Shown piece by piece: positions 1 to 64,000 of a stretch of 64,000 nt of DNA. Positions within the stretch are counted from its first letter, which is position 1. Each line of letters starts with the position of its first letter. Source of the stretch: Trypanosoma brucei (taxonomy: Eukaryota); assembly GCA_000002445.1 (NCBI GenBank), contig CP000071.1, positions 256,001 through 320,000 on the forward strand, written 5' to 3'. A model generated the notes under the pieces. The model was not told where the DNA came from, did no database searches, and worked only from the letters and a program-made list of their open reading frames with translations. A program made the position numbers and the translations under genes.

Positions 1-1209
1 TATTTCTTTTCCTCTCCCTCACTTTCCTTTTTCCTTTTTATGCTTCGTTATTACCTGTGCTTTTTCTTTATATAAATAAAAAGAAAAAATTGATGGAAAA
101 GAGAGAATAATTAGTGCCAATTCAGAACAAATGGGGTACCTGAAAAAAAAAAACAGAAAAATAAACAAAAAAAAAGAAAAATAAGTAAAAAGTCCACACG
201 ATGTTCGATTGTTTTGTGTGGTCGCTGCAACAAACAGTGAAAAATATTGTTCGATCCTAATTAGTAAGTTTCCTTATTATTTTTTTTTAATTAGTACTGA
301 CTGATTCACTTCTGAGGAAACGCTTCAACAGCATTTCTATTTTCTTTTTTTTTTCTTTTACCTTCCTCCTTTTCTAGTAGAATTACCTCCTTCTTTCTTC
401 TTTTTTTTTTATTATTTAAATATTTTTTTAATTGATTGTTATGACTATTCTTTTTTTTTCTTTTTTTGAAAAAGAAAACTTTTTGTTTCACCTGCATCTC
501 TAACTTCCCTCTGATATTTTTTTATTTTTCTTTTCCTTCACGATATAAAATTAGCCCGATTCGGTTCACTTTTAAGCCTTTAAGTTCATATGAGGAGAGG
601 GAAACAAGAAAGAAAGAAAGGAAAAAAAAAAGAAGAAAGGGATAAATTTGAAATAATTAAATCCATGCATTCCAACAAGGAAGGAAACGTTCATTTTCCT
701 GGCCGTATTTGTTTTGTTTTGTTTCCCTCATTTCACATACCCATAAAATTGTGTTGCTCCATTTACTGAGTAATGGATGACAACAATAACAGGAAAAGAA
801 AAAAAAATGGTAATAATAATTATTATTATCATTATGGTAATAATATATTTTTTTAATGACTAATAATAACAATAATAATAATATTAAAAAAAGAAAAAAA
901 GAAAGGGGAACAAAAAAAAACTCGATGTGCTTCGTCTTCTTCACCTTAACTCTAACCGCTCCCCATAGCCTTCGTTTTCGTATTTCCACTTGCATTCGCA
1001 AAAGGTAATGATAGTAATAATATTAGTAATTGTAGTAATTATAATAAATATAATAAATATAGCAACATAACGACATGGCATATTTTAAATTGTAAAAAAG
1101 GGTGAGGAAAGAAAAAAAACAAAGAGGGGAACGGACAAAGGGGAAATAGAGAAGCTACAAGGAGAAGTTTAAAAAAAAAGAGCGCTTCAGGGCATTGGCA
1201 TATGGATAG

Positions 1210-1215
<6 letters not shown>

Positions 1216-1252
<37 letters not shown>
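1216..1252. repeat. (GA)18 microsatellite; a (CA)n/(CACG)n tract follows at ~1576..1625
   Basis: Seen directly in the sequence. Confidence 0.95.
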
Positions 1253-1256
<4 letters not shown>

Positions 1257-1843
1257 AAAAGTGAGCTAAAATAAAGGTAAAAAGGAGGAGGGAGCAAAAA
1301 AAAAAAAAGAGGAAAATAACAACAAAACAAACGCGGAAAGGATCAACAGAAACACAAACAAAGATATGCACCCGCACACGCGTACACAAAACAGGTGGAA
1401 AAGGAAAAAAAACTGAAAATGGAAACAAAAGGGGAAAAAATGGGAAAAAATGGGGGATCACAACGTTGTTCAAAGAAACCTAACAACTCAAAAAAAATTT
1501 TCCCCCTTTTTCTCATTCTTCTACTCGCACCATACAAAAAAAAACAATAAATCGCAGCCGTGGGAGCGTTGGCAAACACAACACACACACACGCACACAC
1601 GCACACACGCACACACGCACACCGCCACAATTAATATATTGAGGGAAAAAAGAAAAAAAAACTCTACCGCACTTCATCATTTTAAAAAGAGGGGGGGAGG
1701 AGAAAAGAAATACAAAAAAACCGTTGAAACACATTCAACCAAACACATATCGAAAAGGAACTTGAAGACAAGCCTTCGGAGGAATGATAATCAAGTAAAT
1801 GAAGGCTATGTCAATGACGATTATATGCGGGTGTAAAGTCTCC

Positions 1844-2734
1844 CTAGACGGTTTGTACCGCATTTTGCACCTCTTCATCCGATACATGAACCACCTGATG
1901 AGTGTTCGGCACCGTTTGGTTCCCGCCTTCCACAAACCATGGATGTTGGGTAATCTCCGCAACTGTTATTCGACGCCGCGGGTCTACGGTTAGCATGCGC
2001 GAAATAAGACTTCGAGCGTTAGGTGAAAAGTGACGTGACATGCGATACTCCCCTCGCTCAATTTTGGTAAAGAGAGCATTAACATTCTCGTCATCAAAAG
2101 GAAGATATCCCGCAAGCATCACAAACAGCACCACACCGCAGCTCCACACATCAGCCATCACACCGTCGTAGCCGCGTTCCTTCAGTACTTCAGGAGCCAC
2201 ATAATTTGGAGTGCCGCAAACGGTTTGCAACATCGTCCCTTGTCCACCTGCATTTCCATTATGCAAATGGCTGAGACCAAAGTCGCTTATCTTCAGTGTA
2301 TCATCCGAGTCAAGCAGCAGGTTTTCAGGCTTAAGATCGCGGTGGGCAATACCTTGGCTATGACAATAGTGAACACCTGCAATGAGTTGATGGAAGTAGT
2401 GACGTGCAGTATTTTCATCAAAACGCTTTGCTGCTGCGATTTTATCAAACAACTCCCCACCAGTAACGAGTTCCAGTACAATGTAAATGTGGTTGGTTGT
2501 TTGCATAACCTCTCGAAGCTCGATAACATTCGGTTGGCGCAACACCTTCATTACTGCAATCTCTCGTTTGAGTTGCTCTTCCATCCGCTCCCGCACGAGT
2601 TGTTCCTTGTCTATAATTTTAATGGCCCATTCTTTTCCAGTTTCCACATCACGGCCAATCTTTACCTTTGAGAAGTTTCCGGATCCGAGCGTTTTTCCAA
2701 GTTCATAACGCCCAATGCGTTTCGTACCTCTCAT
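1844..2734 (-). CDS. Ser/Thr protein kinase, CAMK group, AMPK/SNF1-related catalytic domain only (296 aa from first ATG)
   Basis: All kinase subdomains are visible in the translation: glycine loop GKTLGSGNFSKV, Lys in WAIKII, HRDLKPENLL, ISDFGLS, activation-loop GTPNYVAPE, DVWSCGV. The track ORF 1844..2896 begins at a GTG and runs through a (TA)13 tract; the first in-frame ATG (MRGTKRIGRYELGK) is at 2734. Confidence 0.85.
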   Translation of the reverse strand: MRGTKRIGRYELGKTLGSGNFSKVKIGRDVETGKEWAIKIIDKEQLVRERMEEQLKREIAVMKVLRQPNVIELREVMQTTNHIYIVLELVTGGELFDKIAAAKRFDENTARHYFHQLIAGVHYCHSQGIAHRDLKPENLLLDSDDTLKISDFGLSHLHNGNAGGQGTMLQTVCGTPNYVAPEVLKERGYDGVMADVWSCGVVLFVMLAGYLPFDDENVNALFTKIERGEYRMSRHFSPNARSLISRMLTVDPRRRITVAEITQHPWFVEGGNQTVPNTHQVVHVSDEEVQNAVQTV

Positions 2735-2768
2735 GACGGTAATTATATCAAACGCGCAGGTATCAAAA

Positions 2769-2830
2769 TATATATATATATATATATATATATTCCTTTT
2801 CTTTTTTCCTTTCCTTTCCTTTCCTTTCCT
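2769..2830. repeat. (TA)13 followed by (CCTTT)5 microsatellites in the 5' leader of the kinase gene
   Basis: Seen directly in the sequence. Confidence 0.95.
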
Positions 2831-4157
2831 CTTCTCTCTCTTAGGGAAGTTTCCTCTAGCAACTGCTTCCGGTTGCCGCCCCTTCCCCTCCCTCACTTTG
2901 TTGTGGTTCCTTTGTTTTTTTTTCTTTTTTTTTTGTTCTTTCCCTCTTTCGCAGACTTTATTTCCTTCTGTTTTTTTATAATTATTGTTGATTTTTTTGT
3001 GCGTGTCTTTTTCCTTTTTTTCCCCCCTTTATTTTCCTTTTTCTGTTTTTGTTTTCTTCCCTCAAAACAAAAAGTAAAATTCTCTACTGTTTCTGCCTGT
3101 TCAAACCCTTGACACTCACTAAGATTATGTCAGTCTTAAGACGGGAGCCAAAACAACAAAAAAAACAAAAGGCAAAGGCACAGACAAAAACAAAAATATA
3201 AGTAATAATAATAAAGAAAAAAATTAAAACTAAAAAAAAAGGGATCAAACTGATCGTAGTCCTCTTTTTCTTGTAAGTGTTTTTTGTTTCGTTATATTAC
3301 TGCGGTCCCTTCAAATTATTCTTTCTCACCTATGTTTTTATATCTTTTTTTTTCTTTTCTTTTCCCTATTTGAATCGTTATCACCCAACGCACAACTTGT
3401 GAAGTTCCTATATTCCGTCAAGATCCCTTTTTTTGTTTTTGTTTCTGTTGTTATTGTTCTCGCCTCTGAACTTTCCCTTCTGTTTTCCAGCTTTTTTTTA
3501 AAAAAAAAAAGTGCTTTCTTTTTTCCCTTCCTTTTCCTTTTCCTTTTCGTTGTTTTTGTTGTTTTTTTCCTTTGCGTCCGCCTGTCTAAACCTCGTTTAC
3601 ACCCTTCGCCTCGGTGGCTCACGGCGTTGGAGGACTTGCCACTAAACGAGTGGACGCCCGGCAACTATAGGAAACAAATAAAAAGAAAAAGAAAAAGAAA
3701 CAAATAAAAGGAGAAGTGAATTGAAGTGAAGAAAGAGAAACACATGTAATCAACTTGTGAAACACAAACAATAAAGAAGTAAACATAGACGCATTCATTC
3801 ATTCATGCGTTTACCTTATGTGTATGTATATATATATTATTATTATTATTATTATTTTTATTATTTATAGATACAACGATAGCGGCACTACTACTAGTAC
3901 TACTAAATATTTAACAAACAAGGAACGTATGAATAATAACAATAACGTCAACAAATACCCATACGCAAATATGAAACCCCCGAGGACGCCGGAATTACTC
4001 CAGTTGATGGTTTTCTAAATAATAAAAAAAAAGGGTAAGAAAAGAACAATGCCGCCAGCACCTCACACGCAAAGATTTATATAAACACAAAAATATAAAA
4101 TGCGTACAGATATATGTATAAATATATTCGCTCTCACATACAACTAAATATACATGA

Positions 4158-4195
<38 letters not shown>

Positions 4196-4200
4196 ATATA
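4158..4200. repeat. (TA)n(TG)n compound microsatellite; similar (TA)n tracts at ~7664..7684, 9488..9515, 24033..24060, 57319..57352, 57818..57850
   Basis: Seen directly in the sequence; typical of trypanosome intergenic DNA. Confidence 0.9.
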
Positions 4201-5156
4201 TATGTATCTGTATGTGTATGTATATGTTTATTTTCATTTTCATTCTTACTTATTTACGGACACGGAAGTGCACCAATAAATACACGTTCCATTAATTTAC
4301 CCCTTTCATTTGTAGCAACGCACGCAAATTCATATAATTAACCTCTTTGCTTCACCATTTCAACTGCTTCTTTGATTTTATTTTGTTCCATTTTTCCCCC
4401 CCCCCTTCCCTTTTCTCTCTTTCGTACCGACAAAAAAAAACTAACAAGGTGGAACGAAACATGGAGTGAACCACAAAACAAAACAGTAAGTAAATATAAC
4501 CAAAAAAAACAATAGGGGGAAAAAAAACAAAACTATAATATGGAAAAATAAAAATGAAAAATAAAAAAAAAGTGAACAGGCAAACGACGCCATGCACGCA
4601 TAAAAATACAGAAAAGTCACCTTTCCTCCCTCAAAAAAAAAAAACAGGAATGACACACACGCACAAAGAAGTAAAAGTGGCTCACAAGTTTACAAATATG
4701 GAGAAATCTCCCCGAATCCCATCTATCGTTTCAGCTTCTGCTTCTTCACATTAATTTCCTTTAAATGAGATACACCGTTTCCTAACACCAGCAACAATAA
4801 CAACGATTATGGAAAGCAAAAAGTCACATTTGTTTCCTATACTTTTCGCTGACTCCCCTTCTTTCCTATCTTCAATATTCTTTTTTCAGAAACCTTCTCT
4901 CCTCCTCCATCTCCCCTCCTTTCCTTTTCATTTCTTTTAGTATTCTGCTCCAAACAATACTAAAAGTAATTAATATTATTATTATTATTACCATTATTAT
5001 CATCAGGGGTTTGCAGATACCATTTGCTTTGTTTCACTCAGTAAGCAAAAGAGGGGGAGAAAGAAAGGCGGGCGAATGGAAAAACAAACACGAGGCCAAA
5101 TGTCGGCGCTGAAATATCTCCAGAGTAGAACAACAAAACATAAATTAAAATTGCCA

Positions 5157-7406
5157 TTACATAACATGGCAGCATTTCGTTTTCTCTCTCTGCCGCGGAA
5201 GGCCAATCAACACTGAGGAGGGGACCGCTTCCCCAACAGTTTGCTGCGGGGACGCACACGACTCGAAGGAACGCACAGACGTTAAGGAACGACGCGCTGT
5301 TCTATCGGTTACTTCAGACTCGGCTGCCGTATGTGACTCGGCTGCCGTATGTGCAACTGATGGTGGGCGTGATACCACTATAACACCCCGTCGTCGACTA
5401 CCAAATGGTGCACTTGAAAAGGGTGAATGCTCCTCCGAGGTTGCGGGAAACGGTTCGGATGTTGCTATCGGAGACCGACGTCGCGCCGTTTGTGTAACCG
5501 CAACAGGAACCTCCGCAGCGGGTTCCGTATCCAGAAAAAAGGGTACCCGATTAGACATCGGTGACGACGCGCAAGCGGTAGAAATGTTCGGTGAATTGGC
5601 TGGAACTTCACTAAACATGGGTAACGACCGACTTGAATGCAAAGCTATCGATTGGTGCGGACCACGTGCGGTCGTTGGGCACAGTTCAGTAGAATCCGCA
5701 ACTGACGAACACCGTGACGCCTTCTCAGTTACAGGGTGTGAGTGAACGGTCGGTGCAACTGAGGAGCGAAGCGATATTTTGTTCGTGACCAGAGATCGCT
5801 CGACGGTAGTCGGAAGTGCCGGGCATGTCCACTTTTCAGGGGTGACGAGTGACGCATCGGCAGTAGGCGTTATCGATAGACGGTCTGAAGCGGCCGCTGG
5901 TGATGATGGCGATTGCGCGGTGGGTGCTTCCTCTAACGAATTCTGCGAACCATCCGCAGCGACAGCCGTCGATCTCGCTGTCGGCACAACTGATGGTTGA
6001 GGGGAAGCCCTCGAAGAGGCACCCGTCATCTTAATAATGGGTGTTATTCCGGTCCGACGTGAAAAAAACTCACTAGCAGTAGGAGAGGATGGGCTATCTA
6101 ATAAACATGAACCACTCTCCGAAAGACGCCTCCACCTCACAACCCTTTCGGCGACCACACGCCCACTTGCCTCTTCAGTAGTTCGCGAGGTCCTCCTAAG
6201 CGATGATGCGGGAGTTCGAGGAGTACCCCTCGACGTAACCCGCCCAGACGCTGCATTTGCGCTGCGTGTAGACCCCATAATTGTAACTATAGGGATTCGA
6301 GGTGTCGTGCTTGCCGTCGCAAAACCCCCCATTGCTCCAGGTTTTCGACTAAGGCTTCTTCTTGATGTCACTGCAGGAACCTTAAGTGGGACTAAACCAT
6401 TTGTTACCGAAAGGCTTGCTTCCATCCCACAGCTCTTTAGGGTACTTATGGCTGATGGTTTGGGAACTCGTGGTGTGACAACGGCTGATGTTTGCACAAC
6501 CTTCGCATCATGAATATGAGGGACATCCTCATCCACCACAAGTTCAACCACCACGTCATCGTCACCCACAGGGCTCGCGGGGATATTATTACCTTTGACT
6601 GTGGTAGGCGTAACGCATGCCTCAGGTCTTCGATGTGTCATTCTTGTTGCAACGACAGGTGGACGGAGTGTATCGGTCGTTCCTGTAATCCCGTTTCCTG
6701 CGCCACAGTTTCGTGGAGTTTTTTTTGCCGCTGTCTCAGTGACCCTAGGAGTTCTTTCGACACGTACTGCCAAATCAGGCGATGGCGGTTGTTCTTCCCT
6801 AGAGGTAGAAGGAACCTCTACATGTTCCACAACTATTGTTGGAGACGCTGTTTCCCGAGTGGCCGCAGCAGCGCGGGAAGCAATCTTTGTAAGAGGCAAG
6901 TGCTGCGAGTAGGGGGACATTAAAATACACTCGGCGCTTTCACCCGGAAGGAACCATTCACTGCAGCTTAACTCCGGAGCTGCAGGAGTTGGGGACAATA
7001 ACTGTGGAGTGGGTTGATCCGAAGACGCCATGGGAAGATAAATGACAGTCTTGGCCAAACCGTCTCCCGCGTCTACTGATTTTGTGGCCTCGAAATCATC
7101 ATCACATGAAGGGATTAAATTCAGCGGCGTTTTTTGTGCGGGTAGTGCGCATTGCCGCGGTGATGGAGCACGTGAGGTAAACGTTGTGGCACTGCTCTCA
7201 AACCATTTCATAACGCTGTCACCATCAAGTGTGTGAGACGAGGTGTCGCATGGGCGCGGTGTGGGGTCACCTGTTACCTTCTTTCCCAGTAGAGTCGGAA
7301 CCGTGCGGGGAGTGCGGTACAAGAGATAATCTTGTGCAGGATCTAAGTGTGTAATTATCTTACATCTCTTAAATTGTTCCAGTTCAGCAAAGATGTTGAT
7401 AGTCAT
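5157..7406 (-). CDS. Hypothetical Ser/Thr/Pro/Ala-rich low-complexity protein (749 aa from first ATG)
   Basis: The ORF is 2.3 kb and GC-rich relative to its flanks, with no internal stops. The track start at 7463 is a TTG; the first ATG (MTINIFAELEQFKRCK) is at 7406. Composition is strongly biased toward S/T/P/R with no recognisable domain. Confidence 0.5.
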   Translation of the reverse strand: MTINIFAELEQFKRCKIITHLDPAQDYLLYRTPRTVPTLLGKKVTGDPTPRPCDTSSHTLDGDSVMKWFESSATTFTSRAPSPRQCALPAQKTPLNLIPSCDDDFEATKSVDAGDGLAKTVIYLPMASSDQPTPQLLSPTPAAPELSCSEWFLPGESAECILMSPYSQHLPLTKIASRAAAATRETASPTIVVEHVEVPSTSREEQPPSPDLAVRVERTPRVTETAAKKTPRNCGAGNGITGTTDTLRPPVVATRMTHRRPEACVTPTTVKGNNIPASPVGDDDVVVELVVDEDVPHIHDAKVVQTSAVVTPRVPKPSAISTLKSCGMEASLSVTNGLVPLKVPAVTSRRSLSRKPGAMGGFATASTTPRIPIVTIMGSTRSANAASGRVTSRGTPRTPASSLRRTSRTTEEASGRVVAERVVRWRRLSESGSCLLDSPSSPTASEFFSRRTGITPIIKMTGASSRASPQPSVVPTARSTAVAADGSQNSLEEAPTAQSPSSPAAASDRLSITPTADASLVTPEKWTCPALPTTVERSLVTNKISLRSSVAPTVHSHPVTEKASRCSSVADSTELCPTTARGPHQSIALHSSRSLPMFSEVPANSPNISTACASSPMSNRVPFFLDTEPAAEVPVAVTQTARRRSPIATSEPFPATSEEHSPFSSAPFGSRRRGVIVVSRPPSVAHTAAESHTAAESEVTDRTARRSLTSVRSFESCASPQQTVGEAVPSSVLIGLPRQREKTKCCHVM

Positions 7407-9482
7407 TCTGCTCAACTCTATAAATGAAAAGAAAGCGTTTGGTGTGCCCCTCCTAGTTTTCAACCTCTCACCTTATTCCCCTCACCTTCCACGCTTCTTT
7501 GCTGTTTCCTCTTATTTTTATTTTTACTTTTATTTTTGATAATTTGATCCTGTTTGTTACCCCGCTGTACTTTAATTTGAAGTATATTTGTCCTCCTGTT
7601 CTCTACCTATTTCCTTTGATACTTGAATATGCGTACACGTTTATTTTATATACGTATAATCAAATATATATATATATATATATCTGGTGCGATTTCGCCA
7701 CTAGAAATCTTCTTCTTATATTACAGGGACCCTCCTTCTTCCAAAAAAAAGGGGGGGGTAAAAAAATGATAATCAAAAAGCTAATAAAAGATGGTTCAGT
7801 GACGGAATTTCTTCTCTGAATAAAATATGAAGGCCTTCACTGTTGGGTAAAACCCCTCCCCCTTGTTCAGCACCTTTCCTTATTTTCTCCTAAATTTTCC
7901 TTTCCTCTACTTAGAGCAGCAAGGAAATCAAACAACGCTGATCATATCCATGAAGAAGGAAAGGAAAGAAAAAAAAAAGAGTTCAATATGGGGAAACCCA
8001 AAAGGTTATCGTGTAAAGACGGTAACAAAACAACAAATGAAAGGGGGAAAAAAAAACGGCATCCAAGCCATTCATAGAAATGGTTATCAAACATCAGATT
8101 GTATTGCAACTCTTTCTTTGTTTTTTTTTCCTCCTTGCGTTTCCACTTCTCATTCATGGCTATTGCTTCTACTCCGCTTTGTCTTTTTTTTTTGTTTATT
8201 TGACGTCCGTATGCTTGCATGCGTGTGTCTGTGCATGTTTCGTGTTCGTTTGCTTCTTTGTTTTACCTCCATCCTCCTCCTCCTCATCCTCCTCTTCCCC
8301 CTCAAAAAAAAAAAAATGATTCACCACAAAGATACTCTCGCAAAAGAGAGCAGGAACAAAATATGGTGTCTGTTTTCTCAGTGTGAGCAATCGTGTTTTT
8401 CCACGAGGCAAAAAAAAAAAAAAAAAGACACACCACGCGACGAAGGGTCACGATAACCAGCAAATTGAAAAAAATAATAATAAGTGTAATAATAATCAAA
8501 ATAAAAAAAAAGAAAAAGAAGCAGTTTGAAGGAATAATACTCATTCTGGTACCTCCTTTGCTATTGCCCTTTTTCCCTCCTTTTGCGCTCCACTCCACCT
8601 CACGTCCGTGGAAACGTATGAGTGCAAACTTCAACCCGCAAAAAAAAAAAACAGAAAAAAAAACGCTACAAATGCGCGGATGGGCGACGGAATCAATCAT
8701 TGGTCAAAAGGCGCAGGGGGTCAGTTTTTTTTAAATCTGTTTCTGTTTCTTTTTTTTTTTTTTTGCTTTTCTTTTACTTCATTCATCCTAATTTTCCTCT
8801 ACACCTCCCTTCCTTTCTTGTTTGTTCGTTGTTTGTTTTTTTTTTGTTGTTGTTGTTATTGTGTTGCTTCCTTGTTTTTTATAACTCTCCTCTTCTTTAT
8901 TTGTTGATTGGTTCCCTCATCTTCTCTTTTCCCCCTTCACTATTTTTCTTTCTTTTCTTTCCTTTCTTCTAAACTTTCACTTCATTCCTCTTCCTTATTT
9001 CCAAGATTATGTCACTAAAAGGTGCCATCAGAGGAATGAACTAATGAATTTGAAGAAAAAAAAAAAGAAAAGAAAGAAAATGAGCAAAAACACAACAACA
9101 CATGCACACACACACACTCACACACTGACACATATGCATACATACATTTATATGCACAAACATACGCGTGTACATGAATAATAAGAGATTAAAAGGAAGG
9201 AAAGAGGTGCTCACACAAAAAACAAACAAATACGCAGAGACACGCACATACAAAAGTAAAAAAAAAAAGAAACAAAGATATAAATAAAAGCACTAGCAGA
9301 TAACAAGAGGAGAGGGAGGTTGACGGAAGCAAAAATAAATGAACGAATGAGGAAGAAGAGACGTAAACGTAGAAAAGAGAAAGAGGGAGAGAGAAGGATT
9401 GCGCGAGGCATGAAAAAAGGAACTAAAAACAAGATGAAGTTCCTTTTCTTCTTTTCCCGCTTTGCTATTCATATTTAAATAT

Positions 9483-9519
<37 letters not shown>

Positions 9520-10111
9520 TTTTTTTTTCTGACTCTGATTTTATATGACGAAGGCTTCCTTCATGCCGCACTTCCGCTATAATGAAAAGAAAAAAAAAGA
9601 GGAGGAAGAAAAAGAGGGGGAAAAGTGGGAAATGGAACACATATGCATATGTGCTCGTGTGGTGGCTTTATAAACAAACTTACTTCCATTGTTTTCCTTT
9701 ACCCCCTCCCCCCGATATTGCGTGTTTGTGTTGTTTTTTTTTTCTTTATTTCCCCCTTCACTCCACTCCCCTTTTTGACTTCTCCTCCTTTCTTTCCTAT
9801 CCATTCCCCCTCACTCCATTCATCGTATTTTTATACCTCCTCTTTGTCTTTCTCTTTCCCTCTCATTCACTCTCACTCTTTTCATTTAATTAGTGTATAT
9901 TTATGTTTTGTTTTGTGGTGACGTTTTTTTTTTTTCCCCCCCCTCCTTTCTTTTCTTTTCTTTTCCTTTTTGCTGCTTGTTTTTCTCCCTTTTTCTCCTT
10001 TTTTTTCACTTTTATCCTTTTTGTTTTTTTTGTTTCGGAGGGAAAATGGGGGGCCGTTGTTTCGGTTGTACCTCTTTTTTTTTTTAGTTTTTTTGTTCTT
10101 TTATTTTTTCT

Positions 10112-10738
10112 TTAGCAACATCCACTCTTTTGACCTCCGCTGTTGGTTGCTGGGCGGTTATTACCGGTTAGTAATGGCCTTCCACCAGCAGTTGCGCCGC
10201 TGTTGGCTCCCTGAGCAGCCACACGTTTCTTAATATTTTTTGCCATCTCAATGAAAGCCGTCTCCACGTTGGAGGATTCTTTAGCACTTGTCTCCAGGAA
10301 GGGAATCCCGAGGCTGTCAGCAAATTCCTGTGCCATCTGCGTGTCAACGGCCTTCTTCGTAACGAGGTCACATTTATTGCCGACTAGCAGCTTGTTCACA
10401 TTCTCACTGGCAAACTTGTCAATTTCAGAAAGCCAAGTTTTTACGTTGTTGAAACTCTCCATATCGGTAGTATCATACACAATAATAATGCCGTGTGCCC
10501 CGCGGTAGTAACTACTGGTGATGGTACGGAAGCGCTCCTGGCCGGCAGTATCCCAAATTTGTAATTTAATAACTTTACCATCAATATCCAGTGTGCGAAT
10601 TTTAAAGTCCACACCGATGGTGCTGATGTAACTCTCCGTGTAGCTGTCGTCCGCAAAACGGAGAAGGAGACACGACTTTCCCACACCGCTATCGCCAATG
10701 AGCAACAGCTTAAAAAGGTGATCGTACTCTGTAGACAT
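10112..10738 (-). CDS. RAB1A: Small GTPase Rab1/Ypt1 family (208 aa)
   Basis: G1 GDSGVGKS, effector [10 protein letters not shown]3 WDTAGQE, G4 GNKCD, G5 ETSAK, and a C-terminal CC prenylation motif. It starts at an ATG. The neighbourhood matches my recollection of TbRAB1A on chr 8 (unverified). Confidence 0.93.
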
Positions 10739-13700
10739 AATTCACCAGTTTACTTGCAAAATAACTTCTTTGATCCCTTTTCCCTACTGTTCTCGATTGA
10801 TTTGGCTGCTGTTGTTGTTACAGTTGTTGTTGTTTTAACACTTCCTTTCTTTTCGCTTCACAAAGAGGAAACAAAAAAAAAAAAAAGAAACCTTCCCCCT
10901 TCTTTTCTCCTAATATGTCTCTGTTACCTGAGATGGTGCTGCTAAGTGAATGATTTCACACACGCAAAAACAGACTATAACCTACTTGTCGTGACTGTGA
11001 GAATACACTTCAGTTTGTTTGTTTTTTTTTTAAAAAAGAAAGAGTTGTAGAGCAATTGAATACTGTAACCGTTTGGAAACGTGCAAGTTAAATGCGAAAA
11101 TTGAAAAAATATATATATATATAGTCCAGAAAATTTAAAGGAATAAAAGAAGGAGGAATAAAAGACGCAATACGCCTAACGGTAAAGGCAGAAAAAAAAA
11201 ACAGACGTACATTAGAAAATTAATGGTTTTAATGAAGAAACCAAAGGAAACCTTTACACCATTCTGATCATTTGTTGGATGTCTCTCTCTCATACGCTTT
11301 TCTCTCTCTATATGCAGTTAAAATTTCATCCTCTCCTTTACGTCTAACGAAACAATTTTGGTCCTTCCTTCATCTTCTACCACTTAAAAACCAAAACAAG
11401 CACCTAACGGGGAAGACGACAAAGAAAAAAAAAGAAGGGAGGAAAAAAGGCATCGTTCAATAACTGAGTAATGGAGCAACATTGGGAATCAGAAAAGAGA
11501 GAGAGAGATAGAGAGGAGAAGAATAGAAACAAAAGTGTGTTAAGTTGAAGATGCCACTGTGACGACGGCAAAGAGGAGATAACAAAAAAGGGAAAAGAGG
11601 AAGATGAGTGAAAGAAATAGAGAGAAAGCGGGGCTCAAATGTAAAAAAGTGAAAAAGAAAAAAAGTGGGAAAGAACATAATCCGGAAGCATAGGCTTACA
11701 TAGCAACCACCCGCCAAGTTCTGCGAAAACATGGTTGAAAGGGTCACTGCCACAATACTCGCACCTGCGCATATGCCTTCATATGTAGATCCTGAAATGT
11801 ACACGGAACTCCCACACACAATTGGCAATGAAACACACAAATATTCAAATACAAAATATATTTAATGGGAAGAGGGGAAATATTGGGCATACGTGCGAGA
11901 TTAAGTGTCACAGTTCACATCCACGAAACTAAACACCACCTTCACGTCATCACACCAATTCATTCTCCTCTTCTCTTTTATTTACTTTTAAACGCTCAAC
12001 ATTGCGCCAGAAACCGTAACAATTGTATCTGCTCCCATTGTGGTTTCTTCACATATATAAACCATCGAAGAGTCGAATGGAAAACAAAACATTCCACCCT
12101 CTTAATACTTTCGATTTGGATATCTTCTCTTTTTTTTTATTTCTAACCTCCCTTTTTCTCTCTCCCTCACTTTTAATAGTTCCTACTTTTCGTCCCGCCC
12201 GTTAACCCTCTTTCCTGCCCGAAAAACAAACGGTCCCACCATTTCATTCCTTTTGCTGCCCTCTTCTCTTATTTGAAAATCACCTCCCGTTCGTTATGTT
12301 ACTTTCTTCACTTCCTGTCGTATTCTTATTTATATTCATTCCTTCGCTTGGCGATCCGTAATTGTGTGTACTTGTGTAACGATATGCACGAGAAGCGCTC
12401 GTTCCTGTACTTAATTCTCTCCCCCATATAGACAACACACATGCACACATCCTACAAAACGCATCATATAACCTCCTTTCCCTGTGCTTTTTTTTTTTAC
12501 TTTTTGCCTGCACCTAACAATCGAAAATATATTAGAAGCCAAACACATACACACACACATATATATATAGATATAGATATATGCACAGGTTTTTTTATTT
12601 TATTTTTTTTAAAAAAAAAACATACAAACGTACACATACGCATTATTCCGCTTCCTTTACCCAGGCGCTGCAACTTCCCTCCTTCTGATATATTTATCGG
12701 TACATTCGGCAGGGAATGAGGGACCTTTTCCCGTAAAATGGTATAAAAGTGACGGCGAAACGCCACTTAAAATGTATGTGTAAATATAAATAAATAAATA
12801 TGTATATATATGTGTGTGTGAATGTTCCTTTTTATTTCCTTTTGTTTTCTTTTCTGATCCTTTTCTTCAACCGATTAATTGAGGACAGTCAAACAGGGTG
12901 GTGGATTCACTTCCCTGATCTTCACTATAGTCGTTACAGCCTTTTGCTTTTTATTTATTAACTTACTTGCATGACTTGACGAGTCACAAATACACAAGCA
13001 TTATCATACGTCCTTTCCCTTCACTTTTCTTTTCCTCCTTTTGTCCCCCAAAAACAAATCATCGCCCTGTACAAAACAAAAAATATTACCGGAATCTCCT
13101 CTCAATTTCACCAATTACTCTTCACGCATCTCAACTCCTTCACCACATGTTCTCTACACACTCTCCCAACCTCTTGTCAACAACATTTGTGTAAAAAGCA
13201 GAAAAATGAAGAGACAATGGGAATCTAACGTAAGCTCACGTCACATCTGCTTCATCGCACAAATAAAAATGTTAAAGAAAGAAGAAAAAAGAAGAAGAAA
13301 AACGTCGCAGCAGCAGTGGTGGTAATACACTAATGGAAGCTGTCAAACTGAAAAAACAAAAAAAAAGACGAAGGATCGCCAGAAGGAGATGGAAGAAAGG
13401 AAGAAAGTGGAGGGAAAAAGCAGGGGAGTAGAAGCAGGAAAGTTAACATTATTACTATAGCATAAAATGATGATAATAATGTTAATAAAGGATCGAAGGA
13501 GCTAAAACCGTTACGATTCCATGTCTCCCACCCACTACAAATGGAAATTAAAAACCTTGTGAAGTGAAGTTGAAACAGACATCGGTTATATCTCTGCCCT
13601 TACCTTTACATGGCATCATTCCCCTATCACATCATCGTCTTTTCCTCCTTTTCACTTCCCCATCATTTTCACCACACGCGTTTATTATTACTATCTTTTT

Positions 13701-14275
13701 TTTTGTTTGCTGTTGTTGTTTACAAATACTTCACCACGCACCCAATCGGAGAGGCAGCACCTTCCACACAAGTAGATATATATCCTACGTATAACACCTA
13801 TCGATCCCCTTTAGATTTTTCAATACACCTTCACAATGCGCATTCATATCCCCACCTCTCTTTTTGTTCTTTTTTTTTTTCCTTGTTCTCTTTCTTTCTA
13901 CATGGGATGTGAATAATTCATCTCATAAGGGAAAAGTTCCATCAGAACCGTGAAATATAAAGAAAACCGCGAGGTAAACACCCCACATAACCCTTAAACC
14001 TCCGCTCCCCCACCACTTGAATTCACCCCATGTAAACCTCCTCCACACATGCGCAGTCGGAACTACATTGAGTACCGACAGGACACAATAGTAATTGAAC
14101 ACAGAATTCGTCAAAGGAAATTTTAAAAAAAAAAATAATAATAATAATAATAATAAAACAAAAACAAAAAAAGAAGGGAGGGTGAAACAACAACAACTAA
14201 CCTCCAGCACACTGCAAGAAAGAGCCACGCCGCTTCCACCCGAACGCCCTCCTCCCCCCCTCCGCCTTTGTTCAG

Positions 14276-15262
14276 CTAATCTCGGCGTTTGCGGTAATTT
14301 TCACTGCCAGACCTGGAGCCGCTGCTTGCGCTTCGACTGCGCTCCCGACGTCTGCGGTCCCGCTTTTTATAACCGCGACTCCCCGCTGAGGCTTCACTGC
14401 TTCGGCGGCTGTACGATGACCGGCTGCTGACGGGACTGCCACTCCGGCTGCGGTTGCGAGTGCGGCGACGACCCCGACTGTTACTACGATGGCTACGGCT
14501 ACGGCTACGGCTACGGCTACGACTGCGGCTTCTGCTGCGGTTACGGTTGCGGTTGCGACTACGACGTCGTCTGCCACGGCTACCGCTACGGCGGCGGGGG
14601 CGATCGACCCGATCATCATCAAGGCGGCCCCGCTTTCCTTCCCGGCTTTGCTGCACGGAAAGACGGCAATCTTGCATGTACTGATTGTGCATCATTTCAA
14701 TCATTCGCCGAGCATGTGCGGGACTCGGAACATCGACGAAGGCACATTCCCCACGGCGACGGAAGCCAATAATTGGGGCGGCCTCCTCGAGTTTACTGCG
14801 CAGTTCCCTATCCGAGATTGACCGTCCGCTCGGACCTAAACCAACGAAAAGAGCCGTGCGGCCTCCCGCGCTGTTGTTGTAGCCCCCGTAGTCGGCACCT
14901 CTTCCATCAAAAGGAACACCACGCCCACGTTCCCTGTGTCGGCCTCGCTCCCTTTCACGTCCCCGTTCACGATCACGATCGCGTTCCCCTTCGCGATTAC
15001 TCCCACGACTATGTTGAACTACCATTCGCGCTTCACCGATATATTTGCCATCCATTTCAGTGATTAGCCTATCTGCAGCTTCCGGGCCCGCCACATCAAC
15101 AAAAGCGCAACGGCCACGAATGCGAACATCAGACACGGGGGCCACCTGCTCCAAGCGCTCCCAAAGCTGTTCTTTGCTGATTGTAGAGGCGGCTGGGCCG
15201 AGGCCAATGTACAATGATACCACTTCTGGGTTATCACTTCCACTCCCGTCTCTGGAATCCAT
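14276..15262 (-). CDS. TSR1: SR-type RNA-binding protein with two RRM-like domains and a C-terminal RS domain (328 aa)
   Basis: Two RRM-like blocks (LYIGLGP...RCAFVDV and LFVGLGP...ECAFVDV), an RD/RE-rich linker, and a long RSRSRS/RRRS C-terminal domain. This fits the T. brucei SR protein TSR1, which I recall lies next to RAB1A (unverified). Confidence 0.82.
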   Translation of the reverse strand: MDSRDGSGSDNPEVVSLYIGLGPAASTISKEQLWERLEQVAPVSDVRIRGRCAFVDVAGPEAADRLITEMDGKYIGEARMVVQHSRGSNREGERDRDRERGRERERGRHRERGRGVPFDGRGADYGGYNNSAGGRTALFVGLGPSGRSISDRELRSKLEEAAPIIGFRRRGECAFVDVPSPAHARRMIEMMHNQYMQDCRLSVQQSREGKRGRLDDDRVDRPRRRSGSRGRRRRSRNRNRNRSRSRSRSRSRSRSRSHRSNSRGRRRTRNRSRSGSPVSSRSSYSRRSSEASAGSRGYKKRDRRRRERSRSASSGSRSGSENYRKRRD

Positions 15263-18200
15263 CTTTTTGAAACGGCACAGAGACTCTCCTTTTCCTCTTC
15301 TTTCTTTCTTCCTTAATTACTTTCCTTCTTTATTGTTATTATTATTACTATTGTTATTCCCGGAGTCCCCTCGAATAATATTTGCTATTCCTCTCGTATA
15401 GTGATAGCAGCGTGATATTTGTATTTTCACCTTCTTGGTTGTGATCGTGCTCCGTTCTCCGTTGCCTCCACGTATGTTCCCCTCACCGTGCTTCACTTGT
15501 GTGTAGCCCCAGTGCCGTGAGTTTGTTTGTTCGGTTGGTTTTTCTTTTCTTTTCTTTTTCGGAGCTTTCTTCTGTACAGTAAATAAAAGTTAAGATATTA
15601 TATTTGCGTAAGAGGAAAATAGAAGAAAGTCGATTCCACACCGGTAATTAGTTAGAGGACCGCACACAAATAAATGATTAAACAAATGGAAGGGGGGGTT
15701 TAATGAGACGTGCAAGACCGGTGGAATTCACAGTGAAATCCCGACAGAAACAAAAGGTGCCATCACACAAGAAACGCGGCAAAACTAAACATTAGCTTTT
15801 TTTTAAAAAAAAAAAAGGCAACCCTGCGTGACTCGATAAATGGCCTCACATAGGATCACCTTTTCTCCCTGTTTCTTCCAACTCTTTATTCTCCAACGTG
15901 CGTGCGCATGCAAACATATTATCATAGAGAACAGCAGGAAATTGAAAATGTTGCAAACATGACTCAAATTTCCGAGTTACAGTTGGAAAATGTCATGGAT
16001 TTAATTATTTCAAATTTGACGTCCTTTTTGTTTAATTTTTTCTGCTTCCCCTTCCTTTGTATTGCCTTTCATTTCTATTTATCTCCTTTCTGTCTCCCTT
16101 TTATTCTTACCATGTCGATGTAAGTTTGAATTTGTCATGAAAAATAAAATAAGACCTACGAAAGAAAATGAAAAGAAGGGGTAAAGGGGGAAAAACTGAT
16201 GAAATGCGCATAATTAAGTTTAAATATTTAACACCCTTGAAAATTGTTATTATCAATATGTCCACAGTTATAAATAATGAGTTACGGGAATCAAATACAA
16301 AGCCACACGACACTCTTCAAGCACCGATATGATAACAAAAATTGAAATAATATTGAAAAAAAATTATAGGAATGGAACCAATAATGAGGGACAAAAAAAG
16401 AAAAAGAAAAAAACAAAACAAAGAGAGATTGAAGCCCTTGGAGGCAGAAGGGGAAAAGAAAAACAATAAATAAACGAATACATGGAAAAAAAAAAAGAAA
16501 CGGGACAACACGAGTAAGGGACGAAAATGAGAAAAATGTCCCTAAAAAAAGGAAACGAAAAACAGTGGAAAAAAAACGTGAAAGAAAAATTACACAACTT
16601 TGCAGCATGAGAAAAGCAAATAATGACAATAGAAAATTTTTTAAAAGAAAAAAGGGGCTCACGCACACAGACAAAAAAAACAGTAATTAAAAAAAAAACA
16701 CTCTACAAATTCAGACGACGAAGGAAAAAAGAAAAAAAGAAAAATTTAATTGAAACGAAATTATTTGGGTAGGAGAAAGTGGCGATGCTGAAACAAAATC
16801 TGTTGCGCATGTGGAGAAAAGAGCACCATCGAAATCTTCAAAAGAAAGCAAAAAAAAAAAAGTAAACATACTTGAAAAAACGTGAAATATTTCCTATCTT
16901 GAACCTGTTCGGATATGATCCCTCTTTTATCTTTTATTTCTTTTTTTTTTTGATCCCTTCGTCCAAATCCCCATCAAGGCACAGCATTCAGCACTTCTCC
17001 TTTTTCTTTAAAAGAAAATAAACAAGCATTAACAAAAAAAAAGAAGATAAGCCAGTTGCTATAATGAATAAAATGACTAGAAACAATTTGAAAAAAAAAA
17101 GGAGAGAAGGAAAAAAAGAAATGACACCATTTATTTTTTTTTCTTTTTTGCTTAGTTTTGCTCTTTGCCTATTTTCTTCCTTCTGGTGCTCTGCACTTCT
17201 CTACCAGTCTCGCACAGAAAAAGTCATACGTTATTTTTTTTTTCCCCACCTCACCAACCTGATTTTCATCATCTAATCTGGTAGTTGGGATTGCCTACTT
17301 GCGTTTCTTCATCGTAACACACACACACACACACGCACACAAGCATATTTATTTATTCATTTACTTATTTATTTATTTATTTATTTATTTATACATTTGT
17401 TTACTCCTTAGACGGGACATGGCCTCGGGAACGTACACACGTATTTATTTATACGCTGCAAGCATAGGCGAAAAAAAAAACAATAATAAGCATAATAATA
17501 ATAATAATAAGTGGAAATGCAGTGGCGACAGCCACCCACCCTCTCTCCTCCCCTCCCTTCCATGGAATACAATAATAAAACATTTTATTTCCCCAACAGG
17601 TTCTCAACGATTCATTATGTTTCGTTTTTCATTTATTTATTCTTATTATTTTTTTTTGAAATTTGGTCGGTTCCCGGTTACAGCAAATGAGGAAATGAAT
17701 GAGTGAAATAACACTTCACCAAAAAAAAACATGCAGACATTTACGAGGTAACGGAGGGACCGCCACTTTTTTTTTTTCTTTCGTAAACAAAAAGAAGAAA
17801 AGAGGCGGAGCCGAATATTTGCATCCGCATTCTCTTCTTCTGTGTACACTCGACCACGTTTATAATAATGCAGTGTACATTTTTACCTTATTTTATATAA
17901 TTATTTCTTCACATTTTCCTCCGAGATTGTCATTTCCGCCACCTGCAAACAACACAAGTCACGGAATTGAAGATATTTATAAACGCTTGAAGGTGGTGAG
18001 GAACAAAATGAATTGATATCAAAAAAACAAAACAAAAATTGGAAACCGTAAGAAGCATATGACAGCGAGGAATTAAAGTGCAACAGAAAATGAAATATAA
18101 TTATAAAAATGATAACAACAATAATAATAATAATAACAGTGATAACACCAAATATATAATAATAATAATAATAATAATGAAAATGAAAATAAGCGAACAA

Positions 18201-21200
18201 AACAATGCAATGATGTGAAGAGAACACACTGAAAGAAGAAGGTATGGGTATTGACGAGATGTGATGTGTTAGAGGGGAAAGTGAGAGAGATGAAATATAA
18301 TTTCAAAGAAAAAAGGAATTAAAAAGAATCAAGTAATATACCTTTTTCTTCTTTAATTTCTCTTTACCTCTTATATTGGTGCTTCTTCGATTCCCTTTAT
18401 TATTTTTTTTCTTTCGGTTTATTGTGAGTGTAGAGAAAAAAAAATTGGAGTGGCACCAAATCAGCACCGAAAGATCCAACGGTAGTTGGAGTTAAGAGCA
18501 AAACATAACATAACATTTATAATAATAATAATAGAAAAAAACACTCCATCTGTAAGAAAAATTTCTACACCCCTTACAAAAAACATCATTCAGAACAAAA
18601 AAGAAAAAAAAGCGAAATAATATTTTCAAGTAACTTTTTACTTATCTCTTTCCTGACTCACCATATGGCATATGATTGCCGCAGTGGAAAGAAACAAAAA
18701 AAACAAAAAAAGGCGAGTGGGAAGAGGGAGCACGCATCTAAAAATATATTTTTCTTAATAAAAAAAAAATTCATATCATTAATTGTTGTTTTTATATAGT
18801 TATTTGTATTTACAACAGAAACAACAGCATCAAAATCAGTAAAAGAAATGGAAGCGGCGCATTACTGGTCGGTGGCATTATAATAATATGATGAAGGTGG
18901 GGGGAAAATAAAAACGAGGAACGCCTAATCATTTCTAAAATTACTTTATCATTGGAAAATTAGAGACAATGGAGTAGAAATGAAATGAAATTCAAATGTC
19001 ACACCCATTTTTTTTTACTTATATTACCCACTCATAAAATAAAAAGGGTAAAAATAAAATAAAGTCCCCCGTTTCCGGTAGCGTTAACTCCCTCGACAAC
19101 CCTTGCAATTTAATATAATCAAAGCAGGAAAAAAAAAAAAGAGAAACAAAAATGTGTTTGTAAGTAAATATTTCATCGGCCGCTAGGCTTTTCTCCTTCC
19201 TTCTTTTTTTTTCGTTTCTTCCTTCCATCGTTTCCTTCTCCTTTTCAGGTACGTGGAGCAGTGGTATGAAGGGCCGGAAATAAAAATGTACGGAATAAAT
19301 ATAAAAGGGAGAAAAGAAAGAACAAAACAAAGAGCATGACGAGACCAAACCGTTTTACGCTTACATAAACAAAAACAAAGTCAAAAAAAGAAACATGCCA
19401 TTTAGCTGTTAGCTTGTTTCTGCTCGGCAGTCGTGCTTTTTATATATTTCTTATTTATTTATCTCCCGCTTCACAAGTTTGAGAGAATACAAAATGAAAT
19501 TAGGGCATCAATAAAAACAAAAAAATCATACTTTAAAAAAGACTGCAACAGCAACACATGGGGGAGAGATTAAAACATTTATTTTTATCTAAACATTTGC
19601 TTTAATTATATTTTATGTAAAATTGCACACGCGTGTGTAATATGTCCCCTCTTTTTTCTATTTTTCCCCCTTTCTTTGCCCGCTTCGTCACTCCAAATGA
19701 CTAACGGCATGAAAAGGAAACGAAACAGAAGAAGTACACTTATAATATTTACTTTTTAGTATTTAATTATCTTTTCATTGTTTATTTTTTTTTTTCCTTT
19801 CCCCCTTCCGTATTCTCCATTTAATATTTTGATACATAAGAATAATGACGCCAAAACAGACGAAAAAAAAATCTGACGACGACATCATAACATTCATCAC
19901 TTTATTATCATATCAGTAATAGAAGTAATGGCAGAAGCAGAAGTGATTGTAATTTCTTTCAATACTTAACGAAAAAAAAAAAAGTAACAATGGCACAATC
20001 AGCACACTCGCTTTCCATTGTCCTTTTTTATTTGTTTTTTTTTTTGGTTCCTTGATAGTCGCGTTTATTCGTTCAGTTTTGGGTTTTCATTTTATTCTCC
20101 AAAACAAAAAGAAAAGCACACATGCACCCGTGTGGAATAAAAACAAGAAACAAAAGAATTAATTAATTAATGACTTCAACTTTCATATTTGAGAAACACA
20201 GACACACACACACATACACACAACATATATATATATATATATATAGCATGAATGAAATGAGTTGAACAAATGAAAGAGCACATGAGAGGAAACACGAAAC
20301 ACAATAAAAACATATATTTATTTGTTTATTTAAAATGCCTACGCGGGTGTGTGCCCTTTTCTTCTTGGACTTTGTTCCTTCGTTACTTTCAAAAAAAACG
20401 TTAAAAACATCCGCTGATTGTTATTGATTTTTTTTTGCATCTTTCCTTCAACCCACTGGAAAATTGATACGATTATACCCCACCGTCTTTATTTTCGTCC
20501 CTTCAACTCTCTTTAAAATACAATGAATATTGGAGTGAACACGAAAAGAGGAGTAAAGCAGAAGAAAAAAACAAAGATGAAAAATTAGGGAAATACAAGG
20601 ACAAAAGGAACACACAACAAAAATAATAGTAACAATAATTATCGGAATAAAGCAATAAATAAGACAGCAACAACAACAACAATATTATTAAATAATAATA
20701 ATAGTAATAGTCAATAACAATCATCTTAATAATAATAATAAACGAACGAATAAAATGGAAAGTAAAGGGAAGACACAGAGAGAGAGAGAGAAAAGAAGAG
20801 ACAAAAAAGAGGGGAAAAGTGATGGAGCTCCATGGCTAAACCACTTACACTCAAGTAAATATTTACTAAATTATTCATTAATAATAATATATACGTTTAT
20901 ATTTATCTACACTTATCCAACACTTACTTATTTCTTGTCTTCTTTTCCTTATTTGGATTTTACTTTGTTTTATCAGTTGTTTCTCTTTTGTTTTTAAAAA
21001 AAATGGTGTAATCCCAAGCAGTCTCTCATGCTATTTCGTCCTCTTTTTCTAATTTTTCTCTTCTCTTCTCTCTTTCTTATTTTTTTTTCTTACAATTTAT
21101 GCCATACATGATTAAATATATTGAATAGGTAAATACATGGTTATATTGTACACATGTTTTATACGCGCAGTATCATCTTTATATTTGTCTGTTTGTTTTT

Positions 21201-24031
21201 TTTTTTAGGTTCTGCTCAAATACAAAGAAAACAGGAGCGACGGGGTATTATATACCTCTTCTTCTTTTTGTAACCCTCTTGGCTTTTTTTTTTTAATGCA
21301 CGTTAATTCCTCAACCCCTCTCTTGTTGCTTGTGTTGTTGTTTTTCATCTTTTACATTTGTGAATGTAATGAAATGGATAACAATAATATTAAACAATAT
21401 TATTCAATCAAATAAGATAAAGCTTATACACACGGAGAGGCAACAGACAAAAAAGAAAAAAAAGAAAAACTGTCATAACCCTCCCTTCCTCCGCTCGAAT
21501 CTTTTGAACAAAACGAACCAAAAGAAAAAACAAAAAACGAATATAAAATGAATCAAAACACGAGCTGAGAAATTTAGAACACACGCGCAAAATGAAAAAC
21601 AGCAGAGCATAAGAAAAACAATAAAGGAGAAAAACGGAGGAAAAATTAATGTTAAGGTGAAGTGGAAGGAAAGGAAAAAAAACATATGAAGCAACAAAAG
21701 GGAGATTGGGGCAAAAAAAAATCAAAAAAACACAAGAAGCATTCAAAAGAAAAGCACATTATAAACTAATCAATTGATTACTGTTAAAAACAGACCAATC
21801 AAATCAGCATGGGCGCACATTTATACATAAATATAACAACATCATAACATTCATATATATGTTTATGTGCATATATTTTCACGTTTATATATATTTGTAT
21901 TTATATTTAAACATTTATTCGTGAGGAATTTTATATACTTCCCAGGTATCGCTCACATTCTCTTTTCGTCCTTCATCTATTTAGTTTGTTTCTTTTGTTT
22001 TATTACTGTTTTATTACTACTATTATTATTGCTTTTATTGTTATCTTGTTTTCATTGGTTTTTGTTGCCTCGGTCTCGTTTCATTTTGTCTTTTTTTTTT
22101 TCATTGCGGTTTCATTTACGTCAATCTATCTTCAACTTCGACGGTATTAACCGAGCGGCTACGAGAATATTCATGAGAATACAAAACATATATATATATA
22201 TATTATTTATTTAATTTAATTTAATTAATACGAAATAGGGTAAGATTAGGTAAATACAAATAAGATGAGTGAGTGTGATGGCCACTTCTGTATTTTTGCC
22301 TTTTTGTTTGTTTGCTTGTTTGTTTGTTTTTTTTTATTTTTTCCGTTTTCTTTTTATTTGCTTTGTTTTCTTTTCAGTTTGGTACCAATAAGGGAGAGAG
22401 AGAAAAAGAAACAACAAAATTAAAACTCCACAAACGAAAACGTTTGGATAGGAAAAGAAAGGACAAAAGGTTTTATAAGGAAAAAAAAACGATTATTTTA
22501 AGTAGAGAACGGCACACAAAAACAAAAGGGTGAAAAAGATAAGAAGAAAGGTAAAATATCATCGACTGGGTCGTTTTTTTTCTTTTCATTATTTATCAAT
22601 CGGGTTGTGTCTGTTTGGTGTTTGAAAATTTTTTAAATTTGTGTTTAATTCATTTGTTTCGTTTCTGCTTTTTTTAAAGAAAGAATCAACAATCAAACAA
22701 AAACGGCGTCGGCAAATAAAAAGAAACGGAAAGATAACAACAAGTATCGTAGACTAATTTTATATATTTATAAATATCCATACAAATATAGTGCTATATT
22801 AATATATATATATTTATTTATTTATTTATTTTGTTTCATTTAAATGTAAAAAGAAAAAAGAAGATTGAAACAAAAACGGAGGAAGGGAGGGAAACATATA
22901 ATCAATCAACAAGGGGTAAATAAGAAAAAAAACAAAAAAGAAATTGGCGGCAATGTTTTCCCTTTGCGTTGCTGTTGTTGTTCTTGGTCGTTTTTTTTTT
23001 GCTTTTACTTTGCTTACTTTAAAGCTGCTTTTTTAAAAAATCAATACAAAGCCCCCCCCCGGCCCCAAACATTTTGCTTCGCCTCATTTTATAATTCCCC
23101 AATTAGTTGCACATTTCATTTATTTGTACAACACCGACAAGAGCGCAAAGGAAGTGAGAGCGGGAGAGGAAAAAAAAGAAAAGGAAAAAGAAAAAGAAAA
23201 AACAATACGGGGAAACAAAAAGTGACACATCACGCCTCGACAATATTAGTCATGAAATAATATTTGTATTTCTCGTTCATACTCCTCCTTCGATACCTTT
23301 TTTTTTTTTTCCCCCTCCCGCTTCTTTCTCATTTTCATATTCATTCCCATTTCCCTTTCTTCCATCTTCCTTTCTCTATCACTCTCCCCATTTTATTTAT
23401 AATTATATAAATAAATATATACATATATATATATATATATATTTATTCTTTCCAACTTTGTATGCTCTTACAAACACAAATACGCACAAATATATTTATA
23501 TATGTATTTATATTCATATAAATATATAAATGTGAATGTACATACCTGTGTGCAATTGAATGATTGGCGGAATATACATATATTTATTTATATTATTATT
23601 TTTAGTGCATTTGCAGCACGAGGTCAATTGCTCCTCTTCCTCATCGTCATCATCGTCGTTATTCATCTTCATTTTCTTTTCTTTCCTTCTTTATTCCTCC
23701 ACCACTACCTTTCCCATGCCTACCCTCGCCTTCCCCTCTTTATTCTTACCACCATTATAATAATATAACGCAACATAACATAAAATAACATATCATATAA
23801 TTATTATTTATTTAATATCATTAGTCAGTTTATCAATTGGCATTTGTTATTACTTGATACTTGGCATCATTTGGTGTCGTTTGGTGTTGTTGTTGCTGCT
23901 GCTGTTTTTTTTTCATTTTTTACTTTTTGCTTTTTTTGTGTACCAACACACACACACACACACACATATATACATATATATATCTAAAGATATATATATA
24001 TTACTGAAATCAATTAAATACATCTACTTCA

Positions 24032-24063
<32 letters not shown>

Positions 24064-27000
24064 ACGTGTCTGTATGTGTATTTCTACTTCATTTAATTAT
24101 TCTTTTTGTCGTTTGCTTTTTTATTTTATTTTATTTCCCCCTTCTTCCTCTTTAATATTGTGGTCACTACTGCTACTTTGTGTCACTGCTTCACCTCCCA
24201 CCCTCCGCTGCGTAATATATATATATATTTATTTATTTATATTAGTTCATCAATAGTTAAACTTATTTCAATTAATTTAATATTTTATTCCTTTTTCCTT
24301 TTCTTCCTCCTCTCTTATTAATTTATCCACATATTTTTGTACTTTCCTCCCGCATTCTTTATCTTCCTTCTTTTTTTTTCTTTTTTTTTTTTAGTTACCT
24401 CTTCCGATATCTCAATCGTACAAAAACAAAAAATGTTTTCTGCGGAAGAAAAAGAAAAACAGTACAAAATCGCTGGAGAATGGAAGCAATTAACGAATAT
24501 ATAAATATAAATATAAATATGTGAAATATAAATCGAAACGAAGGGATGGAGTGGAGTGGAGTGGAATGAAATGAAGTGGTGAAAAAAAAAAAAAAAGATG
24601 TTCGGACAAAACAAAAAAATGGAGAGAAATTTTTTATTAAAAGGAAAAAAAAGAAAAAAGAAGGTGGAAAAAGGCAACAAGCACTTCACAGGAAAATAAA
24701 ACAAATATGTGCATATGCAAAAAAAAAAACAACATTAAGGGAAGGAAAATAATAATAATAATAATAATAATAACAAGGATGATAAAAGAAAAAAAATGAT
24801 TTGCGCCCTTCTTCAATTACAACTATCCACCGGAAAAAAAACACACACACCACAACATTAATGTAAGTTATGTGTAAATAAATATATTTAAATATATTTA
24901 CTTATTTATTTCATTCGTTGAAATGCACTCGCTTAGAAATAATATACCGACTCCTATTAGTTAGTGTAAGTGAGCAGTCAATGATGTGATGATCGTGTTG
25001 GAATTTTATTAAATTAAAAAAAAAGAAAAAAAGAAATGATGAAACAAAAACCAAAAGAATGATAAACATTTAAATATTTATAATATATTAAGGTGTGTTT
25101 GTGTGTTTGAATGAGTGAATAAGTGAATGAGAAAGTCAACAAATGGAAATATTCCCCTTATATATATATATATATATTCTTTTTACTTTTTATTAAAATT
25201 CCATTCACCATTCCGCCCTCTCCCACACATACACTCAACCACGCACTTACATGGAATGCACCGCGTTATACAAATACATTTTAAAAAAAAAAAATTTATT
25301 TATAAAATATATAAATTGCGTATGCACCATATCAGTGCGTGAAGAAACCATGATGGCAACTCAACACTGTTGGCAGCTTGATCTGAGACAGAGAAACAAA
25401 ACACACAACAAAAAGAAAAAAAAAGGAAACTGAGTTACAGAGTAGAAACAAAATAAAATAAAAAAAGGGGGAAAAGCACAAGAAACACTATTGACAAGCA
25501 GCCCACCTTGTACTTAAATACAAGTGCATGCACTTATTCACTTATATATTTATTAATATTTAATTCTTAACGTATATACATTTTTACATATACCCTTCCG
25601 TTACATTGCGTTAACAATCATATTACAAATCCCTTCAGTACCCAAATTCCCTTGACTTTTATTCTATCTCTTCTTTCTCTTTTTCTTTTTTTTTTAAAAA
25701 AAAGGATTTTTTTTTCTTCATTTTCTTTTGTTTTTCTATTTTATTTTATTGTTCCTTTACAATTTTTGTTCGTGTTTAATTTCCCCTTTCCTCCCAATAC
25801 ATTTATTTAGACACAAACACACAAGCGGAAACAATTTTAAGACATTGCAACACAAATATAATTTACACACATACATTGAGATGGAAATGAAATGGGGACG
25901 TAAATTAATTATTTTATTTTTTTTCAAAAAAGGAAAGTGGAACCGAGTGGAGTTTATTTGAATGAGAGAAAAAAAATTTAAAGAAAAAAAACACACAAAA
26001 AAAACTAACAAAGACGGGAAAAGGAAACAGGGGAAAAAAAAAAGCAGCAGCAGCAGCAAGAGGTGAAGCAGTGAAAATAAAAATACAACAACAAAATCGC
26101 AACAATAACAGGAAAAAAAAACAAACAAGAATAATAAGAAAAAAAAAACATTTACGGATAAGTAATGGAAAACAAAGAAAAAAAAATTATAAAAGAGCAC
26201 AAGAAAAGACAAGAGAGAGAGAGAGAGGGAAAGAAAAAAAAACAGTTAAAAAACAAATAAATAAATAATAATAATAATAACACAAACGCAAAAAACAGAG
26301 ACGAAGTAAAAAAAAGAAAAAGAAAGAAAAAGAGGAAAGCTTAAAGCAGGCATGTTAAAAATATAAGAAAAGAGCGGAATGGAGTGAAATGGAATGGGAA
26401 CAGAAGGAAGAATCGTGCTTTTATTTCTTTTAGTTGTTGTTGTTGTTTTCTTTTCTTTTTTTTTTGCATGCAACTTTTTATTTATTTGTTCGATTGTTTA
26501 ATTTAGTTCATTTCTTCTTTTAAAAAAAAATGATTCGTTTTCCTTCTTTTTCTTTCATTGGTGTTTTATTTTTGCTTTGTTTTTTTTTGTTATTATTTTT
26601 TTTAACTATTTTTTGTTCTCCCATTGCATTTTCTTTAGGTTGTGAAGTGTGACGGTGGTTACGAATGGTAAAGGGAAAAAAAGGGGGAAAAGAAAGAAAG
26701 AAAGAAAAAGAAAAATGAGGGAGAAGATAAGCAAAAAGTATTTTTCTTTTTTTTTTAAAAAAAAACAAAAGTAAAAGTAAAAGAAGGAGCAATATATCAC
26801 AAATTTCTCTGTTGTTCTTTTTTTTTCTTTTTTTTCCCCCTCTTTTCCCCTTTTTTTTTTCTGTTTCTCTTTGCTTTTATTTTTATCTCACCTTTTTTAT
26901 TTACGCCCCACCCCCCATTCCCACGTAAACACACCGTTATGTTTCATTTCAACAATCTTTCAAAAGGGAACTCCAACAGGAAGAATAATAAAGATAATAA

Positions 27001-27742
27001 AGATAATGAAAAAGAGGAAGAGGAGCAAAAGCCCACGCAGCCCTGATAAAACAGCAGGTAAACGGGGGGGGAAAAAAAGGAGCAACATCAAAAAAAAAAA
27101 GAAAGAAATCAAAATAGGAACGTGAAAAATAAATAAATAATAATAATAATAATAAAACAAAAATAGTGATCGACAGTTATGTCAAACACATAGGGATTAG
27201 TAGATAAGACAACTTAAAAGAAAAGGAAAATGGAAACCGCCAGAAAATGAAAAAAAGGAAAAGATATAAAGTCAAATATAAAAAAAAAAGGAAACAAATG
27301 TCAAAGGAAAATGACGTGCGTCAAGCGAAACATTGGCCCACTACCAATAACACCCTCTTGGTTCTACAGGTTATGGGGAAGAAAAACAATAAACGAACAA
27401 GATAAGCAATAAAGGAAAAGAACAAAAAAAAACGAAAAACGAAAAGAACCCAGTCGGGTGGAGGAAACAGGAATAAACAAGAACGTAGGAGAAAACGAAA
27501 ACGAAAGTAAAGAAAATAATAAAGCAGATGCTCCTCCTGTCGCGGCAACGAGGAAACATCCATATCATGTCCCCTTCGGAACACTCTCGGGGGGGAATAC
27601 AAACGGAAACTCTCATATTTATGCGCAATCTCCAAAATGAAAACTTCCACTCTAACTTCTTGTTCGGTCGATTGGTTTTACTCCTCGTCAGGCTCATGTC
27701 CGTGTAACGTAACAGGTATTAAAATTGGAGAAGGAAAAGAGT
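15263..27742. other. 12.5-kb ORF-free, AT-rich, microsatellite-dense tract inside the unidirectional cluster
   Basis: The region has no ORF over 150 aa, and the few ORFs of 100-151 aa are poly-F/L/K low-complexity strings. It contains (CA)n, (TTTA)n, (AAT)n, (TA)n, (CAG)n and poly-A/T tracts. Confidence 0.7.
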
Positions 27743-29140
27743 TTAATTGAAGCGACATCCCATGGGCAACGTTGTCGGCATAACAGGTGTGGTAAATAAC
27801 TGTTGTTGCGGGTGTTGGTTGGTAATAAAAACTTGCCTCGTTGAATTGGGTTGAAGCTGCTGCTGAATGTACGCTTGAGGTTGCACCTGCTGGAGCTGAT
27901 TTGTACTTATAGCCATCATACACGACTGCTGTCCACCAGGTTGAACAATTGCATACCCCTGCGGTGGGCGGGAAATGTTGGAGTATTGTTGTGTAACGAA
28001 CTGCTGGGGTTGAGCCAATTGCTGCGGCTGGAGTTGCTGAGGCGGAGCCTTCCAAACGTATTGCATTACCTGTTGCTGCTGTTGTTGCTGGGAAAAGTCA
28101 CGAAGGTCCTGACCTATTGGGCTTTGCACGCTACCCACCTGACTAATTTGCTGGGTTGGTACCATCACCATCTGGCATCCAGTGGAACCATTTACATTTT
28201 GCACAGGTGTTAGGAACTGCACATAACCCGGTGGCGGTGCAGATGTCCCGGAAGCGAGGGACGGAGTGGCCTGAAGGCGCTGAGTTGCCCCTGGTGCCGA
28301 AGTTGCCATCGGCGAAGGAGGAGCCGCAAAGGATTGAACCATTTGATTCAAACCAACTGCCGGCGTAAACGCACCACTCAAGGCGGTTTGTTGCTGCTGT
28401 GGAACTACCGCAGGCCGTTTCTGCATGGAAACCGACAATAAACTCGAGGGGACAATTTGTGTTCCCATAGAGTACACGCCACCAGGCATCTGCACGATGG
28501 ATTGAACCCCTGCTGAGGCCCGAGCAACTTGTGGGTTGGCCAACGGCATTTGCTGCGCCACAGGCATCTGTGCGTGTTTCGATCGCTCCCCAACCCACTC
28601 GTAGGGAGGCGGGCAATCCTCCTGCGGATTATATGACGGAAGAGTTCGCTGGCCCGTACCGGCAGGCGGCTGATCATAACCGGCCACGGGATTTGCAGAG
28701 ACCAGAGCAGGTGGAGAAGTTGCGGAGGGTTCAGTCACACTCATCACACCGGGGGTTGGCGGCTCACTGGAACTCAGCGGCTGAGAGAAGCGCGAATATG
28801 CACTGAGTAGGCTCTTTGAGTCTACCTGATCCAACGTTCGTGACGTTTCAAAGGTCGAGTGACCGGACTCTTGAGAAACAAGGAGAGATTTGGAATCCTT
28901 CGAGCGTAACATCGCCTCAGTGTCCAGGGCCGTGTGAAGATGATTTGCAGCACCCTCTGGTACAACAGCCGTCGATGCAGGAGCCGCTGCCCCGGACCTC
29001 GCTTTGCGCATTACCATTATGTTGTCATCATCATCATCATCATCGTTCATTTGCCGTGTGAGGCTCTCCGTGATGGTGTCAAGATTATCTCGGTCATCGG
29101 AGGTGCAGAGAAACATCGTATCGTAATTGAATTCAGTCAT
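27743..29140 (-). CDS. Hypothetical Gln/Pro-rich protein with a PPPY (PY) motif and an acidic D7 run (465 aa from first ATG)
   Basis: Long ORF. The track start (29209) is a TTG; the first ATG (MTEFNYDTMF) is at 29140. It contains QQQQQQ runs, PPPYEW, and DDDDDDD. Confidence 0.5.
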   Translation of the reverse strand: MTEFNYDTMFLCTSDDRDNLDTITESLTRQMNDDDDDDDNIMVMRKARSGAAAPASTAVVPEGAANHLHTALDTEAMLRSKDSKSLLVSQESGHSTFETSRTLDQVDSKSLLSAYSRFSQPLSSSEPPTPGVMSVTEPSATSPPALVSANPVAGYDQPPAGTGQRTLPSYNPQEDCPPPYEWVGERSKHAQMPVAQQMPLANPQVARASAGVQSIVQMPGGVYSMGTQIVPSSLLSVSMQKRPAVVPQQQQTALSGAFTPAVGLNQMVQSFAAPPSPMATSAPGATQRLQATPSLASGTSAPPPGYVQFLTPVQNVNGSTGCQMVMVPTQQISQVGSVQSPIGQDLRDFSQQQQQQQVMQYVWKAPPQQLQPQQLAQPQQFVTQQYSNISRPPQGYAIVQPGGQQSCMMAISTNQLQQVQPQAYIQQQLQPNSTRQVFITNQHPQQQLFTTPVMPTTLPMGCRFN

Positions 29141-29873
29141 TGGTATAGGACTCAATGGACCGCAGTACAAATAACAATAGGATGCTATAGACGGAAAGAA
29201 GGCTTGCAACCTTTGCCCACGCTCGTCTCCAAATCAAATAATCCTTTTCCACAGATGCTTTCTTTTCCTCTTCCTCCTGTTGCTCTCACAGCTTCTTCGA
29301 CAACAATGCAGAAAAAAGACTTCTGCCTTTTCCTAGTCCTTTACTCTGTTTGTCTGTTTGTTTGTTTGTTTTTTTTTAATTTTTTCTTTACAATTTGTTT
29401 TTTGTGTGTGTGGTTTTTCTTGGCTTCCTTCAAAAATGATGATTTTCTGTTCTGTATTTTTTTTAGCTTTTTTTTCTCTTTAAGCAGTACCTTCTTCTCA
29501 ATTCGCTTCCCTTCTTTATCGCTCGTGTATCTGTTGCTTTTTTTTCTTGATAATCTACAAGAATTTAAATGCAAGTTGGAGAATATTTTACAAAAAAAAA
29601 AGGTCGAAATGAGAAGTAGCGGGGATGTTATCAATGCATTTTGTATCTCGAAGCGTAAGAACAGCTGGCAAAACAGACGGAGCTGCCAAATGGGGGAAGT
29701 AAACCTATTCAAGAAATAAACAAACACTACTAAAATTGCGAAACAGTTTGTAAAGATCAGGCATATGGAAGTCGAAAAAAAAAACACTCGGAAACCATGA
29801 AAGTTAAAAAGAGCGAGGGAATGTTTTTCAGTCAGCACCGCAAAACAAAACAAAACAACAATTCCACTCGTCT

Positions 29874-30356
29874 CTACTCCCCATCATTGAAAGGTGGTGC
29901 ACCAGCTTCAGTAATAGCATACATACGTGCAAGTGAGTTATAACCCATTACGTCTCCTGCGCGTAGCAAATTTCCCGCGTCGCAGTTGAAGGGGCTTCTG
30001 GCGTCAGGTTCCGTTAGCAAACTAATGATTGCACGACAAACACTGGAAATAGTCCACGCAGGAGACCACCGACTTTTCAAAATATCAAGGCACACAGCGC
30101 CCGTATCGAAGTTAACATTAGGATGAAAAACTTTCGTCACAAACCACGCAACGGGAGGCACCATTGGGTAATCCGGTGGTATTTGTAAACGAAGACAAAA
30201 ACTACCACCTTCATACGGTGTGTCTGGAGGTCCATCTAACACCGCTTCCCATGAAAATAAATTATTTGATTCCGCCAGCTTTAGCACAACATCATTGTCA
30301 GGGTCACGCTGAACTTCTTTTAGCTCTTTCGAAAGCCGGCTGATGGGGCACGGCAT
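29874..30356 (-). CDS. Ubiquitin-conjugating enzyme E2 (UBC fold), 160 aa from ATG at 30356; an alternative upstream ATG at 30392 would add 12 aa
   Basis: HPN motif followed by the catalytic Cys (FHPNVNFDTGAVCLDIL) and an E2 N-terminal helix (RLSKELKEVQRDP). The track start at 30446 is a TTG. Confidence 0.88.
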   Translation of the reverse strand: MPCPISRLSKELKEVQRDPDNDVVLKLAESNNLFSWEAVLDGPPDTPYEGGSFCLRLQIPPDYPMVPPVAWFVTKVFHPNVNFDTGAVCLDILKSRWSPAWTISSVCRAIISLLTEPDARSPFNCDAGNLLRAGDVMGYNSLARMYAITEAGAPPFNDGE

Positions 30357-31094
30357 AACAACAGTTATTAAACTCCTACAAACTCTACACATATCATCAC
30401 AGAGGTTTTTTAAAAAAAAAAATGTAAGAAGCTCAATTACGTACAAACAGGAAGTTAGTTACACAAATTGAAGCTTGTAATAAGAAACACAACAATAGCG
30501 TAAAAGGAATACATGACAGGCAAAAGCCTACAACTCCACAACAAAGGCATAATACAGTTGTATGTATAAACCAATTAGAGAAAGTTGGATTGTTTGTTTT
30601 TTTTTTTTTTAAGGCCAAACAAACACAGTTCCCCACAAAAAAAGTTTCTTCACCCACACAATTAAAAAAAAAGGAACAGCTCCCCCCCCAAAAAAAAAAA
30701 ACTGCTCTCTTTCGCATCAAACCGACAAGGAAAACGCACCGAAATCTACAGGAGTGGAAAAAAAACAATAATATAAAATTTTAAAAAAAGAAAAAAAATA
30801 CAATCCTTTACAACTCTCCAAAAAAAAATTTTAGATGAAGAAAAAAAGTGTATAATACTCTTAAAAACAGGCTTTGCATGGAACTGAAAAAAATATTTAA
30901 AAAAAAAGTTGCAAACACAGAGGTAGTTAAAAAAAAAATACAAAGTATATAACATTACAACTCTAGTTTTTTTTAATTGGCAACGATAAAACCATAACGA
31001 GAAGCCTTAAGTAACACCCAACAATGACACGTTTGCGTGTATGTAATCCCTCACGCTAATCCTTGGCTGCTACACCGAAACGGTACTACTTGGA

Positions 31095-32507
31095 CTACAA
31101 AAGACCAACTAATGTGAAAGTAAGGGAAAATAATAATAAGCGTAAATTGTGGTTCTTATTGCTTGCTGCACTTCCCATTGAAGACAAACGACCTTCACCA
31201 AACTCGATCAGAGAAGCAACTCCAGCCACCTCCATCGTTTTATTCAGTTTGACCTCTTTTCTCCGCACGGCAATGCTGGCAATAGTAATCAGCTGTGTGG
31301 ATGTATTCAGATCTTCAAGCATATGAGAGACCACACGTGTGTCACTCTCCAGTCGCTCCGAGAGATTTGGAAAGTTGTCCATAAGTTTCTTCCTCATATC
31401 ATCCAGAGATTTGGGTGTCACCACCCAAGCTGTTTCCCCGCACACCTCAGCAGCCTTCTTTGCTTTCTCATCTGCAGCATTTCCAGCTATCTTCCTTAGC
31501 GTATTTTCCATGAGTGGTAGGTAATGAGCCCTTATACTTTTGAGATTCCTTGCATACCTGCTTACCTTCTTAAACACATTCTGTGCTTTACTTACTGCTT
31601 TCGCAACCTCAGCAACGGCCCGCTTCACCTGATCCATGTGTCCCCCCGGACGCTTTGCATCCGCTTGGCTCCGTTCCTCCACTTTAGAAACCATTGCAGA
31701 ACGGCTCACAGCTTGCTCCGTGAATGCGTCCACTGCACCTTTTAGGCCTCTGTACTGCTCAACCATCAAACACACTGCTTGTGTCTGATTCAGAGTAAGA
31801 TTGTACTTTCTGGTGATAGAGGCCTTTGTTCCCTCGACCAGTTCCTTCACCGTAGACTCACCTTTGAGCGCCACCGACCTCCAAGTAACGACATTGTAGA
31901 GCACAAACTCCAGCTTCCACAGCTCCCCGGAACTTTCCCGGGTGTCATCCTCCAAACCTTCCGAAGCACCCTCAGGTAACGTACTAAACAACTCCAACAG
32001 CGTACCGTTAAGGGAATCGGAAGACACGCTTTCAGCAGCTCCCTTGCATTTTTCAGCCGCGCTCCTGACTCTCCAATTGGAATTGTGTCCTGCCACCTCC
32101 TTCAACATGCGCTCTAACGCTGCTATACGATTGCTCCTGATCTCTTCAATATTCTCCGCCCTAAACTCAGTCTCAATGGATGCGGTTTCAGCTTTCTTGG
32201 CGGCCTCAGTAACGTTGGAAGCAACACGCTTCGCACGCTCGACGGGATCGGTGGCATTTCTGTTCTCCCACAAGACATCCTCAGCCAAAGTTACATATTC
32301 ATCACTCCGAGTCTTGGCATTCGATATCTTCAATGATTCGGTAGTTATCCAATATTTTAGGTCACGGACGGCATCTTTCAGTCCCCTGAACTGCTTCAGA
32401 GCATTACACAATGTAACAGTTTGCTCAAGTGTAAGATTATTGTTCTTACCAACAGCAAATGGCATGCACAGGAGTACAACTGCTGTGAAACAGGTGAATC
32501 GCGTCAT
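31095..32507 (-). CDS. Ala/Lys-rich predicted alpha-helical secreted protein with signal peptide and C-terminal hydrophobic GPI-anchor-type tail (array copy 1, 470 aa)
   Basis: The track start is a TTG; the first ATG gives MTRFTCFTAVVLLCMPFAVG, a classic signal peptide. The body is helix-favouring (A, K, E, L) with several NxS/T sites. The C-terminus GSAASNKNHNLRLLLFSLTFTLVGLL looks like an omega site plus hydrophobic tail. Confidence 0.8.
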   Translation of the reverse strand: MTRFTCFTAVVLLCMPFAVGKNNNLTLEQTVTLCNALKQFRGLKDAVRDLKYWITTESLKISNAKTRSDEYVTLAEDVLWENRNATDPVERAKRVASNVTEAAKKAETASIETEFRAENIEEIRSNRIAALERMLKEVAGHNSNWRVRSAAEKCKGAAESVSSDSLNGTLLELFSTLPEGASEGLEDDTRESSGELWKLEFVLYNVVTWRSVALKGESTVKELVEGTKASITRKYNLTLNQTQAVCLMVEQYRGLKGAVDAFTEQAVSRSAMVSKVEERSQADAKRPGGHMDQVKRAVAEVAKAVSKAQNVFKKVSRYARNLKSIRAHYLPLMENTLRKIAGNAADEKAKKAAEVCGETAWVVTPKSLDDMRKKLMDNFPNLSERLESDTRVVSHMLEDLNTSTQLITIASIAVRRKEVKLNKTMEVAGVASLIEFGEGRLSSMGSAASNKNHNLRLLLFSLTFTLVGLL

Positions 32508-32900
32508 TTGGCTCAACTCTCTCTTGGATGTGGAAATCTTGGAATGATGTTTCGTCTACAAAATGGTAAGGAAAGATAGCAACAAAAGTTGATACTATGC
32601 ATGAAATGACACGGAGAAAATGAGACCAACTGGAAGCCATAATTAGTCACTTATGCACAAGGCACAACATCTTTACGGAAAACACAACTAAAGTCGTTGA
32701 CATACATGGACTACACAACACAGAAGCAGTGATGTATATGACAGTATGCCTCAGTCACACTTCCATATGTGCATGCACGCTCATAAGCATTGCCAACTTT
32801 CTTGTTGTTCGTATCTTATCCATTCATAAAACATCCCCAACAGAGTGGCATCCATTGACAGCATGCGGTAATAAGTGCCTCCAGCAGCTGTCAGACAAGA

Positions 32901-35900
32901 TTAGTTGTGCGACGAATCACATGAGAGAGAAACATTGCTTTCCTCATCGTGATTGGGATACGCCTGCGCTTCGTCGACGGATGCCGCATGCGGATTATGA
33001 AAAGGTGGTGTGTCGTATACAGGCAGCACAGTGACTCCTTCACCGTCAACATGGGTGTGCCCGCTGTAATTTATAGTGTCTCTGCCACGAGTCGCAGTTG
33101 AGTTGAAGGGAAGCACAACGGCTTGGGGTAGTGGTAGAGGAATCGAGCGCATGGCCTGCTGCAAACGGACATAATCACTAAACTCGGCATCAACTATCGC
33201 CTGCCACTCCTCTTCCTCCCAGTTCACGAGCCGCATACGCCGCCCAGCCTCGCTTTCAAGCATAAACGTCGACTCCTCGTAGAAGTGCTGTGTAGTGGTG
33301 TAACTCATCATGTCATAACTCGTGAGCCGCGACGTATCATGAACGTCCGTCGACATCTCTGACATGGTATCATGAACGGAAACCTCGATTTCCTCACGTG
33401 TTTGCGATTGCAAGCGCCGACGCTGTGAGGCACGCCTCATATAAATGGCATTCAGCAGGTCCGGGTGATCTGCCGGTACAGTCACAGGTATTGGATTGAC
33501 ATTCACACCCCTGCCAGTCGGACCCTCATACATGCTGAATTCTCCACTGTAGTCAAATTGTAGTTCCAGTTCCTTTGCATCCACGCGGATACGCTCAATA
33601 CCGTCTGTAAAGACAAGCGCCATGTTGTAGCGGTCCCTCGCCTCCTGTAATGCGATCTGATCACGATCATCACACTCTTGCTCCTCGACAGAAGTCCAGT
33701 CCGCCCTCCCAGGAAAGTCACCGCCCCACGCAAAGTCGTCAACACCCGATGTCATGCCATCGATCATCGTCCTCGCGGTGGTATTGGTATTGGGGGAACC
33801 ATCACCAGAGTAGAACCCCAGAAGCAGTGGGTTGTTACCGCTTTCCAAATATTCGGGGTCGGGAGATGTTCCACTGATACAAGACATGTCGAGATTGTCC
33901 AGCTGCATCTTATCTGCAACGACAAGTTGTCGCTCCTCCTTCTCCTTAGAGCAGCATCGTCGCAAAAAGCACACGGCAAGCAACAACAGCAGCAGAAACA
34001 GCAACACAGCTGCCACAATAATGGCAATCACCGCCCCCATTCCCAATGGACCCCAAGCAGACCCACCACATATATCCCCACTTGCCTTCACATTACCCAA
34101 AGTAACGCAGTAGGTATTGTCTGTGAGGTCCCATGCGCAAACACTGAACTCCGTGCCCGCGGGGTAGTCTCTAATTTTGTTGTGGTTCATCCTCAACTTA
34201 CACTTGCCATCTGAGCCCTCACTGGCTTCCCCGACGGTGACGCCCTTGTCAGTGGGGTTGCAACAGTCACCCTTGATCACACGCACAACCGTCTGGCGGT
34301 GGGAAGAGTCCGGTGCACGGCACGACTCGAGTGGTGTCACCTTACAAGGTTCCACTATCGAAGGAAATACACTGACGGGTGGAATGAAGCGGAGGCTAGA
34401 GCTCAAAGGGACACTGACGACTGAACGGTTGACAGGAGTGGTAGCGCAGAAATATATCGAGTCCGTACCATTTTGCGCGGTAACAGAAACACGGCGGGCG
34501 CTTGCCGCGTCATCATCACCCACCAGTGCCCAACTTCCATGTGATTCATTTCGACGCAGGCAACTTCTGTCTGTGCTAAAACCGGGAAGCAAGCTCTCAG
34601 CATACAGGTCGTCCATCAAGTACAGAACGCCAGGAACACCAAGAAGGACGTCTCTCCCACGAATATTGTAATACGTAGGGTCAAATGTCTCAATCTGCGC
34701 AATCGGGAGGAGCTGCTTTGCCGAAGCAACACGTGCTGCTATCCCATTAGCGCTTATTTTCACAATTTTGGGACGCGTCGCACTGCCGTCAAAAACCTCC
34801 TGGCAGAGCGTCCACACACCCGCGGATGGTAACCCGGCCGCATTCACGTTCTTGAACGATATATTACCACGCGCCTCCTCGTCAGTCGTAAAGAATGGCA
34901 CCACGTCCTCACCACCACAGGAAGCATCTCGCCGCAGACGAAATGCTGAGTTTGGCGACAGAGGAATGTACACCTCTGCCTCCGTCCCCAGAACAAATGA
35001 CGACGGAAAGATGATATCAGTAGAAACCTCCACTTCCGATACAACACTGAGGTTCCCGGCGGGGGTCCCAACGCACAACGACACGGAAGGCAACCTCCCT
35101 GGAATGAAGGTCGGACCCAGTACAACGCTGCCGCTCGGCCGCACGTAACCCACAGAGTTCCCCGTCAGAGTGGTTGCGCACGCATTTTCGGAGAGATATA
35201 CGCCACGAAAGTCGGAGTTGTGTAGATACGCAAGTGGGTTCTCTGCGTCTTCCCCGGGCACTAACGAGTACAATGGCTTTGCTCCAGAGACCACAGGTGT
35301 CTGCAGTTTTGCGTGAAACCGAGCAGTGGGAACCGCCGCAGGATCGATCTTCTTCACGATGGGCGGAGTTATGATGAGAACCTCCGCTACTGGTATTGGA
35401 GGCGAGGTGGGTTGTTCCCCCAATACACATACACATTTCACGCCTGAGATACCTATTAGCGTAACCGCCTCCTCAACTGGGGTCTCTGCAAGACCGGGGG
35501 CCGCCACAATCTTCTCGCCACACACCGCGCAATCGCTTAGGTACGTGTCCGGTGTTCGGGTAGCGTAGTTCATCACTAAGTTCGCAGGCCCTAGCACCTC
35601 GCTGTCGCTATCCACACGTCCATGAATGCTAGGGTTCACAACACGGAAGTTTTCCACTGAAAGCGTCGGGCCATCTGTTGTGAAGACATACCCAGGATCC
35701 CTTATTGTGTGTGTACACACATAAAACGTAAGATTCCGATTGTACCGTGGCGTCATTGTGGCTCTGCTCTGACTAAGTACTCCATTGCAGTCACTCCTTG
35801 TGGAAAGAAAGGGACTGGTAAGGATCGCCTTGTCAATGCCATAGTCGGTTACTTGTTTCGCTGGAAGCGCCGTCACCGGCCGTACCGCAGGCTGCTTTCC

Positions 35901-38900
35901 ACCGGGGCATTCATCTAAGTGAATCAGTTGCATAGTCCCACGCATAACATACCCACCGCTTTCCCCACGCTCACAATAGTACACATCTGTCAGATCACGG
36001 TTCCGGTATTTGCACTTATCCACATGCAGCGTTGACATAGAGTTGGCTATGACCGTGTCGTACTCACTCAAGATACTGTCAGTACACGCTTCTAAGGTGG
36101 AGATCCTCACCCTCCCACTTTGAATGCCACTGGACTCCACGGTCACACTGCGACCTGCAATAATCGTCGCAGGAGTCATGTAGTGAAAAATATTGAAAGT
36201 AGATGCAGGCAACTTATCATACGCAGAAATACCGACACACACCCTGGCACCCTTCGCCACAGCTGGCGTCTTCACAATGGTAACATCCTTACTGTGTTCG
36301 CCGGAAGCAAAGGGAAAACTGTCATACGAAGCATTCGCCTCTGTGCAGTTAAGCTCTGGGGGGACAATGTAAACGGTGAGATTCGACGCCCCTATATGCA
36401 AGCTACCCCCATCAAGGGTCAAGCGAAGAGGTGTGTGCTTCCGTACGAGTGACACATTAAAGGACGCCGTAAACGGGTTAATCACCTTAAGGGGCTTCTG
36501 ACCAACAGCAACTCCCAAACGCCGCTCATCCTGCTGACACAATGCATATTCGCCTAGTAGAACATCCTCCAAGGGAGTAGTTGGCCCAGTGTAGTAGCGC
36601 TCAGTCGCCTCCTCACAAATCCTTGCATTCAGTGGGACTTTGCAGGAAGCGGCGTTGACACAGCGCACGAGGAACAAAGATGCCTTCTTAAGCAGCGGTC
36701 TTGCCACAAAATTATTCGTTGACCTACGGACAGCGTACAGAGAATCCACAGCAAAATCCTCAGCACTTACCTTCCCTCCGTACAAGTAATACGATTCATT
36801 GGTATCACCCCACCCCACGCAAACATGCAGTTCGCCAGCCTTCTGAACCACAAAAGGTTCTGCACTCCCACTTATGGGGTCAACCCAACCCTCACCGTAC
36901 ACCCTAATGCCACCACCGGGGGCACTTTGGCACGACTCAATGCTCTCGCTCACAAGAAAGCGTGTTGGCTGCAGCGCAGTCAGCGCCTCTCCTCGAAACC
37001 TCATGCTGAGGGGAAGACCAACAACGCCAATAGGTGAATCCGGCACAAGCTCTAGCTGCTGCTGTGACTGAATTAAACCTACATCTTCGTATCCATTCCC
37101 CTTCCACAGGCATACCTTCCATTTCTTCATACCAACAGCTGTGTAGACCACATACGCCGGACCCACTTCAGTAATTCTAATAGCAACGGCAGTACCATCA
37201 TCCACAATTTCGCCACAGTTCACATCACTCGTTTCCTTAAAAAGCACCTTCAGACCTTTGAGGGAGGTCTTATCAGGTACAATAAAATTGACTCGATTGC
37301 TTACGCCAACGAACACGGTCCTGGGGAATACCTCCACATCGGAAACAGCTAACATACCCGATACCCTCACTTTCCAGGCACCCCCATCACTGTCATGGTA
37401 ACCAACACATACGTACACCTTGCCAACTGTGTTGCGCATCACCGTCACGGACGCCTCCCCTTCAGCCGTTGCATTTACCTCAGAAATGGATGGTGTGCAG
37501 CTCTCACTTTCACTGAACACTATGGGCGCCTCAGGCGGTACGGCGGACACCTTGACGGGTGTACTGACACCTTTTACAATGGAAGCCGGCGACAACTCCG
37601 CAGGACCGTATACCATGACATTCCCAACGTTCGAATAGGGGCGATTCACAGGATGTTCCGTGCCCGGTGTCTTCACACACAGCACATGTCTACCCGCAGT
37701 AGAAAACGCAACGCCGTACAGGGCAGTTGCATTCATGGAGTATGTCTCCCCGACTGGTGTAAGGCAATTATCCAGGGAGAAATACCCGGTTGTTCCTGCC
37801 TTGAGAGTCACGTTGGCATCAAGATGAATCGTCTCAGCCACACCCACGAAAAGGGTCCGGTGTTTCAGTTTGTATCGCCGCGTCGCAATATTCTTCACAG
37901 GGTAGGTATATCCCTCGTCAGGTTCCTCGTCCGCTTGTAGGTCGACAGATGAGGGAGTCGCGACACACAAAGTCATGTTCGGGAGTGCGTCCTCAGGAAC
38001 TCGAAACGTGACAGAACTTGCGCCAACTCTCACATCACCTTTTGAGTTGAGTTCCTCACACTCCGGGGTTACCGATAAACCAACCGTTATCACACCACTC
38101 CGCCCCGCATTGTGGCCGCTCAACAAAACCGTCAAATCAAGTCCACTGATCACGTTGGCTTCATCAAATGATACCGTCGGTGGCGGCAGAACTGTCACAA
38201 CAGCCGCACGCGCCTTGGGGTATGCAGTCGTGCTCCCCTCAAGACACGCGTAGTACGTACCTGAAACAGGTAAGGCAACTGCACCCCCATCCGAACGCGA
38301 GCGACGCTTCTTTACTGGGGGGCCCCGATATTGGATTCCTGATGGACCATCCACACGCACAGCCCCTGTACAGTTGGAATACATGTAGAAATCAAGCACC
38401 AACTTCACATCGTTAGCAGCTGCAGTCGCTGCATCCATTGTATACTTAATGCGAGTCCCGTACCCACTGTATAGGGTCCGTGGCTGAACGCCGTACTCCC
38501 GAACAGTTACCTTGTTCTCAGATGGTGAATATAACCTGCCACCCTTGTGGTAGGGCCAACCATTACACAGAAAATAGTCACCTTTAGGCACAGAAACCTC
38601 CATATTAACAACCTGCAACGTTTCCCCACCCACGGGGTCCTGAAGGATCGGATCACATAGGGGTGACTGAGAAAAAGTTGCCCACACGAGGTTGCCTACA
38701 GCCTCCAAGCGAAATGTTTCGTTCGTGTGCCGAAGTGCATCAGTGTTGTTCGTGTCATAACGTGGCACAGCAAGTAACACAGAGGCAGGAACGACGAAAG
38801 TTTTGCCATCACTCGTGGGTACCTTAGCACAAAGATAAATTACGCTTTGGACACTCCGTGTCACTCTCACCTCCCGGTTAGAACCCAGTTCGGCAGGTGG

Positions 38901-39485
38901 CAGACCTTGAATCATGCTCACGTCGTCACAGTTTTCATTGCGGTGAAATGTAATGAAGGTTCCAACAGGCACTGCGTCGCCGAATCGAATAGTGTTGTCA
39001 ACATCACGTTTCAAATAGCGTGGTATGGCTTCAACAAGGCTCAGCTGCACAGACAAAGAAAGGGAGGGAAACGCATCACCAGCACATATATACACTTCAC
39101 GTACTTTCGTATCGTACCACGGGTCAATGCCCACATCATTGCTCGTAACCGTGAAATTACATGGCGCATTCTTGGATATTTTGCACTTGGAGCCAATGAT
39201 CTGTGTATTGTCACATGTACTCATACGCGAAACGAAAATATCTGCTTTGATACTCTGGTCCGTCGTTTCCACACTGAACGGTACGTTCACCAGCGGTTTG
39301 TTAGGTCGTAACACAAGTGATGCAGCTCCACTGCTGCATAAAAACGTTGACGACACGATGCACAGAACTGAAGCCCAAAAAGTAAAGGGCACCTTACAGC
39401 AATGTCGGTAACGTGGAGATAGAGAGGAAGCATGGCTGGTACCTGTGCCACAGTGGGTTGAGTCCCTTCTTAGAAACATTTGCAT
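32901..39485 (-). CDS. Giant type I membrane glycoprotein with a modular cysteine-rich ectodomain, one TM helix and a ~340-aa cytoplasmic tail (array copy 1, ~2194 aa)
   Basis: An uninterrupted 6.6-kb ORF. The first ATG is at 39485 (the track TTG start is at 39494). A hydrophobic signal segment (FTFWASVLCIVSSTFLCSSGAAS) follows a ~30-aa N-region. The ectodomain has more than 40 Cys and many NxS/T sites. The TM segment GAVIAIIVAAVLLFLLLLLLAVCFL is encoded at about 33940..34030, followed by a basic stop-transfer (RRCCSKEKEE). Confidence 0.8.
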   Translation of the reverse strand: MQMFLRRDSTHCGTGTSHASSLSPRYRHCCKVPFTFWASVLCIVSSTFLCSSGAASLVLRPNKPLVNVPFSVETTDQSIKADIFVSRMSTCDNTQIIGSKCKISKNAPCNFTVTSNDVGIDPWYDTKVREVYICAGDAFPSLSLSVQLSLVEAIPRYLKRDVDNTIRFGDAVPVGTFITFHRNENCDDVSMIQGLPPAELGSNREVRVTRSVQSVIYLCAKVPTSDGKTFVVPASVLLAVPRYDTNNTDALRHTNETFRLEAVGNLVWATFSQSPLCDPILQDPVGGETLQVVNMEVSVPKGDYFLCNGWPYHKGGRLYSPSENKVTVREYGVQPRTLYSGYGTRIKYTMDAATAAANDVKLVLDFYMYSNCTGAVRVDGPSGIQYRGPPVKKRRSRSDGGAVALPVSGTYYACLEGSTTAYPKARAAVVTVLPPPTVSFDEANVISGLDLTVLLSGHNAGRSGVITVGLSVTPECEELNSKGDVRVGASSVTFRVPEDALPNMTLCVATPSSVDLQADEEPDEGYTYPVKNIATRRYKLKHRTLFVGVAETIHLDANVTLKAGTTGYFSLDNCLTPVGETYSMNATALYGVAFSTAGRHVLCVKTPGTEHPVNRPYSNVGNVMVYGPAELSPASIVKGVSTPVKVSAVPPEAPIVFSESESCTPSISEVNATAEGEASVTVMRNTVGKVYVCVGYHDSDGGAWKVRVSGMLAVSDVEVFPRTVFVGVSNRVNFIVPDKTSLKGLKVLFKETSDVNCGEIVDDGTAVAIRITEVGPAYVVYTAVGMKKWKVCLWKGNGYEDVGLIQSQQQLELVPDSPIGVVGLPLSMRFRGEALTALQPTRFLVSESIESCQSAPGGGIRVYGEGWVDPISGSAEPFVVQKAGELHVCVGWGDTNESYYLYGGKVSAEDFAVDSLYAVRRSTNNFVARPLLKKASLFLVRCVNAASCKVPLNARICEEATERYYTGPTTPLEDVLLGEYALCQQDERRLGVAVGQKPLKVINPFTASFNVSLVRKHTPLRLTLDGGSLHIGASNLTVYIVPPELNCTEANASYDSFPFASGEHSKDVTIVKTPAVAKGARVCVGISAYDKLPASTFNIFHYMTPATIIAGRSVTVESSGIQSGRVRISTLEACTDSILSEYDTVIANSMSTLHVDKCKYRNRDLTDVYYCERGESGGYVMRGTMQLIHLDECPGGKQPAVRPVTALPAKQVTDYGIDKAILTSPFLSTRSDCNGVLSQSRATMTPRYNRNLTFYVCTHTIRDPGYVFTTDGPTLSVENFRVVNPSIHGRVDSDSEVLGPANLVMNYATRTPDTYLSDCAVCGEKIVAAPGLAETPVEEAVTLIGISGVKCVCVLGEQPTSPPIPVAEVLIITPPIVKKIDPAAVPTARFHAKLQTPVVSGAKPLYSLVPGEDAENPLAYLHNSDFRGVYLSENACATTLTGNSVGYVRPSGSVVLGPTFIPGRLPSVSLCVGTPAGNLSVVSEVEVSTDIIFPSSFVLGTEAEVYIPLSPNSAFRLRRDASCGGEDVVPFFTTDEEARGNISFKNVNAAGLPSAGVWTLCQEVFDGSATRPKIVKISANGIAARVASAKQLLPIAQIETFDPTYYNIRGRDVLLGVPGVLYLMDDLYAESLLPGFSTDRSCLRRNESHGSWALVGDDDAASARRVSVTAQNGTDSIYFCATTPVNRSVVSVPLSSSLRFIPPVSVFPSIVEPCKVTPLESCRAPDSSHRQTVVRVIKGDCCNPTDKGVTVGEASEGSDGKCKLRMNHNKIRDYPAGTEFSVCAWDLTDNTYCVTLGNVKASGDICGGSAWGPLGMGAVIAIIVAAVLLFLLLLLLAVCFLRRCCSKEKEERQLVVADKMQLDNLDMSCISGTSPDPEYLESGNNPLLLGFYSGDGSPNTNTTARTMIDGMTSGVDDFAWGGDFPGRADWTSVEEQECDDRDQIALQEARDRYNMALVFTDGIERIRVDAKELELQFDYSGEFSMYEGPTGRGVNVNPIPVTVPADHPDLLNAIYMRRASQRRRLQSQTREEIEVSVHDTMSEMSTDVHDTSRLTSYDMMSYTTTQHFYEESTFMLESEAGRRMRLVNWEEEEWQAIVDAEFSDYVRLQQAMRSIPLPLPQAVVLPFNSTATRGRDTINYSGHTHVDGEGVTVLPVYDTPPFHNPHAASVDEAQAYPNHDEESNVSLSCDSSHN

Positions 39486-41521
39486 AAATACCAAACGCTA
39501 CAACAACCTTCTCAGTACTCGCTTATTCCCTTTCTCTCAACGTGTATGCCTTTATGCTCTTGCAGAAAACTATTTACGGTGTGCGTATTCGCCAACCCGC
39601 GTAAACCTAAGACGATTGTGCACAGACTCCTCTGTCTCTGTCTCTCACACTAGTTCCTTACCACGCGACCCGTTTAAGAGGGAAGTGGCTAAACTATGTA
39701 AGGTGCTTATGGAATTACTACGGTACTGACCTTCACTTATCTTCGTGTACTCCGTTTAACTTTCAATTGCCCCTCCGCAGTGATGAACTCTTTTGTTTGA
39801 TTTCTTCTATGGTTGCTTCTATCCTCAGTTACTATGAAGATACAGCTGTATCTATTACCTCCGTTACTCGACAAAAATGTTTCCCCGGTGAAAAAGGGAT
39901 GTGCCTCTATGGATATACAAATGTATGAGTCCACAAATGTATGGATATGCAGGTGTAGAAAATATGCGACCCTACACGTACAGCTTTTCTATGTAACGTC
40001 CTGTTGAAATGGTCCTCGTTTACTCTTATTTGTGCTTTCTCGTATCGTTGTCGATCTCCTTCCCGTTCCACAACAGACTTTTCTCGCAATATCGCTCGCC
40101 TGTGTATCGGTAAATCAATTCACAAAACACCTTTATGGTAGGAACGGTATATCAAACTGATGAATATTTAGTGTGCGAAGCTTGAGGCTACGCTACTGAT
40201 CAATGCGGACAACACGTCGGGCAGAAAACTACAGAAACTAAAACAAAAGGGCTAAAAATGCGGTAAAAAAATCTATAAACCTATGTAAATGATGGTAGCG
40301 ATATATTGTCAGAGCTGCTTCGCGAAACAGAAATGGCAACTGAATGGCTAACTAAAAAAAACAAAAAAGATCTAGCAGTAATATCGCGCTGCTTCTGCAC
40401 AACGTCTAAAGTGTGATGCACGGAAAGGAAGTAGTTTTTCAAGAGAAGTGCACACAAAATGGTAAGCACATGGGTGAGGAATGCGCTCCATAGACATCAA
40501 TGAATAAACCCCGCGCACACAAGCAAGTGAAACGACATATCAAAAGAAGTTACAATGCAACACTTAAAGAGTACAACATGTGCTGGTGAAGTAACAAAAC
40601 CCACACATTCACTTTTTAAAAATGGTCAAAAGATATAATGCCCCTGAATTTATTAAGAAGAGGTGGGCATCAGGGTAGCACAGGCGGATACAACTCCAGG
40701 CCAAGAGGGCAACAAAGACATATGAACTGCAAGTGCAAACAATTACTATAATGTTTTACATTTAGCAACCGACACACTATAAATGACCACAAGGGACTTT
40801 AACATGTCCCCGATAGATCCACCCACAATCGCTAAACGAAGTAATTCAAGCGAGCACATAAACTCACGGCAACATTCCAAGCGTAGCAAACACAATGTAG
40901 TGGAGAGCAGACGTACAGCACCTGGAAGGCGCCATCTCAAACTCGGTACTCACTAATACATACCACACAGCTGCACAGTTCAGTCATATAATGAACATTA
41001 AACGGTTATATATATAATAACTGCTACAATAAGGAAAAAAAGGGAGGGGGGAAAGGGAAGCAATTATGAAGTCAAGACTAAATTAATACTTTACATACAC
41101 AGCAGAGAATTGCACAATCTGTAAAGCGCTCACACATGTAAGTATACACAAGAAGGAGTAAACACTAAAATGAAAACACGGATGAAAATAATGAAGAAAC
41201 GCTAACGCACCTGCTCACCAACACAACATAGCAGTCTACATTGCTGTATATGTGATGTGCATAAAATGTCGAGAAACTAGGAACAAACACTAAATAAAGG
41301 TACCAGAATAGCCATGCCGATACTTTAAAAGAAAAAAAGAATTTATAAAAAAATATATTAGGATCATGATTAGCATATAAAAGTGAAAACGCTATTGAAA
41401 ACAATGGCAACGATAAAACCATAACGAGAAGCCTTAAGTAACACCCAACAATGACACGTTTGCGTGTATGTAATCCCTCACGCTAATCCTTGGCTGCTAC
41501 ACCGAAACGGTACTACTTGGA

Positions 41522-42934
41522 CTACAAAAGACCAACTAATGTGAAAGTAAGGGAAAATAATAATAAGCGTAAATTGTGGTTCTTATTGCTTGCTGCACTT
41601 CCCATTGAAGACAAACGACCTTCACCAAACTCGATCAGAGAAGCAACTCCAGCCACCTCCATCGTTTTATTCAGTTTGACCTCTTTTCTCCGCACGGCAA
41701 TGCTGGCAATAGTAATCAGCTGTGTGGATGTATTCAGATCTTCAAGCATATGAGAGACCACACGTGTGTCACTCTCCAGTCGCTCCGAGAGATTTGGAAA
41801 GTTGTCCATAAGTTTCTTCCTCATATCATCCAGAGATTTGGGTGTCACCACCCAAGCTGTTCCCCCGCACACCTCAGCAGCCTTCTTTGCTTTCTCATCT
41901 GCAGCATTTCCAGCTATCTTCCTTAGCGTATTTTCCATGAGTGGTAGGTAATGAGCCCTTATACTTTTGAGATTCCTTGCATACCTGCTTACCTTCTTAA
42001 ACACATTCTGTGCTTTACTTACTGCTTTCGCAACCTCAGCAACGGCCCGCTTCACCTGATCCATGTGTCCCCCCGGACGCTTTGCATCCGCTTGGCTCCG
42101 TTCCTCCACTTTAGAAACCATTGCAGAACGGCTCACAGCTTGCTCCGTGAATGCGTCCACTGCACCTTTTAGGCCTCTGTACTGCTCAACCATCAAACAC
42201 ACTGCTTGTGTCTGATTCAGAGTAAGATTGTACTTTCTGGTGATAGAGGCCTTTGTTCCCTCGACCAGTTCCTTCACCGTAGACTCACCTTTGAGCGCCA
42301 CCGACCTCCAAGTAACGACATTGTAGAGCACAAACTCCAGCTTCCACAGCTCCCCGGAACTTTCCCGGGTGTCATCCTCCAAACCTTCCGAAGCACCCTC
42401 AGGTAACGTACTAAACAACTCCAACAGCGTACCGTTAAGGGAATCGGAAGACACGCTTTCAGCAGCTCCCTTGCATTTTTCAGCCGCGCTCCTGACTCTC
42501 CAATTGGAATTGTGTCCTGCCACCTCCTTCAACATGCGCTCTAACGCTGCTACACGATTGCTCCTGATCTCTTCAATATTCTCCGCCCTAAACTCAGTCT
42601 CAATGGATGCGGTTTCAGCTTTCTTGGCGGCCTCAGTAACGTTGGAAGCAACACGCTTCGCACGCTCGACGGGATCGGTGGCATTTCTGTTCTCCCACAA
42701 GACATCCTCAGCCAAAGTTACATATTCATCACTCCGAGTCTTGGCATTCGATATCTTCAATGATTCGGTAGTTATCCAATATTTTAGGTCACGGACGGCA
42801 TCTTTCAGTCCCCTGAACTGCTTCAGAGCATTACACAATGTAACAGTTTGCTCAAGTGTAAGATTATTGTTCTTACCAACAGCAAATGGCATGCACAGGA
42901 GTACAACTGCTGTGAAACAGGTGAATCGTGTCAT
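41522..42934 (-). CDS. Ala/Lys-rich GPI-anchor-type surface protein, array copy 2 (2 aa differences from copy 1: I->V, E->G)
   Basis: Identical to copy 1 except for two substitutions, at a 10,427-bp offset. Confidence 0.8.
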   Translation of the reverse strand: MTRFTCFTAVVLLCMPFAVGKNNNLTLEQTVTLCNALKQFRGLKDAVRDLKYWITTESLKISNAKTRSDEYVTLAEDVLWENRNATDPVERAKRVASNVTEAAKKAETASIETEFRAENIEEIRSNRVAALERMLKEVAGHNSNWRVRSAAEKCKGAAESVSSDSLNGTLLELFSTLPEGASEGLEDDTRESSGELWKLEFVLYNVVTWRSVALKGESTVKELVEGTKASITRKYNLTLNQTQAVCLMVEQYRGLKGAVDAFTEQAVSRSAMVSKVEERSQADAKRPGGHMDQVKRAVAEVAKAVSKAQNVFKKVSRYARNLKSIRAHYLPLMENTLRKIAGNAADEKAKKAAEVCGGTAWVVTPKSLDDMRKKLMDNFPNLSERLESDTRVVSHMLEDLNTSTQLITIASIAVRRKEVKLNKTMEVAGVASLIEFGEGRLSSMGSAASNKNHNLRLLLFSLTFTLVGLL

Positions 42935-43327
42935 TTGGCTCAACTCTCTCTTGGATGTGGAAATCTTGGAATGATGTTTCGTCTACAAAATGGTAAGGAA
43001 AGATAGCAACAAAAGTTGATACTATGCATGAAATGACACGGAGAAAAGGAGACCAACTGGAAGCCATAATTAGTCACTTATGCACAAGGCACAACATCTT
43101 TACGGAAAACACAACTAAAGTCGTTGACATACATGGACTACACAACACAGAAGCAGTGATGTATATGACAGTATGCCTCAGTCACACTTCCATATGTGCA
43201 TGCACGCTCATAAGCATTGCCAACTTTCTTGTTGTTCGTATCTTATCCATTCATAAAACATCCCCAACAGAGTGGCATCCATTGACAGCATGCGGTAATA
43301 AGTGCCTCCAGCAGCTGTCAGACAAGA

Positions 43328-46300
43328 TTAGTTGTGCGACGAATCACATGAGAGAGAAACATTGCTTTCCTCATCGTGATTGGGATACGCCTGCGCTTCG
43401 TCGACGGATGCCGCATGCGGATTATGAAAAGGTGGTGTGTCGTATACAGGCAGCACAGTGACTCCTTCACCGTCAACATGGGTGTGCCCGCTGTAATTTA
43501 TAGTGTCTCTGCCACGAGTCGCAGTTGAGTTGAAGGGAAGCACAACGGCTTGGGGTAGTGGTAGAGGAATCGAGCGCATGGCCTGCTGCAAACGGACATA
43601 ATCACTAAACTCGGCATCAACTATCGCCTGCCACTCCTCTTCCTCCCAGTTCACGAGCCGCATACGCCGCCCAGCCTCGCTTTCAAGCATAAACGTCGAC
43701 TCCTCGTAGAAGTGCTGTGTAGTGGTGTAACTCATCATGTCATAACTCGTGAGCCGCGACGTATCATGAACGTCCGTCGACATCTCTGACATGGTATCAT
43801 GAACGGAAACCTCGATTTCCTCACGTGTTTGCGATTGCAAGCGCCGACGCTGTGAGGCACGCCTCATATAAATGGCATTCAGCAGGTCCGGGTGATCTGC
43901 CGGTACAGTCACAGGTATTGGATTGACATTCACACCCCTGCCAGTCGGACCCTCATACATGCTGAATTCTCCACTGTAGTCAAATTGTAGTTCCAGTTCC
44001 TTTGCATCCACGCGGATACGCTCAATACCGTCTGTAAAGACAAGCGCCATGTTGTAGCGGTCCCTCGCCTCCTGTAATGCGATCTGATCACGATCATCAC
44101 ACTCTTGCTCCTCGACAGAAGTCCAGTCCGCCCTCCCAGGAAAGTCACCGCCCCACGCAAAGTCGTCAACACCCGATGTCATGCCATCGATCATCGTCCT
44201 CGCGGTGGTATTGGTATTGGGGGAACCATCACCAGAGTAGAACCCCAGAAGCAGTGGGTTGTTACCGCTTTCCAAATATTCGGGGTCGGGAGATGTTCCA
44301 CTGATACAAGACATGTCGAGATTGTCCAGCTGCATCTTATCTGCAACGACAAGTTGTCGCTCCTCCTTCTCCTTAGAGCAGCATCGTCGCAAAAAGCACA
44401 CGGCAAGCAACAACAGCAGCAGAAACAGCAACACAGCTGCCACAATAATGGCAATCACCGCCCCCATTCCCAATGGACCCCAAGCAGACCCACCACATAT
44501 ATCCCCACTTGCCTTCACATTACCCAAAGTAACGCAGTAGGTATTGTCTGTGAGGTCCCATGCGCAAACACTGAACTCCGTGCCCGCGGGGTAGTCTCTA
44601 ATTTTGTTGTGGTTCATCCTCAACTTACACTTGCCATCTGAGCCCTCACTGGCTTCCCCGACGGTGACGCCCTTGTCAGTGGGGTTGCAGCAGTCACCCT
44701 TGATCACACGCACAACCGTCTGGCGGTGGGAAGAGTCCGGTGCACGGCACGACTCGAGTGGTGTCACCTTACAAGGTTCCACTATCGAAGGAAATACACT
44801 GACGGGTGGAATGAAGCGGAGGCTAGAGCTCAAAGGGACACTGACGACTGAACGGTTGACAGGAGTGGTAGCGCAGAAATATATCGAGTCCGTACCATTT
44901 TGCGCGGTAACAGAAACACGGCGGGCGCTTGCCGCGTCATCATCACCCACCAGTGCCCAACTTCCATGTGATTCATTTCGACGCAGGCAACTTCTGTCTG
45001 TGCTAAAACCGGGAAGCAAGCTCTCAGCATACAGGTCGTCCATCAAGTACAGAACGCCAGGAACACCAAGAAGGACGTCTCTCCCACGAATATTGTAATA
45101 CGTAGGGTCAAATGTCTCAATCTGCGCAATCGGGAGGAGCTGCTTTGCCGAAGCAACACGTGCTGCTATCCCATTAGCGCTTATTTTCACAATTTTGGGA
45201 CGCGTCGCACTGCCGTCAAAAACCTCCTGGCAGAGCGTCCACACACCCGCGGATGGTAACCCGGCCGCATTCACGTTCTTGAACGATATATTACCACGCG
45301 CCTCCTCGTCAGTCGTAAAGAATGGCACCACGTCCTCACCACCACAGGAAGCATCTCGCCGCAGACGAAATGCTGAGTTTGGCGACAGAGGAATGTACAC
45401 CTCTGCCTCCGTCCCCAGAACAAATGACGACGGAAAGATGATATCAGTAGAAACCTCCACTTCCGATACAACACTGAGGTTCCCGGCGGGGGTCCCAACG
45501 CACAACGACACGGAAGGCAACCTCCCTGGAATGAAGGTCGGACCCAGTACAACGCTGCCGCTCGGCCGCACGTAACCCACAGAGTTCCCCGTCAGAGTGG
45601 TTGCGCACGCATTTTCGGAGAGATATACGCCACGAAAGTCGGAGTTGTGTAGATACGCAAGTGGGTTCTCTGCGTCTTCCCCGGGCACTAACGAGTACAA
45701 TGGCTTTGCTCCAGAGACCACAGGTGTCTGCAGTTTTGCGTGAAACCGAGCAGTGGGAACCGCCGCAGGATCGATCTTCTTCACGATGGGCGGAGTTATG
45801 ATGAGAACCTCCGCTACTGGTATTGGAGGCGAGGTGGGTTGTTCCCCCAATACACATACACATTTCACGCCTGAGATACCTATTAGCGTAACCGCCTCCT
45901 CAACTGGGGTCTCTGCAAGACCGGGGGCCGCCACAATCTTCTCGCCACACACCGCGCAATCGCTTAGGTACGTGTCCGGTGTTCGGGTAGCGTAGTTCAT
46001 CACTAAGTTCGCAGGCCCTAGCACCTCGCTGTCGCTATCCACACGTCCATGAATGCTAGGGTTCACAACACGGAAGTTTTCCACTGAAAGCGTCGGGCCA
46101 TCTGTTGTGAAGACATACCCAGGATCCCTTATTGTGTGTGTACACACATAAAACGTAAGATTCCGATTGTACCGTGGCGTCATTGTGGCTCTGCTCTGAC
46201 TAAGTACTCCATTGCAGTCACTCCTTGTGGAAAGAAAGGGACTGGTAAGGATCGCCTTGTCAATGCCATAGTCGGTTACTTGTTTCGCTGGAAGCGCCGT

Positions 46301-49300
46301 CACCGGCCGTACCGCAGGCTGCTTTCCACCGGGGCATTCATCTAAGTGAATCAGTTGCATAGTCCCACGCATAACATACCCACCGCTTTCCCCACGCTCA
46401 CAATAGTACACATCTGTCAGATCACGGTTCCGGTATTTGCACTTATCCACATGCAGCGTTGACATAGAGTTGGCTATGACCGTGTCGTACTCACTCAAGA
46501 TACTGTCAGTACACGCTTCTAAGGTGGAGATCCTCACCCTCCCACTTTGAATGCCACTGGACTCCACGGTCACACTGCGACCTGCAATAATCGTCGCAGG
46601 AGTCATGTAGTGAAAAATATTGAAAGTAGATGCAGGCAACTTATCATACGCAGAAATACCGACACACACCCTGGCACCCTTCGCCACAGCTGGCGTCTTC
46701 ACAATGGTAACATCCTTACTGTGTTCGCCGGAAGCAAAGGGAAAACTGTCATACGAAGCATTCGCCTCTGTGCAGTTAAGCTCTGGGGGGACAATGTAAA
46801 CGGTGAGATTCGACGCCCCTATATGCAAGCTACCCCCATCAAGGGTCAAGCGAAGAGGTGTGTGCTTCCGTACGAGTGACACATTAAAGGACGCCGTAAA
46901 CGGGTTAATCACCTTAAGGGGCTTCTGACCAACAGCAACTCCCAAACGCCGCTCATCCTGCTGACACAATGCATATTCGCCTAGTAGAACATCCTCCAAG
47001 GGAGTAGTTGGCCCAGTGTAGTAGCGCTCAGTCGCCTCCTCACAAATCCTTGCATTCAGTGGGACTTTGCAGGAAGCGGCGTTGACACAGCGCACGAGGA
47101 ACAAAGATGCCTTCTTAAGCAGCGGTCTTGCCACAAAATTATTCGTTGACCTACGGACAGCGTACAGAGAATCCACAGCAAAATCCTCAGCACTTACCTT
47201 CCCTCCGTACAAGTAATACGATTCATTGGTATCACCCCACCCCACGCAAACATGCAGTTCGCCAGCCTTCTGAACCACAAAAGGTTCTGCACTCCCACTT
47301 ATGGGGTCAACCCAACCCTCACCGTACACCCTAATGCCACCACCGGGGGCACTTTGGCACGACTCAATGCTCTCGCTCACAAGAAAGCGTGTTGGCTGCA
47401 GCGCAGTCAGCGCCTCTCCTCGAAACCTCATGCTGAGGGGAAGACCAACAACGCCAATAGGTGAATCCGGCACAAGCTCTAGCTGCTGCTGTGACTGAAT
47501 TAAACCTACATCTTCGTATCCATTCCCCTTCCACAGGCATACCTTCCATTTCTTCATACCAACAGCTGTGTAGACCACATACGCCGGACCCACTTCAGTA
47601 ATTCTAATAGCAACGGCAGTACCATCATCCACAATTTCGCCACAGTTCACATCACTCGTTTCCTTAAAAAGCACCTTCAGACCTTTGAGGGAGGTCTTAT
47701 CAGGTACAATAAAATTGACTCGATTGCTTACGCCAACGAACACGGTCCTGGGGAATACCTCCACATCGGAAACAGCTAACATACCCGATACCCTCACTTT
47801 CCAGGCACCCCCATCACTGTCATGGTAACCAACACATACGTACACCTTGCCAACTGTGTTGCGCATCACCGTCACGGACGCCTCCCCTTCAGCCGTTGCA
47901 TTTACCTCAGAAATGGATGGTGTGCAGCTCTCACTTTCACTGAACACTATGGGCGCCTCAGGCGGTACGGCGGACACCTTGACGGGTGTACTGACACCTT
48001 TTACAATGGAAGCCGGCGACAACTCCGCAGGACCGTATACCATGACATTCCCAACGTTCGAATAGGGGCGATTCACAGGATGTTCCGTGCCCGGTGTCTT
48101 CACACACAGCACATGTCTACCCGCAGTAGAAAACGCAACGCCGTACAGGGCAGTTGCATTCATGGAGTATGTCTCCCCGACTGGTGTAAGGCAATTATCC
48201 AGGGAGAAATACCCGGTTGTTCCTGCCTTGAGAGTCACGTTGGCATCAAGATGAATCGTCTCAGCCACACCCACGAAAAGGGTCCGGTGTTTCAGTTTGT
48301 ATCGCCGCGTCGCAATATTCTTCACAGGGTAGGTATATCCCTCGTCAGGTTCCTCGTCCGCTTGTAGGTCGACAGATGAGGGAGTCGCGACACACAAAGT
48401 CATGTTCGGGAGTGCGTCCTCAGGAACTCGAAACGTGACAGAACTTGCGCCAACTCTCACATCACCTTTTGAGTTGAGTTCCTCACACTCCGGGGTTACC
48501 GATAAACCAACCGTTATCACACCACTCCGCCCCGCATTGTGGCCGCTCAACAAAACCGTCAAATCAAGTCCACTGATCACGTTGGCTTCATCAAATGATA
48601 CCGTCGGTGGCGGCAGAACTGTCACAACAGCCGCACGCGCCTTGGGGTATGCAGTCGTGCTCCCCTCAAGACACGCGTAGTACGTACCTGAAACAGGTAA
48701 GGCAACTGCACCCCCATCCGAACGCGAGCGACGCTTCTTTACTGGGGGGCCCCGATATTGGATTCCTGATGGACCATCCACACGCACAGCCCCTGTACAG
48801 TTGGAATACATGTAGAAATCAAGCACCAACTTCACATCGTTAGCAGCTGCAGTCGCTGCATCCATTGTATACTTAATGCGAGTCCCGTACCCACTGTATA
48901 GGGTCCGTGGCTGAACGCCGTACTCCCGAACAGTTACCTTGTTCTCAGATGGTGAATATAACCTGCCACCCTTGTGGTAGGGCCAACCATTACACAGAAA
49001 ATAGTCACCTTTAGGCACAGAAACCTCCATATTAACAACCTGCAACGTTTCCCCACCCACGGGGTCCTGAAGGATCGGATCACATATGGGTGACTGAGAA
49101 AAAGTTGCCCACACGAGGTTGCCTACAGCCTCCAAGCGAAATGTTTCGTTCGTGTGCCGAAGTGCATCAGTGTTGTTCGTGTCATAACGTGGCACAGCAA
49201 GTAACACAGAGGCAGGAACGACGAAAGTTTTGCCATCACTCGTGGGTACCTTAGCACAAAGATAAATTACGCTTTGGACACTCCGTGTCACTCTCACCTC

Positions 49301-49912
49301 CCGGTTAGAACCCAGTTCGGCAGGTGGCAGACCTTGAATCATGCTCACGTCGTCACAGTTTTCATTGCGGTGAAATGTAATGAAGGTTCCAACAGGCACT
49401 GCGTCGCCGAATCGAATAGTGTTGTCAACATCACGTTTCAAATAGCGTGGTATGGCTTCAACAAGGCTCAGCTGCACAGACAAAGAAAGGGAGGGAAACG
49501 CATCACCAGCACATATATACACTTCACGTACTTTCGTATCGTACCACGGGTCAATGCCCACATCATTGCTCGTAACCGTGAAATTACATGGCGCATTCTT
49601 GGATATTTTGCACTTGGAGCCAATGATCTGTGTATTGTCACATGTACTCATACGCGAAACGAAAATATCTGCTTTGATACTCTGGTCCGTCGTTTCCACA
49701 CTGAACGGTACGTTCACCAGCGGTTTGTTAGGTCGTAACACAAGTGATGCAGCTCCACTGCTGCATAAAAACGTTGACGACACGATGCACAGAACTGAAG
49801 CCCAAAAAGTAAAGGGCACCTTACAGCAATGTCGGTAACGTGGAGATAGAGAGGAAGCATGGCTGGTACCTGTGCCACAGTGGGTTGAGTCCCTTCTTAG
49901 AAACATTTGCAT
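43328..49912 (-). CDS. Giant type I membrane glycoprotein, array copy 2 (one L->I difference seen)
   Basis: Identical to copy 1 at a 10,427-bp offset apart from SQSPLCDP vs SQSPICDP. Confidence 0.8.
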   Translation of the reverse strand: MQMFLRRDSTHCGTGTSHASSLSPRYRHCCKVPFTFWASVLCIVSSTFLCSSGAASLVLRPNKPLVNVPFSVETTDQSIKADIFVSRMSTCDNTQIIGSKCKISKNAPCNFTVTSNDVGIDPWYDTKVREVYICAGDAFPSLSLSVQLSLVEAIPRYLKRDVDNTIRFGDAVPVGTFITFHRNENCDDVSMIQGLPPAELGSNREVRVTRSVQSVIYLCAKVPTSDGKTFVVPASVLLAVPRYDTNNTDALRHTNETFRLEAVGNLVWATFSQSPICDPILQDPVGGETLQVVNMEVSVPKGDYFLCNGWPYHKGGRLYSPSENKVTVREYGVQPRTLYSGYGTRIKYTMDAATAAANDVKLVLDFYMYSNCTGAVRVDGPSGIQYRGPPVKKRRSRSDGGAVALPVSGTYYACLEGSTTAYPKARAAVVTVLPPPTVSFDEANVISGLDLTVLLSGHNAGRSGVITVGLSVTPECEELNSKGDVRVGASSVTFRVPEDALPNMTLCVATPSSVDLQADEEPDEGYTYPVKNIATRRYKLKHRTLFVGVAETIHLDANVTLKAGTTGYFSLDNCLTPVGETYSMNATALYGVAFSTAGRHVLCVKTPGTEHPVNRPYSNVGNVMVYGPAELSPASIVKGVSTPVKVSAVPPEAPIVFSESESCTPSISEVNATAEGEASVTVMRNTVGKVYVCVGYHDSDGGAWKVRVSGMLAVSDVEVFPRTVFVGVSNRVNFIVPDKTSLKGLKVLFKETSDVNCGEIVDDGTAVAIRITEVGPAYVVYTAVGMKKWKVCLWKGNGYEDVGLIQSQQQLELVPDSPIGVVGLPLSMRFRGEALTALQPTRFLVSESIESCQSAPGGGIRVYGEGWVDPISGSAEPFVVQKAGELHVCVGWGDTNESYYLYGGKVSAEDFAVDSLYAVRRSTNNFVARPLLKKASLFLVRCVNAASCKVPLNARICEEATERYYTGPTTPLEDVLLGEYALCQQDERRLGVAVGQKPLKVINPFTASFNVSLVRKHTPLRLTLDGGSLHIGASNLTVYIVPPELNCTEANASYDSFPFASGEHSKDVTIVKTPAVAKGARVCVGISAYDKLPASTFNIFHYMTPATIIAGRSVTVESSGIQSGRVRISTLEACTDSILSEYDTVIANSMSTLHVDKCKYRNRDLTDVYYCERGESGGYVMRGTMQLIHLDECPGGKQPAVRPVTALPAKQVTDYGIDKAILTSPFLSTRSDCNGVLSQSRATMTPRYNRNLTFYVCTHTIRDPGYVFTTDGPTLSVENFRVVNPSIHGRVDSDSEVLGPANLVMNYATRTPDTYLSDCAVCGEKIVAAPGLAETPVEEAVTLIGISGVKCVCVLGEQPTSPPIPVAEVLIITPPIVKKIDPAAVPTARFHAKLQTPVVSGAKPLYSLVPGEDAENPLAYLHNSDFRGVYLSENACATTLTGNSVGYVRPSGSVVLGPTFIPGRLPSVSLCVGTPAGNLSVVSEVEVSTDIIFPSSFVLGTEAEVYIPLSPNSAFRLRRDASCGGEDVVPFFTTDEEARGNISFKNVNAAGLPSAGVWTLCQEVFDGSATRPKIVKISANGIAARVASAKQLLPIAQIETFDPTYYNIRGRDVLLGVPGVLYLMDDLYAESLLPGFSTDRSCLRRNESHGSWALVGDDDAASARRVSVTAQNGTDSIYFCATTPVNRSVVSVPLSSSLRFIPPVSVFPSIVEPCKVTPLESCRAPDSSHRQTVVRVIKGDCCNPTDKGVTVGEASEGSDGKCKLRMNHNKIRDYPAGTEFSVCAWDLTDNTYCVTLGNVKASGDICGGSAWGPLGMGAVIAIIVAAVLLFLLLLLLAVCFLRRCCSKEKEERQLVVADKMQLDNLDMSCISGTSPDPEYLESGNNPLLLGFYSGDGSPNTNTTARTMIDGMTSGVDDFAWGGDFPGRADWTSVEEQECDDRDQIALQEARDRYNMALVFTDGIERIRVDAKELELQFDYSGEFSMYEGPTGRGVNVNPIPVTVPADHPDLLNAIYMRRASQRRRLQSQTREEIEVSVHDTMSEMSTDVHDTSRLTSYDMMSYTTTQHFYEESTFMLESEAGRRMRLVNWEEEEWQAIVDAEFSDYVRLQQAMRSIPLPLPQAVVLPFNSTATRGRDTINYSGHTHVDGEGVTVLPVYDTPPFHNPHAASVDEAQAYPNHDEESNVSLSCDSSHN

Positions 49913-51832
49913 AAATACCAAACGCTACAACAACCTTCTCAGTACTCGCTTATTCCCTTTCTCTCAACGTGTATGCCTTTATGCTCTTGCAGAAAACTAT
50001 TTACGGTGTGCGTATTCGCCAACCCGCGTAAACCTAAGACGATTGTGCACAGACTCCTCTGTCTCTGTCTCTCACACTAGTTCCTTACCACGCGACCCGT
50101 TTAAGAGGGAAGTGGCTAAACTATGTAAGGTGCTTATGGAATTACTACGGTACTGACCTTCACTTATCTTCGTGTACTCCGTTTAACTTTCAATTGCCCC
50201 TCCGCAGTGATGAACTCTTTTGTTTGATTTCTTCTATGGTTGCTTCTATCCTCAGTTACTATGAAGATACAGCTGTATCTATTACCTCCGTTACTCGACA
50301 AAAATGTTTCCCCGGTGAAAAAGGGATGTGCCTCTATGGATATACAAATGTATGAGTCCACAAATGTATGGATATGCAGGTGTAGAAAATATGCGACCCT
50401 ACACGTACAGCTTTTCTATGTAACGTCCTGTTGAAATGGTCCTCGTTTACTCTTATTTGTGCTTTCTCGTATCGTTGTCGATCTCCTTCCCGTTCCACAA
50501 CAGACTTTTCTCGCAATATCGCTCGCCTGTGTATCGGTAAATCAATTCACAAAACACCTTTATGGTAGGAACGGTATATCAAACTGATGAATATTTAGTG
50601 TGCGAAGCTTGAGGCTACGCTACTGATCAATGCGGACAACACGTCGGGCAGAAAACTACAGAAACTAAAACAAAAGGGCTAAAAATGCGGTAAAAAAATC
50701 TATAAACCTATGTAAATGATGGTAGCGATATATTGTCAGAGCTGCTTCGCGAAACAGAAATGGCAACTGAATGGCTAACTAAAAAAAACAAAAAAGATCT
50801 AGCAGTAATATCGCGCTGCTTCTGCACAACGTCTAAAGTGTGATGCACGGAAAGGAAGTAGTTTTTCAAGAGAAGTGCACACAAAATGGTAAGCACATGG
50901 GTGAGGAATGCGCTCCATAGACATCAATGAATAAACCCCGCGCACACAAGCAAGTGAAACGACATATCAAAAGAAGTTACAATGCAACACTTAAAGAGTA
51001 CAACATGTGCTGGTGAAGTAAAAAAAACCCACACATTCACTTTTTAAAAATGGTCAAAAGATATAATGCCCCTGAATTTATTAAGAAGAGGTGGGCATCA
51101 GGGTAGCACAGGCGGATACAACTCCAGGCCAAGAGGGCAACAAAGACATATGAACTGCAAGTGCAAACAATTACTATAATGTTTTACATTTAGCAACCGA
51201 CACACTATAAATGACCACAAGGGACTTTAACATGTCCCCGATAGATCCACCCACAATCGCTAAACGAAGTAATTCAAGCGAGCACATAAACTCACGGCAA
51301 CATTCCAAGCGTAGCAAACACAATGTAGTGGAGAGCAGACGTACAGCACCTGGAAGGCGCCATCTCAAACTCGGTACTCACTAATACATACCACACAGCT
51401 GCACAGTTCAGTCATATAATGAACATTAAACGGTTATATATATAATAACTGCTACAATAAGGAAAAAAAGGGAGGGGGGAAAGGGAAGCAATTATGAAGT
51501 CAAGACTAAATTAATACTTTACATACACAGCGGAGAATTGCACAATCTGTAAAGCGCTCACACATGTAAGTATACACAAGAAGGAGTAAACACTAAAATG
51601 AAAACACGGATGAAAATAATGAAGAAACGCTAACGCACCTGCTCACCAACACAACATAGCAGTCTACATTGCTGTATATGTGATGTGCATAAAATGTCGA
51701 GAAACTAGGAACAAACACTAAATAAAGGTACCAGAATAGCCATGCCGATACTTTAAAAGAAAAAAAGAATTTATAAAAAAATATATTAGGATCATGATTA
51801 GCATATAAAAGTGAAAACGCTATTGAAAACAA

Positions 51833-51962
51833 TGGCAACGATAAAACCATAACGAGAAGCCTTAAGTAACACCCAACAATGACACGTTTGCGTGTATGTA
51901 ATCCCTCACGCTAATCCTTGGCTGCTACACCGAAACGGTACTACTTGGACTACAAAAGACCA
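51833..51962. repeat. Partial third repeat unit (3' flank of the surface gene, ~130 bp) preceding the mosaic paralog
   Basis: Identical to 30978..31107 and 41405..41534, then diverges abruptly 3 codons before the stop of the paralog. Confidence 0.9.
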
Positions 51963-53329
51963 GTTCCTAGCAAACACACCAGAAAAGACGCAAATGCTAT
52001 GGGTGTAGTAGTAGGAGAGTAGTCGGTCTCTCGGTTTAATTTTAATTCGGCAGCTTGAGCGTACTGCATCGCGGCATTGAGTTGTTTGTATTCCCTGTGG
52101 AGAATAGTAAGACTTTCGATCAATTTCGCCGTATCTTTTTTTAGTCTTTTGGAAGATTGGGCGGGAATGCTGTGGAAAAGCCCATTTTTTGTGTCCTCCA
52201 GAGATTTAGGTGTTACAACCTCGGCCGTCTCTCTGCATGCCTCAGCAGCCTTCCTTGTTGCTTGTGAGGCGGCGTATTGAGAAATCGACAAGAGTGTTTT
52301 TTCAAGGGAACCTGCATATGCGGCTGCAACAGATTTCATATAAACCGAGTGACCTGTTAAAGCTCGATACGCTTTTTCCGCCGCCTCGGCAGCTTCCGCA
52401 ATTTCATTAACAGTCTCCCTCACCCGCTGCGACAAGAGCTTGCCTTTGCCATCCTCATTTGCCTCTTCCGCGAGCTGAACAACATTATCACTCCTTATTT
52501 TAGCATCAGCAGCCTTTTGGGCCATGGTCTTGGAAATTTCTTCAATGTTGCTGACAAAAATGGGTAGTGCCCTGTACTGTTCAGCGGCAATACACAATGC
52601 TTGTGTCTGTTGTAGTGTGAGATTGTACCTCTTTCCGTATGCAGACACAGCTTTTGTAACAGCTTCCCGAACCCTAAACTCAGTATATTCCGCATTTATT
52701 TTTATTTCGACAAGGGATTGGGCTGCGCCCTCGAGTTTGTGGAGTTTGTTGGAAGCGTCGCGGGTAGCTTCCTTCAACCTCTTAATCGACTTCGCAGGGA
52801 AATATTGCAACATATCGTCCAGCGCATGTATTAGAGATTCAACGGTCACATTTTTAGTGGTTTTGTTGCATGATTTTGCAACCCCTTTCACCTCTACAGT
52901 TCCTCCTTCGTTCCCTAACTTCTTCAATGCACCCTCAAGCGAGGGTACGTAGGCGCTACTGATGGTTCCAAGAACTCCGGCATCAACATCAGATTCCAAA
53001 ATCACAATTTCCGCTTTTTTAACGGCCTCAGTAACGTTGGCAGCAAGAACTCTGGCTCGTTTTTCTAGAGCCTTAGCCTTTGTGGTCGCCTGAGCGGGCT
53101 CTTTAACACGCCTCAACTGTTCATCACTCCGAGTCTTGGCATTCGATATCTTCAATGATTCGGTAGTTATCCAATATTTTAGGTCACGGACGGCATCTTT
53201 CAGTCCCCTGAACTGCTTCAGAGCATTACACAATGTAACAGTTTGCTCAAGTGTAAGATTATTGTTCTTACCAACAGCAAATGGCATGCACAGGAGTACA
53301 ACTGCTGTGAAACAGGTGAATCGCGTCAT
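51950..53329 (-). CDS. Mosaic paralog of the Ala-rich GPI-anchor-type surface protein (459 aa): shared 5' end and 3' end, divergent core
   Basis: The first 73 residues (signal peptide plus first helix) and the 5' flank are nucleotide-identical to the array copies. The last 3 codons (GLL-stop) plus ~120 bp of 3' flank are also identical. The central ~385 codons are a diverged but similarly Ala/Lys/Glu-rich helical sequence with a different GPI tail (PIAFASFLVCLLGTGLL). Confidence 0.75.
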   Translation of the reverse strand: MTRFTCFTAVVLLCMPFAVGKNNNLTLEQTVTLCNALKQFRGLKDAVRDLKYWITTESLKISNAKTRSDEQLRRVKEPAQATTKAKALEKRARVLAANVTEAVKKAEIVILESDVDAGVLGTISSAYVPSLEGALKKLGNEGGTVEVKGVAKSCNKTTKNVTVESLIHALDDMLQYFPAKSIKRLKEATRDASNKLHKLEGAAQSLVEIKINAEYTEFRVREAVTKAVSAYGKRYNLTLQQTQALCIAAEQYRALPIFVSNIEEISKTMAQKAADAKIRSDNVVQLAEEANEDGKGKLLSQRVRETVNEIAEAAEAAEKAYRALTGHSVYMKSVAAAYAGSLEKTLLSISQYAASQATRKAAEACRETAEVVTPKSLEDTKNGLFHSIPAQSSKRLKKDTAKLIESLTILHREYKQLNAAMQYAQAAELKLNRETDYSPTTTPIAFASFLVCLLGTGLL

Positions 53330-53625
53330 TTGGCTCAACTCTCTCTTGGATGTGGAAATCTTGGAATGATGTTTCGTCTACAAAATGGTAAGGAAAGATA
53401 GCAACAAAAGTTGATACTATGCATGAAATGACACGGAGAAAATGAGACCAACTGGAAGCCATAATTAGTCACTTATGCACAAGGCACAACATCTTTACGG
53501 AAAACACAACTAAAGTCGTTGACATACATGGACTACACAACACAGAAGCAGTGATGTATATGACAGTATGCCTCAGTCACACTTCCATATGTGCATGCAC
53601 GCTCATAAGCATTGCCAACTTTCTT
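53119..53625. repeat. ~505-bp segment identical to 32299..32803 and 42726..43230 (small-gene 5' coding end plus upstream spacer)
   Basis: Direct alignment by eye. Homology stops ~97 bp short of where the giant gene's stop codon lies in the array units. Confidence 0.9.
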
Positions 53626-53855
53626 CCCCGACTAACCAGGAGCTCTGTAGCAAACACAGTAACTATGATGTCTCGCAGTCAATGACCAAAATAAAAAATA
53701 AAAACAAACGCGAGAGGTCTGACAGACCTTTTCCCCCCATATTTTTTGGATCAACGCAATCACGCAAATTGGGCGCATCAACCGCACGATAGGAGAGCAT
53801 TCATAAGTGGAACTGCACCAGGCTCTGTTGAAAAAAGAAAAAAAAGAATGGTCAT

Positions 53856-54194
53856 TTAGCATTTCACGGCACCCCGTGTCGGAAGAAAAGCACAATTCAA
53901 GGGCAGTTGATCGTCACCACCACCCTCGCTAGAGGTCATCTTGAATTTTGTTGGAACCCGCACATTTTTTCGTGCAGCGCTTATCGATTTACAAGCCCTT
54001 ACGCGTTTCTTCACCCCACAATGTTGCGACGTTGTGTTATTCTTGTTGATTTCATTGTGTGACCCAACATCGTTCTTAGCTTCGTGACAACACGGTGTAG
54101 TGCACCAGTAATGAACGTGTTGGTTTCGCACATTTGCACACAGCCTTGGCTCGCGCTCCACACATCTCTCATGTGCCGTTCTTTTCTCGTTCAT
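53856..54194 (-). CDS. Possible small Cys-rich protein (112 aa), speculative
   Basis: ATG-initiated ORF on the transcribed strand in the 2.1-kb gap between PAGM and the surface-gene paralog. Composition is non-repetitive with 8 Cys (e.g. CTTPCCHEAK). No recognisable domain. Confidence 0.2.
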   Translation of the reverse strand: MNEKRTAHERCVEREPRLCANVRNQHVHYWCTTPCCHEAKNDVGSHNEINKNNTTSQHCGVKKRVRACKSISAARKNVRVPTKFKMTSSEGGGDDQLPLNCAFLPTRGAVKC

Positions 54195-55463
54195 AACTGT
54201 TTTTGTGTTAAAACACCTGCATATATTTTTGAAATAACCTTAAGTAGTTACCGGTCAACTCGAGGCATTCATCAGAGCCGTTGCGCGTGGGAACTGAATA
54301 TATGTTGATTACATCAGCGTCCGTAAAGACGTTAAAGTTTCGGCAACGGCGTAACTGTGGGGAGGACCAATCCTACTGAAATGAATAACGCAGATATAAG
54401 ATGTGTTGTTACTCACGACACTTGGTTCATGTCAACCTAGCAGAAAAGGCAAAGTAAAAAAGAGAAAATAACAGACCGAAACAGAAAAGTGGATAATGGT
54501 ATAAAAAAGTTGGCAGTGTGAATGTTGTGGGGAGAGGGAGGTGGTGCCAGCATTGAAACGGAACGTGGGCTTGCGCTACGATATGGTTAGGCATTCCAGC
54601 AAATGCTGCCTAAGACTTAAATTGTAATGCCAAGAAACAAAAATGGATTATTGAGAAGAGACGAGAATGCAGCATAAATTGAATTGAAGGCACCAAAGCA
54701 AATAAATTTCTGCATGTGGGTGGGAATACTCCTGACTTGAGGTATCGCGGTGGCCTGCTGCAACCCTTCACTATACGAGTGACAGTGCGCGCAACGTATC
54801 TTTTCTTGCGTCGAAGTCTTTCTTCGATGCAGTCGCCAATGAAAAGAACTGAAGTTAAAAACTGCACAAGAACGAGCCTACACCGCGCTACAGGGGGGGA
54901 CTTTAAAATGTGGTACAGATAACTAAAAAAAGAAGTAAACAAAAGAAACGGGAGGAATTCAAGAAACAAAAAGAAACGAAAAGAAAAAGCGGAGAGTAAT
55001 CTCCCATCATAACATTCGTCTTCTCACCAAGCCCAAACGCTTTCTTTCCCCCTTTCATTGCCCTTTCTCAACAAATTTTTTCACCTGCGGTCCTTCACAT
55101 TACATACGACCCCATACCGAGCTCCAGCATCTACAAAAATTGAAAACAAAACAGAAGAAAAGAAAAATAGAAAGAAAAAAGAAAAAAAGAAGGGGACTTG
55201 GTGCGCGCCGTCATTGTTCCAAGTTACCACGCGCAGGTATATCCGTTTTGGCATAAAGTTGCTAGTTGCAACTCGAAATGTCCCTTTTTCACAGGTCACT
55301 CTTATAGCCCCTTTCCCCCTTGTCGGCTCTCATCGCCCCCCACCCCACCCTCCCACTGTCCACCGCATAATGTTTGACACCTACCCCACTGCACTGTTTG
55401 CCGTCACATTCACCTTTTAGTCTCACTGTTGTGTTCGTGGGGGGAAAAAATTGAGAAAACATA

Positions 55464-57272
55464 CTACGCTCCACCGCAGAAACGCCTCACAATTTCCTCC
55501 ACGTCGTTGGCAAGCTTAGAGGATACAGCGTGAGTTGCGGCCTCTGCATACACACGCACAATAGGCTCAGTGCCACTGGGACGCGCAAACGCCCTTGCAA
55601 CCGTTGCAGATGAGGGAGTTGCTTCATTGGCAGCCGCAACCGCGGCGTCAATGGCCTCCTGCAACCCTGGTGGAGTTAGGGCCCGTCTTTCATCTTGTGT
55701 GTTTGTTATCACTTTGGGATTCTTCACTTTCACTTTAAGCTGAGTCGATGGGATGTCAGTGTACAAACGGAGCCACGAGTCGAAGCTCATTTTGTGAGCC
55801 AACAGTATCAATTCGCAAGCAAAGACGTTGGCAATCGCATCCCCGCAAACTTGAGAAATGAGCCTTGGGAGCAGTGAAAGCACGTGTCGTGTTTTCGATG
55901 GAAGGGAGGGGACCTTCGCGTCAATCGCATCCCCATTAAGAAGAATAGTACCGTGGCCGTTGGATTCAAAGTACGCACCAATGTCGCATTTATGTGCTAT
56001 CGGATGTAGGTTTTTCACTCCAGTTTGGGATGAATATGTCCGCAGCCCAAGCCCACGTTGGATGTAGTCTGTCGATGCGCCGTTGGCGTACGCCGTTTGT
56101 ACCACTCCAACGTCCAACAACTTCAGTGCCTCACCACCAATCCACTCACGGACGGAAAGCGCGTAAAGAATGGAAATACGGTCCCCGTCTAGTAGACGCC
56201 AAACATCCTCGCCAGTTTCCCTGTCGTGAAAAAAAGCCACAACACGGTCGGCATCCCCATCGAGGGAGTAGTAATGCACCTCCTCATTCTTATCTGATCT
56301 TCGTTTTTCATAAGCCGCAGCCCATTCCTTCGTATCGTTCGAAGGGTATTGTGCCTTCTGAGTGTAGTCAGCACCACACATGTAGTTGAGGGCGTTGATA
56401 TCGTCGACGTTATCATGTAGAACAGTCACGTCAAAGAACTCCTCGAAGACACCTGAGGTCACCTCCTGAGCACATTTGAGAAGTGACTTGAGGGCAACAG
56501 CACCAACGCCACTGGCGGCGTCGATCACAATCTTTTGCCGTTGCCGCGGATTTGTACCCCCATTTCCCTCCGTCACAAACCGCAGCAACTCCCCTAATGA
56601 ACCAAAAACCTCTTTTGCGTATAGCGCCGAGGTGAAGTCAGCGGGTTTCATTGCTCCAGGCCCCGTAAGTTGCTCCCTGTTTGCTCGTCCAACCAAATAG
56701 TGCAACTGAGGAGTAGTAAGCACACCATGATCAGCATAGGTCACACCGATCGCCTGTAAAGAGGAAAATATGGCGCTCAAAATGTCCACACCTGTTGGGC
56801 GTGTATCCCTCGATAGGTGAACCGCACCAAACGGGCAGCGAATCTTCACATCCTCCGGTTTTGGTTGTTCAAGGCCGTGCAAATTGATACAATCATTCAA
56901 AACTTTCAAAAGTTCCTCACCTGTGGAGGCGTTGGCCGCCTGAGTGCATGTGGTCTCCCATGAAGTCTCCAGCATGCCACCATCCACATCAATCAGCTTA
57001 AGACCATTGTCCCCACAAGGGTTATGAGACGCCGTGACCATGCAGCCAACCGAGCAACCGTTCAACCCGCCAAAATTCCCTTTTTTGATGGCCCACCACA
57101 CTCGAAGGACCGCAACATAAACAACACGAGAGGCCACTGGGGGCAATAACGTGCCAATTGTACGGAACCCCGATGTGCCGTATGGCATGGGGTCCACGCG
57201 AGCATCGTGCAGCAGCGGGTACTTCGCAACCGCGGCACAAATCGCATCCGCAACCGCAGCCTGCAGCACCAT
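55464..57272 (-). CDS. PAGM: Phospho-N-acetylglucosamine mutase (AGM1-type alpha-D-phosphohexomutase), 602 aa
   Basis: Active-site TASHNP (phospho-Ser loop), metal-binding SLDGDADR, phosphate-binding RPSGTEP, and an AGM1-like N-terminus YGTSGFRT. The ~600-aa length is typical of AGM1/PAGM rather than PGM/PMM. It starts at an ATG. Confidence 0.88.
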   Translation of the reverse strand: MVLQAAVADAICAAVAKYPLLHDARVDPMPYGTSGFRTIGTLLPPVASRVVYVAVLRVWWAIKKGNFGGLNGCSVGCMVTASHNPCGDNGLKLIDVDGGMLETSWETTCTQAANASTGEELLKVLNDCINLHGLEQPKPEDVKIRCPFGAVHLSRDTRPTGVDILSAIFSSLQAIGVTYADHGVLTTPQLHYLVGRANREQLTGPGAMKPADFTSALYAKEVFGSLGELLRFVTEGNGGTNPRQRQKIVIDAASGVGAVALKSLLKCAQEVTSGVFEEFFDVTVLHDNVDDINALNYMCGADYTQKAQYPSNDTKEWAAAYEKRRSDKNEEVHYYSLDGDADRVVAFFHDRETGEDVWRLLDGDRISILYALSVREWIGGEALKLLDVGVVQTAYANGASTDYIQRGLGLRTYSSQTGVKNLHPIAHKCDIGAYFESNGHGTILLNGDAIDAKVPSLPSKTRHVLSLLPRLISQVCGDAIANVFACELILLAHKMSFDSWLRLYTDIPSTQLKVKVKNPKVITNTQDERRALTPPGLQEAIDAAVAAANEATPSSATVARAFARPSGTEPIVRVYAEAATHAVSSKLANDVEEIVRRFCGGA

Positions 57273-57314
57273 ACTCTCCGTTTTAACTTACTGAGTATAT
57301 AAACGATATATACG

Positions 57315-57355
<41 letters not shown>

Positions 57356-57816
57356 CTCGTGTTGCTTCCTTCCTTCTGCCTCTTGTTCCTTCTTCAAATG
57401 GTATTGCTGTTTTTACTTCCCCTTTTCTACTGCGATATATGGGCACCAACTAACGTGAGGGATCAGTTTTGAATTAAACACAATAAACACACGTGTACAC
57501 TTCAAAAAAATATATACATATATATATATATATTTTTTTTTTTAAACCATTGTTTAGAAGAAAAAAATGAGAAGAGATCGAAAAGGCATTTAAATACATG
57601 TGTACGCACAGGCAAATACGAACTTTGTCATCAGGGCAACAGAAGAGAAAAGCATTTAGATATTTATAGAGGTACATATGCATGTGTAGATGTGCATATA
57701 TCAGGCAGAACAGCCAGAACAACAAAAACAAAAACAAAGCTAGAAAAAACAAAAAGGGATCCTGAGAGCTGAGCTAATAGAGGAAAAGAGAATAGAAGAG
57801 AATGGCATGCACAGAC

Positions 57817-57852
<36 letters not shown>

Positions 57853-60800
57853 TCAACTTTTCGCACAGGCACATTGCAAAGAAGAAAACAGTTAACCTTC
57901 CTTTAGGAGCAGACAAGAACGCAACACAAGGAAGAGATGGATTCAGAAGCAAGGCACCGAACGTGGAACAGTTTAAGAAAGGGAGAGAACATAGAAGGAT
58001 GTGGAGAAGGTAAGAAACGGGGATCTTCCAGAAAATTAGGATAGAGAGGAAGAAGAACACCTACAGAGAACCATACAGTGAGGAGAACAACAACAACAAC
58101 AGCAGCAGCAGAAGCGGAAGCAGCAGCAGCACCCGGAGCAGAGTCAGAAGAAACAGAAATAAGCCTTGAATGGTGTAAGGGAATGATGAATAGAAAGTTG
58201 TTTGTGTGCTGTGGTGGGTGGGTGGAGGAATCGATAACAACGTGATGTCGCTTCTTATCCAAATCCCATCTCCCTTTTTGCACTCATCCCCTTCTTATTT
58301 TTTTTTCCATCGCCCTTTCTTTTTTTGTTGTTGTTTTTGTTTTTGTCGTTTTGTTTTTTCCCCCCTCCCACGTGAAGGACAGCTGCCGAACCAGAAAATA
58401 CGGGACCGATAGAGGCAAGAACACAAGATCAGATGCACTTTGAATGGGTACGCAGGTAATAGTAAAAAGGACCAAAGGGGAGGGAAAAGGGGGGAAGAGG
58501 AGGAAAGAGGGGGCGAAGAGCAAAGCACACGCAGATGCAGATGCAAATGCATACAAATGAACGGGGCCAGTGAGCAATTTCCATACTTTGTTTATTCGTC
58601 AAGACAAAATAAAAAATAAAAGAAAAACAGAACTGCACAGAGGTTCGAAATCAGACTAAAATGGTGGGATTGAGGTGTAGACAAACTGCAAACTGACAGC
58701 AAATGCAAAAGCTCCGCTCTCTCACTCTTCTTACCTTCTTTCCCTTAACCTCTCCTCCCCACCCCATCCACCCTTTTCTGGAGATGAACCGCGGGACTGT
58801 TTCTATTCTTCGGTGAAACGCATGGCAAAGACATAACGAAATTCTTCTTTAGTTCTTACTTTTTTCTCTCTCTCTTTTCCTTTCGAACCTTATGCGCCCT
58901 TTTTCTTCCTTGAGGGGTTCGCACCTGCCTACTTCTCGTAGCAGTGTTGTTTTTTTTTTTCCCAACCACTACGATTTGCACCAAAGGTCCCCTGCGACGC
59001 TTTAGTACGGCGGGTGGTTAACGAACATTTTCCTCGCTCTGAGTTCCCCTCATGTTGGTTGATTGGCTGGTTGGTTTTGTTGTGTTGTTGTTGTTGTTTT
59101 CGGTTTTTCGTCTGTTTTGTTTTCTCTTCTTATTAGTAAATAAAATGTATGCAGTACAGAAAATGGAGGCAAGTTGGGGGAAAGTAGGTGTCACCCAGTA
59201 TGTATGTATGTATGTTGTTTTTTTTAAAAAGAAAAAGTGGCTCTCGCACAGCTTCCCTCACTATTGATGGCACCATATTTAGGTTGTTGCACGCACTCAA
59301 CAGCACTTTGTTGTTTTCATTATTTTATTGCTTATCCAATCACTCTGATTTACTTCCTACATATTTATTACACACTTCGCTCACCGTTATTATCCATACA
59401 TTTATGTATAGGTCTATTTTTATTTATTTGATACCTTTCTCCACCAACTGCATCCTCTTTGTTTCACAATTCTCTTTCTCTCTTTTCTCACCCTCTGTAT
59501 CCTTTACCATCTTATATTTCCTCTATTCTTCTATTTTCTCTTTCACAGTGTGTGTTTGATTAAAGTTTTGCTGCTTTTTCCCTTTTTTTTCGTTTTCGAA
59601 GTTACCGTTTTGTTTTCCTTTGTCCTTTTTTCCCCCCTTTATTCTTCGTCACTTCTCTCATATTTTTACCACTTTCTGAAATATGAAAATGAGATGATTT
59701 CACGTCTTCTTACCCTTCACTTCTCTCCTCCTCTCCTTGCATCCTTCCAAACCCCAACGCCAACAGACACTTCGCTTCCCTTTCCACAATTGTCTCTGCT
59801 TTAATTCTTTCCTTCATCATATTCCCCACTTTCCAGATATGTATGAAGGAAGGAAGCAATTGCATGTGATTGCGTACTTGAGATAAGCAGCAGCGGCATG
59901 GGGGGAAGGGGAAATTTTTTTTAAAAAAACAAGGAGGAAGGGAGGAGAGAAGAGAAGAGAAAATAATCATAAACAAAGGACGGAAAAACACGGGAAATAT
60001 GGCGGCACACACACACGCACGCACACACGCTACACCGGTGATAGGAAAATGTGTCCGAACTCACACAAGTAGCATGGACTGATGGGAAAGAATGAAAGAA
60101 TGAAAGAATGAAAGAAAGAGAAAAAGAGAGGCGACGGGGGTGGGGCGTACCAATGAGCTGAAAAGATTTTGAAAAAAAAAAGGGGGAAGGGAATCCGGAG
60201 GAGGAGACGGGGACGGGGACAACAAAACATCAAAGAGTAAAACTTAGTTTTTTTCCCCCTTTCTGAAGGTCAAAAATAAAAAGCATTATGGAGGAGAAAC
60301 ATTTTTTTTAAATGCCTAAAACTTATGGGAGGGTAAAGAAGGAACCAGAAACTAAAGAAAAATGGGGCATTCTGCTTTTTCTGAGTTAACAAAGATCGCC
60401 CCAAAGAAAAATCATAAAAAAGTCTTTTTTTTTCTTATTATTCGCCTTAAAGGTGGGTGTGCAAGCGTAGACACACTGGCCAAACGTGGCGCAGGCACAT
60501 CGTTGCGTCAACACACATTTTTTTTTGGTGGCAATAAGAACTCGCAGGCATTTCAATAGTTAAAAAAAGAAAAAAGAGAGACACGCGCATAGTTTCGAAA
60601 GAAAAGAACTTATTCCCTCCATCCACTCCCCCTCCCCCTCTTCTTCTTCTTCCTCTTCTACCGCTCACTTAACGCCAGACTTCCTCCCTTCGTTTTACGC
60701 CTTAAGATCCATTCCACCCACATCCCCATAATAATCCATTTGTCCATTCAAATGGTAGAAATGGCAGCCATCCAGGAACTTAGAAAATGCCCTCATGTCG

Positions 60801-60911
60801 GCTTACTCACCAATAACGAACAAGAGATAGTTTGAAATGAAATGGACAGTGACCACAGATGAATCTTAACCATCAACTTTGTCATCCACTTTACCTACAG
60901 ACCGATTGGAA

Positions 60912-61868
60912 CTATGAATTGTGACGCATCACGGAATCATAGTTTGGAGGTGCCGGTTGTGGTAACGGTGGAGGTATTGAGTGGTGACTACCGCTGCTTT
61001 TGGGATGTCTTCCCCCTCCTCCTCCTCCTGATCTCACTGGTTGGCTGCGAGAATGTTGGGGCACCATCACCGTACCTCCTGGAAGGCCCTGAGGGATTGG
61101 AACAGAGTGAGGCGCAGGCCCCACCTGAGCAATGGATGGTGAAGGAATAATACTAAGGCCACCAACACGGCTCTGGTCCAGTTTGGCGCAAAACGTACGA
61201 GGGTCATTCGAAAACTCAGGAGGGCATAACGACAAGGGAATACACAAATACGTCTCACTCGCGGATGCTGCTGGTGCGTCTCTGCTGGGTGCTGGAGCTG
61301 CTAACTCAAATGTAGTTGCCTGAATCTGAGGAGGTTGTACAAATGCCTCGGACGGCAATGGCGGGAGACGCGAAGCAACCGCTCCAAAAGCGGGAAGGCG
61401 TGAACCTTCCACGTGGCGGTCGTAAAGACGCGGGCGACGGACACCGTCACGTGGATCACCAGTGGACAAAGAGGAGTTTCTCGAAGAAACAGAAGATGAA
61501 TCAGAAAGCGAGCGCTCGCGGCGACGGCCGGGGATGGAAGAGCCACCACCTGGGACCCTTCTGACTCTGTCTGTCCTAACATTTGCCAACGCCGGCTCTA
61601 CAGTGAGTTTAACACCCTTCAGATAGTGAGGCTCTGGCCGTTGGACACCGGTCGGTGGTGAGTTGAATACCACCCATCCGAAACCGCGAGAGTTTCCACT
61701 GGGATCTCGCTTTAGAATGAAGGTCATCACATCACCAAAGTTAGAGAAGTATTCCTCCACATCCTGAGGGGTTATTTGTCTGTGAAGTCCACCAATGAAA
61801 AAACGAGTACATTTTTCGGCGCTGATGGCCTCCTCCTCGAGTGGAACAGTTGGATCACCCGTGCTCAT
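60912..61868 (-). CDS. RBP33: Single-RRM RNA-binding protein with a low-complexity Pro/Ser/Gly-rich C-terminus (318 aa); position suggests T. brucei RBP33
   Basis: RNP2 RFFIGGL and RNP1 RGFGWVVF. ATG start and TAG stop confirmed. The RBP33 assignment comes from recalled synteny with PAGM and is unverified. Confidence 0.7.
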   Translation of the reverse strand: MSTGDPTVPLEEEAISAEKCTRFFIGGLHRQITPQDVEEYFSNFGDVMTFILKRDPSGNSRGFGWVVFNSPPTGVQRPEPHYLKGVKLTVEPALANVRTDRVRRVPGGGSSIPGRRRERSLSDSSSVSSRNSSLSTGDPRDGVRRPRLYDRHVEGSRLPAFGAVASRLPPLPSEAFVQPPQIQATTFELAAPAPSRDAPAASASETYLCIPLSLCPPEFSNDPRTFCAKLDQSRVGGLSIIPSPSIAQVGPAPHSVPIPQGLPGGTVMVPQHSRSQPVRSGGGGGGRHPKSSGSHHSIPPPLPQPAPPNYDSVMRHNS

Positions 61869-63328
61869 CCTCTTCTGCGTCTTCTGGCTACAAATAAATG
61901 GGAAGATCTGTTACTTGCTTCCTCCTCACTAGCGATCCGTTCCGTGTGCTTTGTTCTACTCACCTGAACACTACCACTTCAGCAACTGGTATGTTGTTAT
62001 AGTGTGTGTGACGCGGCTCTCGAGGGATATTTAGGGCGAATCGCTGGCGACTTGCGGGAGTTCTCTCACTTTCCGTGTCCTATATTTTATATTTAGCTTT
62101 TTGTCGTTGAAGTTGTTGTTGCACACGAACACAACCGTGAGGAAACCGACAGCACCTTAAAAACACCCAACCTGAGGTTTTTTTTTCGTTGTATTTCCTG
62201 CGTGATGCCGGTAAGTTTGTTCTGACCTTCTCCAATGCGCAATGCTTTTTCTTCCTTGAAGTTACGTAGCCAACACGTAAAGATATTTTTCTTGACTTCA
62301 ATCGCGTCCTCACTTCCTTCGTTGTTTCTTTTGCTTGAAACTGCCGCAATGGGTGAAAATAGAAGAGAATTTGCGTTGTGTGTCAGTGAGTTCCTCCAAA
62401 AGCAGTTTGGCGATTACTGCACTGTTGTAAAGATGTAAAAGAGGGCTTGACGACAAAGAAGACAGTCACAAAAACACGACTGTTCACCTAAAACAATATT
62501 AAAATAGATAAATAAAAACATATGTGAATATATGTACGTGTACGAAAGGGGGATGTTAGAGAGAAGGGGGCTCCTCAGCCGACTGCCCATTAGGTTTCAA
62601 CAGCAACTTCACATAATAAAACGGGAAATGAGTGACAAGATTTTTTTTAAATGAAAAAAAGTCAAATACAGAAGAAGTCAAAATAAAAGGCATAGCTTGC
62701 GGAACCTCCAAAAGCACACCGTTGTGCCTGCCACAATAAGCGATAAGGGACAAAAAAAAACATGTACGCAAGTTGCACCAAGACAACACACCACAGACTC
62801 CAAACACTGAAGCTGAAGCGTGCTCGAAATGGCTCTGTTAGCGTACATAAAGGCAGTATGGCAGGCATCGCTGCCCGTCCTGAGAGACACTTCCGCACGG
62901 CTACAGCGGGCCTTGTCTGTTACTGATTACGCTCACTTTTTCCCCCTCTATGAAAGTGCTCTGTTACTTTTTTTTTTCTTCCTCCCACACACATTCTCTC
63001 CCTCCTGGCGGGTGGATCACCCACTTTTCAGCCCAAGTCACCTCGAACCCCGAAAGCCGCCCTGCGAGGAAACAGGGGAAAAGGTTTGAAAATGGCGGAG
63101 GTGTCGAGATAAACTGGGGCGCAACACCTCTGCCCAGTGAAGTCGTACGACTACATGGGAGACGGAACGGGAGGGAGGCCAAGCAAGAAGAATAATCCGC
63201 CAACGGTAACCCTGTCTGTGGTTCGAGGGTGCGCAGCAGCAGAAAAAGAATAAATCAACCAATCGATACAACCATGAGAGAAGCAAATGGATAACTCACA
63301 CACCAAAAAGAAAACAATAGACGCCGTC

Positions 63329-64000
63329 CTACCGTCTCCCACGGTTTGGTTGCTGTGAGTTAACACACGACCGTATCTTCTCATCTTCCTCCATCATCTC
63401 TAAAGCTATAGCACGCCCAGCGCTTACGTCACCGCTGGTAAAACTGAAAGCAGTGCCACTGCCGAACTGGACCTTAGCCTCTGAAAAACTACCACAATCA
63501 CTTCCCTCTGCATCTGCCTCCTCCTCAAAACTGTGGTCGCACTTCCCATTCGAGGCACCACCAGCGTAACTACTGCCATTGGGTTGAATGTCCCTCACTC
63601 CCGTGTGGAATCGCTTCATAGCAATAGGATGACAAAACAAAACACCCATCGCAGATGAATTTAAGTGGTGTTCTCGCGCCCTTTCACTCGCTCGTTTCTT
63701 TAGGGGTCGTCGCTCACACACGTATCGGCGTGCCCACATTTCGTCTGTCTCATCATTACTGTCCTCCGGATTAGACACCACAGGTGACACGGTTAGGCTG
63801 CGGCATGGGCCCCATCCCACATCCAAGAAAAAATCTTCCTCCATTGCATCTATCTTTAGTCGGCCACAACATTCAGCAGGAGTTTCATCCGCAGCACCCG
63901 AGAAATCAGCATCGTTGGAAATCATGGGAGAACCCGCTGTGAAATTCTTTGAAGCGGCAGTAACTACTCTTGTTGGTGACGCTATCTGTTGCCCCACCCA
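63329..64000 (-). CDS. Hypothetical acidic protein, 3' portion only; the ORF runs off the window edge
   Basis: The ORF is open to the last base of the window. The track M is a GTG artefact at the edge. Composition is non-repetitive and D/E/S-rich. Confidence 0.4.
   Translation of the reverse strand, partial: WVGQQIASPTRVVTAASKNFTAGSPMISNDADFSGAADETPAECCGRLKIDAMEEDFFLDVGWGPCRSLTVSPVVSNPEDSNDETDEMWARRYVCERRPLKKRASERAREHHLNSSAMGVLFCHPIAMKRFHTGVRDIQPNGSSYAGGASNGKCDHSFEEEADAEGSDCGSFSEAKVQFGSGTAFSFTSGDVSAGRAIALEMMEEDEKIRSCVNSQQPNRGRR

What the first reader, a model, noticed from the sequence alone, without database searches (positions are those of the whole stretch)
51833..53625. Mosaic third paralog with identical ends and a divergent core, a signature of segmental gene conversion
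The paralog at 51950..53329 shares exact nucleotide identity with the array copies over ~505 bp at its 5' end, covering the spacer, signal peptide and first 73 codons. It shares ~131 bp at its 3' end, covering the last 3 codons and the flank. About 385 internal codons are a clearly different though compositionally similar sequence with a different GPI tail. Sharp identity breakpoints at about 53119 and 51962 are what segmental gene conversion or recombination between family members produces. This resembles VSG mosaic formation but is seen here in a non-VSG surface family. Alternatively, the ancestral locus held only this gene, and the giant-gene plus small-gene unit was later inserted next to it using these homologies.
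Basis: seen in the sequence. Interest (0 to 1): 0.75.

Follow-up and report, generated by a model that had tools for sequence, protein, structure and literature searches.

The report
Surface-protein gene with recombined identical ends
A Trypanosoma brucei salivary-gland-stage surface protein gene (Tb927.8.970) has ends base-for-base identical to its two neighbouring paralogues and a middle that diverged long ago, a clear but ordinary case of the partial gene conversion and unequal crossing-over already documented in this parasite's tandem gene arrays.

Summary
The window is T. brucei brucei TREU927 chromosome 8. The gene at 51950-53329 (minus strand) is Tb927.8.970 (459 aa).

- **Identical ends:** it shares 506 bp (53120-53625) at 100% with Tb927.8.930 and 99.6% with Tb927.8.950. 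It shares 130 bp (51833-51962) at 100% with both.
- **Divergent core:** the 386 codons between are about 30% identical in protein. Synonymous sites are saturated (pS 0.66) and there is no gradient. All four boundaries are sharp to the base.

All three genes encode two tandem GARP-type three-helix bundles. They flank the giant gene FCP1 (Tb927.8.940/960).

An exhaustive HMMER search found no donor for the core; its nearest relative is the neighbouring paralogue itself. The best reading is two old paralogues whose ends were recently homogenised by recombination. The same homology blocks explain the 10.4-kb unit duplication and the absence of the 970-type core in T. b. gambiense.

Chimaeric copies in T. 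brucei tandem arrays are well documented, and this duplication is already tabulated. It is a new example of a known kind, of modest interest.

The parts
51950..53329 (-). Tb927.8.970 coding sequence (459 aa plus stop). It has a signal peptide, two tandem GARP-type three-helix-bundle domains and a hydrophobic C-terminal tail. This is the 'mosaic' gene (X type).
   Evidence: ORF. Exact match to AAZ12868.1 / Tb927.8.970. Pfam GARP PF16731 E=1e-117 with 2 stretches. AF2 model plus Foldseek to 6xz6, 5vtl and 2y44 with target TM-score 0.84-0.85.
53120..53625 (-). 5' homology block h5 (506 bp). It comprises 296 bp upstream of the ATG, including the polypyrimidine tract and AG splice-acceptor region, plus codons 1-70 (signal peptide and almost all of predicted helix 1, residues 27-73).
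   Evidence: 100% identical to 32298-32803 and 99.6% to 42725-43230. Sharp edges. Helix 1 limits.
51963..53119 (-). Divergent X core: about 386 codons, roughly 30% protein identity to the Y core, synonymous sites saturated.
   Evidence: No closer relative anywhere in 1.84e9 representative proteins.
51833..51962 (-). 3' homology block h3 (130 bp): the last base of codon 456, the last 3 codons (GLL), the stop codon and 117 bp of 3' flank.
   Evidence: 100% identical to 30978-31107 and 41405-41534.
41522..42934 (-). Tb927.8.950, Y-type paralogue (470 aa).
   Evidence: Its h5 copy is 42725-43230 and its h3 copy 41405-41534.
31095..32507 (-). Tb927.8.930, Y-type paralogue (470 aa).
   Evidence: Its h5 copy is 32298-32803 and its h3 copy 30978-31107.
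30978..41404 (-). Tandem unit 1 (10,427 bp): h3, Y core, h5, intergenic sequence, FCP1 (Tb927.8.940, CDS 32901-39485) and intergenic sequence.
   Evidence: FCP1 identity.
41405..51832 (-). Tandem unit 2 (10,428 bp), containing Tb927.8.950 and FCP1 copy Tb927.8.960 (CDS 43328-49912). It differs from unit 1 at only 9 positions.

Best explanation
Tb927.8.970 (X) and Tb927.8.930/950 (Y) are anciently diverged paralogues. Both encode a T. brucei-specific, GPI-anchored surface protein of the salivary-gland stage with two GARP domains, and they sit as direct repeats on either side of the flagella-connector gene FCP1.

The two short blocks they still share are h5 (506 bp: splice-acceptor region, 5' UTR, signal peptide, helix 1) and h3 (130 bp: last codons plus proximal 3' UTR). 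These blocks have been kept or made identical by recent homologous recombination between the repeats. That recombination could be gene conversion, repeated unequal crossing-over, or both.

Exchange stops at the base where the cores become too different to pair. This gives knife-edge breakpoints and leaves the cores as two distinct isoforms.

The same blocks act as substrates for larger rearrangements:
- An unequal crossover in h3 converts X-FCP1-Y into the X-FCP1-Y-FCP1-Y arrangement seen here.
- A crossover in h5, or a conversion spanning the core and anchored in h5 and h3, gives the Y-FCP1-Y arrangement of T. b. gambiense.

Shown: the block structure, the saturation of the core, the absence of any other donor, the subspecies difference and the ancestral synteny. 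Inferred: the recombination mechanism, that the ends rather than the core are the converted parts, and the order of events.
For: 1. The ends are identical over 636 bp, including non-coding and synonymous sites, while the core has pS 0.66 and pN 0.47 with no gradient.
2. X and Y are collinear two-domain proteins. Domain 1 pairs with domain 1 at 26% and domain 2 with domain 2 at 31%, about as distant as other GARP-family proteins. The core divergence is therefore old.
3. Exhaustive HMMER of the X core finds Y as the only substantial relative (35%). Next come three single-domain GARP proteins, from T. congolense, T. brucei (Tb11.02.2370) and T. vivax, at E of 1e-8 or weaker. No external donor needs to be invoked.
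4. The outer edges of h5 and h3 are exactly the edges of the repeated gene segment in both TREU927 and gambiense.
5. T. b. gambiense DAL972 has PAGM-Y-FCP1-Y-UQcon. A Y core sits in the slot that holds X in TREU927, and there is only one FCP1. The two gambiense Y copies share 15 subspecies-specific substitutions and differ from each other at 3 sites in 1826 bp, so the proximal Y is a recent local copy.
6. The two 10.4-kb units differ at 9 sites. h5 of 970 shares G at 53324 with the non-adjacent 930 copy, while 950, both gambiense copies and equiperdum have A. This is the pattern expected from recent exchange.
7. An independent T. b. equiperdum assembly reads from the PAGM flank through h5 and about 150 nt into X-type core.
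8. Partial conversions that span start or stop codons and UTRs are documented in 21 of 47 T. brucei tandem arrays (PMC1855330).
Against: - No direct observation distinguishes conversion of the ends from replacement of a core.
- A 130-bp block is short to be maintained over long periods by conversion alone.
- Only one or two informative SNPs bear on recent exchange within TREU927.
- The gambiense assembly was scaffolded on TREU927 and could have omitted an X-type copy. The authors note such omissions at other loci (PMC2854126).
- The T. b. equiperdum gene becomes an uninterpretable X/Y mixture about 150 nt into the core, so the 3' junction of X rests on the TREU927 assembly alone.
- The region between PAGM and FCP1 could not be examined in any outgroup species.
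Confidence: 0.68

Rival explanations
1. Core replacement (cassette or VSG-like mosaic). A recent duplication produced two Y-type genes flanking FCP1, as in gambiense. The core of the PAGM-proximal copy was then overwritten by an X-type sequence from an ectopic or allelic donor, using h5 and h3 as homology arms. A variant of this idea: X and Y are ancient allelic forms (a dimorphism) of one slot that were later brought into cis.
For: - The gambiense arrangement Y-FCP1-Y has the same outer repeat edges.
- The proximal slot holds different cores in different genomes: X in TREU927 and at least partly in T. b. equiperdum, Y in gambiense.
- h5 and h3 are the right size to serve as recombination arms.
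Against: - No donor exists among 1.84 billion representative proteins or in the first word-based search. The closest relative of the X core is Y itself at 35%.
- A donor would itself need h5/h3-like ends, which only moves the problem elsewhere.
- The X core must predate the subspecies split because dS is saturated. Its absence from gambiense is therefore more simply a loss.
Confidence: 0.17
2. Assembly artefact. The TREU927 reference either joined reads of an unlinked X gene into the array, or strung two haplotypes (X-FCP1-Y and Y-FCP1-Y) in tandem.
For: - Tandem arrays are the hardest regions to assemble, and copy number can be arbitrary (PMC1855330; PMC2854126).
- The two units differ at only 9 sites, a level compatible with allelic differences.
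Against: - The PAGM flank, h5 and X junction is reproduced in an independent T. b. equiperdum assembly.
- A T. equiperdum OVI short-read contig breaks 31 bp inside h5, as expected at a genuine repeat edge.
- Tb927.8.970 transcripts are reported as up-regulated in salivary glands (PMC8483307).
- Haplotype stringing could alter copy number but cannot create the h5-X-h3 structure.
Confidence: 0.05
3. The ancestral locus held only the 970 gene, and a giant-gene plus small-gene unit was later inserted next to it through these homologies.
For: The Y-type gene between FCP1 and the ubiquitin-conjugating enzyme gene is absent in T. vivax. At least that small gene is therefore a lineage-specific addition.
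Against: FCP1 homologues lie directly upstream of the UQ_con gene in T. vivax (42% identity, L005) and in Leishmania tarentolae (L006). The giant gene is ancestral at this position and was not inserted.
Confidence: 0.03
4. Ordinary divergence after duplication, with strong purifying selection preserving the ends.
For: The ends encode functional signals: the splice-acceptor region, the signal peptide and the end of the GPI signal.
Against: - Selection does not preserve every synonymous site of 70 codons plus more than 400 bp of non-coding sequence while neighbouring synonymous sites are saturated.
- The identity profile is a step, not a slope.
Confidence: 0.01

Closest known systems
Chimaeric copies and partial gene conversion in T. 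brucei tandem gene arrays (Jackson 2007, PMC1855330; Jackson et al. 2010, PMC2854126)
   Same: - Tandemly repeated, often surface-protein genes whose copies show regions of incompatible history.
- Conversion tracts frequently span start or stop codons and UTRs.
- Subspecies-specific isoforms and copy-number differences occur between T. b. brucei and T. b. gambiense.
- The 10.3-kb duplication at this very locus is listed there (Tbg972.8.540: unit 10,346 bp, 2 copies in T. b. brucei).
   Different: - The contrast here is extreme: 100% identity against saturation.
- The repeated genes are separated by an unrelated 6.6-kb gene.
- That table scored the locus as having 0 unique isoforms. The Tb927.8.970 mosaic is not mentioned in any paper I could find.
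VSG segmental gene conversion (mosaic VSG formation) in T. brucei
   Same: Conserved upstream and 3'-terminal blocks flank a divergent surface-protein core and can act as recombination anchors. The organism and recombination machinery are the same (own knowledge).
   Different: - There is no archive of donors; only two core types are seen.
- There are no 70-bp repeats or expression site.
- The core itself is not a patchwork: no low-pS patches were found within it.
- The genes lie in a chromosome-internal polycistron and are expressed in the tsetse salivary gland stage.
GARP / MISP / factor H receptor / BARP family of trypanosome three-helix-bundle surface proteins (Pfam PF16731)
   Same: - Pfam GARP match, E=1e-117.
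- phmmer to the T. brucei factor H receptor 6xz6, E=2e-9.
- Foldseek target TM-score 0.84-0.85 to 6xz6, MISP 5vtl and T. congolense GARP 2y44.
- Signal peptide, hydrophobic C-terminal tail and salivary-gland expression.
   Different: - Each polypeptide has two GARP domains in tandem. The solved relatives and the nearest homologues found are single-domain proteins of about 270 aa.
- No ligand or function is known.
Dimorphic surface antigens with conserved flanking blocks (e.g. Plasmodium falciparum MSP1/MSP2 allelic dimorphism; own knowledge)
   Same: Two deeply diverged core types sit between conserved blocks with sharp boundaries. Recombination is confined to the conserved blocks.
   Different: Here the two types are paralogues in cis. 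Allelic segregation of X and Y at the proximal slot is only a possibility raised by the TREU927/gambiense difference and has not been shown.

Membership tests
GARP-domain surface proteins (Pfam PF16731) | Significant match to the GARP profile HMM above the gathering threshold | tested here: met
   X scores 391 bits and Y 231.9 bits against a cut-off of 27.4, each with two matched stretches.
GARP-domain surface proteins (Pfam PF16731) | Elongated three-helix-bundle fold like GARP, MISP and the factor H receptor | tested here: met
   The AF2 model (mean pLDDT 72) is all-helical with two bundles. Foldseek against PDB gives 6xz6, 5vtl and 2y44 at E about 4e-5, target TM-score 0.84-0.85, rmsd 2.6-3.0 Å.
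GARP-domain surface proteins (Pfam PF16731) | N-terminal signal peptide and C-terminal GPI-addition signal | tested here: inconclusive
   The hydrophobic N-terminus MTRFTCFTAVVLLCMPFAVG and the hydrophobic C-terminal tail are visible in the translation. No predictor was run here. Savage 2012 predicted GPI anchors for 930 and 950 only. Naguleswaran 2021 lists 970 as GPI-anchored.
Partial gene conversion / concerted evolution in a tandem array | Abrupt change of relatedness along the alignment (breakpoints), not explained by selection | tested here: met
   The profile is a step at four boundaries. Non-coding and synonymous sites are identical in the blocks and saturated in the core.
Partial gene conversion / concerted evolution in a tandem array | Paralogues within a genome are more alike than positional orthologues between genomes | tested here: met
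   15 substitutions are fixed between TREU927 and gambiense yet shared by both copies within each genome. The gambiense proximal copy carries a Y core where TREU927 has X.
Partial gene conversion / concerted evolution in a tandem array | Non-reciprocal transfer demonstrated, with donor and recipient identified | not testable with these tools
   Direction cannot be polarised. No outgroup carries h5 or h3, and only one or two informative SNPs exist.
VSG-type mosaic gene formation | Core assembled from segments of several archive donors | tested here: not met
   No donor for any part of the X core was found in 1.84e9 representative proteins. No low-divergence patches lie inside the core. Unannotated subtelomeric DNA could not be searched.
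VSG-type mosaic gene formation | 70-bp repeats upstream and a telomeric expression-site context | tested here: not met
   The gene lies in an internal polycistron between PAGM and FCP1. TRF finds no such repeats.

The most novel reading that the evidence does not exclude
The PAGM-proximal slot may be a two-state cassette. In this reading h5 and h3 are fixed homology arms between which either the X or the Y core can be installed from the cis paralogue or the other allele. T. brucei populations would then be dimorphic (X in TREU927 and T. b. equiperdum, Y in gambiense) for a salivary-gland/metacyclic-stage surface protein. The dimorphism would be maintained by selection in the fly or at the bite site. 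That would make it a small, chromosome-internal analogue of antigen-cassette switching outside the VSG system.
Probability: 0.15. Interest if true: 0.6.

Novelty: new member of a known kind. Interest (0 to 1): 0.3.

Why it matters
The locus shows especially cleanly how short identical blocks at gene ends drive three things in T. brucei core chromosomes: homogenisation of expression and targeting signals, copy-number change of an unrelated gene trapped between the repeats (FCP1, one copy in gambiense and two in TREU927), and gain or loss of a whole surface-protein isoform between subspecies.

It flags Tb927.8.970 and Tb927.8.930/950 as two very different isoforms (about 30% identity) of a double-GARP surface protein expressed in the tsetse salivary gland. 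The family includes the factor H receptor and MISP. The difference matters for anyone studying transmission-stage surface proteins, or mapping short reads to these genes, because reads from h5 and h3 are not copy-specific.

It does not reveal a new mechanism.

Tried and rejected
- **Donor search for the core.** The word-based search of 5.8e9 proteins and exhaustive HMMER of 1.84e9 representatives found only the Y paralogue and three distant single-domain GARP proteins.
- **Exact look-up of the 459-aa product in assemblies**. Nothing was on record. TREU927 itself appears not to be in that positional index, so presence in other strains could not be surveyed. The 90% cluster holding Tb927.8.970 has an unrelated 56-aa representative, which is a clustering glitch and carries no information.
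- **T. b. equiperdum IVM-t1 locus as an independent witness**. It is useful for the 5' junction only. From about 150 nt into the core the sequence is an indel-ridden mix of X and Y k-mers, most likely a consensus of collapsed copies. I did not interpret it as a real recombinant.
- **Dating homogenisation from TREU927-gambiense differences.** Only 2 of the 15 subspecies-fixed sites lie in h5/h3, so the expected number of differences in the ends is too low for a significant test. I dropped this argument.
- **Polarising which lineage h5 belongs to** by comparison with the internal domain repeat and outgroup proteins. Identities of 36-41% for all comparisons are uninformative.
- **Gradient or older conversion patches inside the core**. 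None were found. The three 39-64-nt patches at 77-87% coincide with conserved protein motifs.
- **Rfam, tandem-repeat and Pfam scans of the neighbourhood**. They added nothing to the finding.
Full report
**Identity of the locus**

The window is Trypanosoma brucei brucei TREU927 chromosome 8. Exact protein look-ups identify these genes, all on the minus strand:

| Coordinates | Gene | Product |
|---|---|---|
| 31095-32507 | Tb927.8.930 | 470 aa |
| 32901-39485 | Tb927.8.940 | 2194 aa |
| 41522-42934 | Tb927.8.950 | 470 aa |
| 43328-49912 | Tb927.8.960 | 2194 aa |
| 51950-53329 | Tb927.8.970 | 459 aa (the finding) |
| 55464-57272 | Tb927.8.980 | phosphoacetylglucosamine mutase (PAGM) |

Downstream of 930 lies a ubiquitin-conjugating enzyme gene at 29874-30446 (Pfam UQ_con). 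The giant gene is the flagella connector protein FCP1 (PMC6529878).

**Checking the observation**

BLASTN and the repeat finder confirm a 10,427-bp tandem unit. Unit 1 is 30978-41404 and unit 2 is 41405-51832. A partial third unit follows, in which only the two ends of the small gene are retained.

- 53120-53625 (506 bp, called h5 here) is 100% identical to 32298-32803 and 99.6% identical to 42725-43230.
- 51833-51962 (130 bp, h3) is 100% identical to both other copies.
- Between them (51963-53119) only three patches of 39-64 nt at 77-87% are detectable.

Base-level views show all four edges are abrupt.

In a codon alignment the first 70 codons carry a single synonymous difference from 950. 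The 506-bp block is fully identical to 930. The 386-codon core has pS 0.66 (dS about 1.6, saturated) and pN 0.47, and protein identity is 15-47% per 40-codon window. The first window after the breakpoint is already at 33% protein and 56% nucleotide identity.

Chance is excluded: a perfect 130-nt run against about 50% background identity has probability near 7e-40.

**What the genes are**

X (970) and Y (930/950) both match Pfam GARP (PF16731) twice.

An AlphaFold2 model of X (mean pLDDT 72) is all-helical. Its best PDB matches are the T. brucei factor H receptor (6xz6), MISP (5vtl) and T. congolense GARP (2y44), at target TM-score 0.84-0.85. Sequence search gives 6xz6 at E=2e-9.

These are therefore double three-helix-bundle surface proteins. 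The 5' breakpoint, between residues 70 and 71, falls at the end of predicted helix 1 (residues 27-73).

h5 thus comprises the region upstream of the ATG, the signal peptide and almost all of helix 1. The polypyrimidine tract and AG upstream of the ATG can be read directly in the sequence shown.

The literature reports 930 and 950 as predicted GPI-anchored proteins expressed preferentially in salivary-gland and metacyclic stages (PMC3378594). It reports 950 and 970 as up-regulated in salivary glands (PMC8483307).

**Is there a donor for the core?**

The word-indexed search of 5.8 billion proteins returned only the Y cluster. An exhaustive HMMER scan of the core against 1.84 billion representatives returned four hits:

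- Y, at 35% identity.
- Three single-domain GARP proteins of about 270 aa, at E between 1.7e-8 and 2.4e-4: T. congolense CCC95080, T. brucei Tb11.02.2370 and T. vivax CCD18927.

Domain by domain, X domain 1 against Y domain 1 (outside h5) is 26% identical and domain 2 against domain 2 is 31%. This is about as far apart as either is from those other family members.

X and Y are therefore each other's nearest relatives with the same two-domain architecture, but the split is old or the cores evolved very fast. No evidence exists for an external donor. Unannotated subtelomeric DNA could not be searched.

**Comparative loci**

*T. b. gambiense DAL972* (L001, L003) reads PAGM, then a 470-aa Y gene, one FCP1, a second 470-aa Y gene, then UQcon.

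- The outer repeat edges are the same as in TREU927.
- A Y core sits in the slot where TREU927 has X.
- There is a single FCP1.
- The two gambiense Y segments share 15 substitutions relative to both TREU927 Y copies and differ from each other at only 3 of 1826 sites. The proximal gambiense Y is therefore a recent local copy.

The 10.3-kb copy-number difference is already listed by Jackson et al. 2010 (Tbg972.8.540: unit 10,346 bp, 2 copies in T. b. brucei, 'unique isoforms 0'). The 970 mosaic is not mentioned there or in any paper retrieved by gene ID.

*T. b. equiperdum IVM-t1* (L004) runs from the PAGM flank through h5 and about 150 nt into X-type core. It then degenerates into an indel-rich X/Y mixture that I take to be a consensus artefact.

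*T. equiperdum OVI*: a short-read contig ends 31 bp inside h5, as expected at a true repeat edge.

*Outgroups*: the FCP1 homologue lies directly upstream of the UQ_con gene in T. vivax (42% identity, L005) and in Leishmania tarentolae (L006). No GARP-like sequence lies between them.

FCP1-UQcon is therefore ancestral, and the small GARP genes are the lineage-specific additions.

**Mechanism**

The simplest account is that X and Y are old paralogues lying as direct repeats around FCP1. Their ends have been recently homogenised by homologous recombination.

Conversion tracts, or crossover-driven cycles of duplication and deletion, can act only where the sequences still pair. Exchange therefore stops at the base where the cores diverge. 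This keeps the edges sharp and protects the two core isoforms.

The observed arrangements follow from single events in these blocks:

- A crossover between h3 of X and h3 of Y on misaligned chromatids turns X-FCP1-Y into X-FCP1-Y-FCP1-Y. The two resulting units differ at only 9 sites.
- A crossover in h5 between the first two genes of that array, or a conversion across the core anchored in h5 and h3, gives the gambiense Y-FCP1-Y.

One site hints at exchange within the TREU927 lineage. G at 53324 is shared by the non-adjacent 970 and 930 copies, whereas 950, both gambiense copies and equiperdum carry A.

Shown: the structure, the divergence, the absence of a donor, the subspecies difference and the synteny. 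Inferred: the mechanism, its direction and the order of events.

**Rivals**

| Explanation | Confidence | Main point |
|---|---|---|
| Core replacement from an unseen or allelic donor (cassette or dimorphism model) | about 0.17 | It fits the X/Y difference at the proximal slot. It needs a donor that is not observed, and that donor would itself carry h5/h3. |
| Assembly artefact | about 0.05 | Unlikely for the mosaic itself, given the independent 5' junction, the OVI contig break and reported 970 expression. The copy number of the unit could still be imprecise. |
| Selection-only preservation of the ends | about 0.01 | Excluded by identical non-coding and synonymous sites. |

**Comparison with what is known, and novelty**

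Partial gene conversion producing chimaeric copies was reported in 21 of 47 T. brucei tandem arrays, often spanning start or stop codons and UTRs (PMC1855330). Subspecies-specific mosaics and isoforms are described in the gambiense genome paper (PMC2854126).

This locus is a particularly clean, apparently undescribed example of that known phenomenon.

The resemblance to VSG mosaics is limited to conserved ends flanking a variable core. The defining features of VSG mosaics, namely multiple donors, 70-bp repeats and an expression site, were tested and not met.

I rate it a new member of a known kind, with interest about 0.3.

The most novel reading not excluded is that the proximal slot is a two-state X/Y cassette, dimorphic among strains. 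I give it probability about 0.15. It would be testable with existing population read sets.

Noticed in passing
window 15300-27700: A stretch of about 12 kb is AT-rich (GC 0.27-0.34) and has no ORF longer than 151 aa on either strand. Its ORFs have no Pfam hits, and there are no Rfam hits or tandem repeats. It is conserved in T. b. gambiense at about 95% with many indels, and about 830 bp (26287-27118) have no gambiense counterpart in the fetched locus. This is unusually long for an intergenic region inside a T. brucei polycistron.
   Followed up: partly
window 32901-39485 and 43328-49912 (minus strand): The duplicated giant gene is FCP1, the flagella connector marker (Tb927.8.940; PMC6529878). 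It has two near-identical copies in TREU927 and one in gambiense. Homologues exist in T. vivax (42% identity) and Leishmania (26-28%), although the flagella connector is listed as 'not present in Leishmania'.
   Followed up: partly
window 30978-31094 versus 41405-41521 and beyond: The three small genes share only the first 117 nt after the stop codon. Beyond that, 930 has a different 3' UTR and intergenic region (towards UQcon) from 950 and 970 (towards FCP1). This could underlie the different stage profiles reported for 930 (salivary gland plus proventriculus) and 950 (salivary-gland-specific) in PMC3378594.
   Followed up: no
L004 13400-15500 (T. b. equiperdum IVM-t1, CM010679.1): The PAGM-proximal GARP gene in this long-read assembly is X-type for about 150 nt after the breakpoint. 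It then becomes an indel-rich mixture of X and Y k-mers. The FCP1 ORF downstream is also split into 891-, 179- and 571-aa fragments. This is probably a collapsed-repeat consensus, but a heterozygous X/Y slot is not excluded.
   Followed up: partly
protein cluster of Tb927.8.970 in the 90% clustering (P0005/P0006): Tb927.8.970 is clustered under an unrelated 56-aa ENA fragment as representative. This makes it invisible to representative-based searches. It is a database artefact worth knowing when interpreting 'no homologue' results.
   Followed up: yes
window 27743-29209 (minus strand): An ORF of 488 aa (465 aa as annotated in gambiense) lies downstream of the UQ_con gene and has no Pfam domain. 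It is conserved in position in T. vivax (464 aa, L005 10441-11835).
   Followed up: no
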